In this document: piece after piece, positions 1-64,000 of the stretch
Layout: every line of letters begins with the position of its first letter
How positions within the stretch are numbered: position 1 is the stretch's first letter
Source: Chloroflexota bacterium
GTDB taxonomy: Bacteria > Chloroflexota > Dehalococcoidia > GIF9 > UBA5629
DNA: 64,000 bases
Assembly: GCA_036821185.1 (NCBI GenBank)
Contig: DAISKD010000001.1
Location: 367,406 to 431,405 of the forward strand
Direction of reading: 5' to 3'
Notes under the pieces: model-generated
Database searches by the model: none
What the model saw: only the letters and a program-made list of their open reading frames with translations
What the model was told of the DNA's origin: nothing
Translations under genes and position numbers: made by a program

Positions 1-1154
1 CGGGTGAAGAACAGATAAAGTCCCACGGTGTTAACTGGCAAACCATCATTTTCATTGGCGGCATGATGGTTTTAGTGGAGGGATTAAGTAGAGTTGGCTT
101 TTTCCGCTGGATATGCTTTCATGTGGCAAGAATGGTTAACTACCGTGTCCTACCGATCCTAGTTACTTTCATGATTCTGTCCGGCTTTTTGGCTATGTTC
201 ATAGATAGCATTACAGTACTGTTGTTTCTCGCTTCAGTGACCATAGAACTGGCACGCTTACTAAAATTTGATCCGGTGCCCATGATAATTGCCGAGATAT
301 TCGCTGCCAACACAGGGGGCAGCGCCACCATGTGCGGTGACCCGCCAAATATAATTATCGGCACTGCTTTTGGCTATACATTCACAGACTTTGCCATTAA
401 CACCGGCCCTATCGCCTGGGCAGGGATGGCCCTGAGCGTCATCTATTTCTACATTTGCACGCGTCGCACCATTGCAACTCAACCTGCGACTCGCCTTCTA
501 CCGCCGAATGAGTATCCTCAGCCGAGCGAAGCGGTGACAAACCCAAGGCTGTTCTGGCTACTTACAGTAATATTTGTCCTCGTAGTGCTTCTGCTGATAA
601 CGCACGCCGAGACCGGTCTCTCGGTAGCTTCTATCGGCGTCATCGCTGCCGTGCTTACACTTCTGGTCAGCTGGAAAGATTCCGCCCTTATCCTCCAAAG
701 GTTGGACTGGCGTACTCTGCTTTTCTTCATCGGTTTGTTCGTCTGCGTAGGCGGGCTTGAGGAAACAGGTGTACTTGGTATCCTGGCTAATTATATTGGG
801 GAAATATCCGGGGGAAAGCTGATTATAATGATAGCCATAATCCTCTGGGTATCTGCTTTTGCTTCGGCTATAGTGGACAACATCCCATTCGCTGCCACCA
901 TGGTACCGGTGATAAGTCACCTCGCTCACACTCACAGTATTGACCTATCCACATTGAGCTGGACCTTAGCCATAGGTGCAGACATCGGCGGTAACGCCAC
1001 ACCGATTGGAGCATCAGCAAACGTTGTAGGGACTGCTATAGCAGAAAGAGAAGGCTACCCCATAAAATGGGGAAGATTCCTGAAATATGCCCTCCCGGCA
1101 ACAATCGCTGTGATAGCCTTGTCTCATTTGTTGCTTATTTTGAGGTATACTTAG
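1..1154 (+). CDS. ArsB/NhaD-superfamily anion permease (arsenite/citrate-transporter-like), 5' end probably truncated by the window edge
   Basis: Polytopic membrane protein with a GGSATMCGDPPNIIIG motif, typical of the ArsB/NhaD/CitMHS permease fold. The open frame runs to base 1, and 363 aa is shorter than the family norm, so the N-terminus likely lies upstream of the window. Confidence 0.6.
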   Translation, partial: GEEQIKSHGVNWQTIIFIGGMMVLVEGLSRVGFFRWICFHVARMVNYRVLPILVTFMILSGFLAMFIDSITVLLFLASVTIELARLLKFDPVPMIIAEIFAANTGGSATMCGDPPNIIIGTAFGYTFTDFAINTGPIAWAGMALSVIYFYICTRRTIATQPATRLLPPNEYPQPSEAVTNPRLFWLLTVIFVLVVLLLITHAETGLSVASIGVIAAVLTLLVSWKDSALILQRLDWRTLLFFIGLFVCVGGLEETGVLGILANYIGEISGGKLIIMIAIILWVSAFASAIVDNIPFAATMVPVISHLAHTHSIDLSTLSWTLAIGADIGGNATPIGASANVVGTAIAEREGYPIKWGRFLKYALPATIAVIALSHLLLILRYT

Positions 1155-1163
1155 TTTAAGACA

Positions 1164-2045
1164 ATGTTTCAGAGACTCTTGGTCGCCCTAGACGGCTCAC
1201 AGTTGGCTGAGCAAGCTCTGCCGTATGCTGTGGAGATAGCTAACGCCTTTGCTTCTGAACTATTCCTAGTCACTGTGTGTCAAAGCCAGGAGGTGGATTT
1301 TACTCCCGCTTCCAAAGCTTATCTCGACAAGCGAGCGGAACAACTGAAAGGCAAAGTCTCCGGTGGTGTTAAAGTTAGAAAAGAAGTACTAGTAGGTAGA
1401 CCCGCAAGGGGAATCACGGAGTATGCTGTAAAAAAAGATATTGGCTTGATTATTATGACATCGCGAGGGCGATCAGGCATTGCATCTTGGCTGCTGGGCA
1501 GCACAGCTAACGAGATAATCCATTCCGTAAAAATACCGATTCTTTTGATCAAAGCCTCTGCATCAGCACCCGTCACAGTCAAATTTAAGCGGTGTCTAGT
1601 TACCTTAGACGGTTCTGAAAGGGGCGAAGCAATTTTGCCATATGCCGGAGAGCTGGGCGAGAAGCTTTCTTTGGAAATCGTTCTCCTTCGTGTGGTTGCT
1701 CCAGGTAAACATGTCCATACGATTGGTGGCTTAGACTTTGTATACTTTAAAGATAGAGACATAGAAATCATGAAGGCAGACGCACAAGAATATCTCAATA
1801 AACTGAGCATCAGGTTTGGGCACAAGGTGTCAACAGTGAGACCGGAAGTACGGGTTGGAGAGCCAGATCTGGAAATAATGAAGTACGCTGAGAAACACGA
1901 TTGTGACCTGATCGCCATGTCGAGTCATGGGCATTCCTTTGTTGAGCAGTGGACCTATGGCTCAGTGACATACAAAATCATACACCAAAGCACCAGACCC
2001 ATACTCCTATTACCATTAAAAAGTGATCTTGCTGAATCCCCATGA
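1164..2045 (+). CDS. Universal stress protein, tandem UspA domains
   Basis: Two successive Usp-like halves (VALDGSQLAEQALPYA... and VTLDGSERGEAILPYA...), each with a glycine-rich ATP-binding segment (SRGRSGIASWLLGS / SHGHSF). Sits directly downstream of the permease, a common pairing. Confidence 0.8.
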   Translation: MFQRLLVALDGSQLAEQALPYAVEIANAFASELFLVTVCQSQEVDFTPASKAYLDKRAEQLKGKVSGGVKVRKEVLVGRPARGITEYAVKKDIGLIIMTSRGRSGIASWLLGSTANEIIHSVKIPILLIKASASAPVTVKFKRCLVTLDGSERGEAILPYAGELGEKLSLEIVLLRVVAPGKHVHTIGGLDFVYFKDRDIEIMKADAQEYLNKLSIRFGHKVSTVRPEVRVGEPDLEIMKYAEKHDCDLIAMSSHGHSFVEQWTYGSVTYKIIHQSTRPILLLPLKSDLAESP

Positions 2046-2146
2046 TACCGCTCTTTAGTTCCTTGACGGCTCAAGTTTTCGATGCTATGCTTAAGTTAAA
2101 AGGATAGGAAGTATTACAACCCAATAAAGCCTCAACTGGGGGTAAA

Positions 2147-2491
2147 ATGAGTTACGAACGCGAATTACTCAAAGGCAGCACTGACACTCTGCTCTTGTCG
2201 TTGATCAGCATTCAGCCCATGTACGGTTATCAAATCATCAAGGAATTAGAAAAGAGAAGTAACGGCTATTTCCAGTTTAAGGAAGGCACTCTTTACCCAG
2301 CACTGCACCGGCTGGAGAGGGCAGGTCTCGTCTCTGGTAGATGGCAAAAAACACCCAGTGGGCAGGAAAGGCGTTACTACTTCATAACAGCAAAGGGGCA
2401 AAAGGTACTAGCTGAGAGACTAGCAATATGGCGAGATTTCTCCACGGCAGTATCTCTGATTATGCAACCGGCAAGCAATTATATGGGCTGA
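2147..2491 (+). CDS. PadR-family transcriptional regulator
   Basis: 114 aa. Winged-HTH motif LLKGSTDTLLLSLISIQPMYGYQIIKELEKRSNGYFQFKEGTLYPALHRLERAGLV is a textbook PadR signature. Confidence 0.85.
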   Translation: MSYERELLKGSTDTLLLSLISIQPMYGYQIIKELEKRSNGYFQFKEGTLYPALHRLERAGLVSGRWQKTPSGQERRYYFITAKGQKVLAERLAIWRDFSTAVSLIMQPASNYMG

Positions 2492-2495
2492 TAAG

Positions 2496-3401
2496 ATGGC
2501 ACCGCCCGAGTTGAAATATCTCGAGAGTTTAAAAAGGTACCTGCGACTCGACCCTATACTCGAAAGCACTATAATAAAAGAAATTCGCGCCCATTTAGAA
2601 GACAAAAGCCAGGAACTAAAAGAATCAGGGGTGTCCGAAGAGGAGGCAACAACTATTGCCACCAAAACATTCGGCCCGCCACAGTTAGTTGCTCGACAAA
2701 TATATGAAGTCTACAGCCAGGGTACCTGGCGTCAATCGCTGTGCGCAGCACTGCCACACCTGTTGGTGGCTTTACTGTTTGCCTTGCATTTCTGGCAAAA
2801 CATTTTCTGGCTGTCCACAGTCATTGCTTTAGTAGCCGGCGTTACCATTTACGGTTGGTACAATGGGCGGCCAGACTGGCTATTTCCGTGGCTGGGCTAC
2901 TCTTTAGCACCAGTGATAGCTACCGGAGCACTTCTAGTCTACCTACCCGGAGCTTGGACATGGTTTGCATTTGTAACTTATGCACCCCTGGTACTCCTTG
3001 TTCTCATTTCTGTGATTAAAGCAGCATTAAAGCGCGACTGGGTTTTCGCTTCCTTAATGCTGCTACCCCTGCCCATAACAATAGGCTGGATAATTACAAT
3101 AGCAAAAGGCGCTGAGTTATCGTGGCAAGTGCAGATCCAGAAAAACGCACCTTTTATTGCTCTGAGCTTCTCTATACTGGCAATAGCCGCAATAGCCTTC
3201 GTTCGTGTAAGGCAGCGCTGGGCAAAAGTTACTGTCCTCGCAATACTCGAGGCAGTCGTACTGGTGATGATTGTTCTCGTAGGTAAAGACTTCGTAGGCC
3301 CGGTCGCTTGGTTATTTCTTGCCCTAGTAGGAGTTTCCTTATTCTTCGGTCCAGCTTTGTTAGAACAAGGCCTAACCAGAAACCGTTCTAGATTTGCCTA
3401 A
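2496..3401 (+). CDS. PadR-associated membrane protein (DUF1700/HAAS-like N-terminal helical domain plus multi-pass membrane region)
   Basis: Starts 5 nt after padR. The soluble N-terminal ~75 aa (LKYLESLKRYL...SEEEATTIATKTFGPPQLVARQI) matches the DUF1700 pattern that partners PadR HTHs. About 6 hydrophobic segments follow. Confidence 0.5.
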   Translation: MAPPELKYLESLKRYLRLDPILESTIIKEIRAHLEDKSQELKESGVSEEEATTIATKTFGPPQLVARQIYEVYSQGTWRQSLCAALPHLLVALLFALHFWQNIFWLSTVIALVAGVTIYGWYNGRPDWLFPWLGYSLAPVIATGALLVYLPGAWTWFAFVTYAPLVLLVLISVIKAALKRDWVFASLMLLPLPITIGWIITIAKGAELSWQVQIQKNAPFIALSFSILAIAAIAFVRVRQRWAKVTVLAILEAVVLVMIVLVGKDFVGPVAWLFLALVGVSLFFGPALLEQGLTRNRSRFA

Positions 3402-3469
3402 TACTCTTGCCCCTCAAACCACATTTAACAGGACCCCGGAGAGGCTGGAAACCTGATGGCTACACAAAA

Positions 3470-3919
3470 TCACTGCCATAGCCCCTTACGCAATCGCTTA
3501 GCCTCGCGCTCCATCTCCTCCAAATATTCTTGGTACTTGGTATCAGGAGGATACCTCTTGGCAAAAGCGTAGCCATTCCTTACCAACTCGCCGTTAACAA
3601 AGATACCATCAACATATACATAGCGCAACAATCTCCCATAACTATCCCTGTCAGAAACATCTCTTTCCAATCTGACACGTTTGCCGACAACCATTCGCTC
3701 GTTGAATTGTTTCGCCTCTAAATAGAAAGGTTCACCGACTTCTGGGGCATCAACCCCGATATACCGCACATGTTCACTGCCTGCAATCACAATGGTGTCC
3801 CCGTCTATGACCTGTTCTACCACAGCCGTCTCTACAGGGCCAACACACCCAGCTGCCCGCAAAAACCCGACAAGAAGAACTAGGACAATAAAGCATTTAC
3901 CCAACACGGAAGGCAACAA
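3470..3919 (-). CDS. Secreted thermonuclease (staphylococcal nuclease/SNase-like)
   Basis: N-terminal signal peptide with a Cys (lipoprotein-like). SNase core motifs: DGDTIVIAGSEHVRYIGVDAPE, GRLLRYVYVDG, NGELVRNGYA. Confidence 0.7.
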   Translation of the reverse strand: MLPSVLGKCFIVLVLLVGFLRAAGCVGPVETAVVEQVIDGDTIVIAGSEHVRYIGVDAPEVGEPFYLEAKQFNERMVVGKRVRLERDVSDRDSYGRLLRYVYVDGIFVNGELVRNGYAFAKRYPPDTKYQEYLEEMEREAKRLRKGLWQ

Positions 3920-3976
3920 ACAGGGGGAGAATAGAGGAAAAATTGTTAACGGTCAGTCGTGAATGATGTAACTGTT

Positions 3977-5017
3977 CTACCATAGCCCTGGTTGGCTGGC
4001 ATGACCCCGTTTATAAGCCATCCCCAGATGCTCATAGGCAAGCCGTGTGGCTGACCTCCCTCGAGGGGTACGCTCTATAAACCCTAACTGAAGCAGATAC
4101 GGCTCATACACGTCCATTATTGTATCTGCTTCCTCGCTTATAGAAGCAGCTATGGTTTCCAAACCGACAGGCCCACCATCAAATTTCTCTATGATGGCTC
4201 GCAATATTTTGTGGTCAACTTCATCCAAGCCCAGAGGGTCTACCTCTAGTTTCGAAAGAGCTTCTACAGCTACGGACTCAGTGACCACACCGTCGGCCAC
4301 CACCTGAGCATAGTCCCTGACCCTCTTAAGGAGACGGTTCGCTACCCGTGGTGTTCCACGGGCTCGGCGGGCAATCTGACCTAGAGCGCCTTCATCTATC
4401 TCAACATTCAAGAGCTTTGCCGATCGCCACAGGATCAGCACTATCGAGTTTTCATCATAAAAATCAAGTCGGTACACAGCACCAAACCTTTCTCTTAAAG
4501 GTGGGCTCATCAACGCATAGCGGGTAGTCGCCCCCACTAGAGTAAAAGGAGGTAGCTTCAAACGCAAGCTCCGTGCTCCCGGGCCTTTGCCTACTACTAT
4601 ATCTATGGCAAACTCTTCCATCGCAGAATAGAGAACTTCTTCTACAGGCCGACTGAGCCGGTGAATCTCATCTATGAAGAAGCTATCACTCCTCTGTAGG
4701 TTCGTCAGGATAGCTGCTAGGTCGCCCGGACGCTCTATCGCCGGACCCGAAGTAACCTTGATGCTGACCCCCATTTCCGCAGCAATAATATAGGCTAATG
4801 TGGTCTTTCCTAAGCCAGGAGGACCATACAGCAGGATATGATCCAAAGGCTCGCCTCTCTTCTTGGCTGCGGCAATTGCTATTGCTAAATTCTCTTTGAC
4901 CTTATCTTGACCTACAAACTCGCTTAAGCGCCGAGGACGAAGGCTGGCATCTAATGACACGTCATCTGCGCTCTGCTTGGCTGAAACTATCCGTGCTTTT
5001 GCTTCGCTATCCTTCAT
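3977..5017 (-). CDS. ruvB: Holliday junction branch-migration ATPase RuvB
   Basis: AAA+ Walker A ([22 protein letters not shown]), sensor motifs and a C-terminal winged helix. Length 346 aa. No ruvA is adjacent. Confidence 0.95.
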
Positions 5018-5271
5018 TCTCCCATCGTTAGTAAACTAACTAGCGCTGTACAACCATTATACACTACCCTCTCCCCTTTTCCGCAGTCACCTCAGTCATC
5101 CGTCGAGTTTCGAAATTCAATTAACAACATACCCGAGGCTCCATCCTCCAACAACCAGACCGTCCACACTGCACACCCAAAAGACGCAGTATCCCCCCTT
5201 CGAATATACCTGCAGAACAAGACCACTTGTCTTCAATATTTTCCTTGGGAAATATCCGGAGAAATCTCTAC

Positions 5272-8200
5272 CTATAAAGAAGGCAAAGATTCTCGCTCAG
5301 CAGGGGGAGCTTCTTCTACAGAAGAAAGAGCCCTGGCCGGAATTAGTTTACCTATAATCACGTTTTCCTTAAGCCCCAGCAAGCGGTCTGTCTTACCCCA
5401 AATCGCTGTCTCGGTCAGGACCCTGGTAGTTTCCTGAAATGATGCAGCTGCCAGCCAGCTATCGGTGTTAAGCGAAGCACGTGTAATACCCAAAAGGAGG
5501 GTCTGGGCAGTGGCTGGTTCACCACCCTCCGCCAGCACCTTGGCGTTGATGCTTTCATACTCGAAACGATCGATTAGATCGCCAGGTAAAAGGTCTGTAT
5601 CGCCAGGAGATTCTATGCGCACACGTCTTAACATCTGCCGGATAATGATCTCTATGTGCTTGTCATTGATATTGACACCCTGAGAGCGATAGACCTTCTG
5701 CACCTCCTCAACCAAATACTGTTGCACCGCTTCCCTGCCCATAATACGCAGAATATCTTGTGGGTCGACCACACCATCAGTGAGCTGTTCTCCAGCCTTA
5801 ACCCTATCGCCAGATCTGACTCGAATGTGACTCCCTGAAGGGATTAAATATTCGCGCTCCTCAACCTCTTCATACCTGATAATAATCTGCTTGTCTTGGA
5901 TGGTGATGGTGCCAGATACCCTAGCCACCAGAGAAGAGTCATCCACAACTGCAAGACGTTGACTGGTCGTCCCTTCCACAGACTGCGGAGCCAAAGAGGC
6001 CAGTCTGGTTCCAGCCTCAACCCACTGTCCATTGCTCACCAGCAACACGGCTCCAGAAGGCAAAGGATACTCATCCTGATAATATTCGGTACTCACCACT
6101 CTAACCTTGCGAGCATCCTGGCTCTCAACCACCTCCACGACACCGTCAATTTCAGATATGATAGCTACACCTTTTGGGACCCTAGCCTCAAAAAGTTCCT
6201 CAACTCTAGGTAGACCAGTGGTGATATCAGCGCCGACAACACCTCCTGTGTGGAACGTGCGCAGCGTAAGCTGTGTTCCTGGCTCACCAATGCTCTGAGC
6301 AGCAATTATGCCTACCGCAGTTCCAAGAGCCACTAGTCCGCGCCTGGCTAAGTCACGCCCATAGCAACGTTGGCAGATCCCCCGCCGCGAACGACAACTC
6401 AGCGGTGACCTAACATAGACCTGTGTAATACCTGCGTCCACGATTTGTTGTGCTTGAACTTCATCGATTTCTTCGTTTCTGCGAACGATGACCCTCTTGG
6501 TTGCAGGGTCAACAACATCAGCAGCTGCCAAACGGCCCAGTATGCGCTCGGACAGAGGTGGCAACAGCCCTCTATCGGGTTTTTCAAATAGCCAGATCCC
6601 TTCCTCTGTACCACAGTCTTCCTCAAGGACAATCAAGTCCTGGGCAACATCTATAAGCCGACGTGTTAAATAGCCAGCGTCAGAAGTCCTCAAAGCAGTG
6701 TCAGCCAGACCCTTGCGTGCACCATGGGTGGAGATAAAATATTCTATTACATCGAGCCCTTCACGGAAGCTAGACTTAATAGGAAAATCAATTATTCTAC
6801 CAGCAGGATCCGTCATAAGACCGCGCATGCCAGCCATTTGTCTAATCTGTGAGATGTTACCTTTAGCACCAGATGTTGCCATCATATAAAGTCCACCATA
6901 ACGATCAAGTGACTGAGCAACCGTCTCCGTAATTTTGTCCGTGGTCTCAGACCATACCTGAATGGCACTACTATACCTCTCATCCTCTGTGATTAACCCG
7001 CGGTCGTACTGACTCTGGATAACAGCAATCTTCTCTTCGCCCTCTTCTAAAATCTTTCCCTTGCTCTTGGGCACCTCGACATCTTTGGCAGCAATTGTTA
7101 TCCCCGACTTCGTGGCAAATTCGAAGCCTAATTGCTTAAGATTGTCGAGCAAGGTCACGGTGGGTGCACTACCTAATACGCGATAACAATCCAGAACCAA
7201 ACGCTTCAGAGAGGCTTTGTCCATCACCTGGTTACAGAAACGAAACTGGGGAGGCAAAACCTCATTAAATAAGATTCGACCCACGCTGGTCTTAAGCCTT
7301 GTCCCGTCGGGTTCAAGCCTTACTTCTATCTCGGCTTGTAACTCTACTGCACCCGATTCATAAGCCAATTTAGCCTCGTCAAAGCTACCAAAGATCATTC
7401 CCTCACCCCGACACCCCGGACGGATTATAGTAAGATAGTAGCAACCTAAAACCATGTCCAACGTAGGTGTCATTATCGGTTCACCACAGCTTGGTAATAG
7501 CATATTGTGGATACTAAGCATATGCTCTTTGGCTTCTCTGACCGCTGCCCGAGAAAGCGGCACATGCACTGCCATCTGATCACCATCAAAATCAGCATTA
7601 AACGCCGCACACACCAGAGGATGGATTTGAATAGCACTTCCCTCAATAAGAACCGGCTCAAAGGCCTGGATACTTAAGCGGTGTAAAGTCGGAGCCCTAT
7701 TAAGCAAAACCGGTCGTTCTTTGACCATTTCAGCTAGAATATCCCATACCTCAGGTCTTGCCCTCTCAACTTGTCTGCGGGCACTCTTAATGTTATGAGC
7801 ATAACCTTGGTCAATCAAGCGACGCATTACAAAAGGTTTAAACAACTCCAGCGCCATATGCTTGGGTAAACCGCACTGATGCAACTTCAACTCAGGACCG
7901 ACAACTATTACTGACCGGCCACTATAGTCCACGCGCTTGCCCAAAAGGTTCTGTCGAAAACGGCCCTGCTTGCCTCGAAGCATATCTGATAGGGACTTCA
8001 ACCTGTGGGTCCCGCTTACGGCAACCGCTCGTCCCCTCCGCCCACTATCGATAAGTGCATCAACCGCTTCTTGAAGCATTCTTTTTTCATTTCGAATAAC
8101 AATCTCTGGAGCACCCAAGTCTATTAACCGTTTAAGACGATTATTGCGGTTGATTACTCGGCGATACAAATCGTTAAGGTCACTCGTGGCAAACCGTCCA

Positions 8201-9156
8201 CCGTCAAGTTGCACTATGGGGCGGAGATCCGGAGGTAGAACGGGAAGGACAGTTAAGATCATCCACCCTGGCTTATTGCCACTGCGCCAGAAAGCCTCGA
8301 CTACTCGCAATCTTTTTATCGCCTTCTTGCGGCATTGTCCTGAACTGGAACGTACCTCGTCCCACAGCTCCTGCCGCAACTTACCAAGATCCATCCCCCT
8401 AAGGATATCAAGGATCGCCTCGGCCCCCATCGAGGCCTTGAAAAAATCACCAAACTCCGCTTTTAACTCCTGATACTGACTTTCGGTAAGCAGCACCGAC
8501 GGCCTCAGATTCTCCAAGATCGACACTTTCTCTTGCAACATATCTTGAAGCTCGGCCTTTTCCTCAGCGAACTCACGGCGTAGTTCGTTTATTCTTGCAA
8601 TCGTCTCGGTGGCTAGTCCATGCCCCTCTTTAGATTCCTCATCCGAAATGTACTTTTCCAGCGCCACCTCCTTTCTTGAAACTCGCTGGCTCAATCCTTC
8701 CTTCATCCGTCTAACTATTTCATCACGAGCCTTCTCGTCGACCGAAGTAACAATATACTGAGCAAAATATAAGACGCGCTCAAGGTTACGAGGGGAAATG
8801 TCCAAAAGCAGCGCCAACCTGCTTGGTATACCTTTGGCAAACCAGACGTGAGCAACAGGTGCAGCCAGTTCGATATGCCCCATGCGTATTCTGCGCACCC
8901 TGGAGTGTTCTACGGTGACACCACATCTATCGCAAGTCACACCGCGATATCGGATCTTCTTATACTTGCCACAATAACACTCGTAATTTTTCGTCGGTCC
9001 AAAAATCCTCTCACAGAAAAGCCCATCCTTCTCCGGTTTCAAAGTACGATAGTTTATCGTCTCCGGCTCAGTTACTTCACCGTAAGACCAACTTCTAATC
9101 TGTTCCGGAGAAGCCAGGGAAATTCTTACTGCATTGAAATCGTTGACTTCTATCAT
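5272..9156 (-). CDS. rpoC: DNA-directed RNA polymerase subunit beta'
   Basis: 1294 aa. Zn-finger [20 protein letters not shown] and the catalytic NADFDGDQM motif. The start overlaps the rpoB stop by 4 bp (ATGA). Confidence 0.97.
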
Positions 9157-12100
9157 TTCTCTTCTCCTTTAGCCACAATCTTAGGTTTGCCCCCTATACG
9201 TCGCTTTTCCTCGAGAAAACCTACCTCCTCTTCCTCATTTAGTAACTCTACCGCCAAACCCAGACTGCGCAACTCCATAAATAGAACTTTGAATGATTCT
9301 GGCACCCCGGGTTGAAATACGTCCTCCCCTTTGACCAGAGCTTCGTAAGCTTTTGCTCTGCCAGTAACATCGTCGGATTTAATAGTAAGCATCTCCTGAA
9401 GTGTATAACTGGCACCATAAGCCTCCAAAGCCCACACTTCCATTTCTCCAAAACGCTGCCCACCAAACTGTGCTTTCCCTCCGAGAGGTTGCTGGGTAAT
9501 CAAGGAGTAAGGACCTGTTGACCGAGCGTGTACCTTGTCCTCCACCAGATGGATAAGCTTCATCATATAGATAACACCCACAGTTACTGGCTGGTCAAAA
9601 GGCTCTCCAGTCCTCCCATCTCTAAGGGTTACCTTACCAAATATAGGTGGTGACGTTCTGCGCTCAAGATAGATTCTTTCCACCATCTCTTCTACTTCCT
9701 TGTCGCTGAGCTTATAGGCTTTCACGCCCAGACTCTCTAACCAAAGACGCAAACAAACACTTCTTGCCCCACCGGAGCATTGATCATCAAACACTCTGTC
9801 GGGGTTATAGCCTTTGTCTGCAAGCCACGACTTCGCTTTCTCAATGTCAACCGTTCCGCGCCCATCAGCACAAGTACGATCAATAGCGCCAGCTTGCTGC
9901 ACTATCCAAGCCCTTGCTAGAGCATCCTCTATTGCTGTATCCGTTGCGCCATCAAAGATGGGATTGAGCACTTTGAAGCCAAGGGGCTCAGCTGCCCAAC
10001 CTAGATGGGCCTCGAGAATCTGACCAATGTTCATGCGCGAAGGTACACCTATGGGGTTGAGTATTATGTCCACCGGTCTGCCATCCGGCAAAAAGGGCAT
10101 GTCTTCCTCCGGTACAATACAGGAGATAACGCCTTTGTTCCCGTGTCTACCAGCCATTTTGTCGCCAACAGATATTTTCCTTTTCTGTGCCACCCACACA
10201 CGCACGAGCTTATGTACACCAGCCGGTAGATCACTATGGTTATCCCGAGAAAAAACTTTTACATCTATTACTTTACCCCACTCACCATGCGGTACCCTTA
10301 AAGAATTGTCCTTCACCTCCCGCGCCTTCTCGCCAAATATGGCCCGCAATAACCTTTCCTCAGGGGTAAGCTCCGTTTCGCCTTTTGGGGTAATCTTACC
10401 GACCAATATCGACCCAGGCCCCACCTCAGCACCAACACGGATGATGCCATACTCATCCAAATCGCGCAAACTTTCCTCGCCTACGTTGGGAATATCTCTA
10501 GTAATTTCCTCCGGACCAAGTTTGGTTTCACGAGCTTCGATCTCATACCTCTCGATATGAATAGAAGTGAACCTGTCGTCCTTCACCAGCCTATCACTTA
10601 TGATAACTGCATCCTCAAAATTGTAGCCGCGCCAACTCATAAAAGCACAAATTACGTTCTGACCCAAGGCAAGCTCACCTTGGTCTGTAGCAGAGCTATC
10701 AGCTATGACTTGCCCTTTCTCCACTACGTCGCCCTTGGAAACAATAGGCCTCTGATTGATGCAGGTGCCTTGGTTTGTACGAGCAAATTTAATTAACGGG
10801 TATACACGGGTGCTGCCATTCTTTTCCAGAACAACTATCCTGTCCCCACTGACCGATACAACTTTCCCATCCTCACGAGCGAATATAACCTGTCCGCTGT
10901 ATTTGGCTACTTCTTTCTCCATGCCCGTCCCAATAGTAGGCGCTTCGGGGCGGATTAAAGGGACTGCTTGGCGCTGCATGTTAGATCCCATTAGCGCCCG
11001 GTTAGCATCGTCATGCTCAAGAAAAGGTATCAGCGACGTGGTGACGCTAAACACCTGTTTTGGTGAAACATCCATCAGGTCCACTTTCTCTGCCGGCTCC
11101 TTAAGGTACTCCCCACCCCTCATAACACCGATCTTATCCTCGACAAATTCGTTCCGCTCATTGAGTCGGGCATTTGCCTGCGCAATCGTATAGCGCTCTT
11201 CGTCCTCCGCAGTCAGATAAACAATTTCGTCAGATACGAAAGGAACTACCCGTATCTGGCGCGGTGGTAATTTTTGAAGCTTCCGGGCAATCTCCCGGGT
11301 GACTACGGTTCCCCTGGAAGCAATTAACTCGCCATCACCACCAAGTACGTTCTCTGCCAATGTCCTACCGACTAACTTCTCAGAGGTACTGGAAACTTCA
11401 CGAAGCACTTTTCGGTATGGAGCCTGAATGAACCCATATTCGTTAATAGAAGCATAAGTGGCTAGGGAACCGATCAGCCCAATATTCGGCCCCTCCGGGG
11501 TCTCAATCGGGCAAATTTTCCCATAATGAGAGTGGTGCACGTCCCGTACGTCAAAGCCTGCTCGCTCTCGGCTAAGACCTCCCGGCCCCATAGCTGAAAG
11601 GCGACGCCTATGCGTCAGTTCAGCCAATGGATTGGTCTGATCCATAAACTGCGATAGCTGCGAACCACCAAAGAATTCGCGCATAGTGGCGACTATGGGC
11701 CGATTATTGATGAGATTGGCTGGAGTAGCAGCCTCGGGCCCTACGATGCTCATACGTTCCTTAATCGTCCGCTCCAAACGCAATAAGCCGATACGAAACT
11801 GGTTCTGCATTAGATGTCCCACCGTACGTACGCGACGATTGCGGAGGTGGTCTATATCATCTGGTTCCTCAAGCCCATTGTTGATCCGCATAATATGGCG
11901 GACAATCTGGATGAAGTCCTCCTTCGTTAAACATCGCTGATTCTCGTCAACATTAAGGCCCAACCTGCTATTTAACTTATAGCGCCCCACCTTTCCAAGA
12001 TCATATCGCCGAGGGTTAAAGAAAAGATTATTGAGAAGAGTCTGTGCGTTCTCAACGGTGGGTGGTTCACCCGGGCGTAACCGCCTGTACACATCTATCA

Positions 12101-12794
12101 GTGCTTCCGCCTGAGTCCTGATCCCGAAGTCCCTGTCTAGCCCAGAGTGTACTGAACCCTGTTCTGACAACAATTCCATATCGGGTAGAATATCGCGTAA
12201 TTCGCCATTACCAATACAGCCAATAGCCCGCAGCAACACTACCGCAGGGATCTTCCGTTTGCCATCAACTTTTACGTAGATTACATCCTTGCCCAAAGTC
12301 TCAAACTCGAGCCAGGCACCGTGTTCGGGGATCAACTTTGCAACACAAAGCTCACGACCGCTGGCAGGATCCTCTTGCAAACTAAAATAAATCCCTGGCG
12401 ACCTAACAAGCTGATTAACAACTACACGTTCTGCGCCACTGATGATGAATGTACCCTTGTCTGTCATGAGGGGGATATCGCCAAAAAAGATGTCCTGCTC
12501 CTTAATTTCACCCGTTTCCTTAACAATAAGCTTACTCCTGACATAAAGAGGAGCAGCATATGTCATATCACGCTCACGGCACTCGTCCACTGAGTGTACA
12601 GGCGGACGAAATTCATAATCAGTAAAAGACAGCTCCAACCTGTTCCCCGTGAAGTCTAGGATCGGCGATACCTCTTCCAGAAGTTCCCTTAGACCCTCCT
12701 CCTGGAACCAGCGAAACGAATCTAACTGAACCTTAATAAGATTGGGTATCGGTAAAACTTCAGGCAATTTAGCAAAAGACTTTCGCTCTATCAA
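9153..12794 (-). CDS. rpoB: DNA-directed RNA polymerase subunit beta
   Basis: 1213 aa. Conserved beta-subunit blocks and a rifampicin-cluster region. Immediately upstream of, and translationally coupled to, rpoC. Confidence 0.97.
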
Positions 12795-12967
12795 AGTTAC
12801 ACTCCTTGCTTCAGTCGGTTCACCATCTTTTGAAAATCTTTTCCCTTTAACCGGAAATTACAACGACTACTCCACACAAATAGAAGAACCGTCAAGCGAT
12901 AGGCAGAAGTAAGCCGTGGGGAAGGTTAAGTGTACGATCTAAATGTCATATCTTATGGCGAACTAAT

Positions 12968-12996
12968 AGTATATCAAACTATCTGACAATTGTCAA
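12968..12996 (-). promoter_or_regulatory. Near-consensus sigma70-type promoter for rpoBC: -35 TTGACA, 17-nt spacer, -10 TATACT on the minus strand. It overlaps the 12-bp perfect palindrome TGACAATTGTCA (12984-12995).
   Basis: Read directly from the sequence. The minus strand gives TTGACA (12996->12991), spacer attgtcagatagtttga, then TATACT (12973->12968). The implied 5' UTR to the rpoB start is ~165 nt. Confidence 0.5.
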
Positions 12997-13067
12997 TACT
13001 CTATGCTCGGCCAGGTAGGTCAAACATAGCTCAACATCTGTGAATTTATATCAACAAAAATTCTAAA

Positions 13068-14651
13068 TTAAATAAGGATAGTGGACAACCTCTCCCTTAG
13101 TGTTAATTTTTCTATTTTACCCGTGGGGTTTCGTGGAACTTTGTCAAAAACGATTCGTCTGGGGCGCAGATGTTTTGCCAGTTGCTGTTCACAAAACTTC
13201 AATATTTCAGCTTCGGTCAGCACTTCTCCAGGCTTGGGTTGAATAACGGCCACCGCTATTTCACCCAGACGTTCATCAGGGATACCAACAACCGCCACAT
13301 CGTACACCTTCGGGTGCCCGTGGATAATCTCTTCCACTTCACTGGGGTATATGTTTTCCCCTCCTGTTATAATGACATCCTTTTTTCTGTCGACAAGATA
13401 GATAAAGCCTTCCGTGTCAAATTTAGCCAGGTCGCCTGTGTAAAGCCATCCATCCCTGATGGTCTCCGCCGTCTTCTCCGGGTTCTTGTAATATCCTTTC
13501 ATCACACCACCACCTTTGACTATCAGTTCACCCACTTGCCCGGGAACAACATCTCGACCCTCTTCGTCAACAATTCTGACCTGCCAGTTATATCCCGCTT
13601 TACCAATTGCTCCGACCTTTCTTTCATTTTCAATTCCTAGGTGAACGCAACCCGGCCCTGTGGCCTCGCTCAGTCCATAATTGGTGTCATACTGCATATG
13701 AGGAAAATACTCCTTCCACCTCTGCACCAGTTTCGGTGGTACCGGTTGGGCACCTATGTGCATCAAACGCCAGCAACTCAGATCGTAGTCTTCTATTTTT
13801 AATTCGCCGCTATCCAGTGCTACCAGAATATCGTGGACCCAAGGCACCAAAAGCCATAAAATGGTTCCCCTTTCTCTGTCTACGGTCTCAAAAATGTTCT
13901 TAGGGCTAACTTCAGTAAGGATAGTCGCTCTACCGCCTGCCAGCAAGCTACCAAACCAATGCATCTTCGCTCCAGTATGGTAAAGAGGCGGAAGAAGAAC
14001 AAAATTGTCCTCGCGTTTCTGATAATGGTGTGCCCTTTCGGTATAAGCCGCACAAACCATGTTCCCATGGGTCAAAAGTATCGGCTTCGGTTGTCCTGTG
14101 GTCCCAGAGGTAAAATAGAGCCCACATTCATCTTCACTGTCCAGCTCGATGCCAACGGGCTCATCAGACGACTGGGCTATCGCGTGTTCCAGAGACTCCA
14201 TATCCCCTGTGACCGAGACATCCGTACTGGCCACTATGAAACGTTGAACCGTTGGCAATTCTGTCCGCACTGAAAGCACTTTGTCAACAAATTCTTCTCC
14301 TATTACCACCATCTTTGCTTCAGATATGTCCACACAATATTTGAAATCGCGCGGCGTGAACCTGAAATTTAAAGGTGCTACCCAAGCACCGGTCTTGATT
14401 ATGCCAAAATAGACCACTAGCCATTCGATTGAGTTCATCATCCAGTGTACTACCTTATCGCCTTTCCTCAGCCCTCGTTCCAGAAGGGCGTTTGCCACCC
14501 TGTTGGATCTTCTGTGAAATTCAAGCCAAGAAATTTCCTTCCTGAACCCTTTGCTGGGCCTTAATTCAATAAGTGCAACATCATCAGGATAAAGTCTGGT
14601 ATTTTCAGCCAGCATCTCGCAAATGTTACGAAATCTTATAACCTGAGTCAT
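13068..14651 (-). CDS. AMP-dependent synthetase/ligase (acyl- or aryl-CoA ligase)
   Basis: AMP-binding signature YTSGTTGQPKPILLTHGNM, the hinge motif YKTGD-like LYTGDLAKFD, and C-terminal PRNPTGKIEK (the catalytic lysine). 527 aa. Confidence 0.85.
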   Translation of the reverse strand: MTQVIRFRNICEMLAENTRLYPDDVALIELRPSKGFRKEISWLEFHRRSNRVANALLERGLRKGDKVVHWMMNSIEWLVVYFGIIKTGAWVAPLNFRFTPRDFKYCVDISEAKMVVIGEEFVDKVLSVRTELPTVQRFIVASTDVSVTGDMESLEHAIAQSSDEPVGIELDSEDECGLYFTSGTTGQPKPILLTHGNMVCAAYTERAHHYQKREDNFVLLPPLYHTGAKMHWFGSLLAGGRATILTEVSPKNIFETVDRERGTILWLLVPWVHDILVALDSGELKIEDYDLSCWRLMHIGAQPVPPKLVQRWKEYFPHMQYDTNYGLSEATGPGCVHLGIENERKVGAIGKAGYNWQVRIVDEEGRDVVPGQVGELIVKGGGVMKGYYKNPEKTAETIRDGWLYTGDLAKFDTEGFIYLVDRKKDVIITGGENIYPSEVEEIIHGHPKVYDVAVVGIPDERLGEIAVAVIQPKPGEVLTEAEILKFCEQQLAKHLRPRRIVFDKVPRNPTGKIEKLTLRERLSTILI

Positions 14652-14665
14652 CTTGCTTAGCTTAC

Positions 14666-15973
14666 TCAGTATGCTATCAGACTGGGCAAAAAGGTAGCAA
14701 GTGGCGGGAATGCCACGAGAATGGCCACCATAGCCACCAGTGCAATCAAGAAAGGTAAAGCACCTTTGAAAACAGTTTCCAATGCCACATCAGGTACGAT
14801 ACTTTTCACCACGTATACATTTACTCCTACAGGTGGTGTGATCACACCCATCCCTGTGGCAAGTACTACCATCACCCCGAACCATATGGGGTCAAAACCC
14901 AGGGCTACAACCACGGGATAGAAAACAGGGATGGTCAAAATAACCAGAGCCAGAGCATCCATAAAACACCCGCCTATAAGATAGACAAACATTATAATCC
15001 CTACGATAGCAAAAGGGGGCAAGGGCAACTGCACCACCGTTTCAGAAAGAATAAGAGGTATCTTAGTCACCGCCATAAAATGGCCGAAGACCGTCGCTCC
15101 AGCTACTATAACCAACACCATACACGTTATCCGCAACGAATCCTTGACTGCCATCAAGAAACCGGACCACTTTAACTGCCGGGTTACCATACCGATAGCC
15201 AACACACCAGCAGCCCCCACACCACCAGCCTGCGTAGGACTGAACCAGCCCAAAAAGAGTCCGGTAATAACAAAAGTGAACAGAACCAGAGTTTCAATAA
15301 CTCCGGCGAAGGCACCGGTCTCTTTCCTGCTGCCATACAGCTCTGTGGTCAGCGGTGCTAGGTCCGGACGCAACTTACACAACAGCGCCACAGTAACTAT
15401 GAATAAGCCTGCCAGTATCAAACCAGGGAAAATGCCGGCAACGAACAGCTTCCCGATCGACTGCTCAGTCATCACACCGTACACAATAAAAACTGTACTA
15501 GGCGGAATCAGTATACCCAGTGTGCCAGCAGCAGCTATACAACCAGTAGCCAGCGAGTCATCATATCCATATCGTCTCATTTCAGGCACAGACACCCTGC
15601 CCATAGCTGCTGCAGTAGCCGTAGTCGAACCACAAATTGCCGCAAAGCCAGCGCAAGCCGCTACAGCCGCCATAGCCAGCCCACCACGCAGTCTGCCCAT
15701 CACCACATGAGCGGCATCATATAGCCGCTGTCCCATCCCCGATGCAAAGGCAACGCAACCCATTAGTACAAACATGGGGATGACGGTAAAGGAGTAAGAC
15801 GAAAATGTGTAAAAAATGTCTCTAGCCAGCACACTAAACGCCGCCTCTGGAGAGACCAGACAGCTAAAGCCAACTACACCCACCAGAGCCATAGCAAAAC
15901 CAACCGGCATCCGAAGGAGGAAAAGGACAACCAACAGGACTATGCCGATAATTCCAAGAATCGGTGGGCTCAT
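14666..15973 (-). CDS. dctM: TRAP transporter large permease subunit DctM
   Basis: 435 aa with ~12 TM segments, typical DctM length and hydrophobicity. Overlaps dctQ by 4 bp. Confidence 0.85.
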   Translation of the reverse strand: MSPPILGIIGIVLLVVLFLLRMPVGFAMALVGVVGFSCLVSPEAAFSVLARDIFYTFSSYSFTVIPMFVLMGCVAFASGMGQRLYDAAHVVMGRLRGGLAMAAVAACAGFAAICGSTTATAAAMGRVSVPEMRRYGYDDSLATGCIAAAGTLGILIPPSTVFIVYGVMTEQSIGKLFVAGIFPGLILAGLFIVTVALLCKLRPDLAPLTTELYGSRKETGAFAGVIETLVLFTFVITGLFLGWFSPTQAGGVGAAGVLAIGMVTRQLKWSGFLMAVKDSLRITCMVLVIVAGATVFGHFMAVTKIPLILSETVVQLPLPPFAIVGIIMFVYLIGGCFMDALALVILTIPVFYPVVVALGFDPIWFGVMVVLATGMGVITPPVGVNVYVVKSIVPDVALETVFKGALPFLIALVAMVAILVAFPPLATFLPSLIAY

Positions 15974-16452
15974 TTCTTTGAATTCATGGCATCAAGATAC
16001 TGCACAATCAACACCAGACAGACTACTATAGCAGACAGAGCTATACCATAGAGAAGAGGGTAGAATGGCAACCTTTGGGTCATAGAGACTTCGCCACTTG
16101 ACTGGAGACTATACCCGAAATCCAAACTTCTCCAAGCTATCAATCCAAACAACAGAATCGATAAGGGATAGATAATGCTAGCAACAACCCTTCGCCCCAC
16201 CTTCGGCAGACGCGATACCAAGAATTCCACCTCAATATGACCACGAGTGACCTGAGTCTCGGCTATGGCAAAGCCGATAACTACCACACCTAGGAAGGCA
16301 ACGAGTTCAATGCCACCGGGTACAGGGTTACGAAACACCTTGGCACTTATTACATCGATAATTACAAGGACCAGCATCAGAACTAGTGCTGCCCCGGCAC
16401 AATAGTTTAACCACCTGCTCAATGCACGAGTCACTACCTCGAACTTGCGCAT
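15970..16452 (-). CDS. dctQ: TRAP transporter small permease subunit DctQ
   Basis: 160 aa, 4 TM segments. N-terminal cytoplasmic RALSRWLNY... is typical of DctQ. Confidence 0.75.
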   Translation of the reverse strand: MRKFEVVTRALSRWLNYCAGAALVLMLVLVIIDVISAKVFRNPVPGGIELVAFLGVVVIGFAIAETQVTRGHIEVEFLVSRLPKVGRRVVASIIYPLSILLFGLIAWRSLDFGYSLQSSGEVSMTQRLPFYPLLYGIALSAIVVCLVLIVQYLDAMNSKK

Positions 16453-16539
16453 ATCAATTCCTGAACCCGGATAACACTAACAGGGTGCTCGGCAAGTAGG
16501 CTGCTGAGCACCCTTGCGCAATAGTACCTATTTAAAACA

Positions 16540-17655
16540 CTACTTGGTAGTAACTAACTCCTTTTCCACCCAGTTGACACAGAATTCGTCACTAGGTGCT
16601 TTTTCTGACCAATACTTTACTCTCGCGACCAAGTAGTCATGATACTCTTTGGCCGGCAATCCCATTGCCGACTTTTGCTGGATATATTCATCTATCAAAG
16701 GTTGGGCTGCCCTTACCCACCTTGCCATTTCGTTTGCTGACAGCTCGATCAACACCCTTTCCGGAAAACTAAGGAAATACTCTATCGCCACTTTGTCATA
16801 ATAGGTCCAGACCATACCATGTTTCTCTACCCATTCTTCACTTACATCAAGAAACACCTTTTTAACATCGCTGGGAAAACCTTCCCACTTCGCCTTATTT
16901 ATCACCACAAACATGTCGGTGGTATTGCCAACGTCATAACAAAGGGTCACATATTTCACCACCTCGGCTTGCTTCCACCCTTTGAGCACCTCTCTTGGCG
17001 TGAAGCTGCCATCAATCGTCCCTTTTGACATCAGCTCATAAGCCTCACCTTGGGAAGCTCCATACCCCTTCGCTCCTAGAGCCTCCACTATCTTGGCACC
17101 CACCCCTGTCGACCTGATGACCAGTCCTCTTAGATCTTCTAGTTTTCTTACCGGCTTTTTAGTGGTGAACAAGACTCCAGGACCATGAGCATGAAAATAC
17201 AAGACCTGCACATCATCAAATTCTTTCGGCTTAAATTTACGATAAAAGTCGTTCGCCACCTTGGTCGCCACCCAACCGCTGGGATACCCGTGCGGCAGAT
17301 CCACTATCTCGGATGCAGGAAACCTGCCCATCGTATAGGCCAAGCACGACATGCCTATGTCAGAGATACCTTTTACGACCCCCTCATAGACCCCGGCTGC
17401 TGGAGTGAGCGAACCGCCAGGGTAGTGAGTAATACGCACTCTACCGTTGGTGCGCTGCTCGACTTCGCGGCAAAACCTTTCAGCTAATACGGAGTTCAAA
17501 TGGGTCGGGGGAAAGAAATTGCTGTAAGATAGCTCTATGACCTCAGATGACCTTGTGGGCTTTACACCAGCACACGACCCCGATGCCACCACCACAGCAA
17601 GGATCAGTACCACAATCTGTGCAAATATGGCCAATCTCATTGCTCGCCTCCTCAA
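16540..17655 (-). CDS. dctP: TRAP transporter solute-binding protein (DctP family), lipoprotein
   Basis: Signal peptide with a lipobox-like ASGSCAG. The DctP-type core (IELSYSNFFPPTHLNSVLAERFCREVEQRTNGRVRITHYPGGSL) matches the DctP N-terminal consensus. First gene of the P-Q-M-ligase minus-strand run. Confidence 0.75.
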   Translation of the reverse strand: MRRRAMRLAIFAQIVVLILAVVVASGSCAGVKPTRSSEVIELSYSNFFPPTHLNSVLAERFCREVEQRTNGRVRITHYPGGSLTPAAGVYEGVVKGISDIGMSCLAYTMGRFPASEIVDLPHGYPSGWVATKVANDFYRKFKPKEFDDVQVLYFHAHGPGVLFTTKKPVRKLEDLRGLVIRSTGVGAKIVEALGAKGYGASQGEAYELMSKGTIDGSFTPREVLKGWKQAEVVKYVTLCYDVGNTTDMFVVINKAKWEGFPSDVKKVFLDVSEEWVEKHGMVWTYYDKVAIEYFLSFPERVLIELSANEMARWVRAAQPLIDEYIQQKSAMGLPAKEYHDYLVARVKYWSEKAPSDEFCVNWVEKELVTTK

Positions 17656-17856
17656 AAATCACATTAGTCGCCTTTAAAAGACAGGTTCTAAAAAGATTAA
17701 CACATTAGGCGAAGGTAAGCAATAAGTCGTACCAGCTCAGTTTGAACAAGAATAGAGCATCTCCCCAGAGCAATACACAGAGCCGCCATAACTAGAGACC
17801 AGAAACATTGGTCCATGGAAAAATTCGCTAGACACAGATCAGTTTTTGAATATCTA

Positions 17857-20103
17857 CTACTTGACTTCCTTTCTGTAACGACGGGCAACCCACCAAGCCA
17901 CTACTACTCCACCGCCAATTAGCACTAAAACAGTAGCAACTATCACCCCGATAAGCCAAGCGCTTACTCCTTCTCTGAGAGGTTCGCCAGGAGCAAGGAC
18001 CCTGAATGAGACCTGCTTAGAATCAATGTTGAGTGTATAAGTCCCTGGCTGAACTTTGGTTATACTGAATTCATACCATAGGTAACTTTTACCCTCGACC
18101 CTTACTTCTTGCCTGTGTTCTTCACGCCCATTTATCATAACCGTCAGAGGATAAACATCCGGTGCGCTACCCCTGTTAACTACCTTCACACGCACATTCA
18201 CACTCTGACCAGCATAGACTTGTTCCGGACTAATTTCGACAGCTCCTACTTCCAAGTGCGCAGTTACACGCCCAGGAATCGCCGGCCCTCCTAATACCGT
18301 TATGACACCGTTAGCAGCCCGGTCAGAATCTCCCACGCCACCATCTGTAACACTTATGGTGATGGTGCTGTCACCATCGTCGCTACCTACAGATAATCGC
18401 TGCCAGGAATGACCACCCCCACATTGCCAGAATTGGGTTCCGCCAGGCGTTGGTGCTGGTAAGGTGATACTAACAATAGCAGTCGAACCAGCAGCAATGT
18501 CAACAACCTTGAACGAAAACAGGCCGTGGAGAAAACTAACATCCGCTGGCTTGCCAGAACAATCTACTTGACTCGGCACAAGTGCCAAAAGATCAGTAAT
18601 GTTGCCAATGCTGGCAGCAAAAACGGCCTTACCCGTCCTTGTAGTAGTACCTACAGACTGCACAGCGCCAGTGGTGAAGTTGACTTGCACGCACTGGCGA
18701 CACTGTTCACTAGGAACACCAGGATGGTGAGGAGCTTCCGCACATACCGTTACACCTCCAGCCGCATTCCCTGAAGTAAGAATAGAAACTGCCCGCCCAG
18801 TGTCGGTAACCTTCACTATTCGGGTATCCTTATTCTCAAAAATGCCCCTCTCTGTGGTAAAGATAATCTCTGTACCGTCAAAAACATGCCCTCTCTCCGC
18901 CGTGTACTCACCTCCCGAGTTCTTCGTCATGTCAGCAACTACCTTTAATGCAGCGCTTCCCCCGATGACCACGCTCTTAGGCTCAGCAGTTACCTCCAGC
19001 CTGAGCCAAGGCTCATATCGCACATTCGCTGAAACACTGTCACCAGAACCAGCACCTGCACCACTAGGTCCATTGTTGGCCCCCCACCAGTTGTTTGTAC
19101 CATCGAGCCATCCTCCGCTCAAATTTTGTATGCCATGAATAGCGTTCTTATAGATAGCGTTAAAGTTTACTTTAACAGTGGGTGCCACCGGCACATTACC
19201 CCACACCACACAGCCACGTGCATTACCAGTCAGTACGTTCCCCATAATATGAACATCAGACGCATAGGACGTAAGCCGTATCCCATCAGGTGTCTCGACT
19301 TCTCCCCCACTCCGCCGCACAGTGCCATCAATCAGATTGCCCGAAACAAACAGCTGCGAACACCATCGGGGCAAAGTAGTTTCCTCAACCAGAATGCCAG
19401 CCATCAAGAAGTCGCTGATCTTATTCCCTAAAACAGTCACGTTTTCTACATGACCAAAAACAATACCGGGGCCATTTACATGCTCGATAGAGTTGCCCTT
19501 GATCCCACTGTTCGTTAGCGTACCCAGCCAAAACCCTGCTTTTCCCGTCCCGAGCACTCCATCAATACGGTTGTTAGCTATCGACCACCCTTTATAGCTG
19601 TTACGGTCGCCGGTATCGTACAGAAAGACAGCCGAACCAATGCAGCTCGTGAAACTATTCGACTTTATCGTAATATTATGAGCGCCAACGCCACCGAAAA
19701 TAACAGCCTCAGCTGAGCTAATCTTCTCAAATCTTAAACCCTGAATTACAGTGCCGCTGCCGTCACTCCCTATGGTTATCAGCGACCAATTAGAACTACC
19801 ACCAGTGAGCACAACGCTGCTCGTTGTATAATCCCCGGTGGGAGATGTCAGCGTTATTTTTTTGTTGATATTCAGCAGCTCATTGTATATCCCCGAGCCC
19901 ACGACTATAGTGTCGCCTTGCCCAGCCCTTTCTATAGCATGTTGGATAGTACGCCATGGTCTCTTATAGCTACCATCACCTTTAACATCATCCCCGCTGA
20001 CAGATACGTGCCAGGTATTTTGTGCTTTCACAACGCTAACCGGAACCACAAGCCCCACCACTAGAGCCGCCAAGATTACCCATATTAATGCGCGATTCCT
20101 CAT
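17857..20103 (-). CDS. Cell-surface right-handed parallel beta-helix protein (pectate-lyase/NosD-like repeats) with CARDB-like domain and C-terminal TM anchor
   Basis: Signal peptide. Repeated GxxGNxI...N beta-helix rungs (e.g. ITIKSNSFTSC, IANNRIDG, IKGNSIEH, VLGNKISD, VSGNLIDG, IMGNVLTGN). A CARDB-like segment (YAGQSVNVRVKVVNRGSAPDVYPLTVMINGRE) precedes the C-terminal hydrophobic anchor plus RRYRKEVK. Confidence 0.6.
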   Translation of the reverse strand: MRNRALIWVILAALVVGLVVPVSVVKAQNTWHVSVSGDDVKGDGSYKRPWRTIQHAIERAGQGDTIVVGSGIYNELLNINKKITLTSPTGDYTTSSVVLTGGSSNWSLITIGSDGSGTVIQGLRFEKISSAEAVIFGGVGAHNITIKSNSFTSCIGSAVFLYDTGDRNSYKGWSIANNRIDGVLGTGKAGFWLGTLTNSGIKGNSIEHVNGPGIVFGHVENVTVLGNKISDFLMAGILVEETTLPRWCSQLFVSGNLIDGTVRRSGGEVETPDGIRLTSYASDVHIMGNVLTGNARGCVVWGNVPVAPTVKVNFNAIYKNAIHGIQNLSGGWLDGTNNWWGANNGPSGAGAGSGDSVSANVRYEPWLRLEVTAEPKSVVIGGSAALKVVADMTKNSGGEYTAERGHVFDGTEIIFTTERGIFENKDTRIVKVTDTGRAVSILTSGNAAGGVTVCAEAPHHPGVPSEQCRQCVQVNFTTGAVQSVGTTTRTGKAVFAASIGNITDLLALVPSQVDCSGKPADVSFLHGLFSFKVVDIAAGSTAIVSITLPAPTPGGTQFWQCGGGHSWQRLSVGSDDGDSTITISVTDGGVGDSDRAANGVITVLGGPAIPGRVTAHLEVGAVEISPEQVYAGQSVNVRVKVVNRGSAPDVYPLTVMINGREEHRQEVRVEGKSYLWYEFSITKVQPGTYTLNIDSKQVSFRVLAPGEPLREGVSAWLIGVIVATVLVLIGGGVVVAWWVARRYRKEVK

Positions 20104-20166
20104 TTTTACATCTCCTTATCGCAGCCCTAGCACAGACAATGCTTAGTCTAAGCGCAAAAATCGCAT

Positions 20167-20191
20167 TTGTCAATAGTGGAGACATTGACAA
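20167..20191. promoter_or_regulatory. Perfect 8-bp inverted repeat TTGTCAAT-N9-ATTGACAA in the divergent intergenic region ~75 bp upstream of kamA. Operator-like; the right half contains a TTGACA -35-like hexamer.
   Basis: Read directly from the sequence at 20167-20174 and 20184-20191. Lies between the divergent starts of the beta-helix gene and the kamA operon. Confidence 0.4.
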
Positions 20192-20264
20192 CCGGGACGA
20201 ATTGTGTTACGGTATCATCAAAGGCACTACATATAGTAATTTGAATCTGTAAGGAGGAGCACTA

Positions 20265-21596
20265 GTGATAAGAAATAACTCTAATTTCGATGATAAGCAA
20301 GACGAGCCTCCCGGCTTGGCGACCACCGACAACGATGCGGTGGTGGAGGACGAAGAACCTCCAAGTTCCGGTAGCAATACTAAAGACCTTAGTATACGGG
20401 AGAAGATTTTTGGCTATGTCCCAGACAAGAATTGGTACGATTGGAAATGGCAGTTCCGACATAGGATTACCAGTGTTGAACAACTGGCGCACCTGATACC
20501 ACTCTCGAAAAAGGAACAGATAGAGCTCAAATTAGTAAGCGGTAGGTATCCATTCTCCATAACCCCATATTATCTATCCCTCATTGACCTTAGTAACCCT
20601 GACGACCCTATCAAAAAACAAGCTATTCCTTCATTTCAGGAGATAGCTTTGTCCGGCAATGGGTCTGAAGACCCTCTTACCGAAAAAAGGCAGTCCGTGG
20701 TTCCGGGCCTAGTGCATCGCTACCCTGACAGAGTTCTTATGGTACTTACCGACATATGTCCCGTCCTTTGTCGCCACTGTACCCGCAAACGGGAATGGCA
20801 CACGGGTGGCTGGGTGCACACTCCAGCAGAAATCGCACTAATGCTTGACTATATCCGAAAACACAAAGAAATCAGGGATGTGATAATATCAGGGGGTGAC
20901 CCTTTATCGCTTTCCACATCACGTCTTGAAAGCATTATCGCTGGTCTGAGACAAATCAAACATGTAGAAATAATCCGCATTGGTACCAGATTTCCCGTCG
21001 TATTACCCCAGCGTATCGACGATGAACTGTGCAACATGTTATCTAAATACGGTCCCATATGGCTTAATACACAATTTAACCATCCTAAAGAGATAACCCC
21101 TGAGTCCGCGGCCGCTTGTGATAAGTTATTGCGAGCGGGGATACCTGTAAGCAATCAATCAGTGTTGCTCAAGGGCATAAACGACTCAGTAGCAATTCAG
21201 CTGAAGCTCTGCCACGGACTTCTAAGGATAAAAGTGCGTCCTTACTACCTCTTTCAGTGCGACGAAGTTAAAGGGACAGAACATTTCCGCACACCTGTGG
21301 AGACCGGCATCATGATAATCGAAAAAATGCGGGGACATACCTCCGGACTGGCTGTGCCCACCTTTGTTATCGACTTACCGGATGGTGGCGGGAAAGTCCC
21401 TCTCCAGCCAAATTATCTGCTGGCACACACACAAAGCGAGCTTATACTGAGAAATTACCAGGGGCGGTTCTTCTGGTACCGGAACCCCAAAGCAGAACCT
21501 GAATCGACCGAAGTGTCCTGGCTGTCTGAACACTATGACCTAACAGCACAAGTGAGAGACGGATATAATCAGCCCCACCCGGTAGCCAAGAAATGA
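20265..21596 (+). CDS. kamA: Lysine 2,3-aminomutase (radical SAM, KamA family) with a ~45-aa acidic N-terminal extension
   Basis: GTG start 7 nt after AAGGAGG. KamA hallmarks: NWYDWKWQFRHRI, ITPYYLSLID, radical-SAM CPVLCRHCTRK, PLP-lysine region LPQRIDDELCNMLSKYGPIWLNTQFNHP, GGGK. Asp is retained at both positions that bind the lysine epsilon-amino group (QCDEVKG, VIDLPDGGGK), which argues for a lysine rather than glutamate substrate. It lacks the C-terminal Cys cluster of clostridial KamA. Confidence 0.85.
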   Translation: MIRNNSNFDDKQDEPPGLATTDNDAVVEDEEPPSSGSNTKDLSIREKIFGYVPDKNWYDWKWQFRHRITSVEQLAHLIPLSKKEQIELKLVSGRYPFSITPYYLSLIDLSNPDDPIKKQAIPSFQEIALSGNGSEDPLTEKRQSVVPGLVHRYPDRVLMVLTDICPVLCRHCTRKREWHTGGWVHTPAEIALMLDYIRKHKEIRDVIISGGDPLSLSTSRLESIIAGLRQIKHVEIIRIGTRFPVVLPQRIDDELCNMLSKYGPIWLNTQFNHPKEITPESAAACDKLLRAGIPVSNQSVLLKGINDSVAIQLKLCHGLLRIKVRPYYLFQCDEVKGTEHFRTPVETGIMIIEKMRGHTSGLAVPTFVIDLPDGGGKVPLQPNYLLAHTQSELILRNYQGRFFWYRNPKAEPESTEVSWLSEHYDLTAQVRDGYNQPHPVAKK

Positions 21597-22615
21597 GAAT
21601 AGGTCTGACTTATGACTTGAAAGAAGACGTCCAGAGGGAGCTGCATTCAACTTCTTCTGCATCCCTGGAAGACGCCCTGGAGGAATACGACTGCGCAGAA
21701 ACCATAGACGCCATTGCTTCTGCCCTAAAAGGTAACGGCTATTCGGTTATTAAACTCGGCGGAGGCAAAGCTTTTTTGAACAACATTCTTCGTTGCAGCG
21801 TTGACTTTGTATTCAATATAGCTGAGGGCAGAGGTACTTACAAGAGCAGGGAAGCGCAGATCCCGTGCGTCCTTGAAATGCTGGGGATTCCATATTCAGG
21901 CTCCGATCCCCAATGTCTGTCAATATGTTTGGACAAACCACTGACCAAAAAATTGGTAGCGATATCGGGTATATGCACCCCCAGATGGAAACTCGTCACT
22001 AATGTTAGCCAACTAACAGATATAGAGCATACACCATTCCCTCTCCCAGCCTTAATTAAGCCAGCCTATGAAGGTTCAAGTAAGGGCATCCGCTCGAACT
22101 CTATAGCCAGAACGACAACACAGCTAATAGAGATAACAACTTCTGTCCTAGAACGATATCAACAGCCTGTACTGGTCGAGGAGTTTATCGCCGGTGATGA
22201 TATCACGGTAGGCATGATCGGTAACTCGCCAGCTAACGTCCTAGGTATTATGCGCGTCCTGCCCAAAAAAAATACCCAACACTTTGTATATTCACTTGAA
22301 ATGAAACGCGACTGGGAACAGCTACTGGAATATGAATGTCCGGCTAACCTCCCACCAGCAACGACCGAGCAAATTGCCAAGGCAAGCATCCGAATATTTG
22401 AAACCCTGGGATGCCGGGACTTTGCCAGGATCGACTTCAGGCTTGGTCAGGATGGAAACTCTTACTTCTTAGAAATAAACCCGTTGCCTGGACTTAACCC
22501 CAAAAGCAGTGACCTACCTATCATGGCAAGCAAAATGGGCATGAGCTACCAGCATCTTATCATTGAAATACTAAAGTCAGCTCTACAAAGGTACTCTCAA
22601 TGCGTGGCGAGATAA
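21593..22615 (+). CDS. ATP-grasp ligase, D-Ala-D-Ala-ligase-like (first of two)
   Basis: Overlaps the kamA stop by 4 bp. Ddl-like layout: central-domain FNIAEGRGTYKSREAQIPCVLEMLGIPYSGS, then LIKPAYEGSSKGI (the ATP-grasp lysine loop), then the C-terminal Mg/ATP motif FARIDFRLGQDGNSYFLEINPLPGL. Confidence 0.75.
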   Translation: MRIGLTYDLKEDVQRELHSTSSASLEDALEEYDCAETIDAIASALKGNGYSVIKLGGGKAFLNNILRCSVDFVFNIAEGRGTYKSREAQIPCVLEMLGIPYSGSDPQCLSICLDKPLTKKLVAISGICTPRWKLVTNVSQLTDIEHTPFPLPALIKPAYEGSSKGIRSNSIARTTTQLIEITTSVLERYQQPVLVEEFIAGDDITVGMIGNSPANVLGIMRVLPKKNTQHFVYSLEMKRDWEQLLEYECPANLPPATTEQIAKASIRIFETLGCRDFARIDFRLGQDGNSYFLEINPLPGLNPKSSDLPIMASKMGMSYQHLIIEILKSALQRYSQCVAR

Positions 22616-23688
22616 CCATAATATACAATACGCCAGACCTGGATGCTTGTATCACTATTGTAGAAAAAAAGGCATCGCTCCGTATCGTTTCCGATGTGAA
22701 CTTTGTACATCAAGCTCTGCAGAAAATCGGATTCCGCGTCTCATGCCTCCCTCTCAAGCCGCCGCTCCAGTCAGCAATAAGACGCCTCGAATCCATTAAG
22801 GCCGACCTGATTTTCAACCTTTTTGAGGGGTTTGAATCTCAGCCAGAAACTGAGGCGATCGTTGCCGACTTCTTGGCACGTCTTGGTATCCCTTATACAG
22901 GCTGCACTGGAACAGCCCTTTCCCTAGCTTCGGACAAAGCCGCAGTTAAGACGCTTCTCCAAGCAGCTGGCATAAACACGCCGAAATACCAGGTCTTGGA
23001 GCCAACGACTTTACATCTTTTTGCCCTGGACTTCCCTTGCATAGTAAAGCCGCGCTCACAACATGGCAGTTTGGGCATTTGTGAGGCAAGTGTGGTCTAC
23101 AACTTTGCAGCGCTGGAAAAGCAGGTAATGACAACCAGTCAGCGCTTCCGAGATAGGGCAATTGTGGAAGAATTTATTGAAGGGAGGGAATTTAACATCA
23201 CGATCCTCGGAACACGCCCACCGGAAACACTGCCTATTTCAGAGATAAAATATTCCCTGCCACAAGGCATGCCACCTATCCTGACCTTTTCAGCTAAGTG
23301 GGACCCTGAAAGCCTCTACTTCAAACACACTACCCCTCAATGCCCAGCAGAAATCGACCATGCACTCGAACAACACATAACCACTATAACTCGTACTGCC
23401 TTTGAAATTTTAGGCAACCGAGGCTATGCAAGAATAGACCTCCGTCTGGACAAGAAAGGAGAACCCAAAGTCCTCGAGCTAAACCCAAACCCTGACATTT
23501 CACCAGACTCTGGCGCTACATTACAAGCCCGCGTTGCAGGCATGGACTACGAACAGTTCATCGAAAAGCTGGTTCAGCTAGCCTTGGAGGACTATGATGC
23601 CAGTAGCAACTACCAGAGCTATGAGAAAGGAAGACAAGCCGTATATAATGGAAATACTAAACAATACTCCAGAGTTCAAACCCAATGA
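22600..23688 (+). CDS. ATP-grasp ligase, D-Ala-D-Ala-ligase-like (second paralog)
   Basis: Overlaps the previous gene by 16 bp. Parallel motifs: FNLFEGFESQPETEAIVADFLARLGIPYTGC, IVKPRSQHGSLGI, YARIDLRLDKKGEPKVLELNPNPDI. Confidence 0.75.
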   Translation: MRGEITIIYNTPDLDACITIVEKKASLRIVSDVNFVHQALQKIGFRVSCLPLKPPLQSAIRRLESIKADLIFNLFEGFESQPETEAIVADFLARLGIPYTGCTGTALSLASDKAAVKTLLQAAGINTPKYQVLEPTTLHLFALDFPCIVKPRSQHGSLGICEASVVYNFAALEKQVMTTSQRFRDRAIVEEFIEGREFNITILGTRPPETLPISEIKYSLPQGMPPILTFSAKWDPESLYFKHTTPQCPAEIDHALEQHITTITRTAFEILGNRGYARIDLRLDKKGEPKVLELNPNPDISPDSGATLQARVAGMDYEQFIEKLVQLALEDYDASSNYQSYEKGRQAVYNGNTKQYSRVQTQ

Positions 23689-24079
23689 GATAGTAGTAGC
23701 TGAGGAGGTCCTGGACAACTACCTGCACGAAGGTGTGCGTTCAGGGTATCATGTAATAGTTGCAGAAATAAGCTCTTCAATCACGGGTTATATTTGCTTC
23801 GGGCAGACACCGCTCACCGAGGCGACATGGGATATATATTGGCTGGCCACTTTACCCAAATTTCGCCAACAAGGCATTGGCACGACCCTGTTAAAATCTG
23901 CTGAAGAGGAAATAAGAAAAGCCAAAGGCAAGATGATCATCGTCGAAACGTCATCCAGACCGGAATACAACAAAGCAAGGTCTCTCTACCGATCACTAGG
24001 TTACCAACTCACCTGTCAGATCCCTGACTTTTATGCCAATGGTGACGATAAACTCGTCCTGATAAAGCGCCTTCACTGA
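23594..24079 (+). CDS. GNAT-family N-acetyltransferase
   Basis: Acetyl-CoA-binding motif RQQGIGTTLLKSAEEE and a C-terminal YRSLGY. The start is uncertain (alternatives at 23621 or 23648). All choices overlap the upstream ATP-grasp gene, which suggests translational coupling. Confidence 0.7.
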   Translation: MMPVATTRAMRKEDKPYIMEILNNTPEFKPNEIVVAEEVLDNYLHEGVRSGYHVIVAEISSSITGYICFGQTPLTEATWDIYWLATLPKFRQQGIGTTLLKSAEEEIRKAKGKMIIVETSSRPEYNKARSLYRSLGYQLTCQIPDFYANGDDKLVLIKRLH

Positions 24080-24231
24080 CAACAGCACCTTTTCCTGTTA
24101 TACTAAGTTGAATTGCCGGCCGGCTACACGACAAAAGACTTAGGGTGACCGCCCGAACTTAATCGATCTGTCTTGACGGGAGGCTTCCGGCACTAACTTA
24201 ACAGGCTCGGTTCACAAAAACGTGCACCAGC

Positions 24232-24287
24232 TTGAAAACAAATTCTTAAAAACTTAAACTTAAAGGCGTGTTTGTCGATTTAGACAA
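24232..24287 (+). promoter_or_regulatory. Putative promoter for the S2P gene (TTGAAA-N17-TAAACT), followed by a 5-bp inverted repeat TTGTC-N6-GACAA just before the RBS
   Basis: Read directly: TTGAAA at 24232-24237, TAAACT at 24255-24260; inverted repeat at 24272-24276 and 24283-24287; ATG at 24297. Confidence 0.35.
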
Positions 24288-24296
24288 GGGGCAGTA

Positions 24297-25418
24297 ATGG
24301 CAAACGGCATTTCACTTGGCAAAGCGTTTGGCATCCCGCTAAGGCTACATTATTCCTGGTTTATCGTATTTGCCCTCGTGACCTGGGCATTGACAGTCGG
24401 ATATTTCCCACATACACACCCCCATTGGAACATGATGACATCGTTCCTTGCCGGGGTACTGACGAGTCTGCTCTTCTTTGGCTCAGTCCTCGCCCACGAG
24501 CTGGCACATAGCATAGTAGCACAAGCTGCCGGAATTAAGATACATTCTATTACGCTCTTTATCTTCGGCGGTGTTTCCCAGATGACCGAAGAGCCCAAGC
24601 GACCTCAGGTCGAATTCCGAATGGCCCTCGCTGGACCCGGCACCAGCTTAGTGATAGGCGGCATTTTCCTAGCTATTTACTTTTACCTGTCAAATATCCC
24701 GGAATTTGTAAAAGCAATCTCTTTCTGGCTCGGCTGGATCAACCTTGTTCTTGCAGGCTTCAACCTGATACCGGGATTTCCCCTGGATGGGGGGAGAGTG
24801 CTCCGTTCACTGCTATGGTGGCGAAGTGGAGAGCTGCTCAAAGCCACCAGAACAGCTTCCAACATCGGACGTGGCGTAGGCTACCTGTTTATCTTCGTCG
24901 GTATCGGTCTGATATTCTATGGGAGCTGGGTAAACGGTGTCTGGCTGGCCTTCATCGGCTGGTTTCTTGAGAACGCTGCTGCCACCAGCTATCGCCAGCT
25001 AGCGCTACTTGATATGCTCAAGGGACATACCGTCAGGGAACTCATGACTACAGAGTGCCCCACTGTCTCGCCACAGCTAAGCATCGAGCGATTGGTACAC
25101 GAGCAAATATTTACCTCGGGACGGCGTTGCTTCCCTGTGATAGACAAAGAAAAGATGCTCGGCCTGGTGACGATACATGATGTAAAATCCGTGCCCCGGG
25201 AACAATGGGTAAACAAAACAGTCGCCGATGTCATGACTCTAGCCCCGAAACTCAAATCGGTGGGACCCGACGACGACCTCGCAACAGTCCTTCGGATACT
25301 CACTGAACACAACATCAACCAGGTTCCAGTAGTCAAAAATGGTAACCTCTTAGGCATGATCGCACGTGATACCCTTCTCACCTTCATAAGCGTGCGGAGC
25401 GAGCTGGGGACTGCATAG
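24297..25418 (+). CDS. Site-2 protease (peptidase M50 family) with a C-terminal CBS-domain pair
   Basis: HExxH zinc motif HELAHSIVAQAAG inside a TM helix and a downstream LDGG motif (FPLDGGRV). The C-terminal ~120 aa carry two CBS repeats (VRELMTTECPTVSP..., VADVMTLAP...). Confidence 0.8.
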   Translation: MANGISLGKAFGIPLRLHYSWFIVFALVTWALTVGYFPHTHPHWNMMTSFLAGVLTSLLFFGSVLAHELAHSIVAQAAGIKIHSITLFIFGGVSQMTEEPKRPQVEFRMALAGPGTSLVIGGIFLAIYFYLSNIPEFVKAISFWLGWINLVLAGFNLIPGFPLDGGRVLRSLLWWRSGELLKATRTASNIGRGVGYLFIFVGIGLIFYGSWVNGVWLAFIGWFLENAAATSYRQLALLDMLKGHTVRELMTTECPTVSPQLSIERLVHEQIFTSGRRCFPVIDKEKMLGLVTIHDVKSVPREQWVNKTVADVMTLAPKLKSVGPDDDLATVLRILTEHNINQVPVVKNGNLLGMIARDTLLTFISVRSELGTA

Positions 25419-25555
25419 AAACAATTGTCATGAGCGACCATCATAGGTATTGCCTCGTCAGCATGAATACTGTAGAATTTTCGTCAAAATAACAAAACCA
25501 TATGATGCCAGGTCTAGGCCATGCTTGAATTGGAGAACAAAAAAGGCGGGTAGAT

Positions 25556-26614
25556 ATGGAAAGGGCTAGAATACTTGTCGTAGATGATGAGTCTCAAGTG
25601 ATGGAGGTTCTGTCCAGATATCTGAATAACATTGGCCACCAATGCGGTGTAGCCTGCGATGGTGACGATGCCCTGAACAAAGTTTATGCTGAGCACTTCG
25701 ACGTTGTACTGTTGGACATAAGCATGCCAGGTAGATCCGGGATTGATGTCTTAAAAGAACTGCAGGCCAGGTATCCGGACACGGCTATCATAATGGTTAC
25801 GGCAATAGCTGATATCAACATCGCCATCGATGCCATGCGGAATGGGGCTTATGACTATCTAGTAAAGCCGATCGACTTTAACATGCTCTCAATTAGTATA
25901 GAAAGGGCTCTGGAAAGAAGGAGACTTCTGTTGGAAAATAAAGAGTACCAACTTTATCTGGAGAAAAAAGTCGAGGAACAAACCGCTCAAATAAAGCAGT
26001 CATTTCTGGGTGCCATTAATGCGCTTGTCCAAGCCTTGGAAGCTAAGGACAACTACACTAAAGGTCACTCCATCATGGTGGCGGAAATAGCCGTTGCCAT
26101 AGCCAGAGAGCTAGGTATGCCAGAAGAACGAATTGAAAAGATCCGGCTGGCTGCCCTGCTTCACGACATTGGCAAAATAGGTGTCAAGGAATCCGTCTTG
26201 AACAAGCAAAACGAGCTTACTGCCGAGGAATACGACCACATAAAGTCACACTGCATATTGGGTAAGCGGATCTTGCAACCCATCATCGAAGATGATGAGA
26301 TATTGGACATAATTGTACATCACCACGAAAAATACGATGGCACGGGTTACCCCGATGGGCTGGCAGGAGAGCAGCTCCCGAAGGAAGCTATGATTGTAGC
26401 TGCAGCCGAGGAATATGCTACAAAGCTATCCCAGGACATCATGGTAGTAGCTGTGGCCGATGCCTACACCGCAATGAGTTCAGACCGCCCTCACCGGCAG
26501 GCACTCTCCACCAAAGCTATCGAAGCTGAGCTGGAAAACAATAAGGGCAAGCAGTTCGACCCTGCGGTGGTAGATGCCTTGATCAGGGTGTTAAAAAGAC
26601 GCGGTAGTATATAG
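25556..26614 (+). CDS. Response regulator with receiver domain fused to an HD-GYP c-di-GMP phosphodiesterase domain
   Basis: REC domain: ILVVDDE, DVVLLDISMPGRSG, the phospho-acceptor Asp context, and the conserved K in LVKP. HD-GYP domain: LHDIGKIGV, HHHEKYDGTGYPDGL. Confidence 0.85.
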   Translation: MERARILVVDDESQVMEVLSRYLNNIGHQCGVACDGDDALNKVYAEHFDVVLLDISMPGRSGIDVLKELQARYPDTAIIMVTAIADINIAIDAMRNGAYDYLVKPIDFNMLSISIERALERRRLLLENKEYQLYLEKKVEEQTAQIKQSFLGAINALVQALEAKDNYTKGHSIMVAEIAVAIARELGMPEERIEKIRLAALLHDIGKIGVKESVLNKQNELTAEEYDHIKSHCILGKRILQPIIEDDEILDIIVHHHEKYDGTGYPDGLAGEQLPKEAMIVAAAEEYATKLSQDIMVVAVADAYTAMSSDRPHRQALSTKAIEAELENNKGKQFDPAVVDALIRVLKRRGSI

Positions 26615-26734
26615 GACACAAACAGGATAGACCACCCTCGAGAGAAAACACCACCAGAGACTAGCACCCCAGCAGATTGTGTCACCGGCCCAGTAAAGAG
26701 GAACAAAAAGGTCCCCCGGGCACGCCCATATAGC

Positions 26735-28912
26735 TCAATCTAAAATCTTGCCTGGTAGATGGGCACGCCAAGTGATAGACAAACAACCGGTTGCACCGGG
26801 AGACAAAGATAAAGGTAGACGAAAAAGAAAACAGCTTGCCTGATACAGTTTTTCTACACCGCCTTCGGAGTTAGAGACGCTTTCCACAGGGAAGTGCCAG
26901 AGACTTACACTTGGTGAGAGCAGCACCTCCAAGTTAAAGCCCAGGTGGTGGTTCCCTACCACCATCCTATTAACGCCATTAAGCTCACCCGGGGAATCAA
27001 GGTAACCGCTAAAATGCAAGTCTGGAACTGTGTAATAGGCTTGTTTATTATGGCCACCGCCAAGCAAATTGATATTCCATTCGCTGCCAAAGATAACATC
27101 TACCTTAAAACTGCTAGTATTTTCCAGTTGGTAGGAAACCTGCAACACATGCTCGCCGCGTCTGTGCTCTATTTGTTTTCGCACAACAAAGCTTGCCGCC
27201 TTGCTCCCGATCCACAGTCGCCCCTCTCTCCACAACTCGATCTTAATGTTGTTGCCATTGACCGTTACTGTAGCATCAAACTTCTGTCCGACAAAGTCGC
27301 CTTTTTCTTCAAAATTCCCTCGGGTAAATGCCTCTATACCGACATCACGGACAAAAAAGTGTTCCAGTAGACTAGAACGGGGGTATTTGTCGTACACAAG
27401 CCCTTCTGCCACATCTCTATCCTTTATCCTTATCAAGTCATGTATACTCTGTGTTGTATCCGACCGTTCCGGCTCAGCCGCAACACTGCCCGCTTCAGTT
27501 AAGGCAAAGTGATAGGCCTCAAGCCTTCGTGTCATCGTGCTCAAGAGGTTAAACTCGCAGGAACGCAGATCCCACTCAAAAATAGAACCTCCTTCCTTAG
27601 GACTGATATAGATTGAGGAAACATCGCTCTCCACAATAATCTCCTCAGCACCATCCCCGTCAAAATCTACCTTCTGCCATTCCAGCCAGCCCTGGTACCA
27701 CCCCTTAGACCATCTGCGTCTCCCTCGCAAAATCCCATCAGCCTTATTCTCCGCTTGAATCAGGTGCCGATACGTGGTTGCCCGTATATCAGCCAGATAG
27801 ATCCCTCCGAAGATGCCATGCCAGTAGGGACAGTTACACTGTGCTTTCCACAGCTCTTCAAGGCCACAGTCTACAGTGCTTAAGGCACGGGCTTGATGTA
27901 CTTTACGATGGACAGCCAGCATCTTCCGGTACATCCGGTTGACCTCTGGATACTTGACCAAAAAATTGCGCCACAGCCCACAGTACATATATCTCTTTAT
28001 ATCCTCACGCCCCTCGATCTCGAGTTGCTTCTTCAAATTGCTGTACTGCCATGAATCACTGGCTGGAAGCGACCATTCCATCATTTCATCATAAGAAGCA
28101 CAAGGCAGGTAGATTCTTCCTACGGGCGGGAACATGTTGGTATACTCACCCAGCGGCACAGTGCATAACCACTCTCGATTAGCTTCCAGTTCGGTAAAAA
28201 ATTCCTCGATCCAGCCATCTTGCCAACAAAGTTTATACGTCCCTGGCCAAACTCCAAATTTTTCCCCATCATCGCCCATTACTGCTATCCCACCATCGAT
28301 AGCTATGGCCCTTTCCTTTAGGTAATCCACCACCTCACTCACTTTCCTCCACGGTATGGAATAACGCAACAGCTTGCTTATGGGGAACAACATTATCTGT
28401 TTACCCTGTTCCTCAGTGACATAGTATCCGAACAGGGCCTCTTGCTTCAGTCCTACAGATTTGAAGGCGCCACCGTCAACCAATGTCAACTCCATCCCGG
28501 CTTCAGCCAGAATCTTGGCTAGGTGTGGTTCCCAAACACGCTCCGCCAGCCAAAAACCGCGGGGAACCACACCGAACTTGCCCTTGATAAACATATTCAT
28601 CTTGGCTATCTGCCCCACCTTATCAGCATCTGGAATAGACGGCAAGATCGGTTCATAGTAGGCACCACCCATAATTTCCACCTGACCACGCTCTACAAGC
28701 CTAGCAAGACGTGACAAAAATTCAGGGTGAACCGCTTCCAGCCAATCGTAAAGGCAACCGCTGTAATGTAAGGATAGCCTGACAGCACCATGCCTCTCCA
28801 AAGACTCAAGCATCGGCAGGTATGCCTGTTTATAAGCCTGCTCGAACACCCAAGGGAAATTACCGACCGGCTGGTGGTTATGTATTGCAAGCCCTAAATA
28901 AATACGATTCAC
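26735..28912 (-). CDS. Glycoside hydrolase family 57 enzyme (4-alpha-glucanotransferase/alpha-amylase type) with C-terminal extension
   Basis: N-terminal GH57 signature LGLAIHNHQPVGNF and downstream WLAERVW, GGAYYEPIL. 725 aa is similar to archaeal GH57 glucanotransferases. Confidence 0.8.
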   Translation of the reverse strand: MNRIYLGLAIHNHQPVGNFPWVFEQAYKQAYLPMLESLERHGAVRLSLHYSGCLYDWLEAVHPEFLSRLARLVERGQVEIMGGAYYEPILPSIPDADKVGQIAKMNMFIKGKFGVVPRGFWLAERVWEPHLAKILAEAGMELTLVDGGAFKSVGLKQEALFGYYVTEEQGKQIMLFPISKLLRYSIPWRKVSEVVDYLKERAIAIDGGIAVMGDDGEKFGVWPGTYKLCWQDGWIEEFFTELEANREWLCTVPLGEYTNMFPPVGRIYLPCASYDEMMEWSLPASDSWQYSNLKKQLEIEGREDIKRYMYCGLWRNFLVKYPEVNRMYRKMLAVHRKVHQARALSTVDCGLEELWKAQCNCPYWHGIFGGIYLADIRATTYRHLIQAENKADGILRGRRRWSKGWYQGWLEWQKVDFDGDGAEEIIVESDVSSIYISPKEGGSIFEWDLRSCEFNLLSTMTRRLEAYHFALTEAGSVAAEPERSDTTQSIHDLIRIKDRDVAEGLVYDKYPRSSLLEHFFVRDVGIEAFTRGNFEEKGDFVGQKFDATVTVNGNNIKIELWREGRLWIGSKAASFVVRKQIEHRRGEHVLQVSYQLENTSSFKVDVIFGSEWNINLLGGGHNKQAYYTVPDLHFSGYLDSPGELNGVNRMVVGNHHLGFNLEVLLSPSVSLWHFPVESVSNSEGGVEKLYQASCFLFRLPLSLSPGATGCLSITWRAHLPGKILD

Positions 28913-28992
28913 CTTTCTAACCTACAATCTGCGAAACGCCTCAGAACCGTGGCATTATTATCAAGGCAAATTTAGCTATCGCACATGGGAAA

Positions 28993-30294
28993 TCAGTCGG
29001 TATAAAGCTTGTCCACTATTTGGTCAAAAATATGCCTGGCGGCGACCACCTTATAATAGTACTCTTTCTTGATGGACGAGCTACAATTGCTCGTAGATAT
29101 TGCTTTGTAGGCATTAAGCAGCACCTCTCGCTGAAGATTCAGACCACGATAGACCATGTTCACATCCCACATAGGTTTCTTGCTTGCCCACCAGAACTGG
29201 CAACTATGCAGAGCAGCATCAAGTTTTGACCTGGCAATCCTAGCAAAATTGCGGCTCGAATCGCTATCCGCTAGCTCTACAGCCCGATGGGCGACGTCCA
29301 TCGTGATCTCCAAGTGCTCCCACTGTAACTGGTGGATGAGATTATTTTTGTCTTTCCAGAGCGGGTAGTAATTCCCAGCCTTTATGTCATCTGCAGACGT
29401 GCTCCACGACGATGGTCGGGGCTCTATCGTTTCACCACGGGGAAACAGTTCCAGAAGCTGGCTTATAGTGACCATTCTGATCTGTTTATCTTCTTCTTTA
29501 CTTTCAAACTGGAATAACTTGCGGTGTTGGTCGGCAAGCAACTTCTGCTCGTGGAGCAATCGGTCACCATTTTGCCTCGGTTCCAGCGTCTCAAAAACTG
29601 GTGACAGAAAAAGCTTATCCCAGTGCTGTATATGGTGTCCGAATGTTTCCGCATCCATGGCGGTTATCACATATACGTCGCCTTCCGACCTTCGCAAGCG
29701 TCGGAGATGCTCGATAAAGCTTTCACCATCAATGTCTCTGAAACTTATCTTGTTGCTTAAAATATCATCACGGAAAAACACGGCTATCTTGCTTTCCTCA
29801 TGCCCAGCTTGGTATATCACGTCTAAAGGCCATGGCGCAGAACATGCGACACCGCTCAGAACAATCCACTCATGTCTGGACTCAATAACTGGATCAATTA
29901 TCGCCTGTGAGTAGCAGAGCTCCGGTGGGAAAAAACCGCGTGGGGCGTAGACCTCACCGAGAACACTGCGATTGGTAATGTAGTTCAATTTAATCTGCCG
30001 CTCTACCTCCTCTCCCGGTATCAATGGCAATATTGGATGGTACATTGCCGTTCCAGTAAACTCTAGCTGCTCCTTCTCGGCTAACTGCCTTAGCTTTGAG
30101 AGTATATCAGAATAGCCACACTGCAATAGCATCTCCGTGAGCACACCGCAGATGTTTACCGTAGCCTTAGCATGGGGAAACTCAGCGATTACTTCGAGTA
30201 ACGGACGGTAAGCCTCGTTACTGACCTTCATCAGAACGCTTGTAGTCTGGGTAGGCGGCTGATAGAAATGAAACAGAGGTGCCCAATAGATCAT
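28993..30294 (-). CDS. GH57-family protein, shorter paralog of unknown specificity
   Basis: N-terminal PLFHFYQPPTQ and AMDAETFGHH are GH57-like catalytic-region motifs. 433 aa. Confidence 0.55.
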   Translation of the reverse strand: MIYWAPLFHFYQPPTQTTSVLMKVSNEAYRPLLEVIAEFPHAKATVNICGVLTEMLLQCGYSDILSKLRQLAEKEQLEFTGTAMYHPILPLIPGEEVERQIKLNYITNRSVLGEVYAPRGFFPPELCYSQAIIDPVIESRHEWIVLSGVACSAPWPLDVIYQAGHEESKIAVFFRDDILSNKISFRDIDGESFIEHLRRLRRSEGDVYVITAMDAETFGHHIQHWDKLFLSPVFETLEPRQNGDRLLHEQKLLADQHRKLFQFESKEEDKQIRMVTISQLLELFPRGETIEPRPSSWSTSADDIKAGNYYPLWKDKNNLIHQLQWEHLEITMDVAHRAVELADSDSSRNFARIARSKLDAALHSCQFWWASKKPMWDVNMVYRGLNLQREVLLNAYKAISTSNCSSSIKKEYYYKVVAARHIFDQIVDKLYTD

Positions 30295-31292
30295 ATCTTT
30301 GTTCCCTCCCGTGCCTGACTAAAAACATAGGTAGCAGCACCCAATATCCCGGCATTGACAACGAAGCGTGCCCTTACAATACGCGCCCTATTACCTGGGA
30401 GGGCAAACGCCAGCGATTTTGCAACCCTACATGCTGGCTCAAGTAATAGATTGCCCATTTTGGCAAGCCCACCACCAATTACAACTACCTCAGGGTTAAA
30501 AACATTGATAATGTTTGCCAGCCCAATACCTAGGTAGTTGGCAGCATTGTCTATCACCCTTCGGGCTAAAACATCACCTTGTCTGGCAGCCGCCGATACT
30601 ACCGCTGCGGTCACTAGCTCCATTTTACCATCGGCAAGTCGGAGGATTGAACTCTCCTCGCCTTTCTTTAAAAACTCCACCGCATCCCTAGCAACTGCCC
30701 ATCCTGAAGCCAGAGACTCAAGACAGCCCAATCTCCCGCACTTACATGGTGGACCGTCGGCTTTTATAATCATATGCCCTATTTCGCCAGCAGAACCATT
30801 CGCACCCAAGTATAGACTCCCATCTATTACCATACCACCCCCTATACCTGTGCTGACCGTCAGGTAGATAAGGTTTCTAATTCGACTCCTAGCCCCGACG
30901 CCGAATTTGTATTCACCCAAGGCTGCAGCACTGGCATCGTTTATGAGATAGCATTTGACACCAAACTCACGAGCAATTATGTCCCGAAGATGAACGTGGG
31001 AAAAGCCCGGCAAGTTGGGCGATTCGGCGACAATTCCTTTGTTCATGTCAATGATACCAGCGCAGGCAACAACAATCCCCACCACTTCCGGTTTTGTCAG
31101 CTTCACCCTCGCGAGCGTTTCGCCGATGGCCAACAAAAGTCGCTCCATCACAGCTTTAGCCCCCTCACCACTTCTGGTCGGGTAAAGACGCCGTGACGCT
31201 ATTCCACCATCCGGATGAACCAGGGCAACATTCATCTTAGTACCGCCCAGGTCGACAGCCAGCGCCAGGCGTCGTTTGCTTATACCGGTCAC
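30291..31292 (-). CDS. ROK-family glucokinase
   Basis: N-terminal ATP motif LAVDLGGTKMNVAL and the ROK zinc motif CKCGRLGCLES. Overlaps its neighbours by 4 bp on both sides. Confidence 0.8.
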   Translation of the reverse strand: MTGISKRRLALAVDLGGTKMNVALVHPDGGIASRRLYPTRSGEGAKAVMERLLLAIGETLARVKLTKPEVVGIVVACAGIIDMNKGIVAESPNLPGFSHVHLRDIIAREFGVKCYLINDASAAALGEYKFGVGARSRIRNLIYLTVSTGIGGGMVIDGSLYLGANGSAGEIGHMIIKADGPPCKCGRLGCLESLASGWAVARDAVEFLKKGEESSILRLADGKMELVTAAVVSAAARQGDVLARRVIDNAANYLGIGLANIINVFNPEVVVIGGGLAKMGNLLLEPACRVAKSLAFALPGNRARIVRARFVVNAGILGAATYVFSQAREGTKI

Positions 31293-32704
31293 AGTCTCCC
31301 CTCCAGAGCCCGATGATACAAGTTTTCATATTTTTTCGCCGAGGCTTGCCAGGAGAAGTCTTGAGACATTATACGCTCCATCACCCCCCGCCAGGCACGC
31401 TTATTTTTGTAGGCATAAACTGCCCTTTCGATGGCAACCTTCATGGCCCTAGAGTCATATTCATAGAACACAAAGCCTGTGCCGCTGCTCAGGTCGACGC
31501 TAAGGTTCTCAACAGTTTCAGCAAGGCCCCCCGTATGACGGACGATGGGCACCGCACCATAACGCATGGCAATCAGCTGTCCCAGGCCACAAGGCTCGAA
31601 TCGGGAAGGCATGAGAAACACATCGCAACCACCGTATATCAGGCGGGCAAAACGTTCATCAAAAGCTATCACCACTACCAGACGATGCCGGTGTTTTTCC
31701 GCTGCCTGGCGGAGCATAGTGTGGTAATGTTCCTTCCCCTTGCCCAAGATCACCATCTGGATGGGGAGCTCTTCAAGTAGAGAAGGGAGGCCTTCCACCA
31801 CAAGATCCAAACCCTTCTGCTCATCAAGTCGGGAGACCATGCCTATTAACATGCTTTCGGCATCCTGGGGAAGCCCGGCTTCTTTCTGAACTGCGAACTT
31901 GTTGGCTATCCGTTTGTCAAGTGTATTAGCATCGTAATTGGCGGCCAGAAACTGGTCGGTCACTGGATCATACATCTCGACATCCAGTCCATTGACTATC
32001 CCAAACAACCTCTCTTTTCGAAATCGCAGCAATGCATCAAGGCCCTTACCATGCTCTGGCGTGAGTATCTCACGAGCATAAGTCTGGCTCACAGTAGTTA
32101 CCACATCAGCCCAGAGTATCCCCTGTCCCATAAAATTGAGCGGTGGCTGAGGCATCTCCGCAGGAAAGGAATACCAGAGTTGCGCCAGACCATACCGATT
32201 TAGGAAATCAACATCGAAAGCCCCCTGATAAGCCAGATTGTGAATGCTGAAAAAAGTCACATAGCTACTGCTACCTTTTTTAAGCCATAAGGGCACCAGT
32301 GCTGTATGCCAATCATGACAGTGGACTATATCAGGCTGCCACTCTATCTTGTATAATATCTCCGTGACCGCACGACAAAAGATTAAGAAACGCTGTAACT
32401 CACCCCTGCCATATGGTTCCTCCACTTTCTCAAACTCATCGCCCCGAACCAGGTAGACCTTAAGCCCGCTATCTAACATCTCCGCAGCAATTTGCCTTTT
32501 CAGTCTCCCAATATGAATATCAAACCTTTCGACCACGGGCAGCGTCTCCTTTCCATCAAGGCCAATCGAGCCATATCTCGGAATCATCACACGCACATCG
32601 TGGCCAAGCTGGACCAGGGTTTTGGGTAAAGAGCCGATGACATCAGCAAGGCCACCCACCTTGACCAATGGCGCCATCTCCGCGGCAACAAAAAGGATCT
32701 TCAC
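31289..32704 (-). CDS. glgA: Glycogen synthase (ADP-glucose type, GT5)
   Basis: N-terminal MKILFVAAEMAPLVKVGGLADV is the GlgA signature. 471 aa. Confidence 0.9.
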   Translation of the reverse strand: MKILFVAAEMAPLVKVGGLADVIGSLPKTLVQLGHDVRVMIPRYGSIGLDGKETLPVVERFDIHIGRLKRQIAAEMLDSGLKVYLVRGDEFEKVEEPYGRGELQRFLIFCRAVTEILYKIEWQPDIVHCHDWHTALVPLWLKKGSSSYVTFFSIHNLAYQGAFDVDFLNRYGLAQLWYSFPAEMPQPPLNFMGQGILWADVVTTVSQTYAREILTPEHGKGLDALLRFRKERLFGIVNGLDVEMYDPVTDQFLAANYDANTLDKRIANKFAVQKEAGLPQDAESMLIGMVSRLDEQKGLDLVVEGLPSLLEELPIQMVILGKGKEHYHTMLRQAAEKHRHRLVVVIAFDERFARLIYGGCDVFLMPSRFEPCGLGQLIAMRYGAVPIVRHTGGLAETVENLSVDLSSGTGFVFYEYDSRAMKVAIERAVYAYKNKRAWRGVMERIMSQDFSWQASAKKYENLYHRALEGRL

Positions 32705-34392
32705 TGCTCTCCCTCGCCCTCCCTGTCAGTAAAATAGCGGTAGTCTATATAGGGAAACACTTTGTCCGCCTCCCAGAAAGTGCGGCACAGCGAGAGGGCT
32801 GGACCGTCAACTATCCCTGATTCAGCGAGGTCAGCCAGCTGTTGAAACCTTTCCAGGTGCTGCAAAAAACGGTTCTCAGCATATAAACGAGCCTGACCGG
32901 TAGTCACCAAAAACTGCCAGTCGCTCGCTTGCAACAGGAGTAGCTCCCTCGCAGCCTGGTTCAACAGCTCCCTCATTCCTCCCTCAGCCTGCGGATATAT
33001 TGATACCAGCTTCTCCATCCTGAGCTCAGAAGTGTGAATAAGCCGCCACATCCATTCTGTATCGACGTTCTGCCAGGTAAAGTGGCCACCCCCTAAACCC
33101 CAAGAGCCTTCAGGTAAAGACAAGACATCCTTTGGGGGGTGGCGTTCCAGATATTCGCTAGCTGTGGTCATCTCAACCGTTTCACTCCGGCTTAGTTTAG
33201 ATAAGACCTGCTTTAGCCAGTCTACGCCCTCGAACCACCAGTGACCGAACAGTTCTGCATCATAAGCAGCAGCGATTATGCCAAATTCCCCTGTTGTCTG
33301 GTAGAAGTCGAGAAGCAACTGCTCCACAAGCCCGACAAAATGGGTGCTGTGCTCATCGATCCGCCTTAAAGCTTGGTAGGGGTCATACAGCTCCTTGTAA
33401 GCCAAATCCAATTTCGCACCAGTTACCTTCCAATAATGAAGCCCCGAAATGCCGTCTCTCTTATGGAACTCACGGTAGTTGAAGTCCCCGGGGTATCCCC
33501 AGTCCGCAGACCACACCTGCATACTGGTCTGATTGTTCCGGCCGATAACAGCCACATCAGCGGTCTGTACCCAGTATGGCAGATACGTAGTCCTTATTAC
33601 AGGTTCGACATAGCCCTCTACTGGCACTACATAGCGCCTGGGGATATTTCTATAAGGCCCGATAACTTCCTCTCTGGCTTTTCCCACAGGCTGCCCACCC
33701 TCAACCATATGCGTCTCGGCAAAAAAACACTTTATGCCAAGTTCACTAAGAAAGGTCTCCAATCCCGGCTTGATATATCGCTGCCCACACCTTTCAGCAT
33801 AATAAGCTGGACGGTAACCACACTCGGGCAACCAGATTGAGGAGAGAGATTTACCAAAATAGTAGCTGTAACTCGCCTTGCCTGCCTGCAACTGAGCATA
33901 GATCGAAGAGTCCCGCTCCAGCAAGGGTAAATAGGCATGGGTAGCCGCACTGCCAGCTATTTCTATATAGCCTTCGTCTTGCAATTGTTTGAACGCTCCA
34001 ACCAGGTCACGGTTAAACCTCTCGTTAAAACTCACCAAGACCGCTGAGTAGCGGTCAAGATAAAATTTAGCCAGATACAAAAGGTGCCCTTCATCAGCAT
34101 CTTCAAAGCGCTTCACGTCGCCACGAGCGCGTTCTATCTTTTCCTCCAGAAATTCTGCGAGGTTATGCAATACCAGCGGATCAGCGAGCTGCTCCAGTAG
34201 GACAGGCGTAAGCCCGAGAGTTAAGCGAAAGGGACAGCCTTCCAGCTTCAAATCATAAAGTGCATTAAGCAGGGGAATATAGGTCTCGGAGGCAGCTTCA
34301 TGAAGCCACTCCTCACCATGGGGCCAACGGCCGGCATTGCGGCAATAAGGCAGGTGACTGTGCAGAACGAAGGTAAAGGCTCCGGTCTTCAC
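32701..34392 (-). CDS. GH57-family 1,4-alpha-glucan branching enzyme
   Basis: N-terminal FTFVLHSHLPYCRNAGRWPHGEEWLHEAASETYIPLL closely resembles the Thermus/Thermococcus GH57 branching-enzyme N-terminus. 563 aa with a DUF1957-like C-terminal region. Confidence 0.75.
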   Translation of the reverse strand: MKTGAFTFVLHSHLPYCRNAGRWPHGEEWLHEAASETYIPLLNALYDLKLEGCPFRLTLGLTPVLLEQLADPLVLHNLAEFLEEKIERARGDVKRFEDADEGHLLYLAKFYLDRYSAVLVSFNERFNRDLVGAFKQLQDEGYIEIAGSAATHAYLPLLERDSSIYAQLQAGKASYSYYFGKSLSSIWLPECGYRPAYYAERCGQRYIKPGLETFLSELGIKCFFAETHMVEGGQPVGKAREEVIGPYRNIPRRYVVPVEGYVEPVIRTTYLPYWVQTADVAVIGRNNQTSMQVWSADWGYPGDFNYREFHKRDGISGLHYWKVTGAKLDLAYKELYDPYQALRRIDEHSTHFVGLVEQLLLDFYQTTGEFGIIAAAYDAELFGHWWFEGVDWLKQVLSKLSRSETVEMTTASEYLERHPPKDVLSLPEGSWGLGGGHFTWQNVDTEWMWRLIHTSELRMEKLVSIYPQAEGGMRELLNQAARELLLLQASDWQFLVTTGQARLYAENRFLQHLERFQQLADLAESGIVDGPALSLCRTFWEADKVFPYIDYRYFTDREGEGEQ

Positions 34393-35687
34393 CGCTCTTC
34401 CGCCAGAATTTTCACGCTATGGCGTTTTGAAGGCTTGCCGCTTACACTTTCGCCGCTGGGAACAAACTTCGAGACGAAATCGCTATCCTGAACCCAGCAC
34501 CCAATTTTACAGTTACGCCCTATCTTGATGTCCGCCGGTATCCTGGTACCTTTACCCACAAGCGTTATCCCACAATTGAGATTTTTGGGCTCATCTTTGC
34601 TCGGAGTCATATCATCACCAAAGCCAAGGTGGCTGCCTGGTCCCACCCAGACCTGCTTATCGATAATGCAACGATCCACTATTGCCCCCTTCGCCACCGT
34701 AGAACCATCAAAGACGATCGAGTCCCTTACTACGGCATCCTCCTGAACGAATACGTCTGGAAAAATGACTGAGTTTTCCACCAACCCATTGATAATAGCG
34801 CCGTTGGCAATAAGACTGCGTCTTATCTCCGCCTTTGGACCAACTTTCACTGGTGGCCTGTCAAGCTGTATCGTCCTTATCTTCGCTGAAGCATCATAAA
34901 GGTTCAACTCCGGCAGGTCCACTATCAGATCCATGTTTGCCCGCCAGTAAGCCTCTATCGTACCAACGTCCCGCCAGTACCCCCTGAACCTGTAACCATA
35001 GACTTTGAACTTGCCGATAACCTCGGGAATAATATCACTACCGAAATCGTGACCGCCTTTCTCGCCATACTCTTCCAGACAGCGAATCAAGACTTCCTTA
35101 TCAAACACATATACACCCATCGAAACCAAGTTGCTTACAGGTTCCTTTGGCTTCTCTTTGAAGGCGACCACCCTTTCGTTATGGTCTAAAACCACAACGC
35201 CAAATCTTGAGACCTCAGACAAAGGCACCTCGGTAATAGCTATGGTCACCTCCGCATCTCTTGTTCGGTGGGCATGTATCATATAGTCATATCGCATCGA
35301 ATAGACATGGTCACCAGCTAGAATCAGCACCTCGTCAACCTTTTGCCTCTCAATGAAATCAAGGTTCTGGTAGATGGCATCAGCAGTGCCTTTATACCAG
35401 TCGCGAGCCGAACGGCTCAAAAAGGGCTGTAGTATGACCACACCACCGCTCGTCCTGTCCAGGTCCCACGGTCGCCCTACGCCGATATGTTGAGCTAGAG
35501 AACGGGGGTTGAATTGGGTAAGCACAGCCACATTGTAGATGCCTGAGTTGGCGCAATTGCTTAAGGTGAAATCGATTATCCTGTATTTACCGCCAAAAGG
35601 GACAGCGGGCTTTGCCCTTTCTTCTGCCAGTACACTCAAGCGCTCACTGGCACCACCAGCCAGTATCATTGCTAGAACCCGCTCCAT
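34389..35687 (-). CDS. glgC: Glucose-1-phosphate adenylyltransferase
   Basis: [50 protein letters not shown] matches the GlgC N-terminus; a left-handed beta-helix C-terminus follows. I chose the ATG at 35687, which has a GGGG Shine-Dalgarno sequence upstream, over the longer ORF that starts at 35762. Confidence 0.88.
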
Positions 35688-35772
35688 CGCTATTCCCCGT
35701 CTGTATTTTAACCAAAACCACAGCTGCTGTCCAAAGCATAAACAAGAGTACAATAACTTCAAGCAACACTTT

Positions 35773-36885
35773 TCACAGTTCCGTTAGAAGAAGCTCCAGT
35801 GCCAGATCCCCCTCATATCTCCCACTTTTCATGGCAACATCAGTCTCAAGCAGCTTCTCGAAAACGCCCTTTACCCGTTCAAAGGAGTATTGCCTAGCCT
35901 GCTCCAGCGCCTTTTTTAGACTGTACTCCGATACGTTTTCCGCCCGGCTCCTGACTTCACCATTGAATTTCGCTTCTTTTAGCTCCTTGGCTAGGACAAC
36001 CAAACGCAACTGACGGGCAAGCATGGTCAGAATGTATGACGGAGAAACCCCTTCACGCAAAAGCTTCCACAACATTACCTGTGCCTGCCTTTTCTCTCCT
36101 TCAAGTACAGCATCCACCAAGCTGAATATGCTGACCTCCCGGGCAAAGCTTGATACCTGTCTGACATCGTCTTCGGTTATCTGGCGCCCCTGCGCGAACG
36201 AGAGTAACTTGTCTACCTCGCTACTCATCACCCACAAATCATAGCCCACAAGCTCAATAAGCAAGTCAACCGCCTTCTGGGAGATTGCACTGCCTTCTTC
36301 TCTCACCCGTGAATATATCCAGCGGCTCACCTGGCTTCGCCCGGGTTGAGGAAAAGCCCTAACCTCGCCTAGCGGTGAAAGTAGCTTCAACAGCCGGTTG
36401 TCACGCCCTATATCACCACCGTCCACCAAGATGAGAATAGTGGTGGACGGCATTTCTCTCACATAGCTTGCCAACTTCTCCCATTCACCCAAACCGGCAT
36501 TGGCTTTCTTTGAAGGACGCCGCTTTTCCCGCCCCCACCCCTGCATCTCCTCAAAAAGACCTAACAGTCCCTTAACGATCACGATCCTTACCGGCGAGAG
36601 AAAAGGCGCTGCGCTACAAGCCCCTACCAGCTCGGAAAAGCTTAGCTGCTGAGCCTCAAATACTGACACATTTGCCGCGAGCGTGTCAGAAGGGCTTTTC
36701 CCCTTCTTTAAGGACTCAAGCGCCTGAGAAAGGAGAAAATCGTCCTTCCCGTAGAGAATATACAGCACTCTGTCTAATATTGTATACCACTCGCCATCCT
36801 CTTTACACCAAGTAGCGAATCTCAAGCTAGCATGCCCTTGATTTTGCCACCGCCCCCATATATACTCAAAGAGCCAATGCCTCAC
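35773..36885 (-). CDS. holA: DNA polymerase III delta subunit
   Basis: [20 protein letters not shown] is the typical HolA N-terminus, followed by a clamp-loader delta fold; a C-terminal ELLLTEL-type ending closes it. The true start is probably internal to the 370-aa ORF, because the first ~35 aa look non-homologous. Confidence 0.65.
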
Positions 36886-36945
36886 GGGCGCGGGGTAAGA
36901 GCCCTCACTCTATACTGGCTTATTCTTACTTGAAGGAGGCTAGAA

Positions 36946-37209
36946 ATGGGTTATCATTTTGATAATGACGAATCCACACTGGCTGAGGGACAAGAACTCG
37001 ACCTAGCCCTGCTCCGCGAAGACCTCATCGGGGAGCTACAAGCCATAAATCAATACGAGGAACACATAGCAGCCCTTGAAGACGAAGAGGCAATAAAGGT
37101 TTTAGAGCACATACGGGATGACGAAAAAGAGCACGTTGCTGAACTCACCAAATTGATTCAAAAACTTGACCCGATTCAGGCGAAAAAATTTGATAAGGGG
37201 ACTCTGTAA
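36946..37209 (+). CDS. Small ferritin-like protein of the encapsulated-ferritin (EncFtn/Flp) type, with no adjacent encapsulin
   Basis: 87 aa, two-helix half-ferritin with ExxH-type ligand motifs (INQYEEHIAALEDEEAIKVLEHIRDDEKEHVAELTKLI). This resembles the EncFtn metal-site pattern. The flanking genes are holA and purD, so there is no shell gene next to it. Confidence 0.5.
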   Translation: MGYHFDNDESTLAEGQELDLALLREDLIGELQAINQYEEHIAALEDEEAIKVLEHIRDDEKEHVAELTKLIQKLDPIQAKKFDKGTL

Positions 37210-37252
37210 AGTCTGAGCCCAAAAGTTTAAGCATTGGAGACAGGCTGCTTAC

Positions 37253-38518
37253 ATGAGGGTGCTTGTTATCGGAAGCGGGGCAAGGGAACACGCTCTGGCC
37301 TGGAAAATAGCCCAGAGTCCCCACGTCAGGGAGATCTACATAGCACCAGGTAATGCTGGTACCTCCTCGATTGGTCGCAATATACCGGCAGATCTCGGCG
37401 ATATTGATTCCCTAGCCAGGGCTGCCCTAGACCTCAAAATTGACCTGGCCGTCGTTGGCCCTGAAGGCCCTCTAGCCTTGGGCATCGTAGATCGATTCGA
37501 ACGACAGGGGATTCCCATATTCGGACCTACCCAGAATGCTGCTCGAATAGAAACAAGCAAAGTTTATGCCAAACACCTGATGCAAAAATATTCCATACCT
37601 TGCGCCAGAGGAGCCGCCTTCCCAAACTATTCTGACGCCATGAAATATATTCTGGATCACCGATTACCGGTGGTTATAAAGGCGGACGGTTTGGCTGCCG
37701 GCAAAGGGGTGACGGTAGCTTTCACCAAAGAGGAGGCTATTTCAGCCCTGACGGATATTATGGAGAAAAAAATTTTCAGCTCCGCTGGTAACAGCGTCGT
37801 CATTGAGGAATGGCTTGCTGGCAGAGAAGTCAGCTTGCTAGCCTTCTCAGACGGCAAGACCGTCATCCCCATGGTTCCAGCGTGTGATTACAAGAGGGCA
37901 TTCGATAACGATGAAGGTCCAAACACCGGCGGTATGGGGAGCTATAGCCCGCCCAGTTTCTTTGATGCAAAGCTAATGGGCGAGACCGTAGAGAAGATAC
38001 TTAAGTCTGCGATTAAAGCAATGGATGCAGATGGTAGCCCTTATAAAGGAGTCCTTTACGCCGGACTCATGGTTACTGCCGATGGCCCTAAAGTGCTAGA
38101 ATTCAATGCTAGGTTTGGTGACCCGGAAACACAGGTAATCCTACCACGCCTCAAGACAGACTTGGTAGATATCCTCCTTGCTGTGCTGAACTCTGAGCTC
38201 AATAAGCTGACAATCGAGTGGTCTCCAGATGCCTGTGTGGGAGTAGTGATCGCATCGCAAGGCTATCCTGGGAGCTACAGGACAGGCTTCCCTATCATTG
38301 GCCTTGACAACATGGACAGAAATATCCTAACATTCCATGCTGGTACCAGGCTTGGTGAGGATGGGAAAGTCTATACCGCTGGTGGCAGGGTGCTTACAAT
38401 CGCAGCAACTGGCAAAACAATAGTTGACGCCAGAAATAAGGTTTATGAAAACCTGCCGCGTGTCAAATTTGAAGGATGTTACTATAGAAAAGATATTGCT
38501 CTTAGTGAGGTCAAATAA
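37253..38518 (+). CDS. purD: Phosphoribosylamine-glycine ligase
   Basis: MRVLVIGSGAREHALAWK N-terminus with an ATP-grasp core. 421 aa. Confidence 0.95.
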   Translation: MRVLVIGSGAREHALAWKIAQSPHVREIYIAPGNAGTSSIGRNIPADLGDIDSLARAALDLKIDLAVVGPEGPLALGIVDRFERQGIPIFGPTQNAARIETSKVYAKHLMQKYSIPCARGAAFPNYSDAMKYILDHRLPVVIKADGLAAGKGVTVAFTKEEAISALTDIMEKKIFSSAGNSVVIEEWLAGREVSLLAFSDGKTVIPMVPACDYKRAFDNDEGPNTGGMGSYSPPSFFDAKLMGETVEKILKSAIKAMDADGSPYKGVLYAGLMVTADGPKVLEFNARFGDPETQVILPRLKTDLVDILLAVLNSELNKLTIEWSPDACVGVVIASQGYPGSYRTGFPIIGLDNMDRNILTFHAGTRLGEDGKVYTAGGRVLTIAATGKTIVDARNKVYENLPRVKFEGCYYRKDIALSEVK

Positions 38519-38980
38519 ATGCCCAAAGTAAGTGTAATTATCGGCAGCAAGAATGATCAGCCTATCATCCAACCGGCCTTGGACATGCTCCAACAGCTTG
38601 GTATTGACTATGAATTTCTGGTAATGTCAGCCCACCGCAACCCAAATAAGGTCCGAGAATATGCATCCCAAGCCAGAGATAACGGTATCGAAGTCATCAT
38701 TGCCGCTGCTGGACTAGCTGCCCACCTGCCTGGCGTCATCGCCAGCCTCACCACCATACCGGTAATCGGTGTGCCATTACCTGCAAGCGACCTTAAAGGA
38801 GTGGATTCCCTTCTTTCCATCGTGCAAATGCCCACCGGGGTGCCTGTTGCCTGCATGGGCATCGGCAGCACCGGCGCAAGGAATGCAGCATTGCTAGCAG
38901 CACAGATACTTGCCCTCAAATACCCGAAGATAAGGGAGGCTTTTGAAGAATACAGGAAAAAACTCAGTGAAACAACTTAG
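38519..38980 (+). CDS. purE: N5-carboxyaminoimidazole ribonucleotide mutase / AIR carboxylase catalytic subunit
   Basis: VSVIIGSKNDQP...VMSAHRNP...IIAAAGLAAHLPGV are PurE signatures. No purK is adjacent. Confidence 0.9.
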   Translation: MPKVSVIIGSKNDQPIIQPALDMLQQLGIDYEFLVMSAHRNPNKVREYASQARDNGIEVIIAAAGLAAHLPGVIASLTTIPVIGVPLPASDLKGVDSLLSIVQMPTGVPVACMGIGSTGARNAALLAAQILALKYPKIREAFEEYRKKLSETT

Positions 38981-39017
38981 ATACCTGTTTCTTAAACAGT
39001 AGCATAAAAAGAGTGCC

Positions 39018-40364
39018 ATGATAGAGCGTTACTCCCGCCCAGAAATGAAAAAAGTCTGGTCTGAAGAAAACAAGTTCGATAAATGGCTTCAGGTGGAAAT
39101 AGCCGTTTGCGAAGCCTGGGCAGAGATCGGGATCATACCCAAAGAAGCCATCCCAAAAATCAGGACTGCAACCTACAAGCTGGAAAGAATCGGTGAAATC
39201 CTTAAAGTCACCCACCACGACGTGACCGCTTTTCTCCAAGCCGTTAGCGAAAGTCTTGGGGAAGAATCTCGGTTTATTCATCTCGGGTTAACGTCTTCAG
39301 ACATAATAGACACAGCGCTTAACTTGCAATTGAGGGAAGCAACAAAGTTACTAGCAGACGATATCACAAAGTTGATCGCGGTGCTAGAAGACAAAGCCAT
39401 CGAACATAAGACAACGCTGATGATAGGAAGAACACACGGCGTCCATGCCGAGCCGATAACTTTCGGCCTCAAACTTGCTCTGTGGGCGCAGGAGATGAAA
39501 CGCAACTACCGTCGCCTAGTAGAAGCAGAAAAGATGATAAGCGTGGGTAAGATTTCCGGTGCCGTGGGCACCTATGCCACAGTCCCACCAGAGGTTGAGG
39601 AAATAGCCTGCGTCAAGCTGGGCCTAACCCCCGCTCCGATTTCCAACCAGATCGTTCAGCGTGATCGATATGCCCAATTCGTCACCACGCTTGCCATCAT
39701 CGCCAGCTCACTGGAAAAGTTCGCTACCGAAATCAGGAGTCTACAACGGACCGAAGTGCTCGAGGCAGAAGAGCCCTTCGCCCCAGGGCAAACAGGCTCG
39801 TCAGCCATGCCCCACAAACGCAATCCAGAACTCTGCGAGCGCATCTGTGGACTGGCACGTTTGGTCAGGGGTTATGCCATTACCTCTCTAGAAAACATCG
39901 CACTATGGCACGAGCGCGATATCAGCCACTCTTCCAACGAACGCATAATCCTGCCTGATTCCTGTCTCGTGGTGGACTATATCCTCAATATTTTTACTTC
40001 AATAGTGCACGGGCTGCAGGTATATCCAGAAAATATGCGCCGCAATCTGGAACTGACCCAGGGCCTCGTCTTCTCACAGCGCGTTCTGCTAGCACTGATA
40101 GATAAAGGCTTGAGCCGACAGCAGGCCTACCAAATAGTGCAACGAAATGCCATGAAGGCATGGAAGCAACGGACCAGCTTTCTTGGTCTACTTAAATCTG
40201 ATACGGAGGTGACAGGACATCTTTCTACAGACGAGCTGGAGGCTCTCTTTGACTACAGCTACTTTGTGAAACATGTCGACACTATATTTAAGCGTTTAGG
40301 TTTGACTGAAAAGAGACAGGCTATAGATACACCGAGCGAAGAACTGGCACCCAGAGCGCTTTAA
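39018..40364 (+). CDS. purB: Adenylosuccinate lyase
   Basis: Fumarate-lyase signature GSSAMPHKRNP. 448 aa. Confidence 0.93.
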   Translation: MIERYSRPEMKKVWSEENKFDKWLQVEIAVCEAWAEIGIIPKEAIPKIRTATYKLERIGEILKVTHHDVTAFLQAVSESLGEESRFIHLGLTSSDIIDTALNLQLREATKLLADDITKLIAVLEDKAIEHKTTLMIGRTHGVHAEPITFGLKLALWAQEMKRNYRRLVEAEKMISVGKISGAVGTYATVPPEVEEIACVKLGLTPAPISNQIVQRDRYAQFVTTLAIIASSLEKFATEIRSLQRTEVLEAEEPFAPGQTGSSAMPHKRNPELCERICGLARLVRGYAITSLENIALWHERDISHSSNERIILPDSCLVVDYILNIFTSIVHGLQVYPENMRRNLELTQGLVFSQRVLLALIDKGLSRQQAYQIVQRNAMKAWKQRTSFLGLLKSDTEVTGHLSTDELEALFDYSYFVKHVDTIFKRLGLTEKRQAIDTPSEELAPRAL

Positions 40365-40380
40365 AAGGAGAAAAGCAAAT

Positions 40381-41298
40381 ATGGACACCACATCATCAGT
40401 TCTATTTGAAACAAACCTCCCAATGCCCCTATTTTGTAGAGGCAAGGTTCGTGATACCTACGATCTTGGGGATAAGCTGCTGATCATTTCTACAGACCGC
40501 ATTTCGGCCTTTGATGTGGTGCTGCCCTGTACCATACCATGCAAGGGCCTGGTATTGAACCAGCTCTCCTCTTTCTGGTTTTACAAGACAAGCCATATAG
40601 TGCCCAACCACTTAATAGCACCAGTGAACGAGGTTCGAGACCTAGAAAAGTTTATTCCCGACGAAACTCGTCTTCCCGACTATCTGATCGGAAGATCGAT
40701 GGTAGTCATCAAGGCCAAACGCATCCCTGTGGAATGTGTTGTCCGAGGATACCTCTCAGGTTCAGCCTGGGCTGAATACAGAAATTCTGGAACCGTCTGC
40801 GGTGTCAAGTTACCCCCTGGGCTCAGAGAGAGCGAGGGGTTTGCTGAGCCAATATTTACCCCCACCACCAAAGCTGAAAGCGGCCATGACCAGCCATTGA
40901 CCAGGAGCGAACTTCAAGACCTTGTGGGAAAAGAGGTCGCTCTAGAGCTTGAAGAAAAGAGCCTCGCTATTTATAAGTACGCCAGAGAGTTTGCCTTGAA
41001 CCGTGGTATTATAATCGCCGATACCAAATTTGAATTTGGCTTTGCCGACAATGGGCTGATCTTGATCGATGAACTGCTCACACCGGATTCCAGCCGGTTC
41101 TGGGACGCTGCTCTATATAAGGTCGGCCAGGCTCAGCCAAGCCTTGATAAGCAGCTAGTCCGTGACTGGCTCATCCAGTCAGGCTGGAACAAGGAGCCAC
41201 CAGCACCCGTGTTGCCCCCAGAAGTCATCAGTGCCACTACCAGGAAGTACATAGAAGCTTACGAGCGCTTGACCGGGGAAAGACTGAAATGTACTTAG
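40381..41298 (+). CDS. purC: Phosphoribosylaminoimidazole-succinocarboxamide synthase
   Basis: LYRGKVRDxYDLGD-type N-terminus (LFCRGKVRDTYDLGDKLLIISTDRISAFD). 305 aa. Confidence 0.93.
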   Translation: MDTTSSVLFETNLPMPLFCRGKVRDTYDLGDKLLIISTDRISAFDVVLPCTIPCKGLVLNQLSSFWFYKTSHIVPNHLIAPVNEVRDLEKFIPDETRLPDYLIGRSMVVIKAKRIPVECVVRGYLSGSAWAEYRNSGTVCGVKLPPGLRESEGFAEPIFTPTTKAESGHDQPLTRSELQDLVGKEVALELEEKSLAIYKYAREFALNRGIIIADTKFEFGFADNGLILIDELLTPDSSRFWDAALYKVGQAQPSLDKQLVRDWLIQSGWNKEPPAPVLPPEVISATTRKYIEAYERLTGERLKCT

Positions 41299-41537
41299 CT
41301 AAAGTCTATATCACCCTCAAACCGACAGTGAACGATCCACAGGGGCTGACTATCAAAGGCGCCTTGCATAATCTTGGTTTCAACGCTGTGGAGGACGTCC
41401 GTGCCGGTAAGTACTTAGAAATAAGAATAGGACATGATGATATCGAAAAGGCTCGCAACCTGACCGACGAAATGTGCCGCAAACTGCTGGCAAATCCGGT
41501 TATCGAAAACCACCGCTTCGACCTAGAGAAAATTTGA
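41289..41537 (+). CDS. purS: Phosphoribosylformylglycinamidine synthase subunit PurS
   Basis: 82 aa; MYLAKVYITLKPTVNDPQG is the typical PurS start. Overlaps the purC stop. Confidence 0.85.
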   Translation: MYLAKVYITLKPTVNDPQGLTIKGALHNLGFNAVEDVRAGKYLEIRIGHDDIEKARNLTDEMCRKLLANPVIENHRFDLEKI

Positions 41538-41943
41538 GCCCACTGCCCACGACTAACAGACTATTCCAGCTTTAGGAATAAAACAGCAGAATATTTCTCG
41601 CTTATCCAGCCATCGCGACCCAGAAAAGTTAATGGCTGACAAGTCAGCTGACGTGGGGAAAGCAGCGCTGGAGATACCACAGTAACCTTCCCTCAAGCAG
41701 TGGCAGTCACCATTACCCGTTTCGTTTGAAACGTTAAAGTTGAAGTAGTGGTTGTGACGGGAGATACACTCTCCTAACATTTAAGACCACGCTGCCAGCC
41801 CCTCGCCCCATGCCCACTTTCGTCACCCCGAAGACACCTCATGACAACGTTGCGATTCGCCTTGGGATACGCTCACGGGGCTGCATCAAAAGAATTAGCC
41901 ACCGGCGGTTGCTTCACAACCAGGACTGAAACATGACAGAGCA

Positions 41944-43074
41944 TCACTCTTGGTACTCGATTACCAGCCTCGATCTACCTTCCCAGAGTAAGACGTAGTC
42001 ACCCTGATTGTTGTAGAAAGACGGCTTATCGAACTGCAGACGCAACTGAAAACGTTCACTGCCCTCTTTAACTCTGTCCTGAATAGCCGACACCAAGAGA
42101 CTTGAGGTAACCGGTTCATCAACAAGGAAGCTGAAACTATGCAACGGCACACCCGGACCTGGGCCAATGGCAAAGTCCTTGCTGCTAAGAGTACCGTAGC
42201 GGCATTCGTAGACACGTAACATGCCCAGGTTTCTAAAGGGTTCACCAAAAACTGATGCCGCAGTTAGATCAAGGTAAGCTGACTTAATGATAGCCCCCTG
42301 CGGGATCATCGAAATATCAAAACTCAAGAAAGCCTGCATTGGCGTGCCATTCTTGATATCGCCCACCTGAGGCTCCGGGCTGACATATCCGTCTTTTCTA
42401 ACCTGCCCCTCCTCTCCAATTATTGAAAACAGCTCCAGCTTACGTGCCAGCGACGTAGATACCACTATCACTTGCACTGTTGTGCTCACTGTACCAGCAT
42501 CATTGCTCGCCATCAATAGATAAGTCGTTGTTTTCGCTGGCGCTACTGTCCGCGAACCGACGGCCGGAACATTGCCTATGCCCGGTTCAACGGTGACCAT
42601 ATTAGCTCCGGACACATTCCAGCTTAACACACAAGACTTGCCCTCAGTAATGGTCGCTGGCTCAGCGACAAATGTTCTTATATTTGGCTTAAGGACGCCC
42701 TGAGGCACAACCATCACCACCACCGGTACCTCTGCCGACCACAAACCTTTATCGTCCTGTACTTTGAACCAGACAGTATGAGTGCCCCGTGACAGTGAAG
42801 ATGTCTCAAATCTGGCTGACTTACTCAACTCTCCGTCAATGCTCGACCTCCACACATATGCCACTACACTCCCATCGGCATCTTCCCCATGCCCAACAAA
42901 AGTTACCCTCTCCCCATAAGCTACCTCAGTGGGTGCAACTGAGTCTATGATAGCAGTTGGTGGCTGGTTAGCAGACACACTTGGCTTCGTGACTGGCAAG
43001 CAACCCACAAAACCAGTCGCAAGCACCAGGCCGGTGACAAGCAAAAAGATTACCAATTTGTCCACTCTATCCAT
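41944..43074 (-). CDS. Secreted lipoprotein with PKD/Ig-like N-terminal domains and an uncharacterized C-terminal domain
   Basis: Signal peptide plus a Cys (GFVGCLP). Bacterial Ig-like repeat patterns are present (e.g. PNIRTFVAEPATITEGKSCVLSWNVSGANMVTVEPGIGNV...TTTYLLMASNDAGTVSTTVQV). No enzyme motif was recognised. Confidence 0.5.
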   Translation of the reverse strand: MDRVDKLVIFLLVTGLVLATGFVGCLPVTKPSVSANQPPTAIIDSVAPTEVAYGERVTFVGHGEDADGSVVAYVWRSSIDGELSKSARFETSSLSRGTHTVWFKVQDDKGLWSAEVPVVVMVVPQGVLKPNIRTFVAEPATITEGKSCVLSWNVSGANMVTVEPGIGNVPAVGSRTVAPAKTTTYLLMASNDAGTVSTTVQVIVVSTSLARKLELFSIIGEEGQVRKDGYVSPEPQVGDIKNGTPMQAFLSFDISMIPQGAIIKSAYLDLTAASVFGEPFRNLGMLRVYECRYGTLSSKDFAIGPGPGVPLHSFSFLVDEPVTSSLLVSAIQDRVKEGSERFQLRLQFDKPSFYNNQGDYVLLWEGRSRLVIEYQE

Positions 43075-43187
43075 ATCTTTCTACCCTCGTCTGTTTATTC
43101 ACCAGTCCATAAATTTCGATCGTAAAACTTACCCCGCATCGTACAGGAAACCTTCTACATAAACAAGAGCCTTTCGACATTTTTGTA

Positions 43188-43973
43188 CTAAATTTCTGCC
43201 AAATTTTTCTTTACCATTTCAACTATCCTCGGCATGACCTCGCCAGCCTTAGCTCTTATAACCACGCTGGCATAGCTATCCATAGGAGTTGACGTCAGAT
43301 TGATAATGATCAATTTGGCCCCCACCTCGACGGCATATATCGGCATGTAGGCTGCAGGATAAACAACCAGTGTGGAGCCGATAACAACAAAGAGGTCACA
43401 ATTTCGCGAATATGACGCAGCAGCAGTCAGTACTGCCTGAGGCAATGCCTCACCAAAAAACACGGCGTCTGGCTTCAAGATGCCGTGGCACAGGGTACAG
43501 TCCGGTACTATTTCTGTCGCCACCCGGCCCAGCACCTCCTCCATGGGAAAGCGTACGTTACAACCCAAACACCTCACCCACCGCATATTCCCATGGAGCT
43601 CAAACACCTTGTGTGGAGAATTGCCAGCCCTCTGGTGCAAGTTGTCCACGTTCTGGGTTATGACACAGGACAGTTTACCGATCCTCTCCAGCTCGGCAAT
43701 AGCATAATGGGCAGGGTTAGGTTCGGCTTCCTTCAGAAGTCCACCCTCAGCCAGCAACCGCCACTGCATCTCCCGAACTTGACGGCTTTGGAGAAATTTC
43801 TGGATGGTGAAACTATCCGGATCGAACTTACTCCAGATGCCACCAGGGCTGCGAAAATCAGGAATGCCGGACTCCGTGCTTACACCAGCCCCTGTAAACA
43901 CAACAACACGCTGTGACTCACATATCAAAGTTGCAGCCTTGTCAATCAGACGTTCAATATCAGCATCGTCCAT
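43188..43973 (-). CDS. cobB: NAD-dependent protein deacylase (sirtuin, CobB/Sir2 family)
   Basis: GAGVSTESGIPDFRS Rossmann motif, a Cys4 Zn ribbon (CLGCN...CTLC) and a catalytic His in HGNM. 261 aa. Confidence 0.9.
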   Translation of the reverse strand: MDDADIERLIDKAATLICESQRVVVFTGAGVSTESGIPDFRSPGGIWSKFDPDSFTIQKFLQSRQVREMQWRLLAEGGLLKEAEPNPAHYAIAELERIGKLSCVITQNVDNLHQRAGNSPHKVFELHGNMRWVRCLGCNVRFPMEEVLGRVATEIVPDCTLCHGILKPDAVFFGEALPQAVLTAAASYSRNCDLFVVIGSTLVVYPAAYMPIYAVEVGAKLIIINLTSTPMDSYASVVIRAKAGEVMPRIVEMVKKNLAEI

Positions 43974-44092
43974 TTGACCGTCCTGCCTTTACTCCTGCTT
44001 CAATGCTAGTTTGTGGCCATAAAAATGTCAAGCTACCTGAAAACTTGCCCCAAATCTCAACTTCGGCAACTTAAGTACCTGTACTTGGGATA

Positions 44093-44122
44093 TTGCTTCT
44101 AAACTACGGGCCGTTCTATAAT
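44093..44122 (+). promoter_or_regulatory. Candidate sigma70 promoter for nfi (TTGCTT-N18-TATAAT)
   Basis: TATAAT at 44117-44122 and a -35-like TTGCTT at 44093-44098. The ATG is ~40 nt downstream. Confidence 0.3.
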
Positions 44123-44162
44123 TACACTATTGCTCACTGCTTTAACAGAGTAAAAGGTAGTT

Positions 44163-44873
44163 ATGCCAAAAGTCTATGAGCTGCATAGCTGGGACCTAAC
44201 AGTAGCACAAGCCGAAAGGCTGCAACTTGAGCTGGCATCCCGAGTATGCCGTGACAACAAGCTCTCAAACCCCCGCTTCATTGCTGGTGCAGACATCTCA
44301 GCACCCGATCCCTCCGGCATGGCTCGGTCTGCCATAGTTGTGCTCACCTACCCTGAATTTAGCATAGTTGAAATCCAAGAAGCACAAAGGCAACCAAAAT
44401 TCCCCTATATACCGGGACTGCTTTCATTTAGAGAGTCTCCACTGGTGCTGGCTGCCTGGCAAAAACTCTCCATCACCCCGGACCTACTATTGGTAGACGG
44501 ACAGGGAATTGCTCACCCCAGAAGATTTGGCATCGCCTCGCACCTAGGGCTGCTGCTCGATATACCTGCTATTGGCTGCGCTAAGTCACGCCTTTGTGGG
44601 ATGTTCGGAGCTCTTGGTGTTGAGGCTGGTAGCTACGCTGAACTTGTAGATAACGACGAGGTTATAGGTGTCGCCTTGCGCACCAAAAGCAATACCACCC
44701 CGGTCTATGTTTCAATAGGACACAAGGTCGACCTCCGCTCAGCTATAGAATGGACACTTAAATGCTGCCAGGGGCACCGTCTCCCGGAACCGTCCCGCCT
44801 TGCCCATCTTGTCGCCAGTGGGAAAAGGTTACCCGTCATACACTCTGGACACCAACAGAAATTGTTCGATTGA
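44163..44873 (+). CDS. nfi: Endonuclease V (deoxyinosine 3' endonuclease)
   Basis: Family motifs AGADISAPDPSGMARSAIVVL, YIPGLLSFRE, HPRRFGIASHLG. 236 aa. Confidence 0.85.
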   Translation: MPKVYELHSWDLTVAQAERLQLELASRVCRDNKLSNPRFIAGADISAPDPSGMARSAIVVLTYPEFSIVEIQEAQRQPKFPYIPGLLSFRESPLVLAAWQKLSITPDLLLVDGQGIAHPRRFGIASHLGLLLDIPAIGCAKSRLCGMFGALGVEAGSYAELVDNDEVIGVALRTKSNTTPVYVSIGHKVDLRSAIEWTLKCCQGHRLPEPSRLAHLVASGKRLPVIHSGHQQKLFD

Positions 44874-44911
44874 ATTATCAGTTCAGAAGATAGAAAAAAC
44901 GGAGGCTTAAA

Positions 44912-46025
44912 GTGGACGTACAGGAGACGAGAGAAACTCTGGAAACTATGCGGAAAAAGATAACCGACATAATGGAGCGCCTTTGACATAGGCACCAAGG
45001 AAAAGGAAATTTCCAGACTCGAAGCCAATGCAGCTCAACCCGAGTTCTGGCTTGACCCAGAAAAAGCGCAGTCGGTCATGCGCCAGCTGAGTAGCCTCAA
45101 GGAAGTGGTAGAGCTCTGGCGGAATCTGGAGAAGAAAGTCAACGAGCTGCTCGAGATGCTGGAGCTGGTCATCGAAGAAAATGATCTTTCGGCAGCGAAT
45201 GACATCATACAGGAAACAACTCGACTAGCATCCCAGCTAAAAGGTCTAGAAACAAGGCTACTTCTGAATGGTGAATACGACAGCAGGGATGCTATATTAA
45301 GCATACACGCGGGAGCAGGTGGCACAGAAGCCCAAGACTGGGCAGAAATGCTATTAAGGATGTATACAAGGTGGGCAGAACGCCACGGCTACCAAACTGA
45401 GATACTGGACATGTCTCCAGGCGATGAAGCCGGGATTAAAAGTGTCACCATCGAAATAAAAGGGGAATACGCTTACGGGTATGTCAAGTCTGAGCACGGC
45501 GTGCATCGACTGGTCCGCATTTCGCCATTTGACGCCGACCGCGCACGACACACCTCCTTCGCATTAGTAGAAGTGCTACCAGCAGTCGAAAGGGAAATAG
45601 ATATAAGAATCGACCCTAACGACCTAAAGATCGAGACCTTTCGTTCCAGCGGTCCAGGCGGACAGCACATGCAGAAAACAAGTAGTGCCGTAAGAATAAC
45701 TCATATTCCCAGTGGCATAACAGTTAGCTGCCAGAGCGAGCGCTCCCAGTATCAAAATAAGGAGAACGCACTTAAGGTCCTCTATGCCCGCCTTTTCCAG
45801 CTTGAAAAAGCAAAAATGGAAATAGAAAGAGCTAAACTAAAAGGGGCGCGAATAGAAGCTGGCTGGGGCAACCAAATTCGAAGTTACGTCCTCCACCCCT
45901 ATAAAATGGTGAAAGACCACCGCACAGGCTATGAGACCAGCGATGCCAACTCTGTGCTCGACGGAGAAGTGGACGAGTTCATTACAGCGTACCTGCACCA
46001 TATGCTGGAGAAAGAGAATGCTTAG
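44912..46025 (+). CDS. prfB: Peptide chain release factor 2, expressed through a programmed +1 ribosomal frameshift (frame 0 at 44912-44983, +1 frame at 44985-46025)
   Basis: GTG start 6 nt after GGAGG. Frame 0 encodes VDVQETRETLETMRKKITDIMERL and then hits an in-frame TGA within the canonical CTT TGA C shift site (44981-44987). An SD-like GGAG sits 3 nt upstream. The +1 frame continues as DIGTKEKEISRLEANAAQPEFWLDPEKAQ... and runs into the long ORF, which carries SPQGGQ-type motifs (RSSGPGGQHMQKTSSAVRITHIPSG). Confidence 0.9.
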
Positions 46026-47244
46026 ACATGCATTTTCGCTTCTTGCTCTCATTGTCGCGATCGCATTGTCTGCCTCGACCGCAGCCCAGCAAGAAACGGA
46101 GCAAATAACACTAGTTGAGTCCGCCACCGAAATAATTTTCCCATCATCGCTGGTCTTCAAGATCAAAGCTCATAGCCAAGTTAATATCACCAGGATCAGG
46201 CTGCAGTATAAGGTGGAGAGAATGAATTATGCCGAGGTCATCAGCGAAGCCTGGCCAGATTTTGTACCCTCGCCAAAAGTGGAAACAAAATGGAACTGGG
46301 ATATGAGAAAAGCGGCCTTGCCAGGTGGTGCTACAGTCCATTACTGGTGGATCATCGAAAATCAGCGCGGTGACAGGTTGGTTACAGACGAATACACACT
46401 GGAGTTTAAAGATACCCGCTACTCATGGCAACAGCTCGTCGAGGGTCCGATCAGCTTGTTCTGGTACAAAGGAAACCTGTCCTTCGCAGGCGAACTCCTC
46501 ACTGCCTGCAGGCAGTCGCTGGAAAGGCTTTACTCAGATATAGGCGTTCGCCTGGAAAGACCGGTCAATATTTATATCTACGCTAGCTCCCAAGACTTGA
46601 GGGCAGCGATGATTTTCCCCCGCGAGTGGACCGGAGGTGTCGCCTTCCCCCAGTTCGGTACAATCGCCATTGGCGTGCCGGTAAACCAGCTCAGCTGGGG
46701 TAAAAGGGCGATAGCACATGAGCTCGGCCATATGGTAATCCATCAGATAACTTTTAGTCCCTATGGGGCAAGCCTGCCGGTCTGGCTAAACGAAGGCTTA
46801 GCCATGCATGCAGAAGGAGAAAAAGACATTCACCTTGAACTGTTGCTGAGAAAAGCAGCTACAGAGGGGAAATTGTTTTCCGTACGCAGCCTCTCAAGCC
46901 CATTTTCTGCAAGACCGGAAGATGCCTACCTCTCCTACGCCCAGAGCCAGAGCCTGGTGGAATTCCTCATTCGGAACTACGGCAAAGCTAAGATGCGGGA
47001 GCTCCTCTATCTGCTGAAAGAAGGTAGTTCTATTGATGAAGCACTACTTAAGGTTTACGGCTTCGACCAATCTGGTCTTGACAGGCTATGGAAGGAATAT
47101 ATAACGAACAAAGCAAAAGCCACATCTGGGTTCGACACGACCTCGGACATGGAGGACAAAAAACTCCCCTGCTTCTCTGAGTTCGTTGCTCTGTCCTCTA
47201 ATAGCCCCTTGCCCAGCAGCTTTATAGGAGCAGGCACAAGATGA
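46018..47244 (+). CDS. Secreted putative zinc metallopeptidase (HExxH...E, MA clan) of unknown function
   Basis: Start chosen at the ATG at 46018, which gives a signal peptide (MLRHAFSLLALIVAIALSASTAAQ). Its first codons overlap the prfB stop. HELGHMVIHQ followed by WLNEGLAMHAEGE is a gluzincin-like arrangement. Confidence 0.5.
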   Translation: MLRHAFSLLALIVAIALSASTAAQQETEQITLVESATEIIFPSSLVFKIKAHSQVNITRIRLQYKVERMNYAEVISEAWPDFVPSPKVETKWNWDMRKAALPGGATVHYWWIIENQRGDRLVTDEYTLEFKDTRYSWQQLVEGPISLFWYKGNLSFAGELLTACRQSLERLYSDIGVRLERPVNIYIYASSQDLRAAMIFPREWTGGVAFPQFGTIAIGVPVNQLSWGKRAIAHELGHMVIHQITFSPYGASLPVWLNEGLAMHAEGEKDIHLELLLRKAATEGKLFSVRSLSSPFSARPEDAYLSYAQSQSLVEFLIRNYGKAKMRELLYLLKEGSSIDEALLKVYGFDQSGLDRLWKEYITNKAKATSGFDTTSDMEDKKLPCFSEFVALSSNSPLPSSFIGAGTR

Positions 47245-47930
47245 CAAAGTCCTTTACTGTTCGCGATCTGCCACTCTCAGAGCGTCCACGGGAAAGGCTT
47301 GTTAAACTTGGGACGGAAGCCCTTTCAGTTCAAGAGCTGCTGGCTCTAGTCCTCGGCAGGGGCACTAAAGGCGAGTCTGTAGTATTGACCGCCCAAAAAC
47401 TACTGAGCAAATTTGGTAACCTTAAAAACATTGCCTCCGCATCTATCGAAGAGCTCACTCAAGTGAAAGGAATTGGCGTTGCCAAAGCCACACAACTCAA
47501 AGCAGCGCTGGAGCTCGGTAAACGCATGGAGGAACATTTGCAAGATGCTGACAAGCTCACCATCCGGTCACCGGAAGATGTCGTCATGGCCGTCAAAAAT
47601 AAACTTAAAGGAAAGAAAAAAGAGCATTTCGTTGCCCTCTCACTCGACACCAGAAATCATCTTATAGATATCCACACCATCTCCATAGGTAGTTTAGACT
47701 CTAGTATCGTACACCCTAGAGAGGTCTTCAAAGAAGCCATAGCATGCAGTGCCGCATCGGTGATCTTCGTTCATAACCACCCCTCTGGAGACCCTTCCCC
47801 TTCCGAAGATGACATCAGGCTGACCAGACGCCTCGCCGAGGTCGGCGATATAATGGGCATAGAAGTTCTGGATCACATAATTGTCTGTGATACCAGCTAC
47901 TCTAGTATGAAATCTAAGGGAATCTTCTAA
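47241..47930 (+). CDS. radC: RadC-family (UPF0758) JAB/MPN-domain protein
   Basis: N-terminal helix-hairpin-helix region and the C-terminal JAMM-like motif HNHPSGDPSPSEDD. Overlaps the upstream gene by 4 bp. Confidence 0.85.
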   Translation: MTKSFTVRDLPLSERPRERLVKLGTEALSVQELLALVLGRGTKGESVVLTAQKLLSKFGNLKNIASASIEELTQVKGIGVAKATQLKAALELGKRMEEHLQDADKLTIRSPEDVVMAVKNKLKGKKKEHFVALSLDTRNHLIDIHTISIGSLDSSIVHPREVFKEAIACSAASVIFVHNHPSGDPSPSEDDIRLTRRLAEVGDIMGIEVLDHIIVCDTSYSSMKSKGIF

Positions 47931-47945
47931 AGGGCTAAACAAGAC

Positions 47946-49547
47946 ATGACAAAGTTCTGGCAAGCAGTATCTCTGACCACGCTGGCATTATGCGTTCTTG
48001 CAACTCTGTTGTCTGTTGCCGCCTGCCGTCAGGCACAAACACCGGTGTCTGTTTCGGGACAGGAGCTCAATGTCTGGGACGTAGGACCGATAACGCTTGA
48101 CCCTGCGATATCCAGCGAGATGAGCTCACATATCTATGTGATGCAAATATTTAGCGGACTGGTAAGGCTCGATGCCAACTCAAAACCAGCACCCGACATA
48201 GCTGAGCAGTGGCAGAAAAGCGAGGACGGCAAGACCTATACTTTCTTTTTGCGCAAAGGCGTCAAATTCCACAACGGTAAGGAGGTGACGGCCCACGACT
48301 TCAAATACTCCTGGGAAAGGGCCTGCAACCCGAGAACCGGCTCACAGACGGCAGCCACATACCTCGGCGACATCGTCGGTGCCCGGGATGTAATTAATGG
48401 TAAGGCCACAGAAATTAGTGGCGTCAAAGTTTTAGACAAATATACGCTGCAGGTCACCATAGATGCCCCTAAGGCATACTTTCTGGCAAAGCTCACCTAT
48501 CCTACCGCCTTTGTGGTCGATCAGACAAACGTACAGCCAGGCGGCAAATGGTGGCAAAAGCCTAATGGAACAGGGCCTTTTAAGTTGAAAGAATGGCGCC
48601 AGGGTGAGTTGCTCGTGCTGGAAAAAAACGAAAAATTCTATCGGGAGCCTCCCCGGCTTAGTAGGGTTGTCTTTCACTTGCTGGCTGGAATGCCCATGGA
48701 AATGTACGAAATGGGCCAGATCGAAATAAGCCCCGTATTTGAAGACTATGTCGAGCGGGCAACAGACGAGCACGGCCCCTTCCGTGATGAACTGTTAATC
48801 TTTCCCGAACTCAGCCTTTTCTACATAGGCTTCAACACCCAGAAACCACCATTTGATGACGTCAAGGTGCGTCAAGCTTTTTGCCATGCTGTGAATAAAG
48901 AAAAAGTAGTAAAGATAATACTGAAAGGAATGGCACTTAAAGCAAATGGCATCCTGCCACCGAGCATGCCAGGCTACAACAAGAACATCAAAGGCTTGGA
49001 CTACAACCCAAACCGGGCCAGGGAGCTTATTGCCAGCTCGCAATACAGCAGCTCAGAAAACCTGCCACCGATCACTCTAACCATCTCCGGCAGCGGGGGA
49101 AATATCCCGGCATATATCGGGGCCATAATCAATGACTGGCAGCACAACCTTGGTGTGAAAGTCACAGTAAGGCAACTTGAGCCAGAAATCTTTCCCTACC
49201 ACATCAAGCACGAATTAGACCACATGTTTTTCAGCGGCTGGATAGCCGATTATCCCGATCCTCAGAACTTCCTCGAAATCTTGTTCCACAGTAACGCTGA
49301 ATACAACTACGGAAAATATAGCAACCGCGACGTGGACGCTATTCTTGAGAAGGCTGCTATCGAGCCAAATGAGCCAACGAGGTTCTCCCATTACCAACAA
49401 GCGGAGGAATTGATTGTGACCGAGGCAGCTTGTCTACCCCTCTGGTTCAATGAGAACTATCTCTTGGTAAAACCTTATGTCAAAAATTACAGGGTAGATG
49501 CGCAGGGGGTTCCGGTACTTAGCGAAGTTTACATTAGTAAGGACTAG
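47946..49547 (+). CDS. ABC transporter substrate-binding lipoprotein, family 5 (oligopeptide/dipeptide/nickel type), orphan
   Basis: Lipobox LSVAAC. Family-5 SBP architecture (about 530 aa) with YTFFLRKGVKFHNGKEVTAHDFKYSWER. There are no adjacent permease or ATPase genes. Confidence 0.75.
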   Translation: MTKFWQAVSLTTLALCVLATLLSVAACRQAQTPVSVSGQELNVWDVGPITLDPAISSEMSSHIYVMQIFSGLVRLDANSKPAPDIAEQWQKSEDGKTYTFFLRKGVKFHNGKEVTAHDFKYSWERACNPRTGSQTAATYLGDIVGARDVINGKATEISGVKVLDKYTLQVTIDAPKAYFLAKLTYPTAFVVDQTNVQPGGKWWQKPNGTGPFKLKEWRQGELLVLEKNEKFYREPPRLSRVVFHLLAGMPMEMYEMGQIEISPVFEDYVERATDEHGPFRDELLIFPELSLFYIGFNTQKPPFDDVKVRQAFCHAVNKEKVVKIILKGMALKANGILPPSMPGYNKNIKGLDYNPNRARELIASSQYSSSENLPPITLTISGSGGNIPAYIGAIINDWQHNLGVKVTVRQLEPEIFPYHIKHELDHMFFSGWIADYPDPQNFLEILFHSNAEYNYGKYSNRDVDAILEKAAIEPNEPTRFSHYQQAEELIVTEAACLPLWFNENYLLVKPYVKNYRVDAQGVPVLSEVYISKD

Positions 49548-49792
49548 CTGTCGTCCTCAGCCATTTTCTGACACTCTTCCCACCAAGCCAACCCAAAAAG
49601 AGCCCGACCTTGTGCGGCCTGTTAGCCCCACTCGCTTCCGCATTCGGAAAGTCGCAGTATACGTTGTTTACATCTTTCATCGCAAGGCTCAACATGTACT
49701 GTAATGTTGTTCCGTGGCAACTCACGAAAACCGACTATGCAGCTCCGATAAGCCGTGAGGAGGACGTAAAGTAGCATTACGGGTAGAGTAAT

Positions 49793-50899
49793 TTGCTTAC
49801 TCAGACGCCCTCTGCTATTATTAGCCAAGCCCCATATCTCAATAGCTGGATAAGGTTTAATGCAGTGGCTACCAGAGTAGGTGTAATCTACGACCCCATC
49901 TACTTGGAGCACGATACAAAGGACCACGTGGAAAACGCCCAGCGGCTAGTTGTTACCACCGCCCACATCCAGGAGACCTTTAAAGAAAAGCTCTATCACC
50001 TCTCACCGCGCCCTGCCACGCTGCAAGAGATCTCCGCTGTCCATGCCAGAGAATACATACTCCACATTAGAGAACAGGCAAGTAAAGGTGGTGGCTGGCT
50101 AGATCCAGATACAGTGACATCACCGGGATCGTACGACGCAGCCATCTATGCAGCCGGAGGTGCCATTACCGCCGTCGACGCAGTGTTGAACCGACAGGTC
50201 GATTGCGCTTTTGCACTTGTTAGGCCACCTGGACACCACGCCACGTGCTGGCAAGCTATGGGATTTTGCCTATTCAACAACATCGCAATAGCCGCGAAAT
50301 ATGCTTTGATGAACTTTGACATCAAGCGCATTCTGATCGTAGACTTTGACGTCCACCACGGAAACGGCACACAGGATGCTTTCTATGCGGACCCCCACGT
50401 GCTCTATTTCTCCACGCACCAGTACCCCCTGTTCCCGGGCACAGGCACCATCGACCAGACAGGTACCAAACAGGGCGAGGGTTTTACTGTCAATGTACCA
50501 CTACTGGCCGGGTGGGGCGATGAGGAATATCAAGCAGTCTTTGAAGATATATTAGCACCAATTGCACGCCGCTTTGAGCCCCAGCTTATAATGGTGTCCG
50601 CCGGCTATGATGCCCATTGGGCCGATCCGCTAGCACAGATGCAGGTGAGCGTATCTGGCTTCGTCCGTCTCGTGGAAATAACAAAGACACTGGCTGATAT
50701 GCTCTGTCAAGGAAAACTGGTACTAGTGCTCGAGGGCGGCTACCACCTGCAAGCCCTACCTTTTTCTGTGGGTGCTACACTTGCTATTCTCTCAGGTAAC
50801 AAGAGCTTCGACGACCCGCTGGGCAAGCCCCGAACAGCCACCCGATCCGCCCAGCTTCACCACTTCCTGCAAATGCTCAAACAAATACACCGTATCTGA
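49793..50899 (+). CDS. Histone-deacetylase-family protein (AcuC/acetylpolyamine amidohydrolase-like)
   Basis: IVDFDVHHGNGTQDAFY and the downstream active-site Tyr region GGYHLQ. The start is uncertain: a GTG at 49865 gives the conserved VGVIYDPIYLEHD start, while the ATG at 49793 is the longest ORF. Confidence 0.8.
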   Translation: MLTQTPSAIISQAPYLNSWIRFNAVATRVGVIYDPIYLEHDTKDHVENAQRLVVTTAHIQETFKEKLYHLSPRPATLQEISAVHAREYILHIREQASKGGGWLDPDTVTSPGSYDAAIYAAGGAITAVDAVLNRQVDCAFALVRPPGHHATCWQAMGFCLFNNIAIAAKYALMNFDIKRILIVDFDVHHGNGTQDAFYADPHVLYFSTHQYPLFPGTGTIDQTGTKQGEGFTVNVPLLAGWGDEEYQAVFEDILAPIARRFEPQLIMVSAGYDAHWADPLAQMQVSVSGFVRLVEITKTLADMLCQGKLVLVLEGGYHLQALPFSVGATLAILSGNKSFDDPLGKPRTATRSAQLHHFLQMLKQIHRI

Positions 50900-50903
50900 A
50901 TAA

Positions 50904-51833
50904 CTAAATAGGTCGCTGGGCTGGTTTTTTAGCCGGTCTTGTCCAGGACAAAAATCTACCCCACTCCCCTTTGTCCCACACCACCAATAGCTGTCCTGCT
51001 AGACAGATGGAGTTGTAAGTACCGGCCACCACGCCGATAAAAAGCACCAGTACAAAATACCGCAGCGTAACACCACCAAGAAGCAGAAGAGCAACGATTA
51101 CCAAAAGTGTTGTCAGACTCGTGTTCAGACACCGCCCCATTGTTTCCAGAATACTCGAGTTAACGGTAACTTCAAAGTCTCGGCTTATACCCCGGCTCAC
51201 ATTCTCCCTAATCCGATCAAAGACCACCACAATGTTATTTATGCTATAGCCGACTACCGTTAAGATGCCGGTTATAAACAACGAATCAATCTGGACTCCA
51301 GCGACCCAGCCTAAAATTGAGAATATCCCCAGAACCACTAGGACATCATGAGCCAATGCCACTATTGCCACCACCCCCCAACGGAACGGCTTAGGCATGC
51401 GCCTGAATGCCCAGGCGATGTACAGCATCATAAATATCGCGGCGACAACAACGGCAATAGCGGCATTTCGGGCAACTTCAGTAGCCAGCAGTGGCGAGAC
51501 TGTATACGCATCGCGTAAGGTTATCTTAGCCCCCAGTTTCTCTTCCAAACCTGCCAGTAACGCCTCGCGCTCCTCCAGCGATATCTCTCTAATACGAACA
51601 AATAGATCGCCTCCGCTCATGCTCTGGATCGTCGCTTCCCTGTAGCCCAGCCCTATCATCACCTCCCGCAGCTCTGCCTGCCTGACCTGTGATTCAAAAT
51701 GGAGGGTCATCGTGGTACCGCTGCTAAAATCAACGCCCAGATTGAGCCCAAAGGCCGCTAGCGAGATTATTCCAGGGATAATAATTATCCCCGATATCAG
51801 GAAAAAGCAAAACCTCTTGCCAACAATGTCCAT
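50904..51833 (-). CDS. secF: Protein translocase subunit SecF
   Basis: 309 aa, 6 TM segments with a periplasmic loop. It lies immediately downstream of secD on the same strand, and its C-terminal tail is basic. Confidence 0.88.
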   Translation of the reverse strand: MDIVGKRFCFFLISGIIIIPGIISLAAFGLNLGVDFSSGTTMTLHFESQVRQAELREVMIGLGYREATIQSMSGGDLFVRIREISLEEREALLAGLEEKLGAKITLRDAYTVSPLLATEVARNAAIAVVVAAIFMMLYIAWAFRRMPKPFRWGVVAIVALAHDVLVVLGIFSILGWVAGVQIDSLFITGILTVVGYSINNIVVVFDRIRENVSRGISRDFEVTVNSSILETMGRCLNTSLTTLLVIVALLLLGGVTLRYFVLVLFIGVVAGTYNSICLAGQLLVVWDKGEWGRFLSWTRPAKKPAQRPI

Positions 51834-51836
51834 CTC

Positions 51837-53153
51837 TTATACTCCGTAAGCGGCAGGACTGGAAATCGCTCGTGCCACCAATCGCAAGAACGACCTGGTC
51901 GTTACAATAGCTGAAAACATACTCAGAGCAACACCGATGAACAATACCAGAGCGAAGCCCCTAACCATAAAAGCACCCAAAGTGCCACCAAACCAGTATA
52001 AAATGAAACAGGCAATAAAAGTGGTGATATTGCTATCGCGTATAGCAGGCCAAGCACGTTTAAACCCTGCTTCCACCGCCGCTGCTAAAGTACGTCCTGA
52101 CCTCAACTCCTCCTTCATTCGCTCAAAGATAAGGACATTGGCATCGACCGCCATTCCTAATGACACGATGAAAGCTGCGATCCCGGGTAGAGTCAGAGTC
52201 ACTGGTACCAGTTTGAAAATGGTCAAAAGGAGAACTACATATATTACCAAGGCACAACTGGCAACAAGGCCGGGTAAGCGGTAATACGAAATCATGAACG
52301 CAACAATCAGGGCTGCGCCTACGATACCAGCGATCAGACTTTTCTTTAAGGAGTCAGCCCCCAGTGTGGCATCAACTCTTTGCTCTTGAATGATCTTTAG
52401 CGGCACATCAAGAGCACCGGAGTTGAGCTGTATTGCCAGCATTCTAGCCTCTTCAATATTCAGCCCGGTGATAACACCTCGCTCTTTTATCACGGCTTGA
52501 ACCGTGGGCCACGAGATAGGCTCACCGTCAAGATAAATGCCGAGGGGCTTATGAAGGTTGCGCTGCGTAATCTGCTCAAACAGAATGGCACCTTCGTCAG
52601 TCCACTCAAAAGCTACCTCGGGCTCGTTAGTTTGTGGATTAAGCACCACACTGGCATTTGGCTTAAGGTATTTACCTGTTAGCTCTCTTTCAACCCCGTC
52701 GCTGCCAGTAGCTTTGGCTACAGCTGTCCATTTCGGCTTTCCTTCCTCGTCGAACACCAGCCTGCCAGAAGCGTCCAGTTCCATTTCCCTGAAATCCAGC
52801 AGCGCCGTCTGCCCGATTAGTTTGATAGCTTCATCAACATCTTTCACCCCGGGAAGTTGCACCAGGATCCTATCATGTCCCTGCCGCTGGATTATGGGCT
52901 CCGTAACTCCGTAAGCATTGACACGCCTCTCGATCTTGGCCAGTACCCCCTTCATAACATCCTCATCGCTCTGCGAAGGGTCCTTGAGTGAAAGGTCAGC
53001 CTGGTAGACCAGGTGGCTACCACCACGCAGGTCAAGCCCTAGGACAAGCCCGTGTCTTCCCAGCCTCTCGCTGTCCCATGGCAGCAACACCCAAAGCCCA
53101 AAAGCAAAAAGTGCCAATATGAACAGGAACACATAAATATTACCGCGAGTCAT
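51837..53153 (-). CDS. secD: Protein translocase subunit SecD
   Basis: 438 aa with an N-terminal TM segment, a large periplasmic domain and the C-terminal 5-TM bundle typical of short SecD. Confidence 0.88.
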   Translation of the reverse strand: MTRGNIYVFLFILALFAFGLWVLLPWDSERLGRHGLVLGLDLRGGSHLVYQADLSLKDPSQSDEDVMKGVLAKIERRVNAYGVTEPIIQRQGHDRILVQLPGVKDVDEAIKLIGQTALLDFREMELDASGRLVFDEEGKPKWTAVAKATGSDGVERELTGKYLKPNASVVLNPQTNEPEVAFEWTDEGAILFEQITQRNLHKPLGIYLDGEPISWPTVQAVIKERGVITGLNIEEARMLAIQLNSGALDVPLKIIQEQRVDATLGADSLKKSLIAGIVGAALIVAFMISYYRLPGLVASCALVIYVVLLLTIFKLVPVTLTLPGIAAFIVSLGMAVDANVLIFERMKEELRSGRTLAAAVEAGFKRAWPAIRDSNITTFIACFILYWFGGTLGAFMVRGFALVLFIGVALSMFSAIVTTRSFLRLVARAISSPAAYGV

Positions 53154-53168
53154 GTTTGCTCCTTGTTA

Positions 53169-54665
53169 CTAACAAGCCGAACCACACTGTCGCTCCTCCA
53201 AGAGCTTACGCACCAGCTCTATTGCCTCTTCACGCGTAGTCACATCGCCAGCCGCTTGTGCTTCTCGGACCTCGGCTAAAAGCTCACCGATAAGCCTACC
53301 CGGCCTCAAGGCAAAAATGGCCATCAGGTCATTCCCATCAACCAATTTGACCGGCAACATGGTCTTCTGCTGCTTACTATACTCGTTCAATATATAGCCA
53401 ACCAGTTGGTTGTGCCGCTTCCATTCCTCAACATCAAGCCTCGGCCCTTGTGTGGCCAGAAAATCAGCCAGAGCCAAGAATAGTACGTCGACTCCTGCCC
53501 CTTCTGTATCGCGGAAAAAACGATAGATAGCCCGGCTGGTAGGTGGACCATCGCTAGCCATCTGCACAGGACGCAGATGATTGTAAACTAGCTTTTCTAC
53601 CAGTCGCACCTCCCGATTACTAAAACGTAGCCGTTCCAGAGCTGAAGCTACCATGACAGCGCCCTGCTTCGTGTGGCCTATAAAACGCACCCTCCCCGTC
53701 TGGTCAACCGTCTTAGTTGCCGGTTTAGCCACATCATGCAATAGCCCTCCCAGTTTAAGAAGCAGCCTTCTGGTGCTGCCACCGGACACCCCCGTATCAA
53801 AATGCGCTTTCAACTCGTCAGACCAGGGTACCTGATCTAATAGTATATCACTACCGTACTTCCAGGGAGACTCACGTAGCAAAAACTCCACCGCTGCCAC
53901 TGTCTCTACAGAATGTTGAAAGACGTCCCAGTAATGCTCCTTGGGCTGCTCCACATTCTTCATCCACTCAACTTCAGGAAAGATCTGGCTTAACAGGCTC
54001 AGGCTGTCCATATATTTCAGCAAATCGGCGCTGCCAGGGAGAACCATCATCCGCAGCAGCTCTTCCCTGATACGTTCGCCTGCTACCGAAGCCACCAGCT
54101 TAGAATTCTTCCCAATCAAAGCTTCGGTATTCGGCTCTATTCCAAATTTGAGCTCATGTGTCAGCCTCACTGCCCGGAGCAATCGCGCAGCATCCTTTTC
54201 AAACGTGTCCGGGCTGACAGCCCGTATCACCTTAGCTATCAAGTCCGCCCTACCTGAAAAAGGATCGACGATTTCCCCCACACCGTTAGAGATAAACTCC
54301 TGCAACCCGACAGCCATCGCATTCACAGTAAAATCCCGCCTTGCCAGGTCGTCTTCGATGTCGCCAGAGAAAGAGGTGAAGTCTATGTGCCACTGCTTAC
54401 CATCCCTATCAACTACCACCCGGAATACATTATTAACGTCATCTAGCAAGAATAACTTGCCCTCCATAGCCCTAGCTACCTCAGTCGCCATATCCTGACA
54501 CTCGCCGCGTATAGTAATATCGATATCAACGGTCTCCCTTCCCAGCAACCAGTCACGGATAAACCCACCAACGAGATAAGCCCGACAACTCCGCTGTGAT
54601 AACACAGCAGAGATGTCCATGAGTAGACCACAGATATCCTTGCTCATTGCACGTACAGCCGACAA
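53169..54665 (-). CDS. cca: CCA-adding tRNA nucleotidyltransferase / poly(A) polymerase family with C-terminal HD domain
   Basis: Pol-beta head motif AYLVGGFIRDWLLGRETVDIDI, a RRDFTVNA-type motif (RRDFTVNAMAV) and a later HD region (LLHDVAKP). 498 aa. Confidence 0.85.
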   Translation of the reverse strand: MSAVRAMSKDICGLLMDISAVLSQRSCRAYLVGGFIRDWLLGRETVDIDITIRGECQDMATEVARAMEGKLFLLDDVNNVFRVVVDRDGKQWHIDFTSFSGDIEDDLARRDFTVNAMAVGLQEFISNGVGEIVDPFSGRADLIAKVIRAVSPDTFEKDAARLLRAVRLTHELKFGIEPNTEALIGKNSKLVASVAGERIREELLRMMVLPGSADLLKYMDSLSLLSQIFPEVEWMKNVEQPKEHYWDVFQHSVETVAAVEFLLRESPWKYGSDILLDQVPWSDELKAHFDTGVSGGSTRRLLLKLGGLLHDVAKPATKTVDQTGRVRFIGHTKQGAVMVASALERLRFSNREVRLVEKLVYNHLRPVQMASDGPPTSRAIYRFFRDTEGAGVDVLFLALADFLATQGPRLDVEEWKRHNQLVGYILNEYSKQQKTMLPVKLVDGNDLMAIFALRPGRLIGELLAEVREAQAAGDVTTREEAIELVRKLLEERQCGSAC

Positions 54666-54765
54666 ATTATATCCCGAGCCTTGGCTTCTGTAAAGGGTGA
54701 CTTGAGCATCACATAATCACACTATACAGACAAGACCCCCACTCTTCAATAAGGCTGGCAACTGA

Positions 54766-54774
54766 TGTTATAAT
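54766..54774 (+). promoter_or_regulatory. Extended -10 promoter element TGtTATAAT upstream of ppsA
   Basis: TG at 54766-54767 and TATAAT at 54769-54774. The -35 (ttcaat) is weak, which fits an extended -10 promoter. The ppsA ATG at 54808 follows an AAGGAG Shine-Dalgarno sequence. Confidence 0.4.
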
Positions 54775-54807
54775 TAAGAATCACCACAATCCTTTCGAAG
54801 GAGTGTA

Positions 54808-57075
54808 ATGAAGCAAGGCATGCAATACATAGTCTGGTTTAACGAAGTGAATAAAGACGACATTCGTCTCGTGGGAGGCAAAGGTGCAAATTTGGGGGAA
54901 ATGGTGTCTGCCCGCATCCCGGTACCACCAGGATTTATTGTAACCTCAGAGGCATACTTTGAATTTTTAAGGGCAAGCGGACTAGCAAAGGAAATTAGAA
55001 AACTTTTAGAAAACCTCGATGTAAACGATAGCAAAAAGCTCCAGCAAGTGTCCGATGCTACCAAAGCTAAATTTACCGCGCTGTCCATACCGGATGACTT
55101 GGCTAGGCAGATAAAAACTGCCTACCGCAAGCTGGGGGGTGGCATGGTAGCAGTGCGCTCATCAGCAACTGCTGAGGACCTCCCCGAGGCTTCGTTTGCT
55201 GGGCAACAGCGCACCTTCCTCAATGTAGAAGGTGAAGATGCAGTAGTAGCCGCAGTGCTGGGCTGTTGGGCTTCTCTTTTCGAGTCCAGGGCTATCTTTT
55301 ATCGACAGCAACATGGATTCGACCATTTTAAGGTCGGCATCGCAGTGCCAGTACAAAAGATGGTCCAGTCAGAAGCCTCAGGCGTAATGTTCACCACCGA
55401 GCCTGTAACAAACGATAACACAAAGATCCTTATAGAGGCGATCTACGGGCTAGGCGAAGCCATCGTCTCGGGAGACGTCACACCTGACCAGTACTTAGTG
55501 GACAAGGCGAAGTGGGAAATAGTTGAAAAAAAGATCGCCCGCCAAGAGTGGCAACTGGTAAGAGACACCGGGAAGCCAGCGAAAGAGCTGGAGCTCACTA
55601 TCAAAGTGCCAGTTCCCGCCTCTAGGCAAAACGAGCAAAAGCTGGGGGACAAAGACATAATCGCTCTTGCCAAAATAGGCAAAATGATCGAAGACCACTA
55701 CAATGTCCCTCAAGATATAGAGTGGGCAACGGAGAATGGACAGTTGTTCATCCTCCAGGCCCGTCCCATCACCACCCTGAAGCCCAGGGAGGAAAAGGTT
55801 TTAGCAAGACCCAAAATCGAGGCTGAACCGCTTCTGAGCGGTCTTTCAGCCAGCCCGGGGATAGCTGTTGGGCCAGCAAGGATTGTCCCCGATGCCTCAC
55901 ACATAGATAAAGTACAGCATGGGGACATTCTGGTAGCCGAAATGACAACGCCTGACTTTGTACCGGCAATGAAACGCGCTGCCGCCATAGTGACCGACCG
56001 CGGAGGCCGGACCGCACACGCCGCTATCGTTAGCCGCGAACTGGGAATTCCTTGCGTGGTCGGCACCGAGACGGCAACCAAGCTCCTTAGCGATGGTCAG
56101 GTGATCACCGTCGATGGATACGAAGGCAAAGTGTACAACGGAAAGGTCGTCGAACCGGTGACAGCACCAACCGTGATTACCAAGGAACACATCAAGACTC
56201 GCACCAGGGTTTATGTAAATCTGGCGGAACCTGAGCTGGCAGAGGTAATCGCCAAGCGAAATGTAGACGGGGTCGGGTTGCTCAGAGCCGAGTTTATGAT
56301 CGCCCAGATAGGTGCCCATCCTAGATACATGTTGCATGAAGGAAAAGGCGAACAGTTTATTGAAATGCTAGCTCGGGGTATCAACACCTTCACCAAGGCA
56401 TTCCACCCTCGTCCTGTGGTATATAGGACTACTGACTTCAAGACCAACGAATACAGAAATCTACGCGGAGGCGAAAGGTACGAGGAGTTTGAAGAGAACC
56501 CAATGCTTGGCTATCGTGGGTGCTCCAGGTACACCCACGAGATCGAGGTCTTCAGACTAGAAGTCGAAGCTATCAAAAGGGTCTGCCAGAACTACGACAA
56601 CTTGTATGTCATGATACCCTTTGTCCGCTTCGTCGATGAGATGACGAAAATAAAACGGTTCTTTGTAGCCGAAGGGCTGTACCAGTTCCCCAATTTCAAG
56701 CTATGGATGATGGCCGAGGTGCCCTCGAACGTGTTTTTGATAGACAAGTTCCTCGATGTTGGAATAGACGGCATCTCTATCGGCTCAAACGACCTGACCC
56801 AGCTAATTCTGGGCATAGACAGGGATAACCCCAAGCTAGCACCTGTTTTTGACGAACGAAACGAGGCGGTGCTACTAGCCATAGAAAAAATCATCAGGAC
56901 ATGCACCAATAAAGGGGTCACCTCCTCAATCTGCGGACAAGCGCCTTCTGTCTATCCCGAACTCACCGAGAAACTGGTAGGGTGGGGGATTACCTCAGTT
57001 TCCGTCAGCCCCGACATGATCGAAGAGACAAGGCGCATCATCGCCGCCGCCGAGGCAAAGTTAAACCTATCTTAG
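54808..57075 (+). CDS. ppsA: Phosphoenolpyruvate synthase (pyruvate, water dikinase)
   Basis: N-terminal ATP-grasp with LVGGKGANLGEM, the phospho-histidine motif GGRTAHAAIVSRELGIPCVVG, and a C-terminal PEP-utilizing TIM barrel. 755 aa. Confidence 0.85.
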   Translation: MKQGMQYIVWFNEVNKDDIRLVGGKGANLGEMVSARIPVPPGFIVTSEAYFEFLRASGLAKEIRKLLENLDVNDSKKLQQVSDATKAKFTALSIPDDLARQIKTAYRKLGGGMVAVRSSATAEDLPEASFAGQQRTFLNVEGEDAVVAAVLGCWASLFESRAIFYRQQHGFDHFKVGIAVPVQKMVQSEASGVMFTTEPVTNDNTKILIEAIYGLGEAIVSGDVTPDQYLVDKAKWEIVEKKIARQEWQLVRDTGKPAKELELTIKVPVPASRQNEQKLGDKDIIALAKIGKMIEDHYNVPQDIEWATENGQLFILQARPITTLKPREEKVLARPKIEAEPLLSGLSASPGIAVGPARIVPDASHIDKVQHGDILVAEMTTPDFVPAMKRAAAIVTDRGGRTAHAAIVSRELGIPCVVGTETATKLLSDGQVITVDGYEGKVYNGKVVEPVTAPTVITKEHIKTRTRVYVNLAEPELAEVIAKRNVDGVGLLRAEFMIAQIGAHPRYMLHEGKGEQFIEMLARGINTFTKAFHPRPVVYRTTDFKTNEYRNLRGGERYEEFEENPMLGYRGCSRYTHEIEVFRLEVEAIKRVCQNYDNLYVMIPFVRFVDEMTKIKRFFVAEGLYQFPNFKLWMMAEVPSNVFLIDKFLDVGIDGISIGSNDLTQLILGIDRDNPKLAPVFDERNEAVLLAIEKIIRTCTNKGVTSSICGQAPSVYPELTEKLVGWGITSVSVSPDMIEETRRIIAAAEAKLNLS

Positions 57076-57100
57076 CCTCGACAAGCAGAGCTGTACTGCA

Positions 57101-58150
57101 TTGAAATTCATGACAACCGAACTGAACATCCGTCAGCGGATAGAAGGGTCTGAAGCAGCTCTTTCTCCCTTTGCTGCAAAAAGCAGACTTAGCAAAGGCA
57201 GACTCAGGTGGGAAGAGCCCTGTCCTATAAGGACAGACTTTCAGAGAGATCGCGACCGCATTATCCATTGCAACGCGTTTCGTCGGCTCAAACACAAGAC
57301 ACAGGTGTTTATCATGCCCTTGGGCGATCACTATGTGACGCGGCTAACACACACTTTAGAAGTCGCGCAAATTGCACGCACCATCGCCAGAGCTTTGAGC
57401 CTTAACGAAGACCTTACGGAAGCCATCGCCCTAGGCCATGACCTCGGACACACTCCGTTTGGTCATATCGGTGAACAGGTACTGAATGAACTGTGCCCCT
57501 TTGGTTTTAGACATAATGAACAAAGCCTCAGAGTGGTCGACGTCCTGGAAAAAGACGGCCAGGGGTTAAACCTCACCTGGGAAACACGGGACGGTATCCT
57601 GAACCACTCCAAAGGCGGAATCGAGATACTCGGGGAAGGATGGACTGACGCGGGAACTCTCGAAGGTCAAGTGGTGAAGATAGCAGACGTAGTCGCTTAC
57701 GTCAACCACGACGTCACCGATGCCATCAGGGCTGGGGTAATCTCCGAAAAAGATTTGCCCCACTCGGTTATTCACATGCTGGGCACCACGCCTTCACAGC
57801 GTATCAATACTCTGGTTACTGATATCATTACCTATTCGCTCGCCCGCATGAGCCAGCCTGGCACCATCAGGCCCAAGATCGGCATGACAGACAAAATACT
57901 ACAGTTGACCAACAGGCTCCGTGAATTCCTTTTCGAAAAGGTGTACAATCCAACCCTGTTTACCGAGGAGACACAAAGAGCGCGCCAGGCCATATACACC
58001 TTATTTTCGTATTTTCTGAAACACGAGGACCAGTTGCCCAAAGAATATCGAATGCAGGATGTCCCTGTCGAAAGAAAGGTTACCGACTACATCGCTGGTA
58101 TGACAGACCAATATGCCTTAAGGATCGCAAGGGAAATTGGCAGCTGTTGA
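57101..58150 (+). CDS. dGTP triphosphohydrolase-like HD-domain protein
   Basis: TRLTHTLEVAQIARTIARAL and HDLGHTPFGH are dGTPase-family HD motifs. The position upstream of dnaG is the classical dgt-dnaG-rpoD arrangement. Confidence 0.8.
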   Translation: MKFMTTELNIRQRIEGSEAALSPFAAKSRLSKGRLRWEEPCPIRTDFQRDRDRIIHCNAFRRLKHKTQVFIMPLGDHYVTRLTHTLEVAQIARTIARALSLNEDLTEAIALGHDLGHTPFGHIGEQVLNELCPFGFRHNEQSLRVVDVLEKDGQGLNLTWETRDGILNHSKGGIEILGEGWTDAGTLEGQVVKIADVVAYVNHDVTDAIRAGVISEKDLPHSVIHMLGTTPSQRINTLVTDIITYSLARMSQPGTIRPKIGMTDKILQLTNRLREFLFEKVYNPTLFTEETQRARQAIYTLFSYFLKHEDQLPKEYRMQDVPVERKVTDYIAGMTDQYALRIAREIGSC

Positions 58151-58198
58151 GTTCCGGCGTAATATTATGTAAAATACTTCTTGTTGTGGACTCATACT

Positions 58199-60070
58199 AT
58201 GAATGCCATTGAGGAAATAAAGCAGAGGCTTGACATCGTACAGGTGGTGTCTGATTATGTGCCTCTACAAAGATCGGGTAGAAACTACCGGGCACTATGC
58301 CCTTTCCACCCCGAGAAAAACCCTTCGTTCTTTGTTTTTCCCGATAGACAGAGCTGGCACTGTTTTGGAGCTTGTAATACTGGCGGCGATATTTTCTCGT
58401 TCGTGATGAGAAAGGAAGGCGTCGACTTTAGCGAAGCGCTCAAACTACTAGCCATCAAAGCAGGAGTAGACCTGGCTACACCCTCTGGCCGCGGTAGAAA
58501 GGACAGTAGGAACGAAGAGGAAAAAATCTTTAAAATTAACGAGGCTGCCGCTGCTTTTTACCATGACCTGCTGCTAAGCACTTCCGCAGGAGAAACTGTG
58601 AGACATTATCTTAAACAAAGGGGCCTATCGCTTGAAACCATCAGGAACTTCCAGCTAGGCCTCAGTCCTGAAGGTTGGGAAACACTTAAAAACCGCTTAC
58701 TGAACGAAGGCTATGGGGAAAACGAACTTCTGGCAGCGGGTTTGCTTGTAGAGCAGGAGGACAAGCGCACCCGCGACAGATTCCACAACAGACTGATGTT
58801 CCCCATAAGAAACATTGATGGTAAGCTTGTGGGCTTCGGCGCTAGGGCATTGGACGATTCTATGCCCAAATATCTTAACTCACCCCAGACGAGTGTCTTC
58901 GATAAGAGCAGCGTCCTTTACGGCATCGACAGGGCAAAACAGGCGATCCGACAAAACAACCAGGCCATTATCGTTGAAGGCTACATGGATGTGTTAATAG
59001 CACACCAGTACGGATGGCAGAATGTGGTCGCTTCCATGGGGACCTCCATTACGGAGAGACAACTCACCGCCCTCAAAAACTTGACCCGGAACCTTGTTAT
59101 CGCGCTTGACCCAGATACCGCCGGAACAGAGGCCATCTTTAGGGGCGGAGAGATGGTAGATAAAATCATCCCGTTTTCACCAGCAGTGTACGGCTGGGTC
59201 AAGTATGAAGATGCATATAAAGCAGAGGTAAAAGCAGTGCTACTCCCTCAGAATAAAGACCCGGACGAGATAATTCAGGAAAACCCTGAATTATGGCGCA
59301 ACGTTATAGAAAACGCCAGACCAGTCATCGACTTCATATTTGAGACTTTCGCTGCAAGAGCTAATCTGGGGGATGCAACACAAAAATCGCTATTGGTAGA
59401 AAAATTTACACCGCTGTTGCTTGAAATGAGGGACCCTGTAAGACAAGCGCATTATGTGGAAAGACTTGCTCGCCATCTCAAAATTGACCAGCGCGCCCTA
59501 GAAGACGCTTTAAGAAAGGCAAAAGCACAGCGAAAGGCATCGCCCAAAGGGCGCACTCCGGAAACCGCCCCGAAATACCACAGCCCAACTATTCCTAGTC
59601 CCGCTCCAGTAGAACAATACTGTCTAGCACTCCTACTACAATATCCGGAACTCAGAGCGGAAGTTAGCGAGCTATCGCCTGATTGCTTCGAACAAAGCGA
59701 AAACCGAGAGCTTTTCCTCAGGTGGCAACAGTGCGCCGAGATTACCCAACTTAAAGAAAAACTGGATGTTGCTTTGCGAGAATACATGGAAAAACTACTC
59801 TCTAAAGAACTTCCACCGGTAATTCGTGAGAGCCAGAACTTGCAACGCCATGCTCTGCAGGACTGCATAATTCGGCTTCATGAGAAAAGACTTAGAAACC
59901 TGGAAATCAAGAGACGGGAACTGCTAGCTGCAGAGGCTGAGACAGGAGGTATAGACGCCGAGCTAGCAAGACTTGAGGAACAGGGGATAGAGATAAGTAG
60001 AAAGCTGAAAGAGATTTTCAGCCAGCAAAACAACCTTCACCAGCAATTGAGCAGGAGGGGAAGTAAATGA
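58199..60070 (+). CDS. dnaG: DNA primase
   Basis: Zn-ribbon [14 protein letters not shown]...WHCFGC and TOPRIM motifs ([17 protein letters not shown]). I chose the ATG at 58199 ([14 protein letters not shown], the canonical DnaG start) over the upstream TTG at 58181. Confidence 0.9.
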
Positions 60071-61629
60071 AAAATGCACAAAACGACAAGGAACTGTTAT
60101 CGTTTTTCCCCTCTAAGAGCAAAAAGCAAAAGGGGGGACACGAAGCTGAGAAGGTAGATGCAGATGCATTTCCCGCATTGGACAAGCCCGAACCTGAAAT
60201 CGTGGTGAATGGTGACCCTTTGGCACAACCATTGTGGGGGGAGACTGACGTTCTAGAAGAGCCCGATAATGAGTGGATAACCAAGCTAGAAAAAGAAGAA
60301 AAACCGCTTTTAGAAGCCGAGGTAGAGCACATCGAACGTGAGGCAATCGATGACCCGGTTCGAATGTACTTACATGAGATCGGCAAAGTTGCCCTGCTCA
60401 CCGCAGAAGATGAAAAAATCCTAGCAAGCAAAATAGAGGAGGCGAAATACCTGGAAAAAATCGAAAGCCTCTATCTCCAACAATATCAGGAATACCCTTC
60501 ACCCGCAGAGATAATAATCTACCTGTTGCGCCATATGCTGGCAGCACAGCCGGTTATAGACACACTGATGAAACAATTGGGCATCAAGTCTCGCGACAAT
60601 TTCATCACAAGCATTCGCAACCCAAAACTGCGAGCAGCTATAGACGGAGTAATAGACCCGACGACGGTCGAAAACATCGCCACTAAGCTTGGTAAAGATA
60701 AAGCAGAGATCGAACAAACTCTGATCGATCTTTCCATCGATAGCAGGCTGCTGCCCCCGCAGGTACTGGAGCTGTTTGACAAGGACACCACTTGGAAGAA
60801 ATTGAAAGATTTGGTCGAAGAACCCATGGATACCGCCTTTTACTCTGCTCTTCAGTCGCTGAACCACGAACTCAAACGTCACTTTGACAACATTCATAAG
60901 GAGGCAAGAAAGGCGGAAAAACACCTTACCGAAGCAAACCTTCGCCTCGTAGTCAGCGTAGCCAAGAAATATGTAGGGCATGGTATGCCACTTCTGGACT
61001 TAATACAGGAAGGGAATATCGGCCTGGTAAGGGCAGTCGAAAAATTCGAGTATCGAAAGGGCTACAAATTCAGTACCTATGCTACCTGGTGGATTAGACA
61101 GGCCATTACCAGAGCTATAGCTGATCAAGCCAGGACCATTCGTATACCAGTGCATATGGTCGAGACCATCAACAGGCTCCTAAAAGTAAATAGACGCCTC
61201 GCCCAAGAGTTTGGCCGCGAACCTAGCTATGAGGAAATCGGTAAAGGAATGGAAATTTCTTCTGAAAGAGTGAGGGAGATTATGAAACTGTCCCAGATGC
61301 CAATATCCCTGGAAATGCCCATCGGGGAAGACGAAGATAGCCACCTCGGTGACTTCATCGAGGATCGTGCCACCCCTCCACCAGCTGAGGCCGCCTCTCA
61401 GGAACTGTTAAAAGCACAACTAAATAAGATATTGTCCGAACTCACCGAAAGGGAAAGAAGGGTCGTCTCACTGAGATTCGGACTTGAAGATGGCCGCGCC
61501 CGTACCTTGGAAGAGGTGGGTAAAGAATTCAACGTGACTCGCGAGCGGATCCGCCAGATTGAGGCAAAGGCGCTGCGTAAATTGCGACATCCAACACGCA
61601 GCCGAAGGTTAAAAGACTATCTGGAGTAG
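60067..61629 (+). CDS. rpoD: RNA polymerase primary sigma factor (sigma70 family)
   Basis: Region 2.4 [27 protein letters not shown] and region 4 [30 protein letters not shown]. Overlaps the dnaG stop by 4 bp. Confidence 0.95.
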
Positions 61630-61657
61630 ACCGACCACACCTCCAAGGAGATATAGC

Positions 61658-62287
61658 ATGAGAGTATTGAGAAGCTTGGTCATCTGTCTGGGCCTTATCG
61701 GAATGCTTGCCCTTTTTGGTCTGGTGCTAGGATACTACCTGTATTCATTAACACCAGAGATCCAGACAAAAGTCACCCCGGTGCTACCTGATGAAAAATC
61801 GGCGCTGGCTTTTGAGGAGAAAATAGCTACCTTCAAGGGTGAAATCGAAGGGGCAGTGGAAAGCAACCAGAAAAAAGAGGTCAACTTGCAGATCAACGAA
61901 AAGGAGATCAACGCAAAATTAAGCAAAGAGTTGGCTAAAGCTAAAGCTAACCCCAACGGTAAGCCACTCATCGAAAAGATGATTGTCAACTTGCGCAATA
62001 GCAATGGGGGTGAGTTTTTGGTTTACGTAGAGCTGGAAGCCCCCGGGGTCAACGCCAAGACAGGCATAATCGGACATGTAAAAATGGTGGACGATAAACC
62101 TAGAATCGTGGTCACCGATTTCAATCTTGGTAAACTACCACTGCCTAAGTCGTTGAACCAGAGGGTAGAGCAACTACTTAACATCGTGGTCAACATCAGA
62201 CTGGCAGACCTACCGCTAACAGTAACCAACGTCGAGATAAAAAACCGTCAGATCACCATTACCGGCCTCACCAGACCAGCCAGGTAA
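61658..62287 (+). CDS. Membrane-anchored hypothetical protein
   Basis: N-terminal TM helix, then a Lys/Glu-rich helical region and a beta-rich C-terminus. No recognisable motif. An AAGGAG Shine-Dalgarno sequence sits upstream. Confidence 0.4.
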   Translation: MRVLRSLVICLGLIGMLALFGLVLGYYLYSLTPEIQTKVTPVLPDEKSALAFEEKIATFKGEIEGAVESNQKKEVNLQINEKEINAKLSKELAKAKANPNGKPLIEKMIVNLRNSNGGEFLVYVELEAPGVNAKTGIIGHVKMVDDKPRIVVTDFNLGKLPLPKSLNQRVEQLLNIVVNIRLADLPLTVTNVEIKNRQITITGLTRPAR

Positions 62288-62299
62288 CAAATTTTGACA

Positions 62300-63622
62300 T
62301 CAAAGACCGAAAAGTCCGCGAGGTATCTTACCTTTGGCTGCCATTTTGGCTAATTTTTTTGCCTGATAATATTGACTCAATAATTGGTTGACATCGCGTG
62401 GAGTGGTGCCACTTCCCCGAGCAATACGTCGACGTCTACTGCCATTTATAATATCTGGGTTACGTCTCTCCTCTGGCGTCATGGACAAAATTATGGCCTC
62501 GAACCTGCGCAGTCGTTGCTCCTCATCGCCCTGGAGTAACTTCGGAGAAATGCCCGCGAAGCCTGGTAACAGCCCTGCCACCTGAGCGAGACTGCCCATC
62601 TTCTTGAACTGACGCAATTGCCAGAGCAAGTCTTCTAGATCGAAACTGGCAGTCCGCAGTTTTTTCTCCGCTTGACGCGACTGCTCGTCTGCGAACACTT
62701 TTTCCGCCTTCTCAATAAGAGTAAGTACATCGCCCATGCCTAAAATCCGGGATGCTAGACGGTCAGGGTGGAAAACTTCCAATGCATCAGGCTTTTCGCC
62801 TGTACCAATGAATTTGATCGGTATGCCGGTAAAATATTTGGCAGAAAGCACGGCACCACCCCGGGCATCGCCATCCATTTTGGTCAGTATCAGCCCGGTT
62901 AAGCCCAATTTCCTGTGAAACTCTTCAGCAACGTTAAGCGCGTCCTGACCACTCATAGCATCGACCACCAGTAGAATCTCGGATGGCTTAATTTCTGTTT
63001 TCAATTGAACCAGTTCAGTCATCATTTCCTCATCAATGTGCAAGCGCCCCTGGGTATCAATGACCACCCACTTAGCCCCCATTTGCTCAGCAACTTTCAA
63101 TGCCTGCCGGCAGAGGGCTAAGGTAGCTGCCTCTTTATTATCGCTATAAACCGGGATATCAAGTTGCCTACCAAGTAACACCAGCTGGTCAACAGCAGCT
63201 GGTCTACGCGTATCTGCAGCCACAAGCAGTGGCCGCTGCCCAGAATTCTTGAGGTATAAAGCTATTTTGGCCGCTGTTGTAGTCTTTCCAGAACCCTGCA
63301 GCCCAACAAGCATCATCGCGGAGACAGGCTGCCTGCCCGGTGTGAGCTGGCTGGCCACTCCCCCCAGAATATTGGTAAGCTCGTCATTAACAATCTTGAC
63401 TATCTGTTGGACAGGAGTCAAATGCGATAACACACTTGCATCCAAAGCACGCACCCTGACTTTCGACAGAAAGTCTTTGACCACTTTGAAGTTGACATCT
63501 GCCTCCAATAAAGCCAAACGCACCTGCCTGAGCGCCTCATCTATGTCCTTTTCGCTCAGCTTCCCCTTACCACCGAGGTTTTTGAAAATCTGTGAAAACC
63601 GTTGGGTCAGAATCTCGAACAT
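62300..63622 (-). CDS. ffh: Signal recognition particle protein Ffh
   Basis: NG domain GTPase motifs (GLQGSGKTTTAAK, DTRRPAA, DTQGR, TKMDGDARGG) and a Met-rich M domain. 440 aa. Confidence 0.95.
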   Translation of the reverse strand: MFEILTQRFSQIFKNLGGKGKLSEKDIDEALRQVRLALLEADVNFKVVKDFLSKVRVRALDASVLSHLTPVQQIVKIVNDELTNILGGVASQLTPGRQPVSAMMLVGLQGSGKTTTAAKIALYLKNSGQRPLLVAADTRRPAAVDQLVLLGRQLDIPVYSDNKEAATLALCRQALKVAEQMGAKWVVIDTQGRLHIDEEMMTELVQLKTEIKPSEILLVVDAMSGQDALNVAEEFHRKLGLTGLILTKMDGDARGGAVLSAKYFTGIPIKFIGTGEKPDALEVFHPDRLASRILGMGDVLTLIEKAEKVFADEQSRQAEKKLRTASFDLEDLLWQLRQFKKMGSLAQVAGLLPGFAGISPKLLQGDEEQRLRRFEAIILSMTPEERRNPDIINGSRRRRIARGSGTTPRDVNQLLSQYYQAKKLAKMAAKGKIPRGLFGL

Positions 63623-63765
63623 AGCCAGTTTCCACGATTGTACACAGAGGAATTATGCCAGTCAAACCGCCAAGCAGGCTAGGCATACTTTCCCGCCTGC
63701 TACACGTTTGACTTAGACCCTAATTAGAGCTAACATTTATCCCGCAAGTGCTAGACTCACCGAAC

Positions 63766-64000
63766 ATGCAACCAGCGAGGACTGCTACCGGCCAAAACGA
63801 GGGTATTTATGAGATCAGGTGGCATGGCCGCGGCGGACAAGGTGCAGTCACAGCTGCAAAAATAGTAGCCTATGCCGCCTTTCTGGACGGGTATCCCGGC
63901 GTGACATCAGCACCGTTTTTCGGTGCTGAAAGGAGAGGCATGCCCATAACTGCCCTGACCAGATTGTCACTTGAACCCATGTATATCGTATCTCAGGTGG
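63766..64000 (+). CDS. 2-oxoacid:ferredoxin oxidoreductase gamma subunit (pyruvate/ketoisovalerate type), 3'-truncated at the window end
   Basis: [60 protein letters not shown] matches the PorG N-terminal consensus (IRxHGRGGQG...FGxERRG). Confidence 0.65.

Follow-up and report, generated by a model that had tools for sequence, protein, structure and literature searches.

The 64,000-nucleotide stretch of Chloroflexota DNA analysed here (the window) contains, at 20265-24079 on the + strand, a cassette of four ORFs that Pfam and NCBIfam assign to Radical_SAM plus LAM_C, Dala_Dala_lig_C (twice) and GNAT families. These encode, in order and all on the + strand, a kamA-type lysine 2,3-aminomutase of 443 aa with radical SAM and PLP signatures (KamA; 20265..21596), an ATP-grasp ligase of 340 aa with the Ddl fold that is nevertheless not a Ddl (ligase 1; 21593..22615), its 362-aa paralogue (ligase 2; 22600..23688), and a small GNAT acetyltransferase of 161 aa belonging to the family of PDB 2R7H (23594..24079). 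Consecutive genes overlap by 4 nt (ATGA, in which the ligase 1 start lies on the kamA stop), 16 nt and 92-95 nt, the last range reflecting an ATGATG at 23594/23597 with a GGAGG Shine-Dalgarno sequence (23586..23590, within the 3' end of the ligase 2 gene) 5' of both possible starts; an independent gene call places the GNAT start at 23648, giving 143 aa and a 41-nt overlap. The overlapping, same-strand arrangement described in the initial annotation accordingly matches the ORF list, and its proposal that the four genes form one coupled unit is borne out by these overlaps and by colinearity in relatives.

All four genes occur in 75 of 89 non-redundant related loci and in the same order in 74 of those 75, an arrangement that is far beyond chance and that upholds the expectation of a block kept as a unit across phyla. 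The successive junctions are overlapping in 46/85, 67/85 and 63/76 loci, and only these four genes are common to 80 loci, other neighbours not being conserved. Hundreds of species of anaerobic bacteria have the cassette, and they represent at least four phyla (Chloroflexota, Planctomycetota, Acidobacteriota and Desulfobacterota), the last including the cultured Desulfovibrio alaskensis G20 (G20-like contigs) and D. mangrovi; record titles place many carriers in groundwater, peat, fen and freshwater lakes. Fusion proteins are found among the relatives, both of ligase to GNAT (~500 aa; P0241, P0242, P0254, P0360 and L064 6385-7887, among others) and of ligase to ligase (~640-790 aa, e.g. P0253, encoded in L092 with kamA on one side and the GNAT gene on the other). 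GNAT content varies in Gemmataceae-type loci, which are without an adjacent GNAT. In the loci compared, the cassette includes no ORF for a transporter, a membrane protein or a precursor peptide, and full-text literature searches found no description of it. Judged by its genes, it is a self-contained cassette for predicted co-translated biosynthesis.

The identification of KamA as a lysine-type 2,3-aminomutase is strongly supported by sequence. It aligns with C. subterminale KAM (2A5H) at 53% identity across 364 gapless residues, and retains the radical-SAM cluster motif C165-x3-C169-x2-C172 (20757..20780), R174, and the substrate and PLP residues D333, D370 and K377 (21261..21395), of which the three cysteines, both aspartates and K377 are invariant in our alignment (A1). 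D333 and D370 are the equivalents of CsKAM D293 and D330, the residues to which the epsilon-amino group of lysine binds in that enzyme, and K377 is that of the PLP lysine K337, so that the substrate class proposed from the window stands. The best NCBIfam match, TIGR03820, is just below the AblA equivalog cut-off (486 bits against 525), and membership of the AblA group, which had been anticipated, does not follow; the distinction from EpmB does hold, with a score of 240 bits against a cut-off of 369 and neither efp nor epmA in the window or in loci L001-L089. The clostridial Zn/C-terminal multimerisation domain is absent, S308 replacing C268 and the C-terminal Cys ligands being missing.

Alignment to canonical KAM begins only at residue 45 of the query, leaving an N-terminal extension of ~44 aa (20265..20396) that belongs to the ORF, because the Shine-Dalgarno sequence AAGGAGG (20251..20257) lies 7 nt upstream of the GTG start. 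The initial annotation was right that this acidic extension is real, but it is not mere low complexity, since an E-E-E-P-P-[G/S] motif is conserved in it, counted 111 times where 6.4 would be expected. There are two copies in the window: D13-E-P-P-G17 (20301..20315), with E14, P15 and P16 conserved in at least 90% of 36 homologues, and D29-E-E-P-P-S34 (20349..20366), with E31, P32 and P33 conserved in at least 90% of homologues. AlphaFold2 assigned residues 1-42 a pLDDT of 21-27 in a model that was poor as a whole. Cassettes in which KamA is motif-less (SAR202 L064 and Deferrimicrobiaceae L079/L080) retain both ligases and the GNAT.

The two ligases are, as had been supposed, paralogues of one another (29% identity, E 2e-36). 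Equivalents of the ATP/Mg residues of DdlB (K97, K144, E180, E187, K215, R255, D257, E270 and N272) are retained in both, E187 as a conservative Asp in ligase 1 of the window. By contrast, residues of the D-Ala site are replaced in a manner specific to each paralogue and conserved inside it; in ligase 1 these replacements comprise Y216 to R239, H63 to E78, E68 to R86, M259 to R283 and L282 to D307 (DdlB residue first). Relative to DdlB, conserved acidic residues are gained at putative substrate sites in both enzymes (E78 and D307 in ligase 1, E76 and D299 in ligase 2), as are conserved arginines (R86, R239 and R283 in ligase 1, R282 in ligase 2), the latter suggesting anionic co-substrates. 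Fold comparison ranks Ddl and L-amino-acid ligases best, with LysX/ArgX and RimK next.

The GNAT matches PDB 2R7H, which is the cassette GNAT of D. alaskensis G20, at E 4e-29, and this family assignment, together with the absence of any AblB-family model from its NCBIfam hits at E <= 0.01, overturns the suggestion that it is an AblB relative. Beyond its own family its nearest characterised relatives, weakly so, are the protein N-terminal acetyltransferases RimI, Ard1 and Naa20/30. A deacetylase matching acetylpolyamine amidohydrolase (E 4e-66) adjoins the cassette in nine Dehalococcoidia loci and in D. mangrovi, and a split version of it does so in one contig that is like a Pirellulales locus in its cassette and KamA tail; such cassette-associated enzymes span three phyla. 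Next to the cassette of some lineages is a fusion of a GNAT with an acetylpolyamine amidohydrolase-like enzyme, as would suit the turnover of a small N-acetylated amine.

The reading that we prefer, and to which we would give about an even chance, is that the cassette encodes a cytoplasmic pathway to a small N-acetylated beta-lysine derivative, peptide or pseudopeptide. KamA would convert L-lysine into beta-lysine, the step that the sequence supports strongly. Each Ddl-fold ligase would then make one amide bond via an acyl-phosphate intermediate, either activating the beta-lysine carboxylate or acylating one of the two beta-lysine amino groups with a further amino or carboxylic acid; the GNAT, at a point in the order that we leave free, would cap a remaining free amine from acetyl-CoA. 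The expected product is a di- or tripeptide, or a pseudopeptide, that contains beta-lysine and is N-acetylated. Counting for this pathway are the 74/75 colinearity, the overlapping junctions, the four-phyla spread and the Rosetta-stone fusions, together with the invariant lysine-binding Asp, PLP lysine and radical-SAM Cys of KamA, ligases that keep their ATP/Mg residues while replacing the D-Ala site paralogue by paralogue, the lack of transporter, membrane protein or precursor-peptide ORF in the cassette, and the deacetylase adjacent in some loci. Counting against a small-molecule pathway are the weak kinship of the GNAT with protein N-terminal acetyltransferases, a conserved KamA tail for which a simple soluble pathway has no use, and the Gemmataceae-type loci.

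The proposed logic would be that of NAGGN synthesis (Ngg, a GNAT and ATP-grasp fusion, with AsnO) and of mammalian NAAG synthesis (NAT8L with RIMKLA/B), in which a GNAT and an ATP-grasp enzyme yield an N-acetylated di- or tripeptide independently of the ribosome, with the building block here drawn from an abl-like aminomutase; the GNAT-ligase fusions among cassette relatives extend the likeness to NAGGN. The Ngg and RIMKL ligases are RimK-type, whereas those of the cassette have the Ddl fold, the fusions run ligase then GNAT, there is no amidotransferase, and a radical-SAM aminomutase supplies the building block. Two paralogous ATP-grasp ligases with a GNAT also occur in microviridin-type graspetide clusters (MdnB/MdnC and MdnD). 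Our leading guess is that the product serves as a compatible solute, a stress solute or a metabolite rich in nitrogen; an osmolyte role may still apply, but is weakened by the low-salt habitats of many carriers, which do not favour a salt-specific function.

It is also conceivable, if unlikely, that the cassette modifies a protein or peptide, the ligases placing beta-lysine or another residue on protein carboxylates, possibly those of KamA's own Glu-rich EEPP[G/S] tail in the manner of LysW-type carriers, RimK or tubulin glutamylases, and the GNAT capping the added amine. The presence of a conserved acidic motif, in a tail predicted with very low confidence by AlphaFold2, on the very enzyme that makes beta-lysine would suit this, as would the distant relatives of the GNAT and the rank of LysX/ArgX and RimK as next-best folds. 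However, the motif-less cassettes keep both ligases and the GNAT, in fold the ligases clearly side with the small-molecule Ddl group, all protein-modifying ATP-grasp enzymes being more distant, the core cassette has no hydrolase to free a tethered product, and the deacetylase associated with it belongs to the acetylpolyamine type, which acts on small molecules.

Plain synthesis of N-acetyl-beta-lysine by KamA and the GNAT, with the ligases ancillary (acting on part of the pool, or forming an amide or lactam) and no peptide made, is likewise improbable. A LAM-type aminomutase beside a GNAT, with a beta-lysine intermediate, is the known arrangement of ablA-ablB in methanogens and yodP-kamA in Bacillus for N-epsilon-acetyl-beta-lysine (PMC2821294); the variable GNAT content of Gemmataceae-type loci could be accommodated, and the deacetylase would suit N-acetyl-beta-lysine if, as we infer, this resembles N-acetylcadaverine. 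Unlike those systems, the cassette has two conserved ligases between the two genes, a ~160-aa GNAT outside the AblB family, and a KamA that lacks the Zn/C-terminal domain and bears the EEPP[G/S] tail. The strictness of their conservation, equal to that of KamA, and the fusions of one ligase with the other or with the GNAT argue that the ligases perform core steps.

We think it rather less probable that beta-lysine units are joined head to side chain, like those in the beta-lysine chains of streptothricin, into a short, acetyl-capped polycation, with the acidic tail of KamA as a possible binder or sensor of it. Two paralogous ligases could initiate and extend such a chain, the gained acidic residues and the acidic tail also count for it, and the streptothricin acetyltransferases, which modify beta-lysine, are GNATs; against this, there is no exporter or resistance-type context, the gained arginines suggest anionic co-substrates, and Ddl-fold polymerases are without known precedent.

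Beta-lysylation of EF-P or another translation factor, with the PP[G/S] motifs of KamA as an EF-P-dependent throttle on translation of the operon, is very unlikely. The sequence xPPG is a classical EF-P-dependent stall motif, and the operon is translationally coupled, with the motifs near the beginning of its leading gene, no further in than about codon 100 and, for the window, at codons 13-34. In the EpmB-EpmA system a KamA-family enzyme provides beta-lysine for an ATP-dependent ligation. The use of a KamA paralogue in EF-P beta-lysylation is described (PMC2821294), but in genomes having both paralogues it is yjeK, rather than the LAM gene, that clusters with efp (PMC2821294); the cassette enzyme is LAM-type, its ligases are ATP-grasp enzymes and not LysRS paralogues, efp and epmA are absent from the window and from loci L001-L089, and two ligases and an acetyltransferase exceed what beta-lysylation needs. 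That the ATP-grasp genes are ordinary cell-wall D-Ala-D-Ala ligases beside kamA, as their Dala_Dala_lig_C matches and public annotation (D-alanine--D-alanine ligase) would have it, is contradicted by the data and merits almost no credence, as the initial annotation had suspected, since they score 183 and 149 against a cut-off of 243 and stay far under every Ddl cut-off, are just 20-30% identical to DdlB/VanA, replace the DdlB Y216, H63, M259, L282 and G276 positions (E15 and S150 partly), and are strictly linked to, and sometimes fused within, a cassette with kamA and GNAT genes, not mur genes.

Upstream of the operon in Desulfobacterota lie a sigma-54 activator gene, inverted repeats and a promoter sequence of the sigma-54 type, and in that phylum the operon may therefore be sigma-54-dependent; the kam locus of B. 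thuringiensis is also reported to be under sigma-54 control (PMC4428206).

The four genes of the cassette lie on the + strand in the order kamA (20265-21596; 443 aa from a GTG start; Radical_SAM and LAM_C by Pfam and NCBIfam), ligase 1 (21593-22615; 340 aa; Dala_Dala_lig_C), ligase 2 (22600-23688; 362 aa; Dala_Dala_lig_C) and a GNAT gene (23594-24079; 161 aa; GNAT), and the ORF list confirms the overlapping + strand arrangement described in the initial annotation. The kamA start is preceded, 7 nt upstream, by AAGGAGG. Overlaps amount to 4 nt (ATGA) between kamA and ligase 1, 16 nt between the two ligases and 92-95 nt between ligase 2 and the GNAT gene, whose ATGATG is preceded by GGAGG (23586-23590); an independent public gene call starts the GNAT at ATG 23648, giving an overlap of 41 nt. 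The ligases are indeed paralogous Ddl-like ATP-grasp enzymes, sharing the Dala_Dala_lig_C domain and 29% identity (E 2e-36). By the names of its homologues, the window belongs to Dehalococcoidia in the phylum Chloroflexota. A 145-kb and a 422-kb contig also encode an identical ligase 1 protein, in an unchanged gene neighbourhood.

Retention of the four-gene block as a unit in related genomes, on which the proposal of a common pathway had been staked, was borne out across several phyla. A search with ligase 1 against one genome per GTDB species returned at least 460 encoded relatives, of which the best 80 loci were kept; tblastn with the four window proteins recovered kamA, ligase 1, ligase 2 and the GNAT gene, in that order, from nearly all of these best 80 of at least 460 loci. 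Addition of GNAT-derived loci gave 89 non-redundant loci, 75 of which contain all four genes, colinear in 74; among the 14 incomplete loci, seven are cut by contig ends and five are of a Gemmataceae type without an adjacent GNAT, in which unrelated genes lie 3' of ligase 2. The three junctions, in gene order, overlap in 46 of 85, 67 of 85 and 63 of 76 loci. ORF clustering showed that only the four cassette genes are common across the best 80 loci, with the next commonest neighbour present in 16, and beyond the cassette no conserved neighbour other than an occasional deacetylase was found. The best 80 loci comprise 65 from Chloroflexota, 7 from Acidobacteriota, 6 from Planctomycetota and 2 from Deferrimicrobiaceae. 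Overall, Dehalococcoidia, sulfate reducers, planctomycetes and acidobacteria of anoxic sediments, peat and groundwater are among the organisms with the cassette.

KamA aligns without gaps over 364 residues to the lysine 2,3-aminomutase of C. subterminale (CsKAM, PDB 2A5H; 53% identity; query position = CsKAM + 40). In glutamate 2,3-aminomutases, Lys and Asn take the place of the aspartate pair to which the epsilon-amino group of lysine binds. Both aspartates are kept here (D333 and D370, CsKAM D293 and D330), together with the radical-SAM cysteines C165, C169 and C172 (CsKAM C125, C129 and C132), the PLP lysine K377 (K337) and the carboxylate arginine R174 (R134), and all of these are invariant in 36 homologues, so that the CxxxCxxC motif and Asp pair first noted from the sequence alone stand. 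The best NCBIfam model is AblA (TIGR03820), as expected of a member of that clade, but the score of 486.3 bits falls below the equivalog cut-off of 525.4, as do those of other cassette KamAs (Desulfovibrio, 461 bits; Pirellulales, 489 bits). From the residues kept and the model scores we conclude that KamA is a 2,3-aminomutase of the lysine type that belongs to a separate subclade, and it is predicted to convert lysine to beta-lysine. A glutamate 2,3-aminomutase was rejected on the two aspartates and the TIGR04368 score (458 bits, cut-off 650); the arginine model gave 419 bits (cut-off 600). EpmB, the EF-P modifier named at the outset as the identity that would undo the pathway proposal, was likewise rejected: TIGR03821 scored 240 bits (cut-off 369), and no efp or epmA was detected by tblastn with the E. 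coli EF-P and EpmA sequences in the window or in loci L001-L089. The Zn/C-terminal multimerisation domain is absent, with CsKAM C268 replaced by S308, the counterparts of C375, C377 and C380 missing (the alignment stops at CsKAM 368 and the C-terminal tail has no cysteines) and LAM_C matched only at positions 1-60 of 127; such an absence has otherwise been noted for YjeK/EpmB (PMC2821294). A conserved basic motif that resembles PVRVRNENRSRIRP closes most of the cassette KamAs from Dehalococcoidia (last 15 residues of P0405-P0507 in A1, our alignment of cassette KamA homologues); it is missing from the window KamA, which ends at 21596, and from its closest relatives.

The only strong solved relatives of the two ligases are Ddl enzymes (E 1e-29 and 1e-21). 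When 81 sequences of ligase 1 and 56 of ligase 2 were aligned with DdlB of E. coli (sequence verified against 1IOV), the residues for ATP, Mg and phosphoryl transfer (DdlB K97, K144, E180, E187, K215, R255, D257, E270 and N272) proved to be conserved in both paralogues, the sole exception being a conservative E187 to D change in the window ligase 1. The D-Ala site is altered in ways that are paralogue-specific and conserved across phyla: relative to DdlB, ligase 1 carries Y216 to R239, H63 to E78, E68 to R86, M259 to R283 and L282 to D307, and ligase 2 carries E15 to A25, S150 to A or G, Y216 to W234, H63 to E76, M259 to R282 and G276 to D299, with L282, of the S281/L282 pair of the D-Ala site, aligned to D or G in the ligases. 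Because the catalytic residues are kept and the D-Ala site is rebuilt, both ligases are probably active amide-forming enzymes that stem from the small-molecule Ddl lineage but act on new substrates. The Arg, Glu and Asp residues that they have acquired suggest that these substrates may be zwitterionic and amino-acid-like. The ATP-lid loop, E148-G-S150 in DdlB, reads Q154-H155-G156 (23059-23067) in the window ligase 2; across the wider family it is E-D-A in some 80-90%, and the Q and H are shared by about 7% of representatives.

The nearest solved structure to the GNAT is 2R7H (E 4e-29), titled a "putative D-alanine N-acetyltransferase of GNAT family" and functionally uncharacterised, which we take to be a structural-genomics entry from Desulfovibrio alaskensis G20. 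NCBIfam, which includes an AblB model, gave rimI as best match (44 bits, cut-off 86) and no AblB-family match at E <= 0.01; the original expectation that this GNAT would be an AblB relative is abandoned. With the 2R7H sequence as query and each matched locus checked for the cassette, the cassette was found in two loci (L082, L083) encoding a protein 99% identical to 2R7H, so these contigs are from the 2R7H source organism or a very close relative. It is also present in Desulfovibrio mangrovi (L081), Pirellulales (L084), Desulfobacterales (L088) and two further loci (L086, L089). One GNAT homologue, from a Phycisphaerae MAG (L087), is encoded outside any cassette.

HMMER, run exhaustively with ligase 2 as query, yielded 1358 cluster representatives at E <= 1e-30, and the best matches include many proteins of about 500 and 640-790 aa that Pfam resolves as ligase-GNAT and ligase-ligase fusions, respectively. 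The former, fusions of ligase 2 to the GNAT, include a SAR202 protein (L064, 6385-7887) and P0241, P0242, P0254 and P0360 (P-numbers denoting homologous proteins); the latter include P0253, P0257, P0273 and P0277, and in L092 the P0253 gene is flanked by kamA and the GNAT gene. As Rosetta-stone evidence, such fusions argue that both ligases and the GNAT would act in one pathway. In P0319, a sub-threshold DUF3109 match (27 bits, cut-off 33.5) lies N-terminal to the ligase domain. A protein of 580-600 aa, composed of a GNAT-like N-terminal domain and a histone-deacetylase-family domain, is encoded directly 3' of the GNAT in nine Dehalococcoidia loci (L009, 8682-10454; L017, L022, L026, L027, L038, L039, L049, L063) and in D. 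mangrovi (L081, 8629-10386), and the same pair is split and upstream in L089 (1074-2661); it thus recurs beside the cassette in three phyla and is absent from the window. As the best solved relatives of its deacetylase domain are acetylpolyamine amidohydrolases (E 4e-66), turnover of a small N-acetylated amine would fit.

The KamA N-terminus extends some 44 residues beyond that of CsKAM, whose start aligns at residue 45. The initial annotation was right in reporting an extension but not in regarding it as low-complexity sequence, since the tail is not random: it carries a conserved E-E-E-P-P-[G/S] consensus in one to three copies between hypervariable flanks, represented in the window by D13-G17 (20301-20315, +) and D29-S34 (20349-20366, +). 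PP[G/S] occurs in 64 of 66 cassette KamA N-termini, with two copies in 41. The 66 tails hold 111 occurrences of the motif against 6.4 +/- 2.6 expected from 1000 composition-preserving shuffles, a significance inflated by kinship because related sequences are not independent; the stronger argument for a non-random tail is that the motif is kept across phyla amid unalignable flanks. It is present in Chloroflexota, Planctomycetota and Desulfobacterota (L001-L063, L066-L071, L081-L089, L092), absent from SAR202 L064 and Deferrimicrobiaceae, and degenerate or uncertain in Acidobacteriota. AlphaFold2 placed the tail at very low confidence within a poor overall KamA model (pLDDT 55, shallow alignment). 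The tail might dock the ligases, serve as an acceptor or cause translation to pause in an EF-P-dependent way, xPPG being a classical EF-P-dependent stall motif. That the tail is functionally central, either as covalent acceptor or carrier of a ligase-built beta-lysine adduct or as an EF-P-sensitive polyproline throttle, seems to us improbable. As acceptor or carrier it would imply beta-lysylation chemistry of a new kind, either carrier-tethered or directed at a protein; as throttle it would tie beta-lysine pathway output to the state of the translation apparatus.

Beside the observed gene content, coupling, conservation and residue patterns stands a putative pathway in which KamA would turn lysine into beta-lysine, the ligases would make two ATP-dependent amide bonds, and the GNAT would acetylate a free amine. 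We give about an even chance to the product being a cytoplasmic N-acetylated beta-lysine peptide or pseudopeptide. The osmolyte role suggested at the outset, though possible, is not one to which the data point; groundwater, peat, fens and freshwater lakes are the habitats of many carriers. Modification of a protein or of the KamA tail, for which the conserved tail motif offers a candidate acceptor, is an unlikely alternative. LysW-type amino-group carrier systems, which pair a LysX/ArgX-type ligase with a small acidic carrier bearing a C-terminal Glu acceptor and with a releasing hydrolase, were considered as a candidate parallel. No plausible small ORF for a precursor peptide flanks the cassette, and a microviridin-like graspetide RiPP cluster was rejected on the criteria of a precursor-peptide gene and MdnB-MdnC-type ligases. 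Synthesis of plain acetyl-beta-lysine, with the ligases ancillary, has an equally small chance; the cassette resembles ablAB in combining beta-lysine with a GNAT but does not match it, and the fusions join the ligases to the GNAT. A beta-lysine oligomer, which two amide-forming ligases might build, is less probable still. A link to EF-P, for which the xPPG-like tail might speak, is very improbable given that neither efp nor epmA was matched in the window or in L001-L089. That the ligases are true Ddl can be dismissed, as had been foreseen: they score 183 and 149 bits against a curated cut-off of 243, and residues of the D-Ala site (E15-S150-Y216 triad, H63, S281/L282 and G276) are replaced as set out above.

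Returning to the acetylated beta-lysine peptide, the combination of a GNAT with ATP-grasp enzymes recalls NAGGN and NAAG synthesis, although the cassette matches neither. In the NAGGN pathway (Ngg/AsnO) a GNAT and an ATP-grasp enzyme act together, fused in Ngg, with an amidotransferase as partner. Ligase-GNAT fusions occur among cassette relatives, but near the cassette no amidotransferase is conserved, and the cassette ligases are of the Dala_Dala_lig_C type.

No description of the cassette was found among 8 million open-access full texts, none of the open-access papers naming both an aminomutase and an ATP-grasp enzyme concerns it, and the Desulfovibrio functional-genomics and sigma-54 papers examined do not mention it. 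All components are from known enzyme families and the chemistry has precedents; the public labels (lysine 2,3-aminomutase, D-alanine--D-alanine ligase twice, GNAT) would mask a coherent pathway. Should the product prove to be a new peptide of beta-lysine, the physiology of anaerobes would gain a metabolite class that might serve in stress protection, in nitrogen handling or in polyamine-like functions, and a systematic mis-annotation as Ddl would be corrected. The cassette is widespread, has a model organism that is tractable and bears a conserved motif in its KamA tail, and the proposal is directly testable, as G20-like contigs carry it and its GNAT has a crystal structure (2R7H, presumably from that organism). 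An archived transposon mutant library exists for D. alaskensis G20 (PMC4045070).

In Desulfobacterota (L081, L082 and L092) the cassette lies behind a same-strand gene for a sigma-54 enhancer-binding protein, and the upstream regions (L081 4290-4475; L082 4310-4505; L092 4350-4535) contain sigma-54-type promoter sequences (GG-N10-GC; TGGCAT-N5-TTGCT or GGCACG-N4-TTGCA) and paired GGAAC-N7-GTTCC inverted repeats. Because the promoter sequence in L082 falls inside the annotated kamA ORF, the true start there is probably a later ATG (MEKTVTL...). The neighbouring activator gene in L088 is divergent and adjoins a gene for PspA, and could therefore be part of another system. No sigma-54-type promoter was seen in the window, and no Rfam RNA family, riboswitches included, reached the gathering score across its 64 kb.

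The neighbouring window genes look unrelated to the cassette. Divergent from it, and conserved in the closest relatives only, is a gene (17857-20103, -) for a 748-aa protein with hydrophobic N- and C-terminal segments and pectate-lyase-like right-handed beta-helix repeats, which could be a surface or S-layer-type protein. A TRAP operon (12.5-17.7 kb, -; DctP 16540-17655, DctQ 15970-16452, DctM 14666-15973) adjoins an AMP-binding acyl-CoA-synthetase-like gene, which suggests organic acid uptake and activation. Downstream genes (24297-26614, +; 26735-32000, -) encode a site-2 protease of family M50 that carries CBS domains, a response regulator whose output domain is of the HD type (HD_5/HDOD), and a set of alpha-glucan metabolism enzymes: two GH57 proteins, a ROK kinase and a glycosyltransferase resembling glycogen synthase, clustered together. 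Nearly all 2-kb bins of the window (1-64000) show a negative GC skew, regardless of gene strand.
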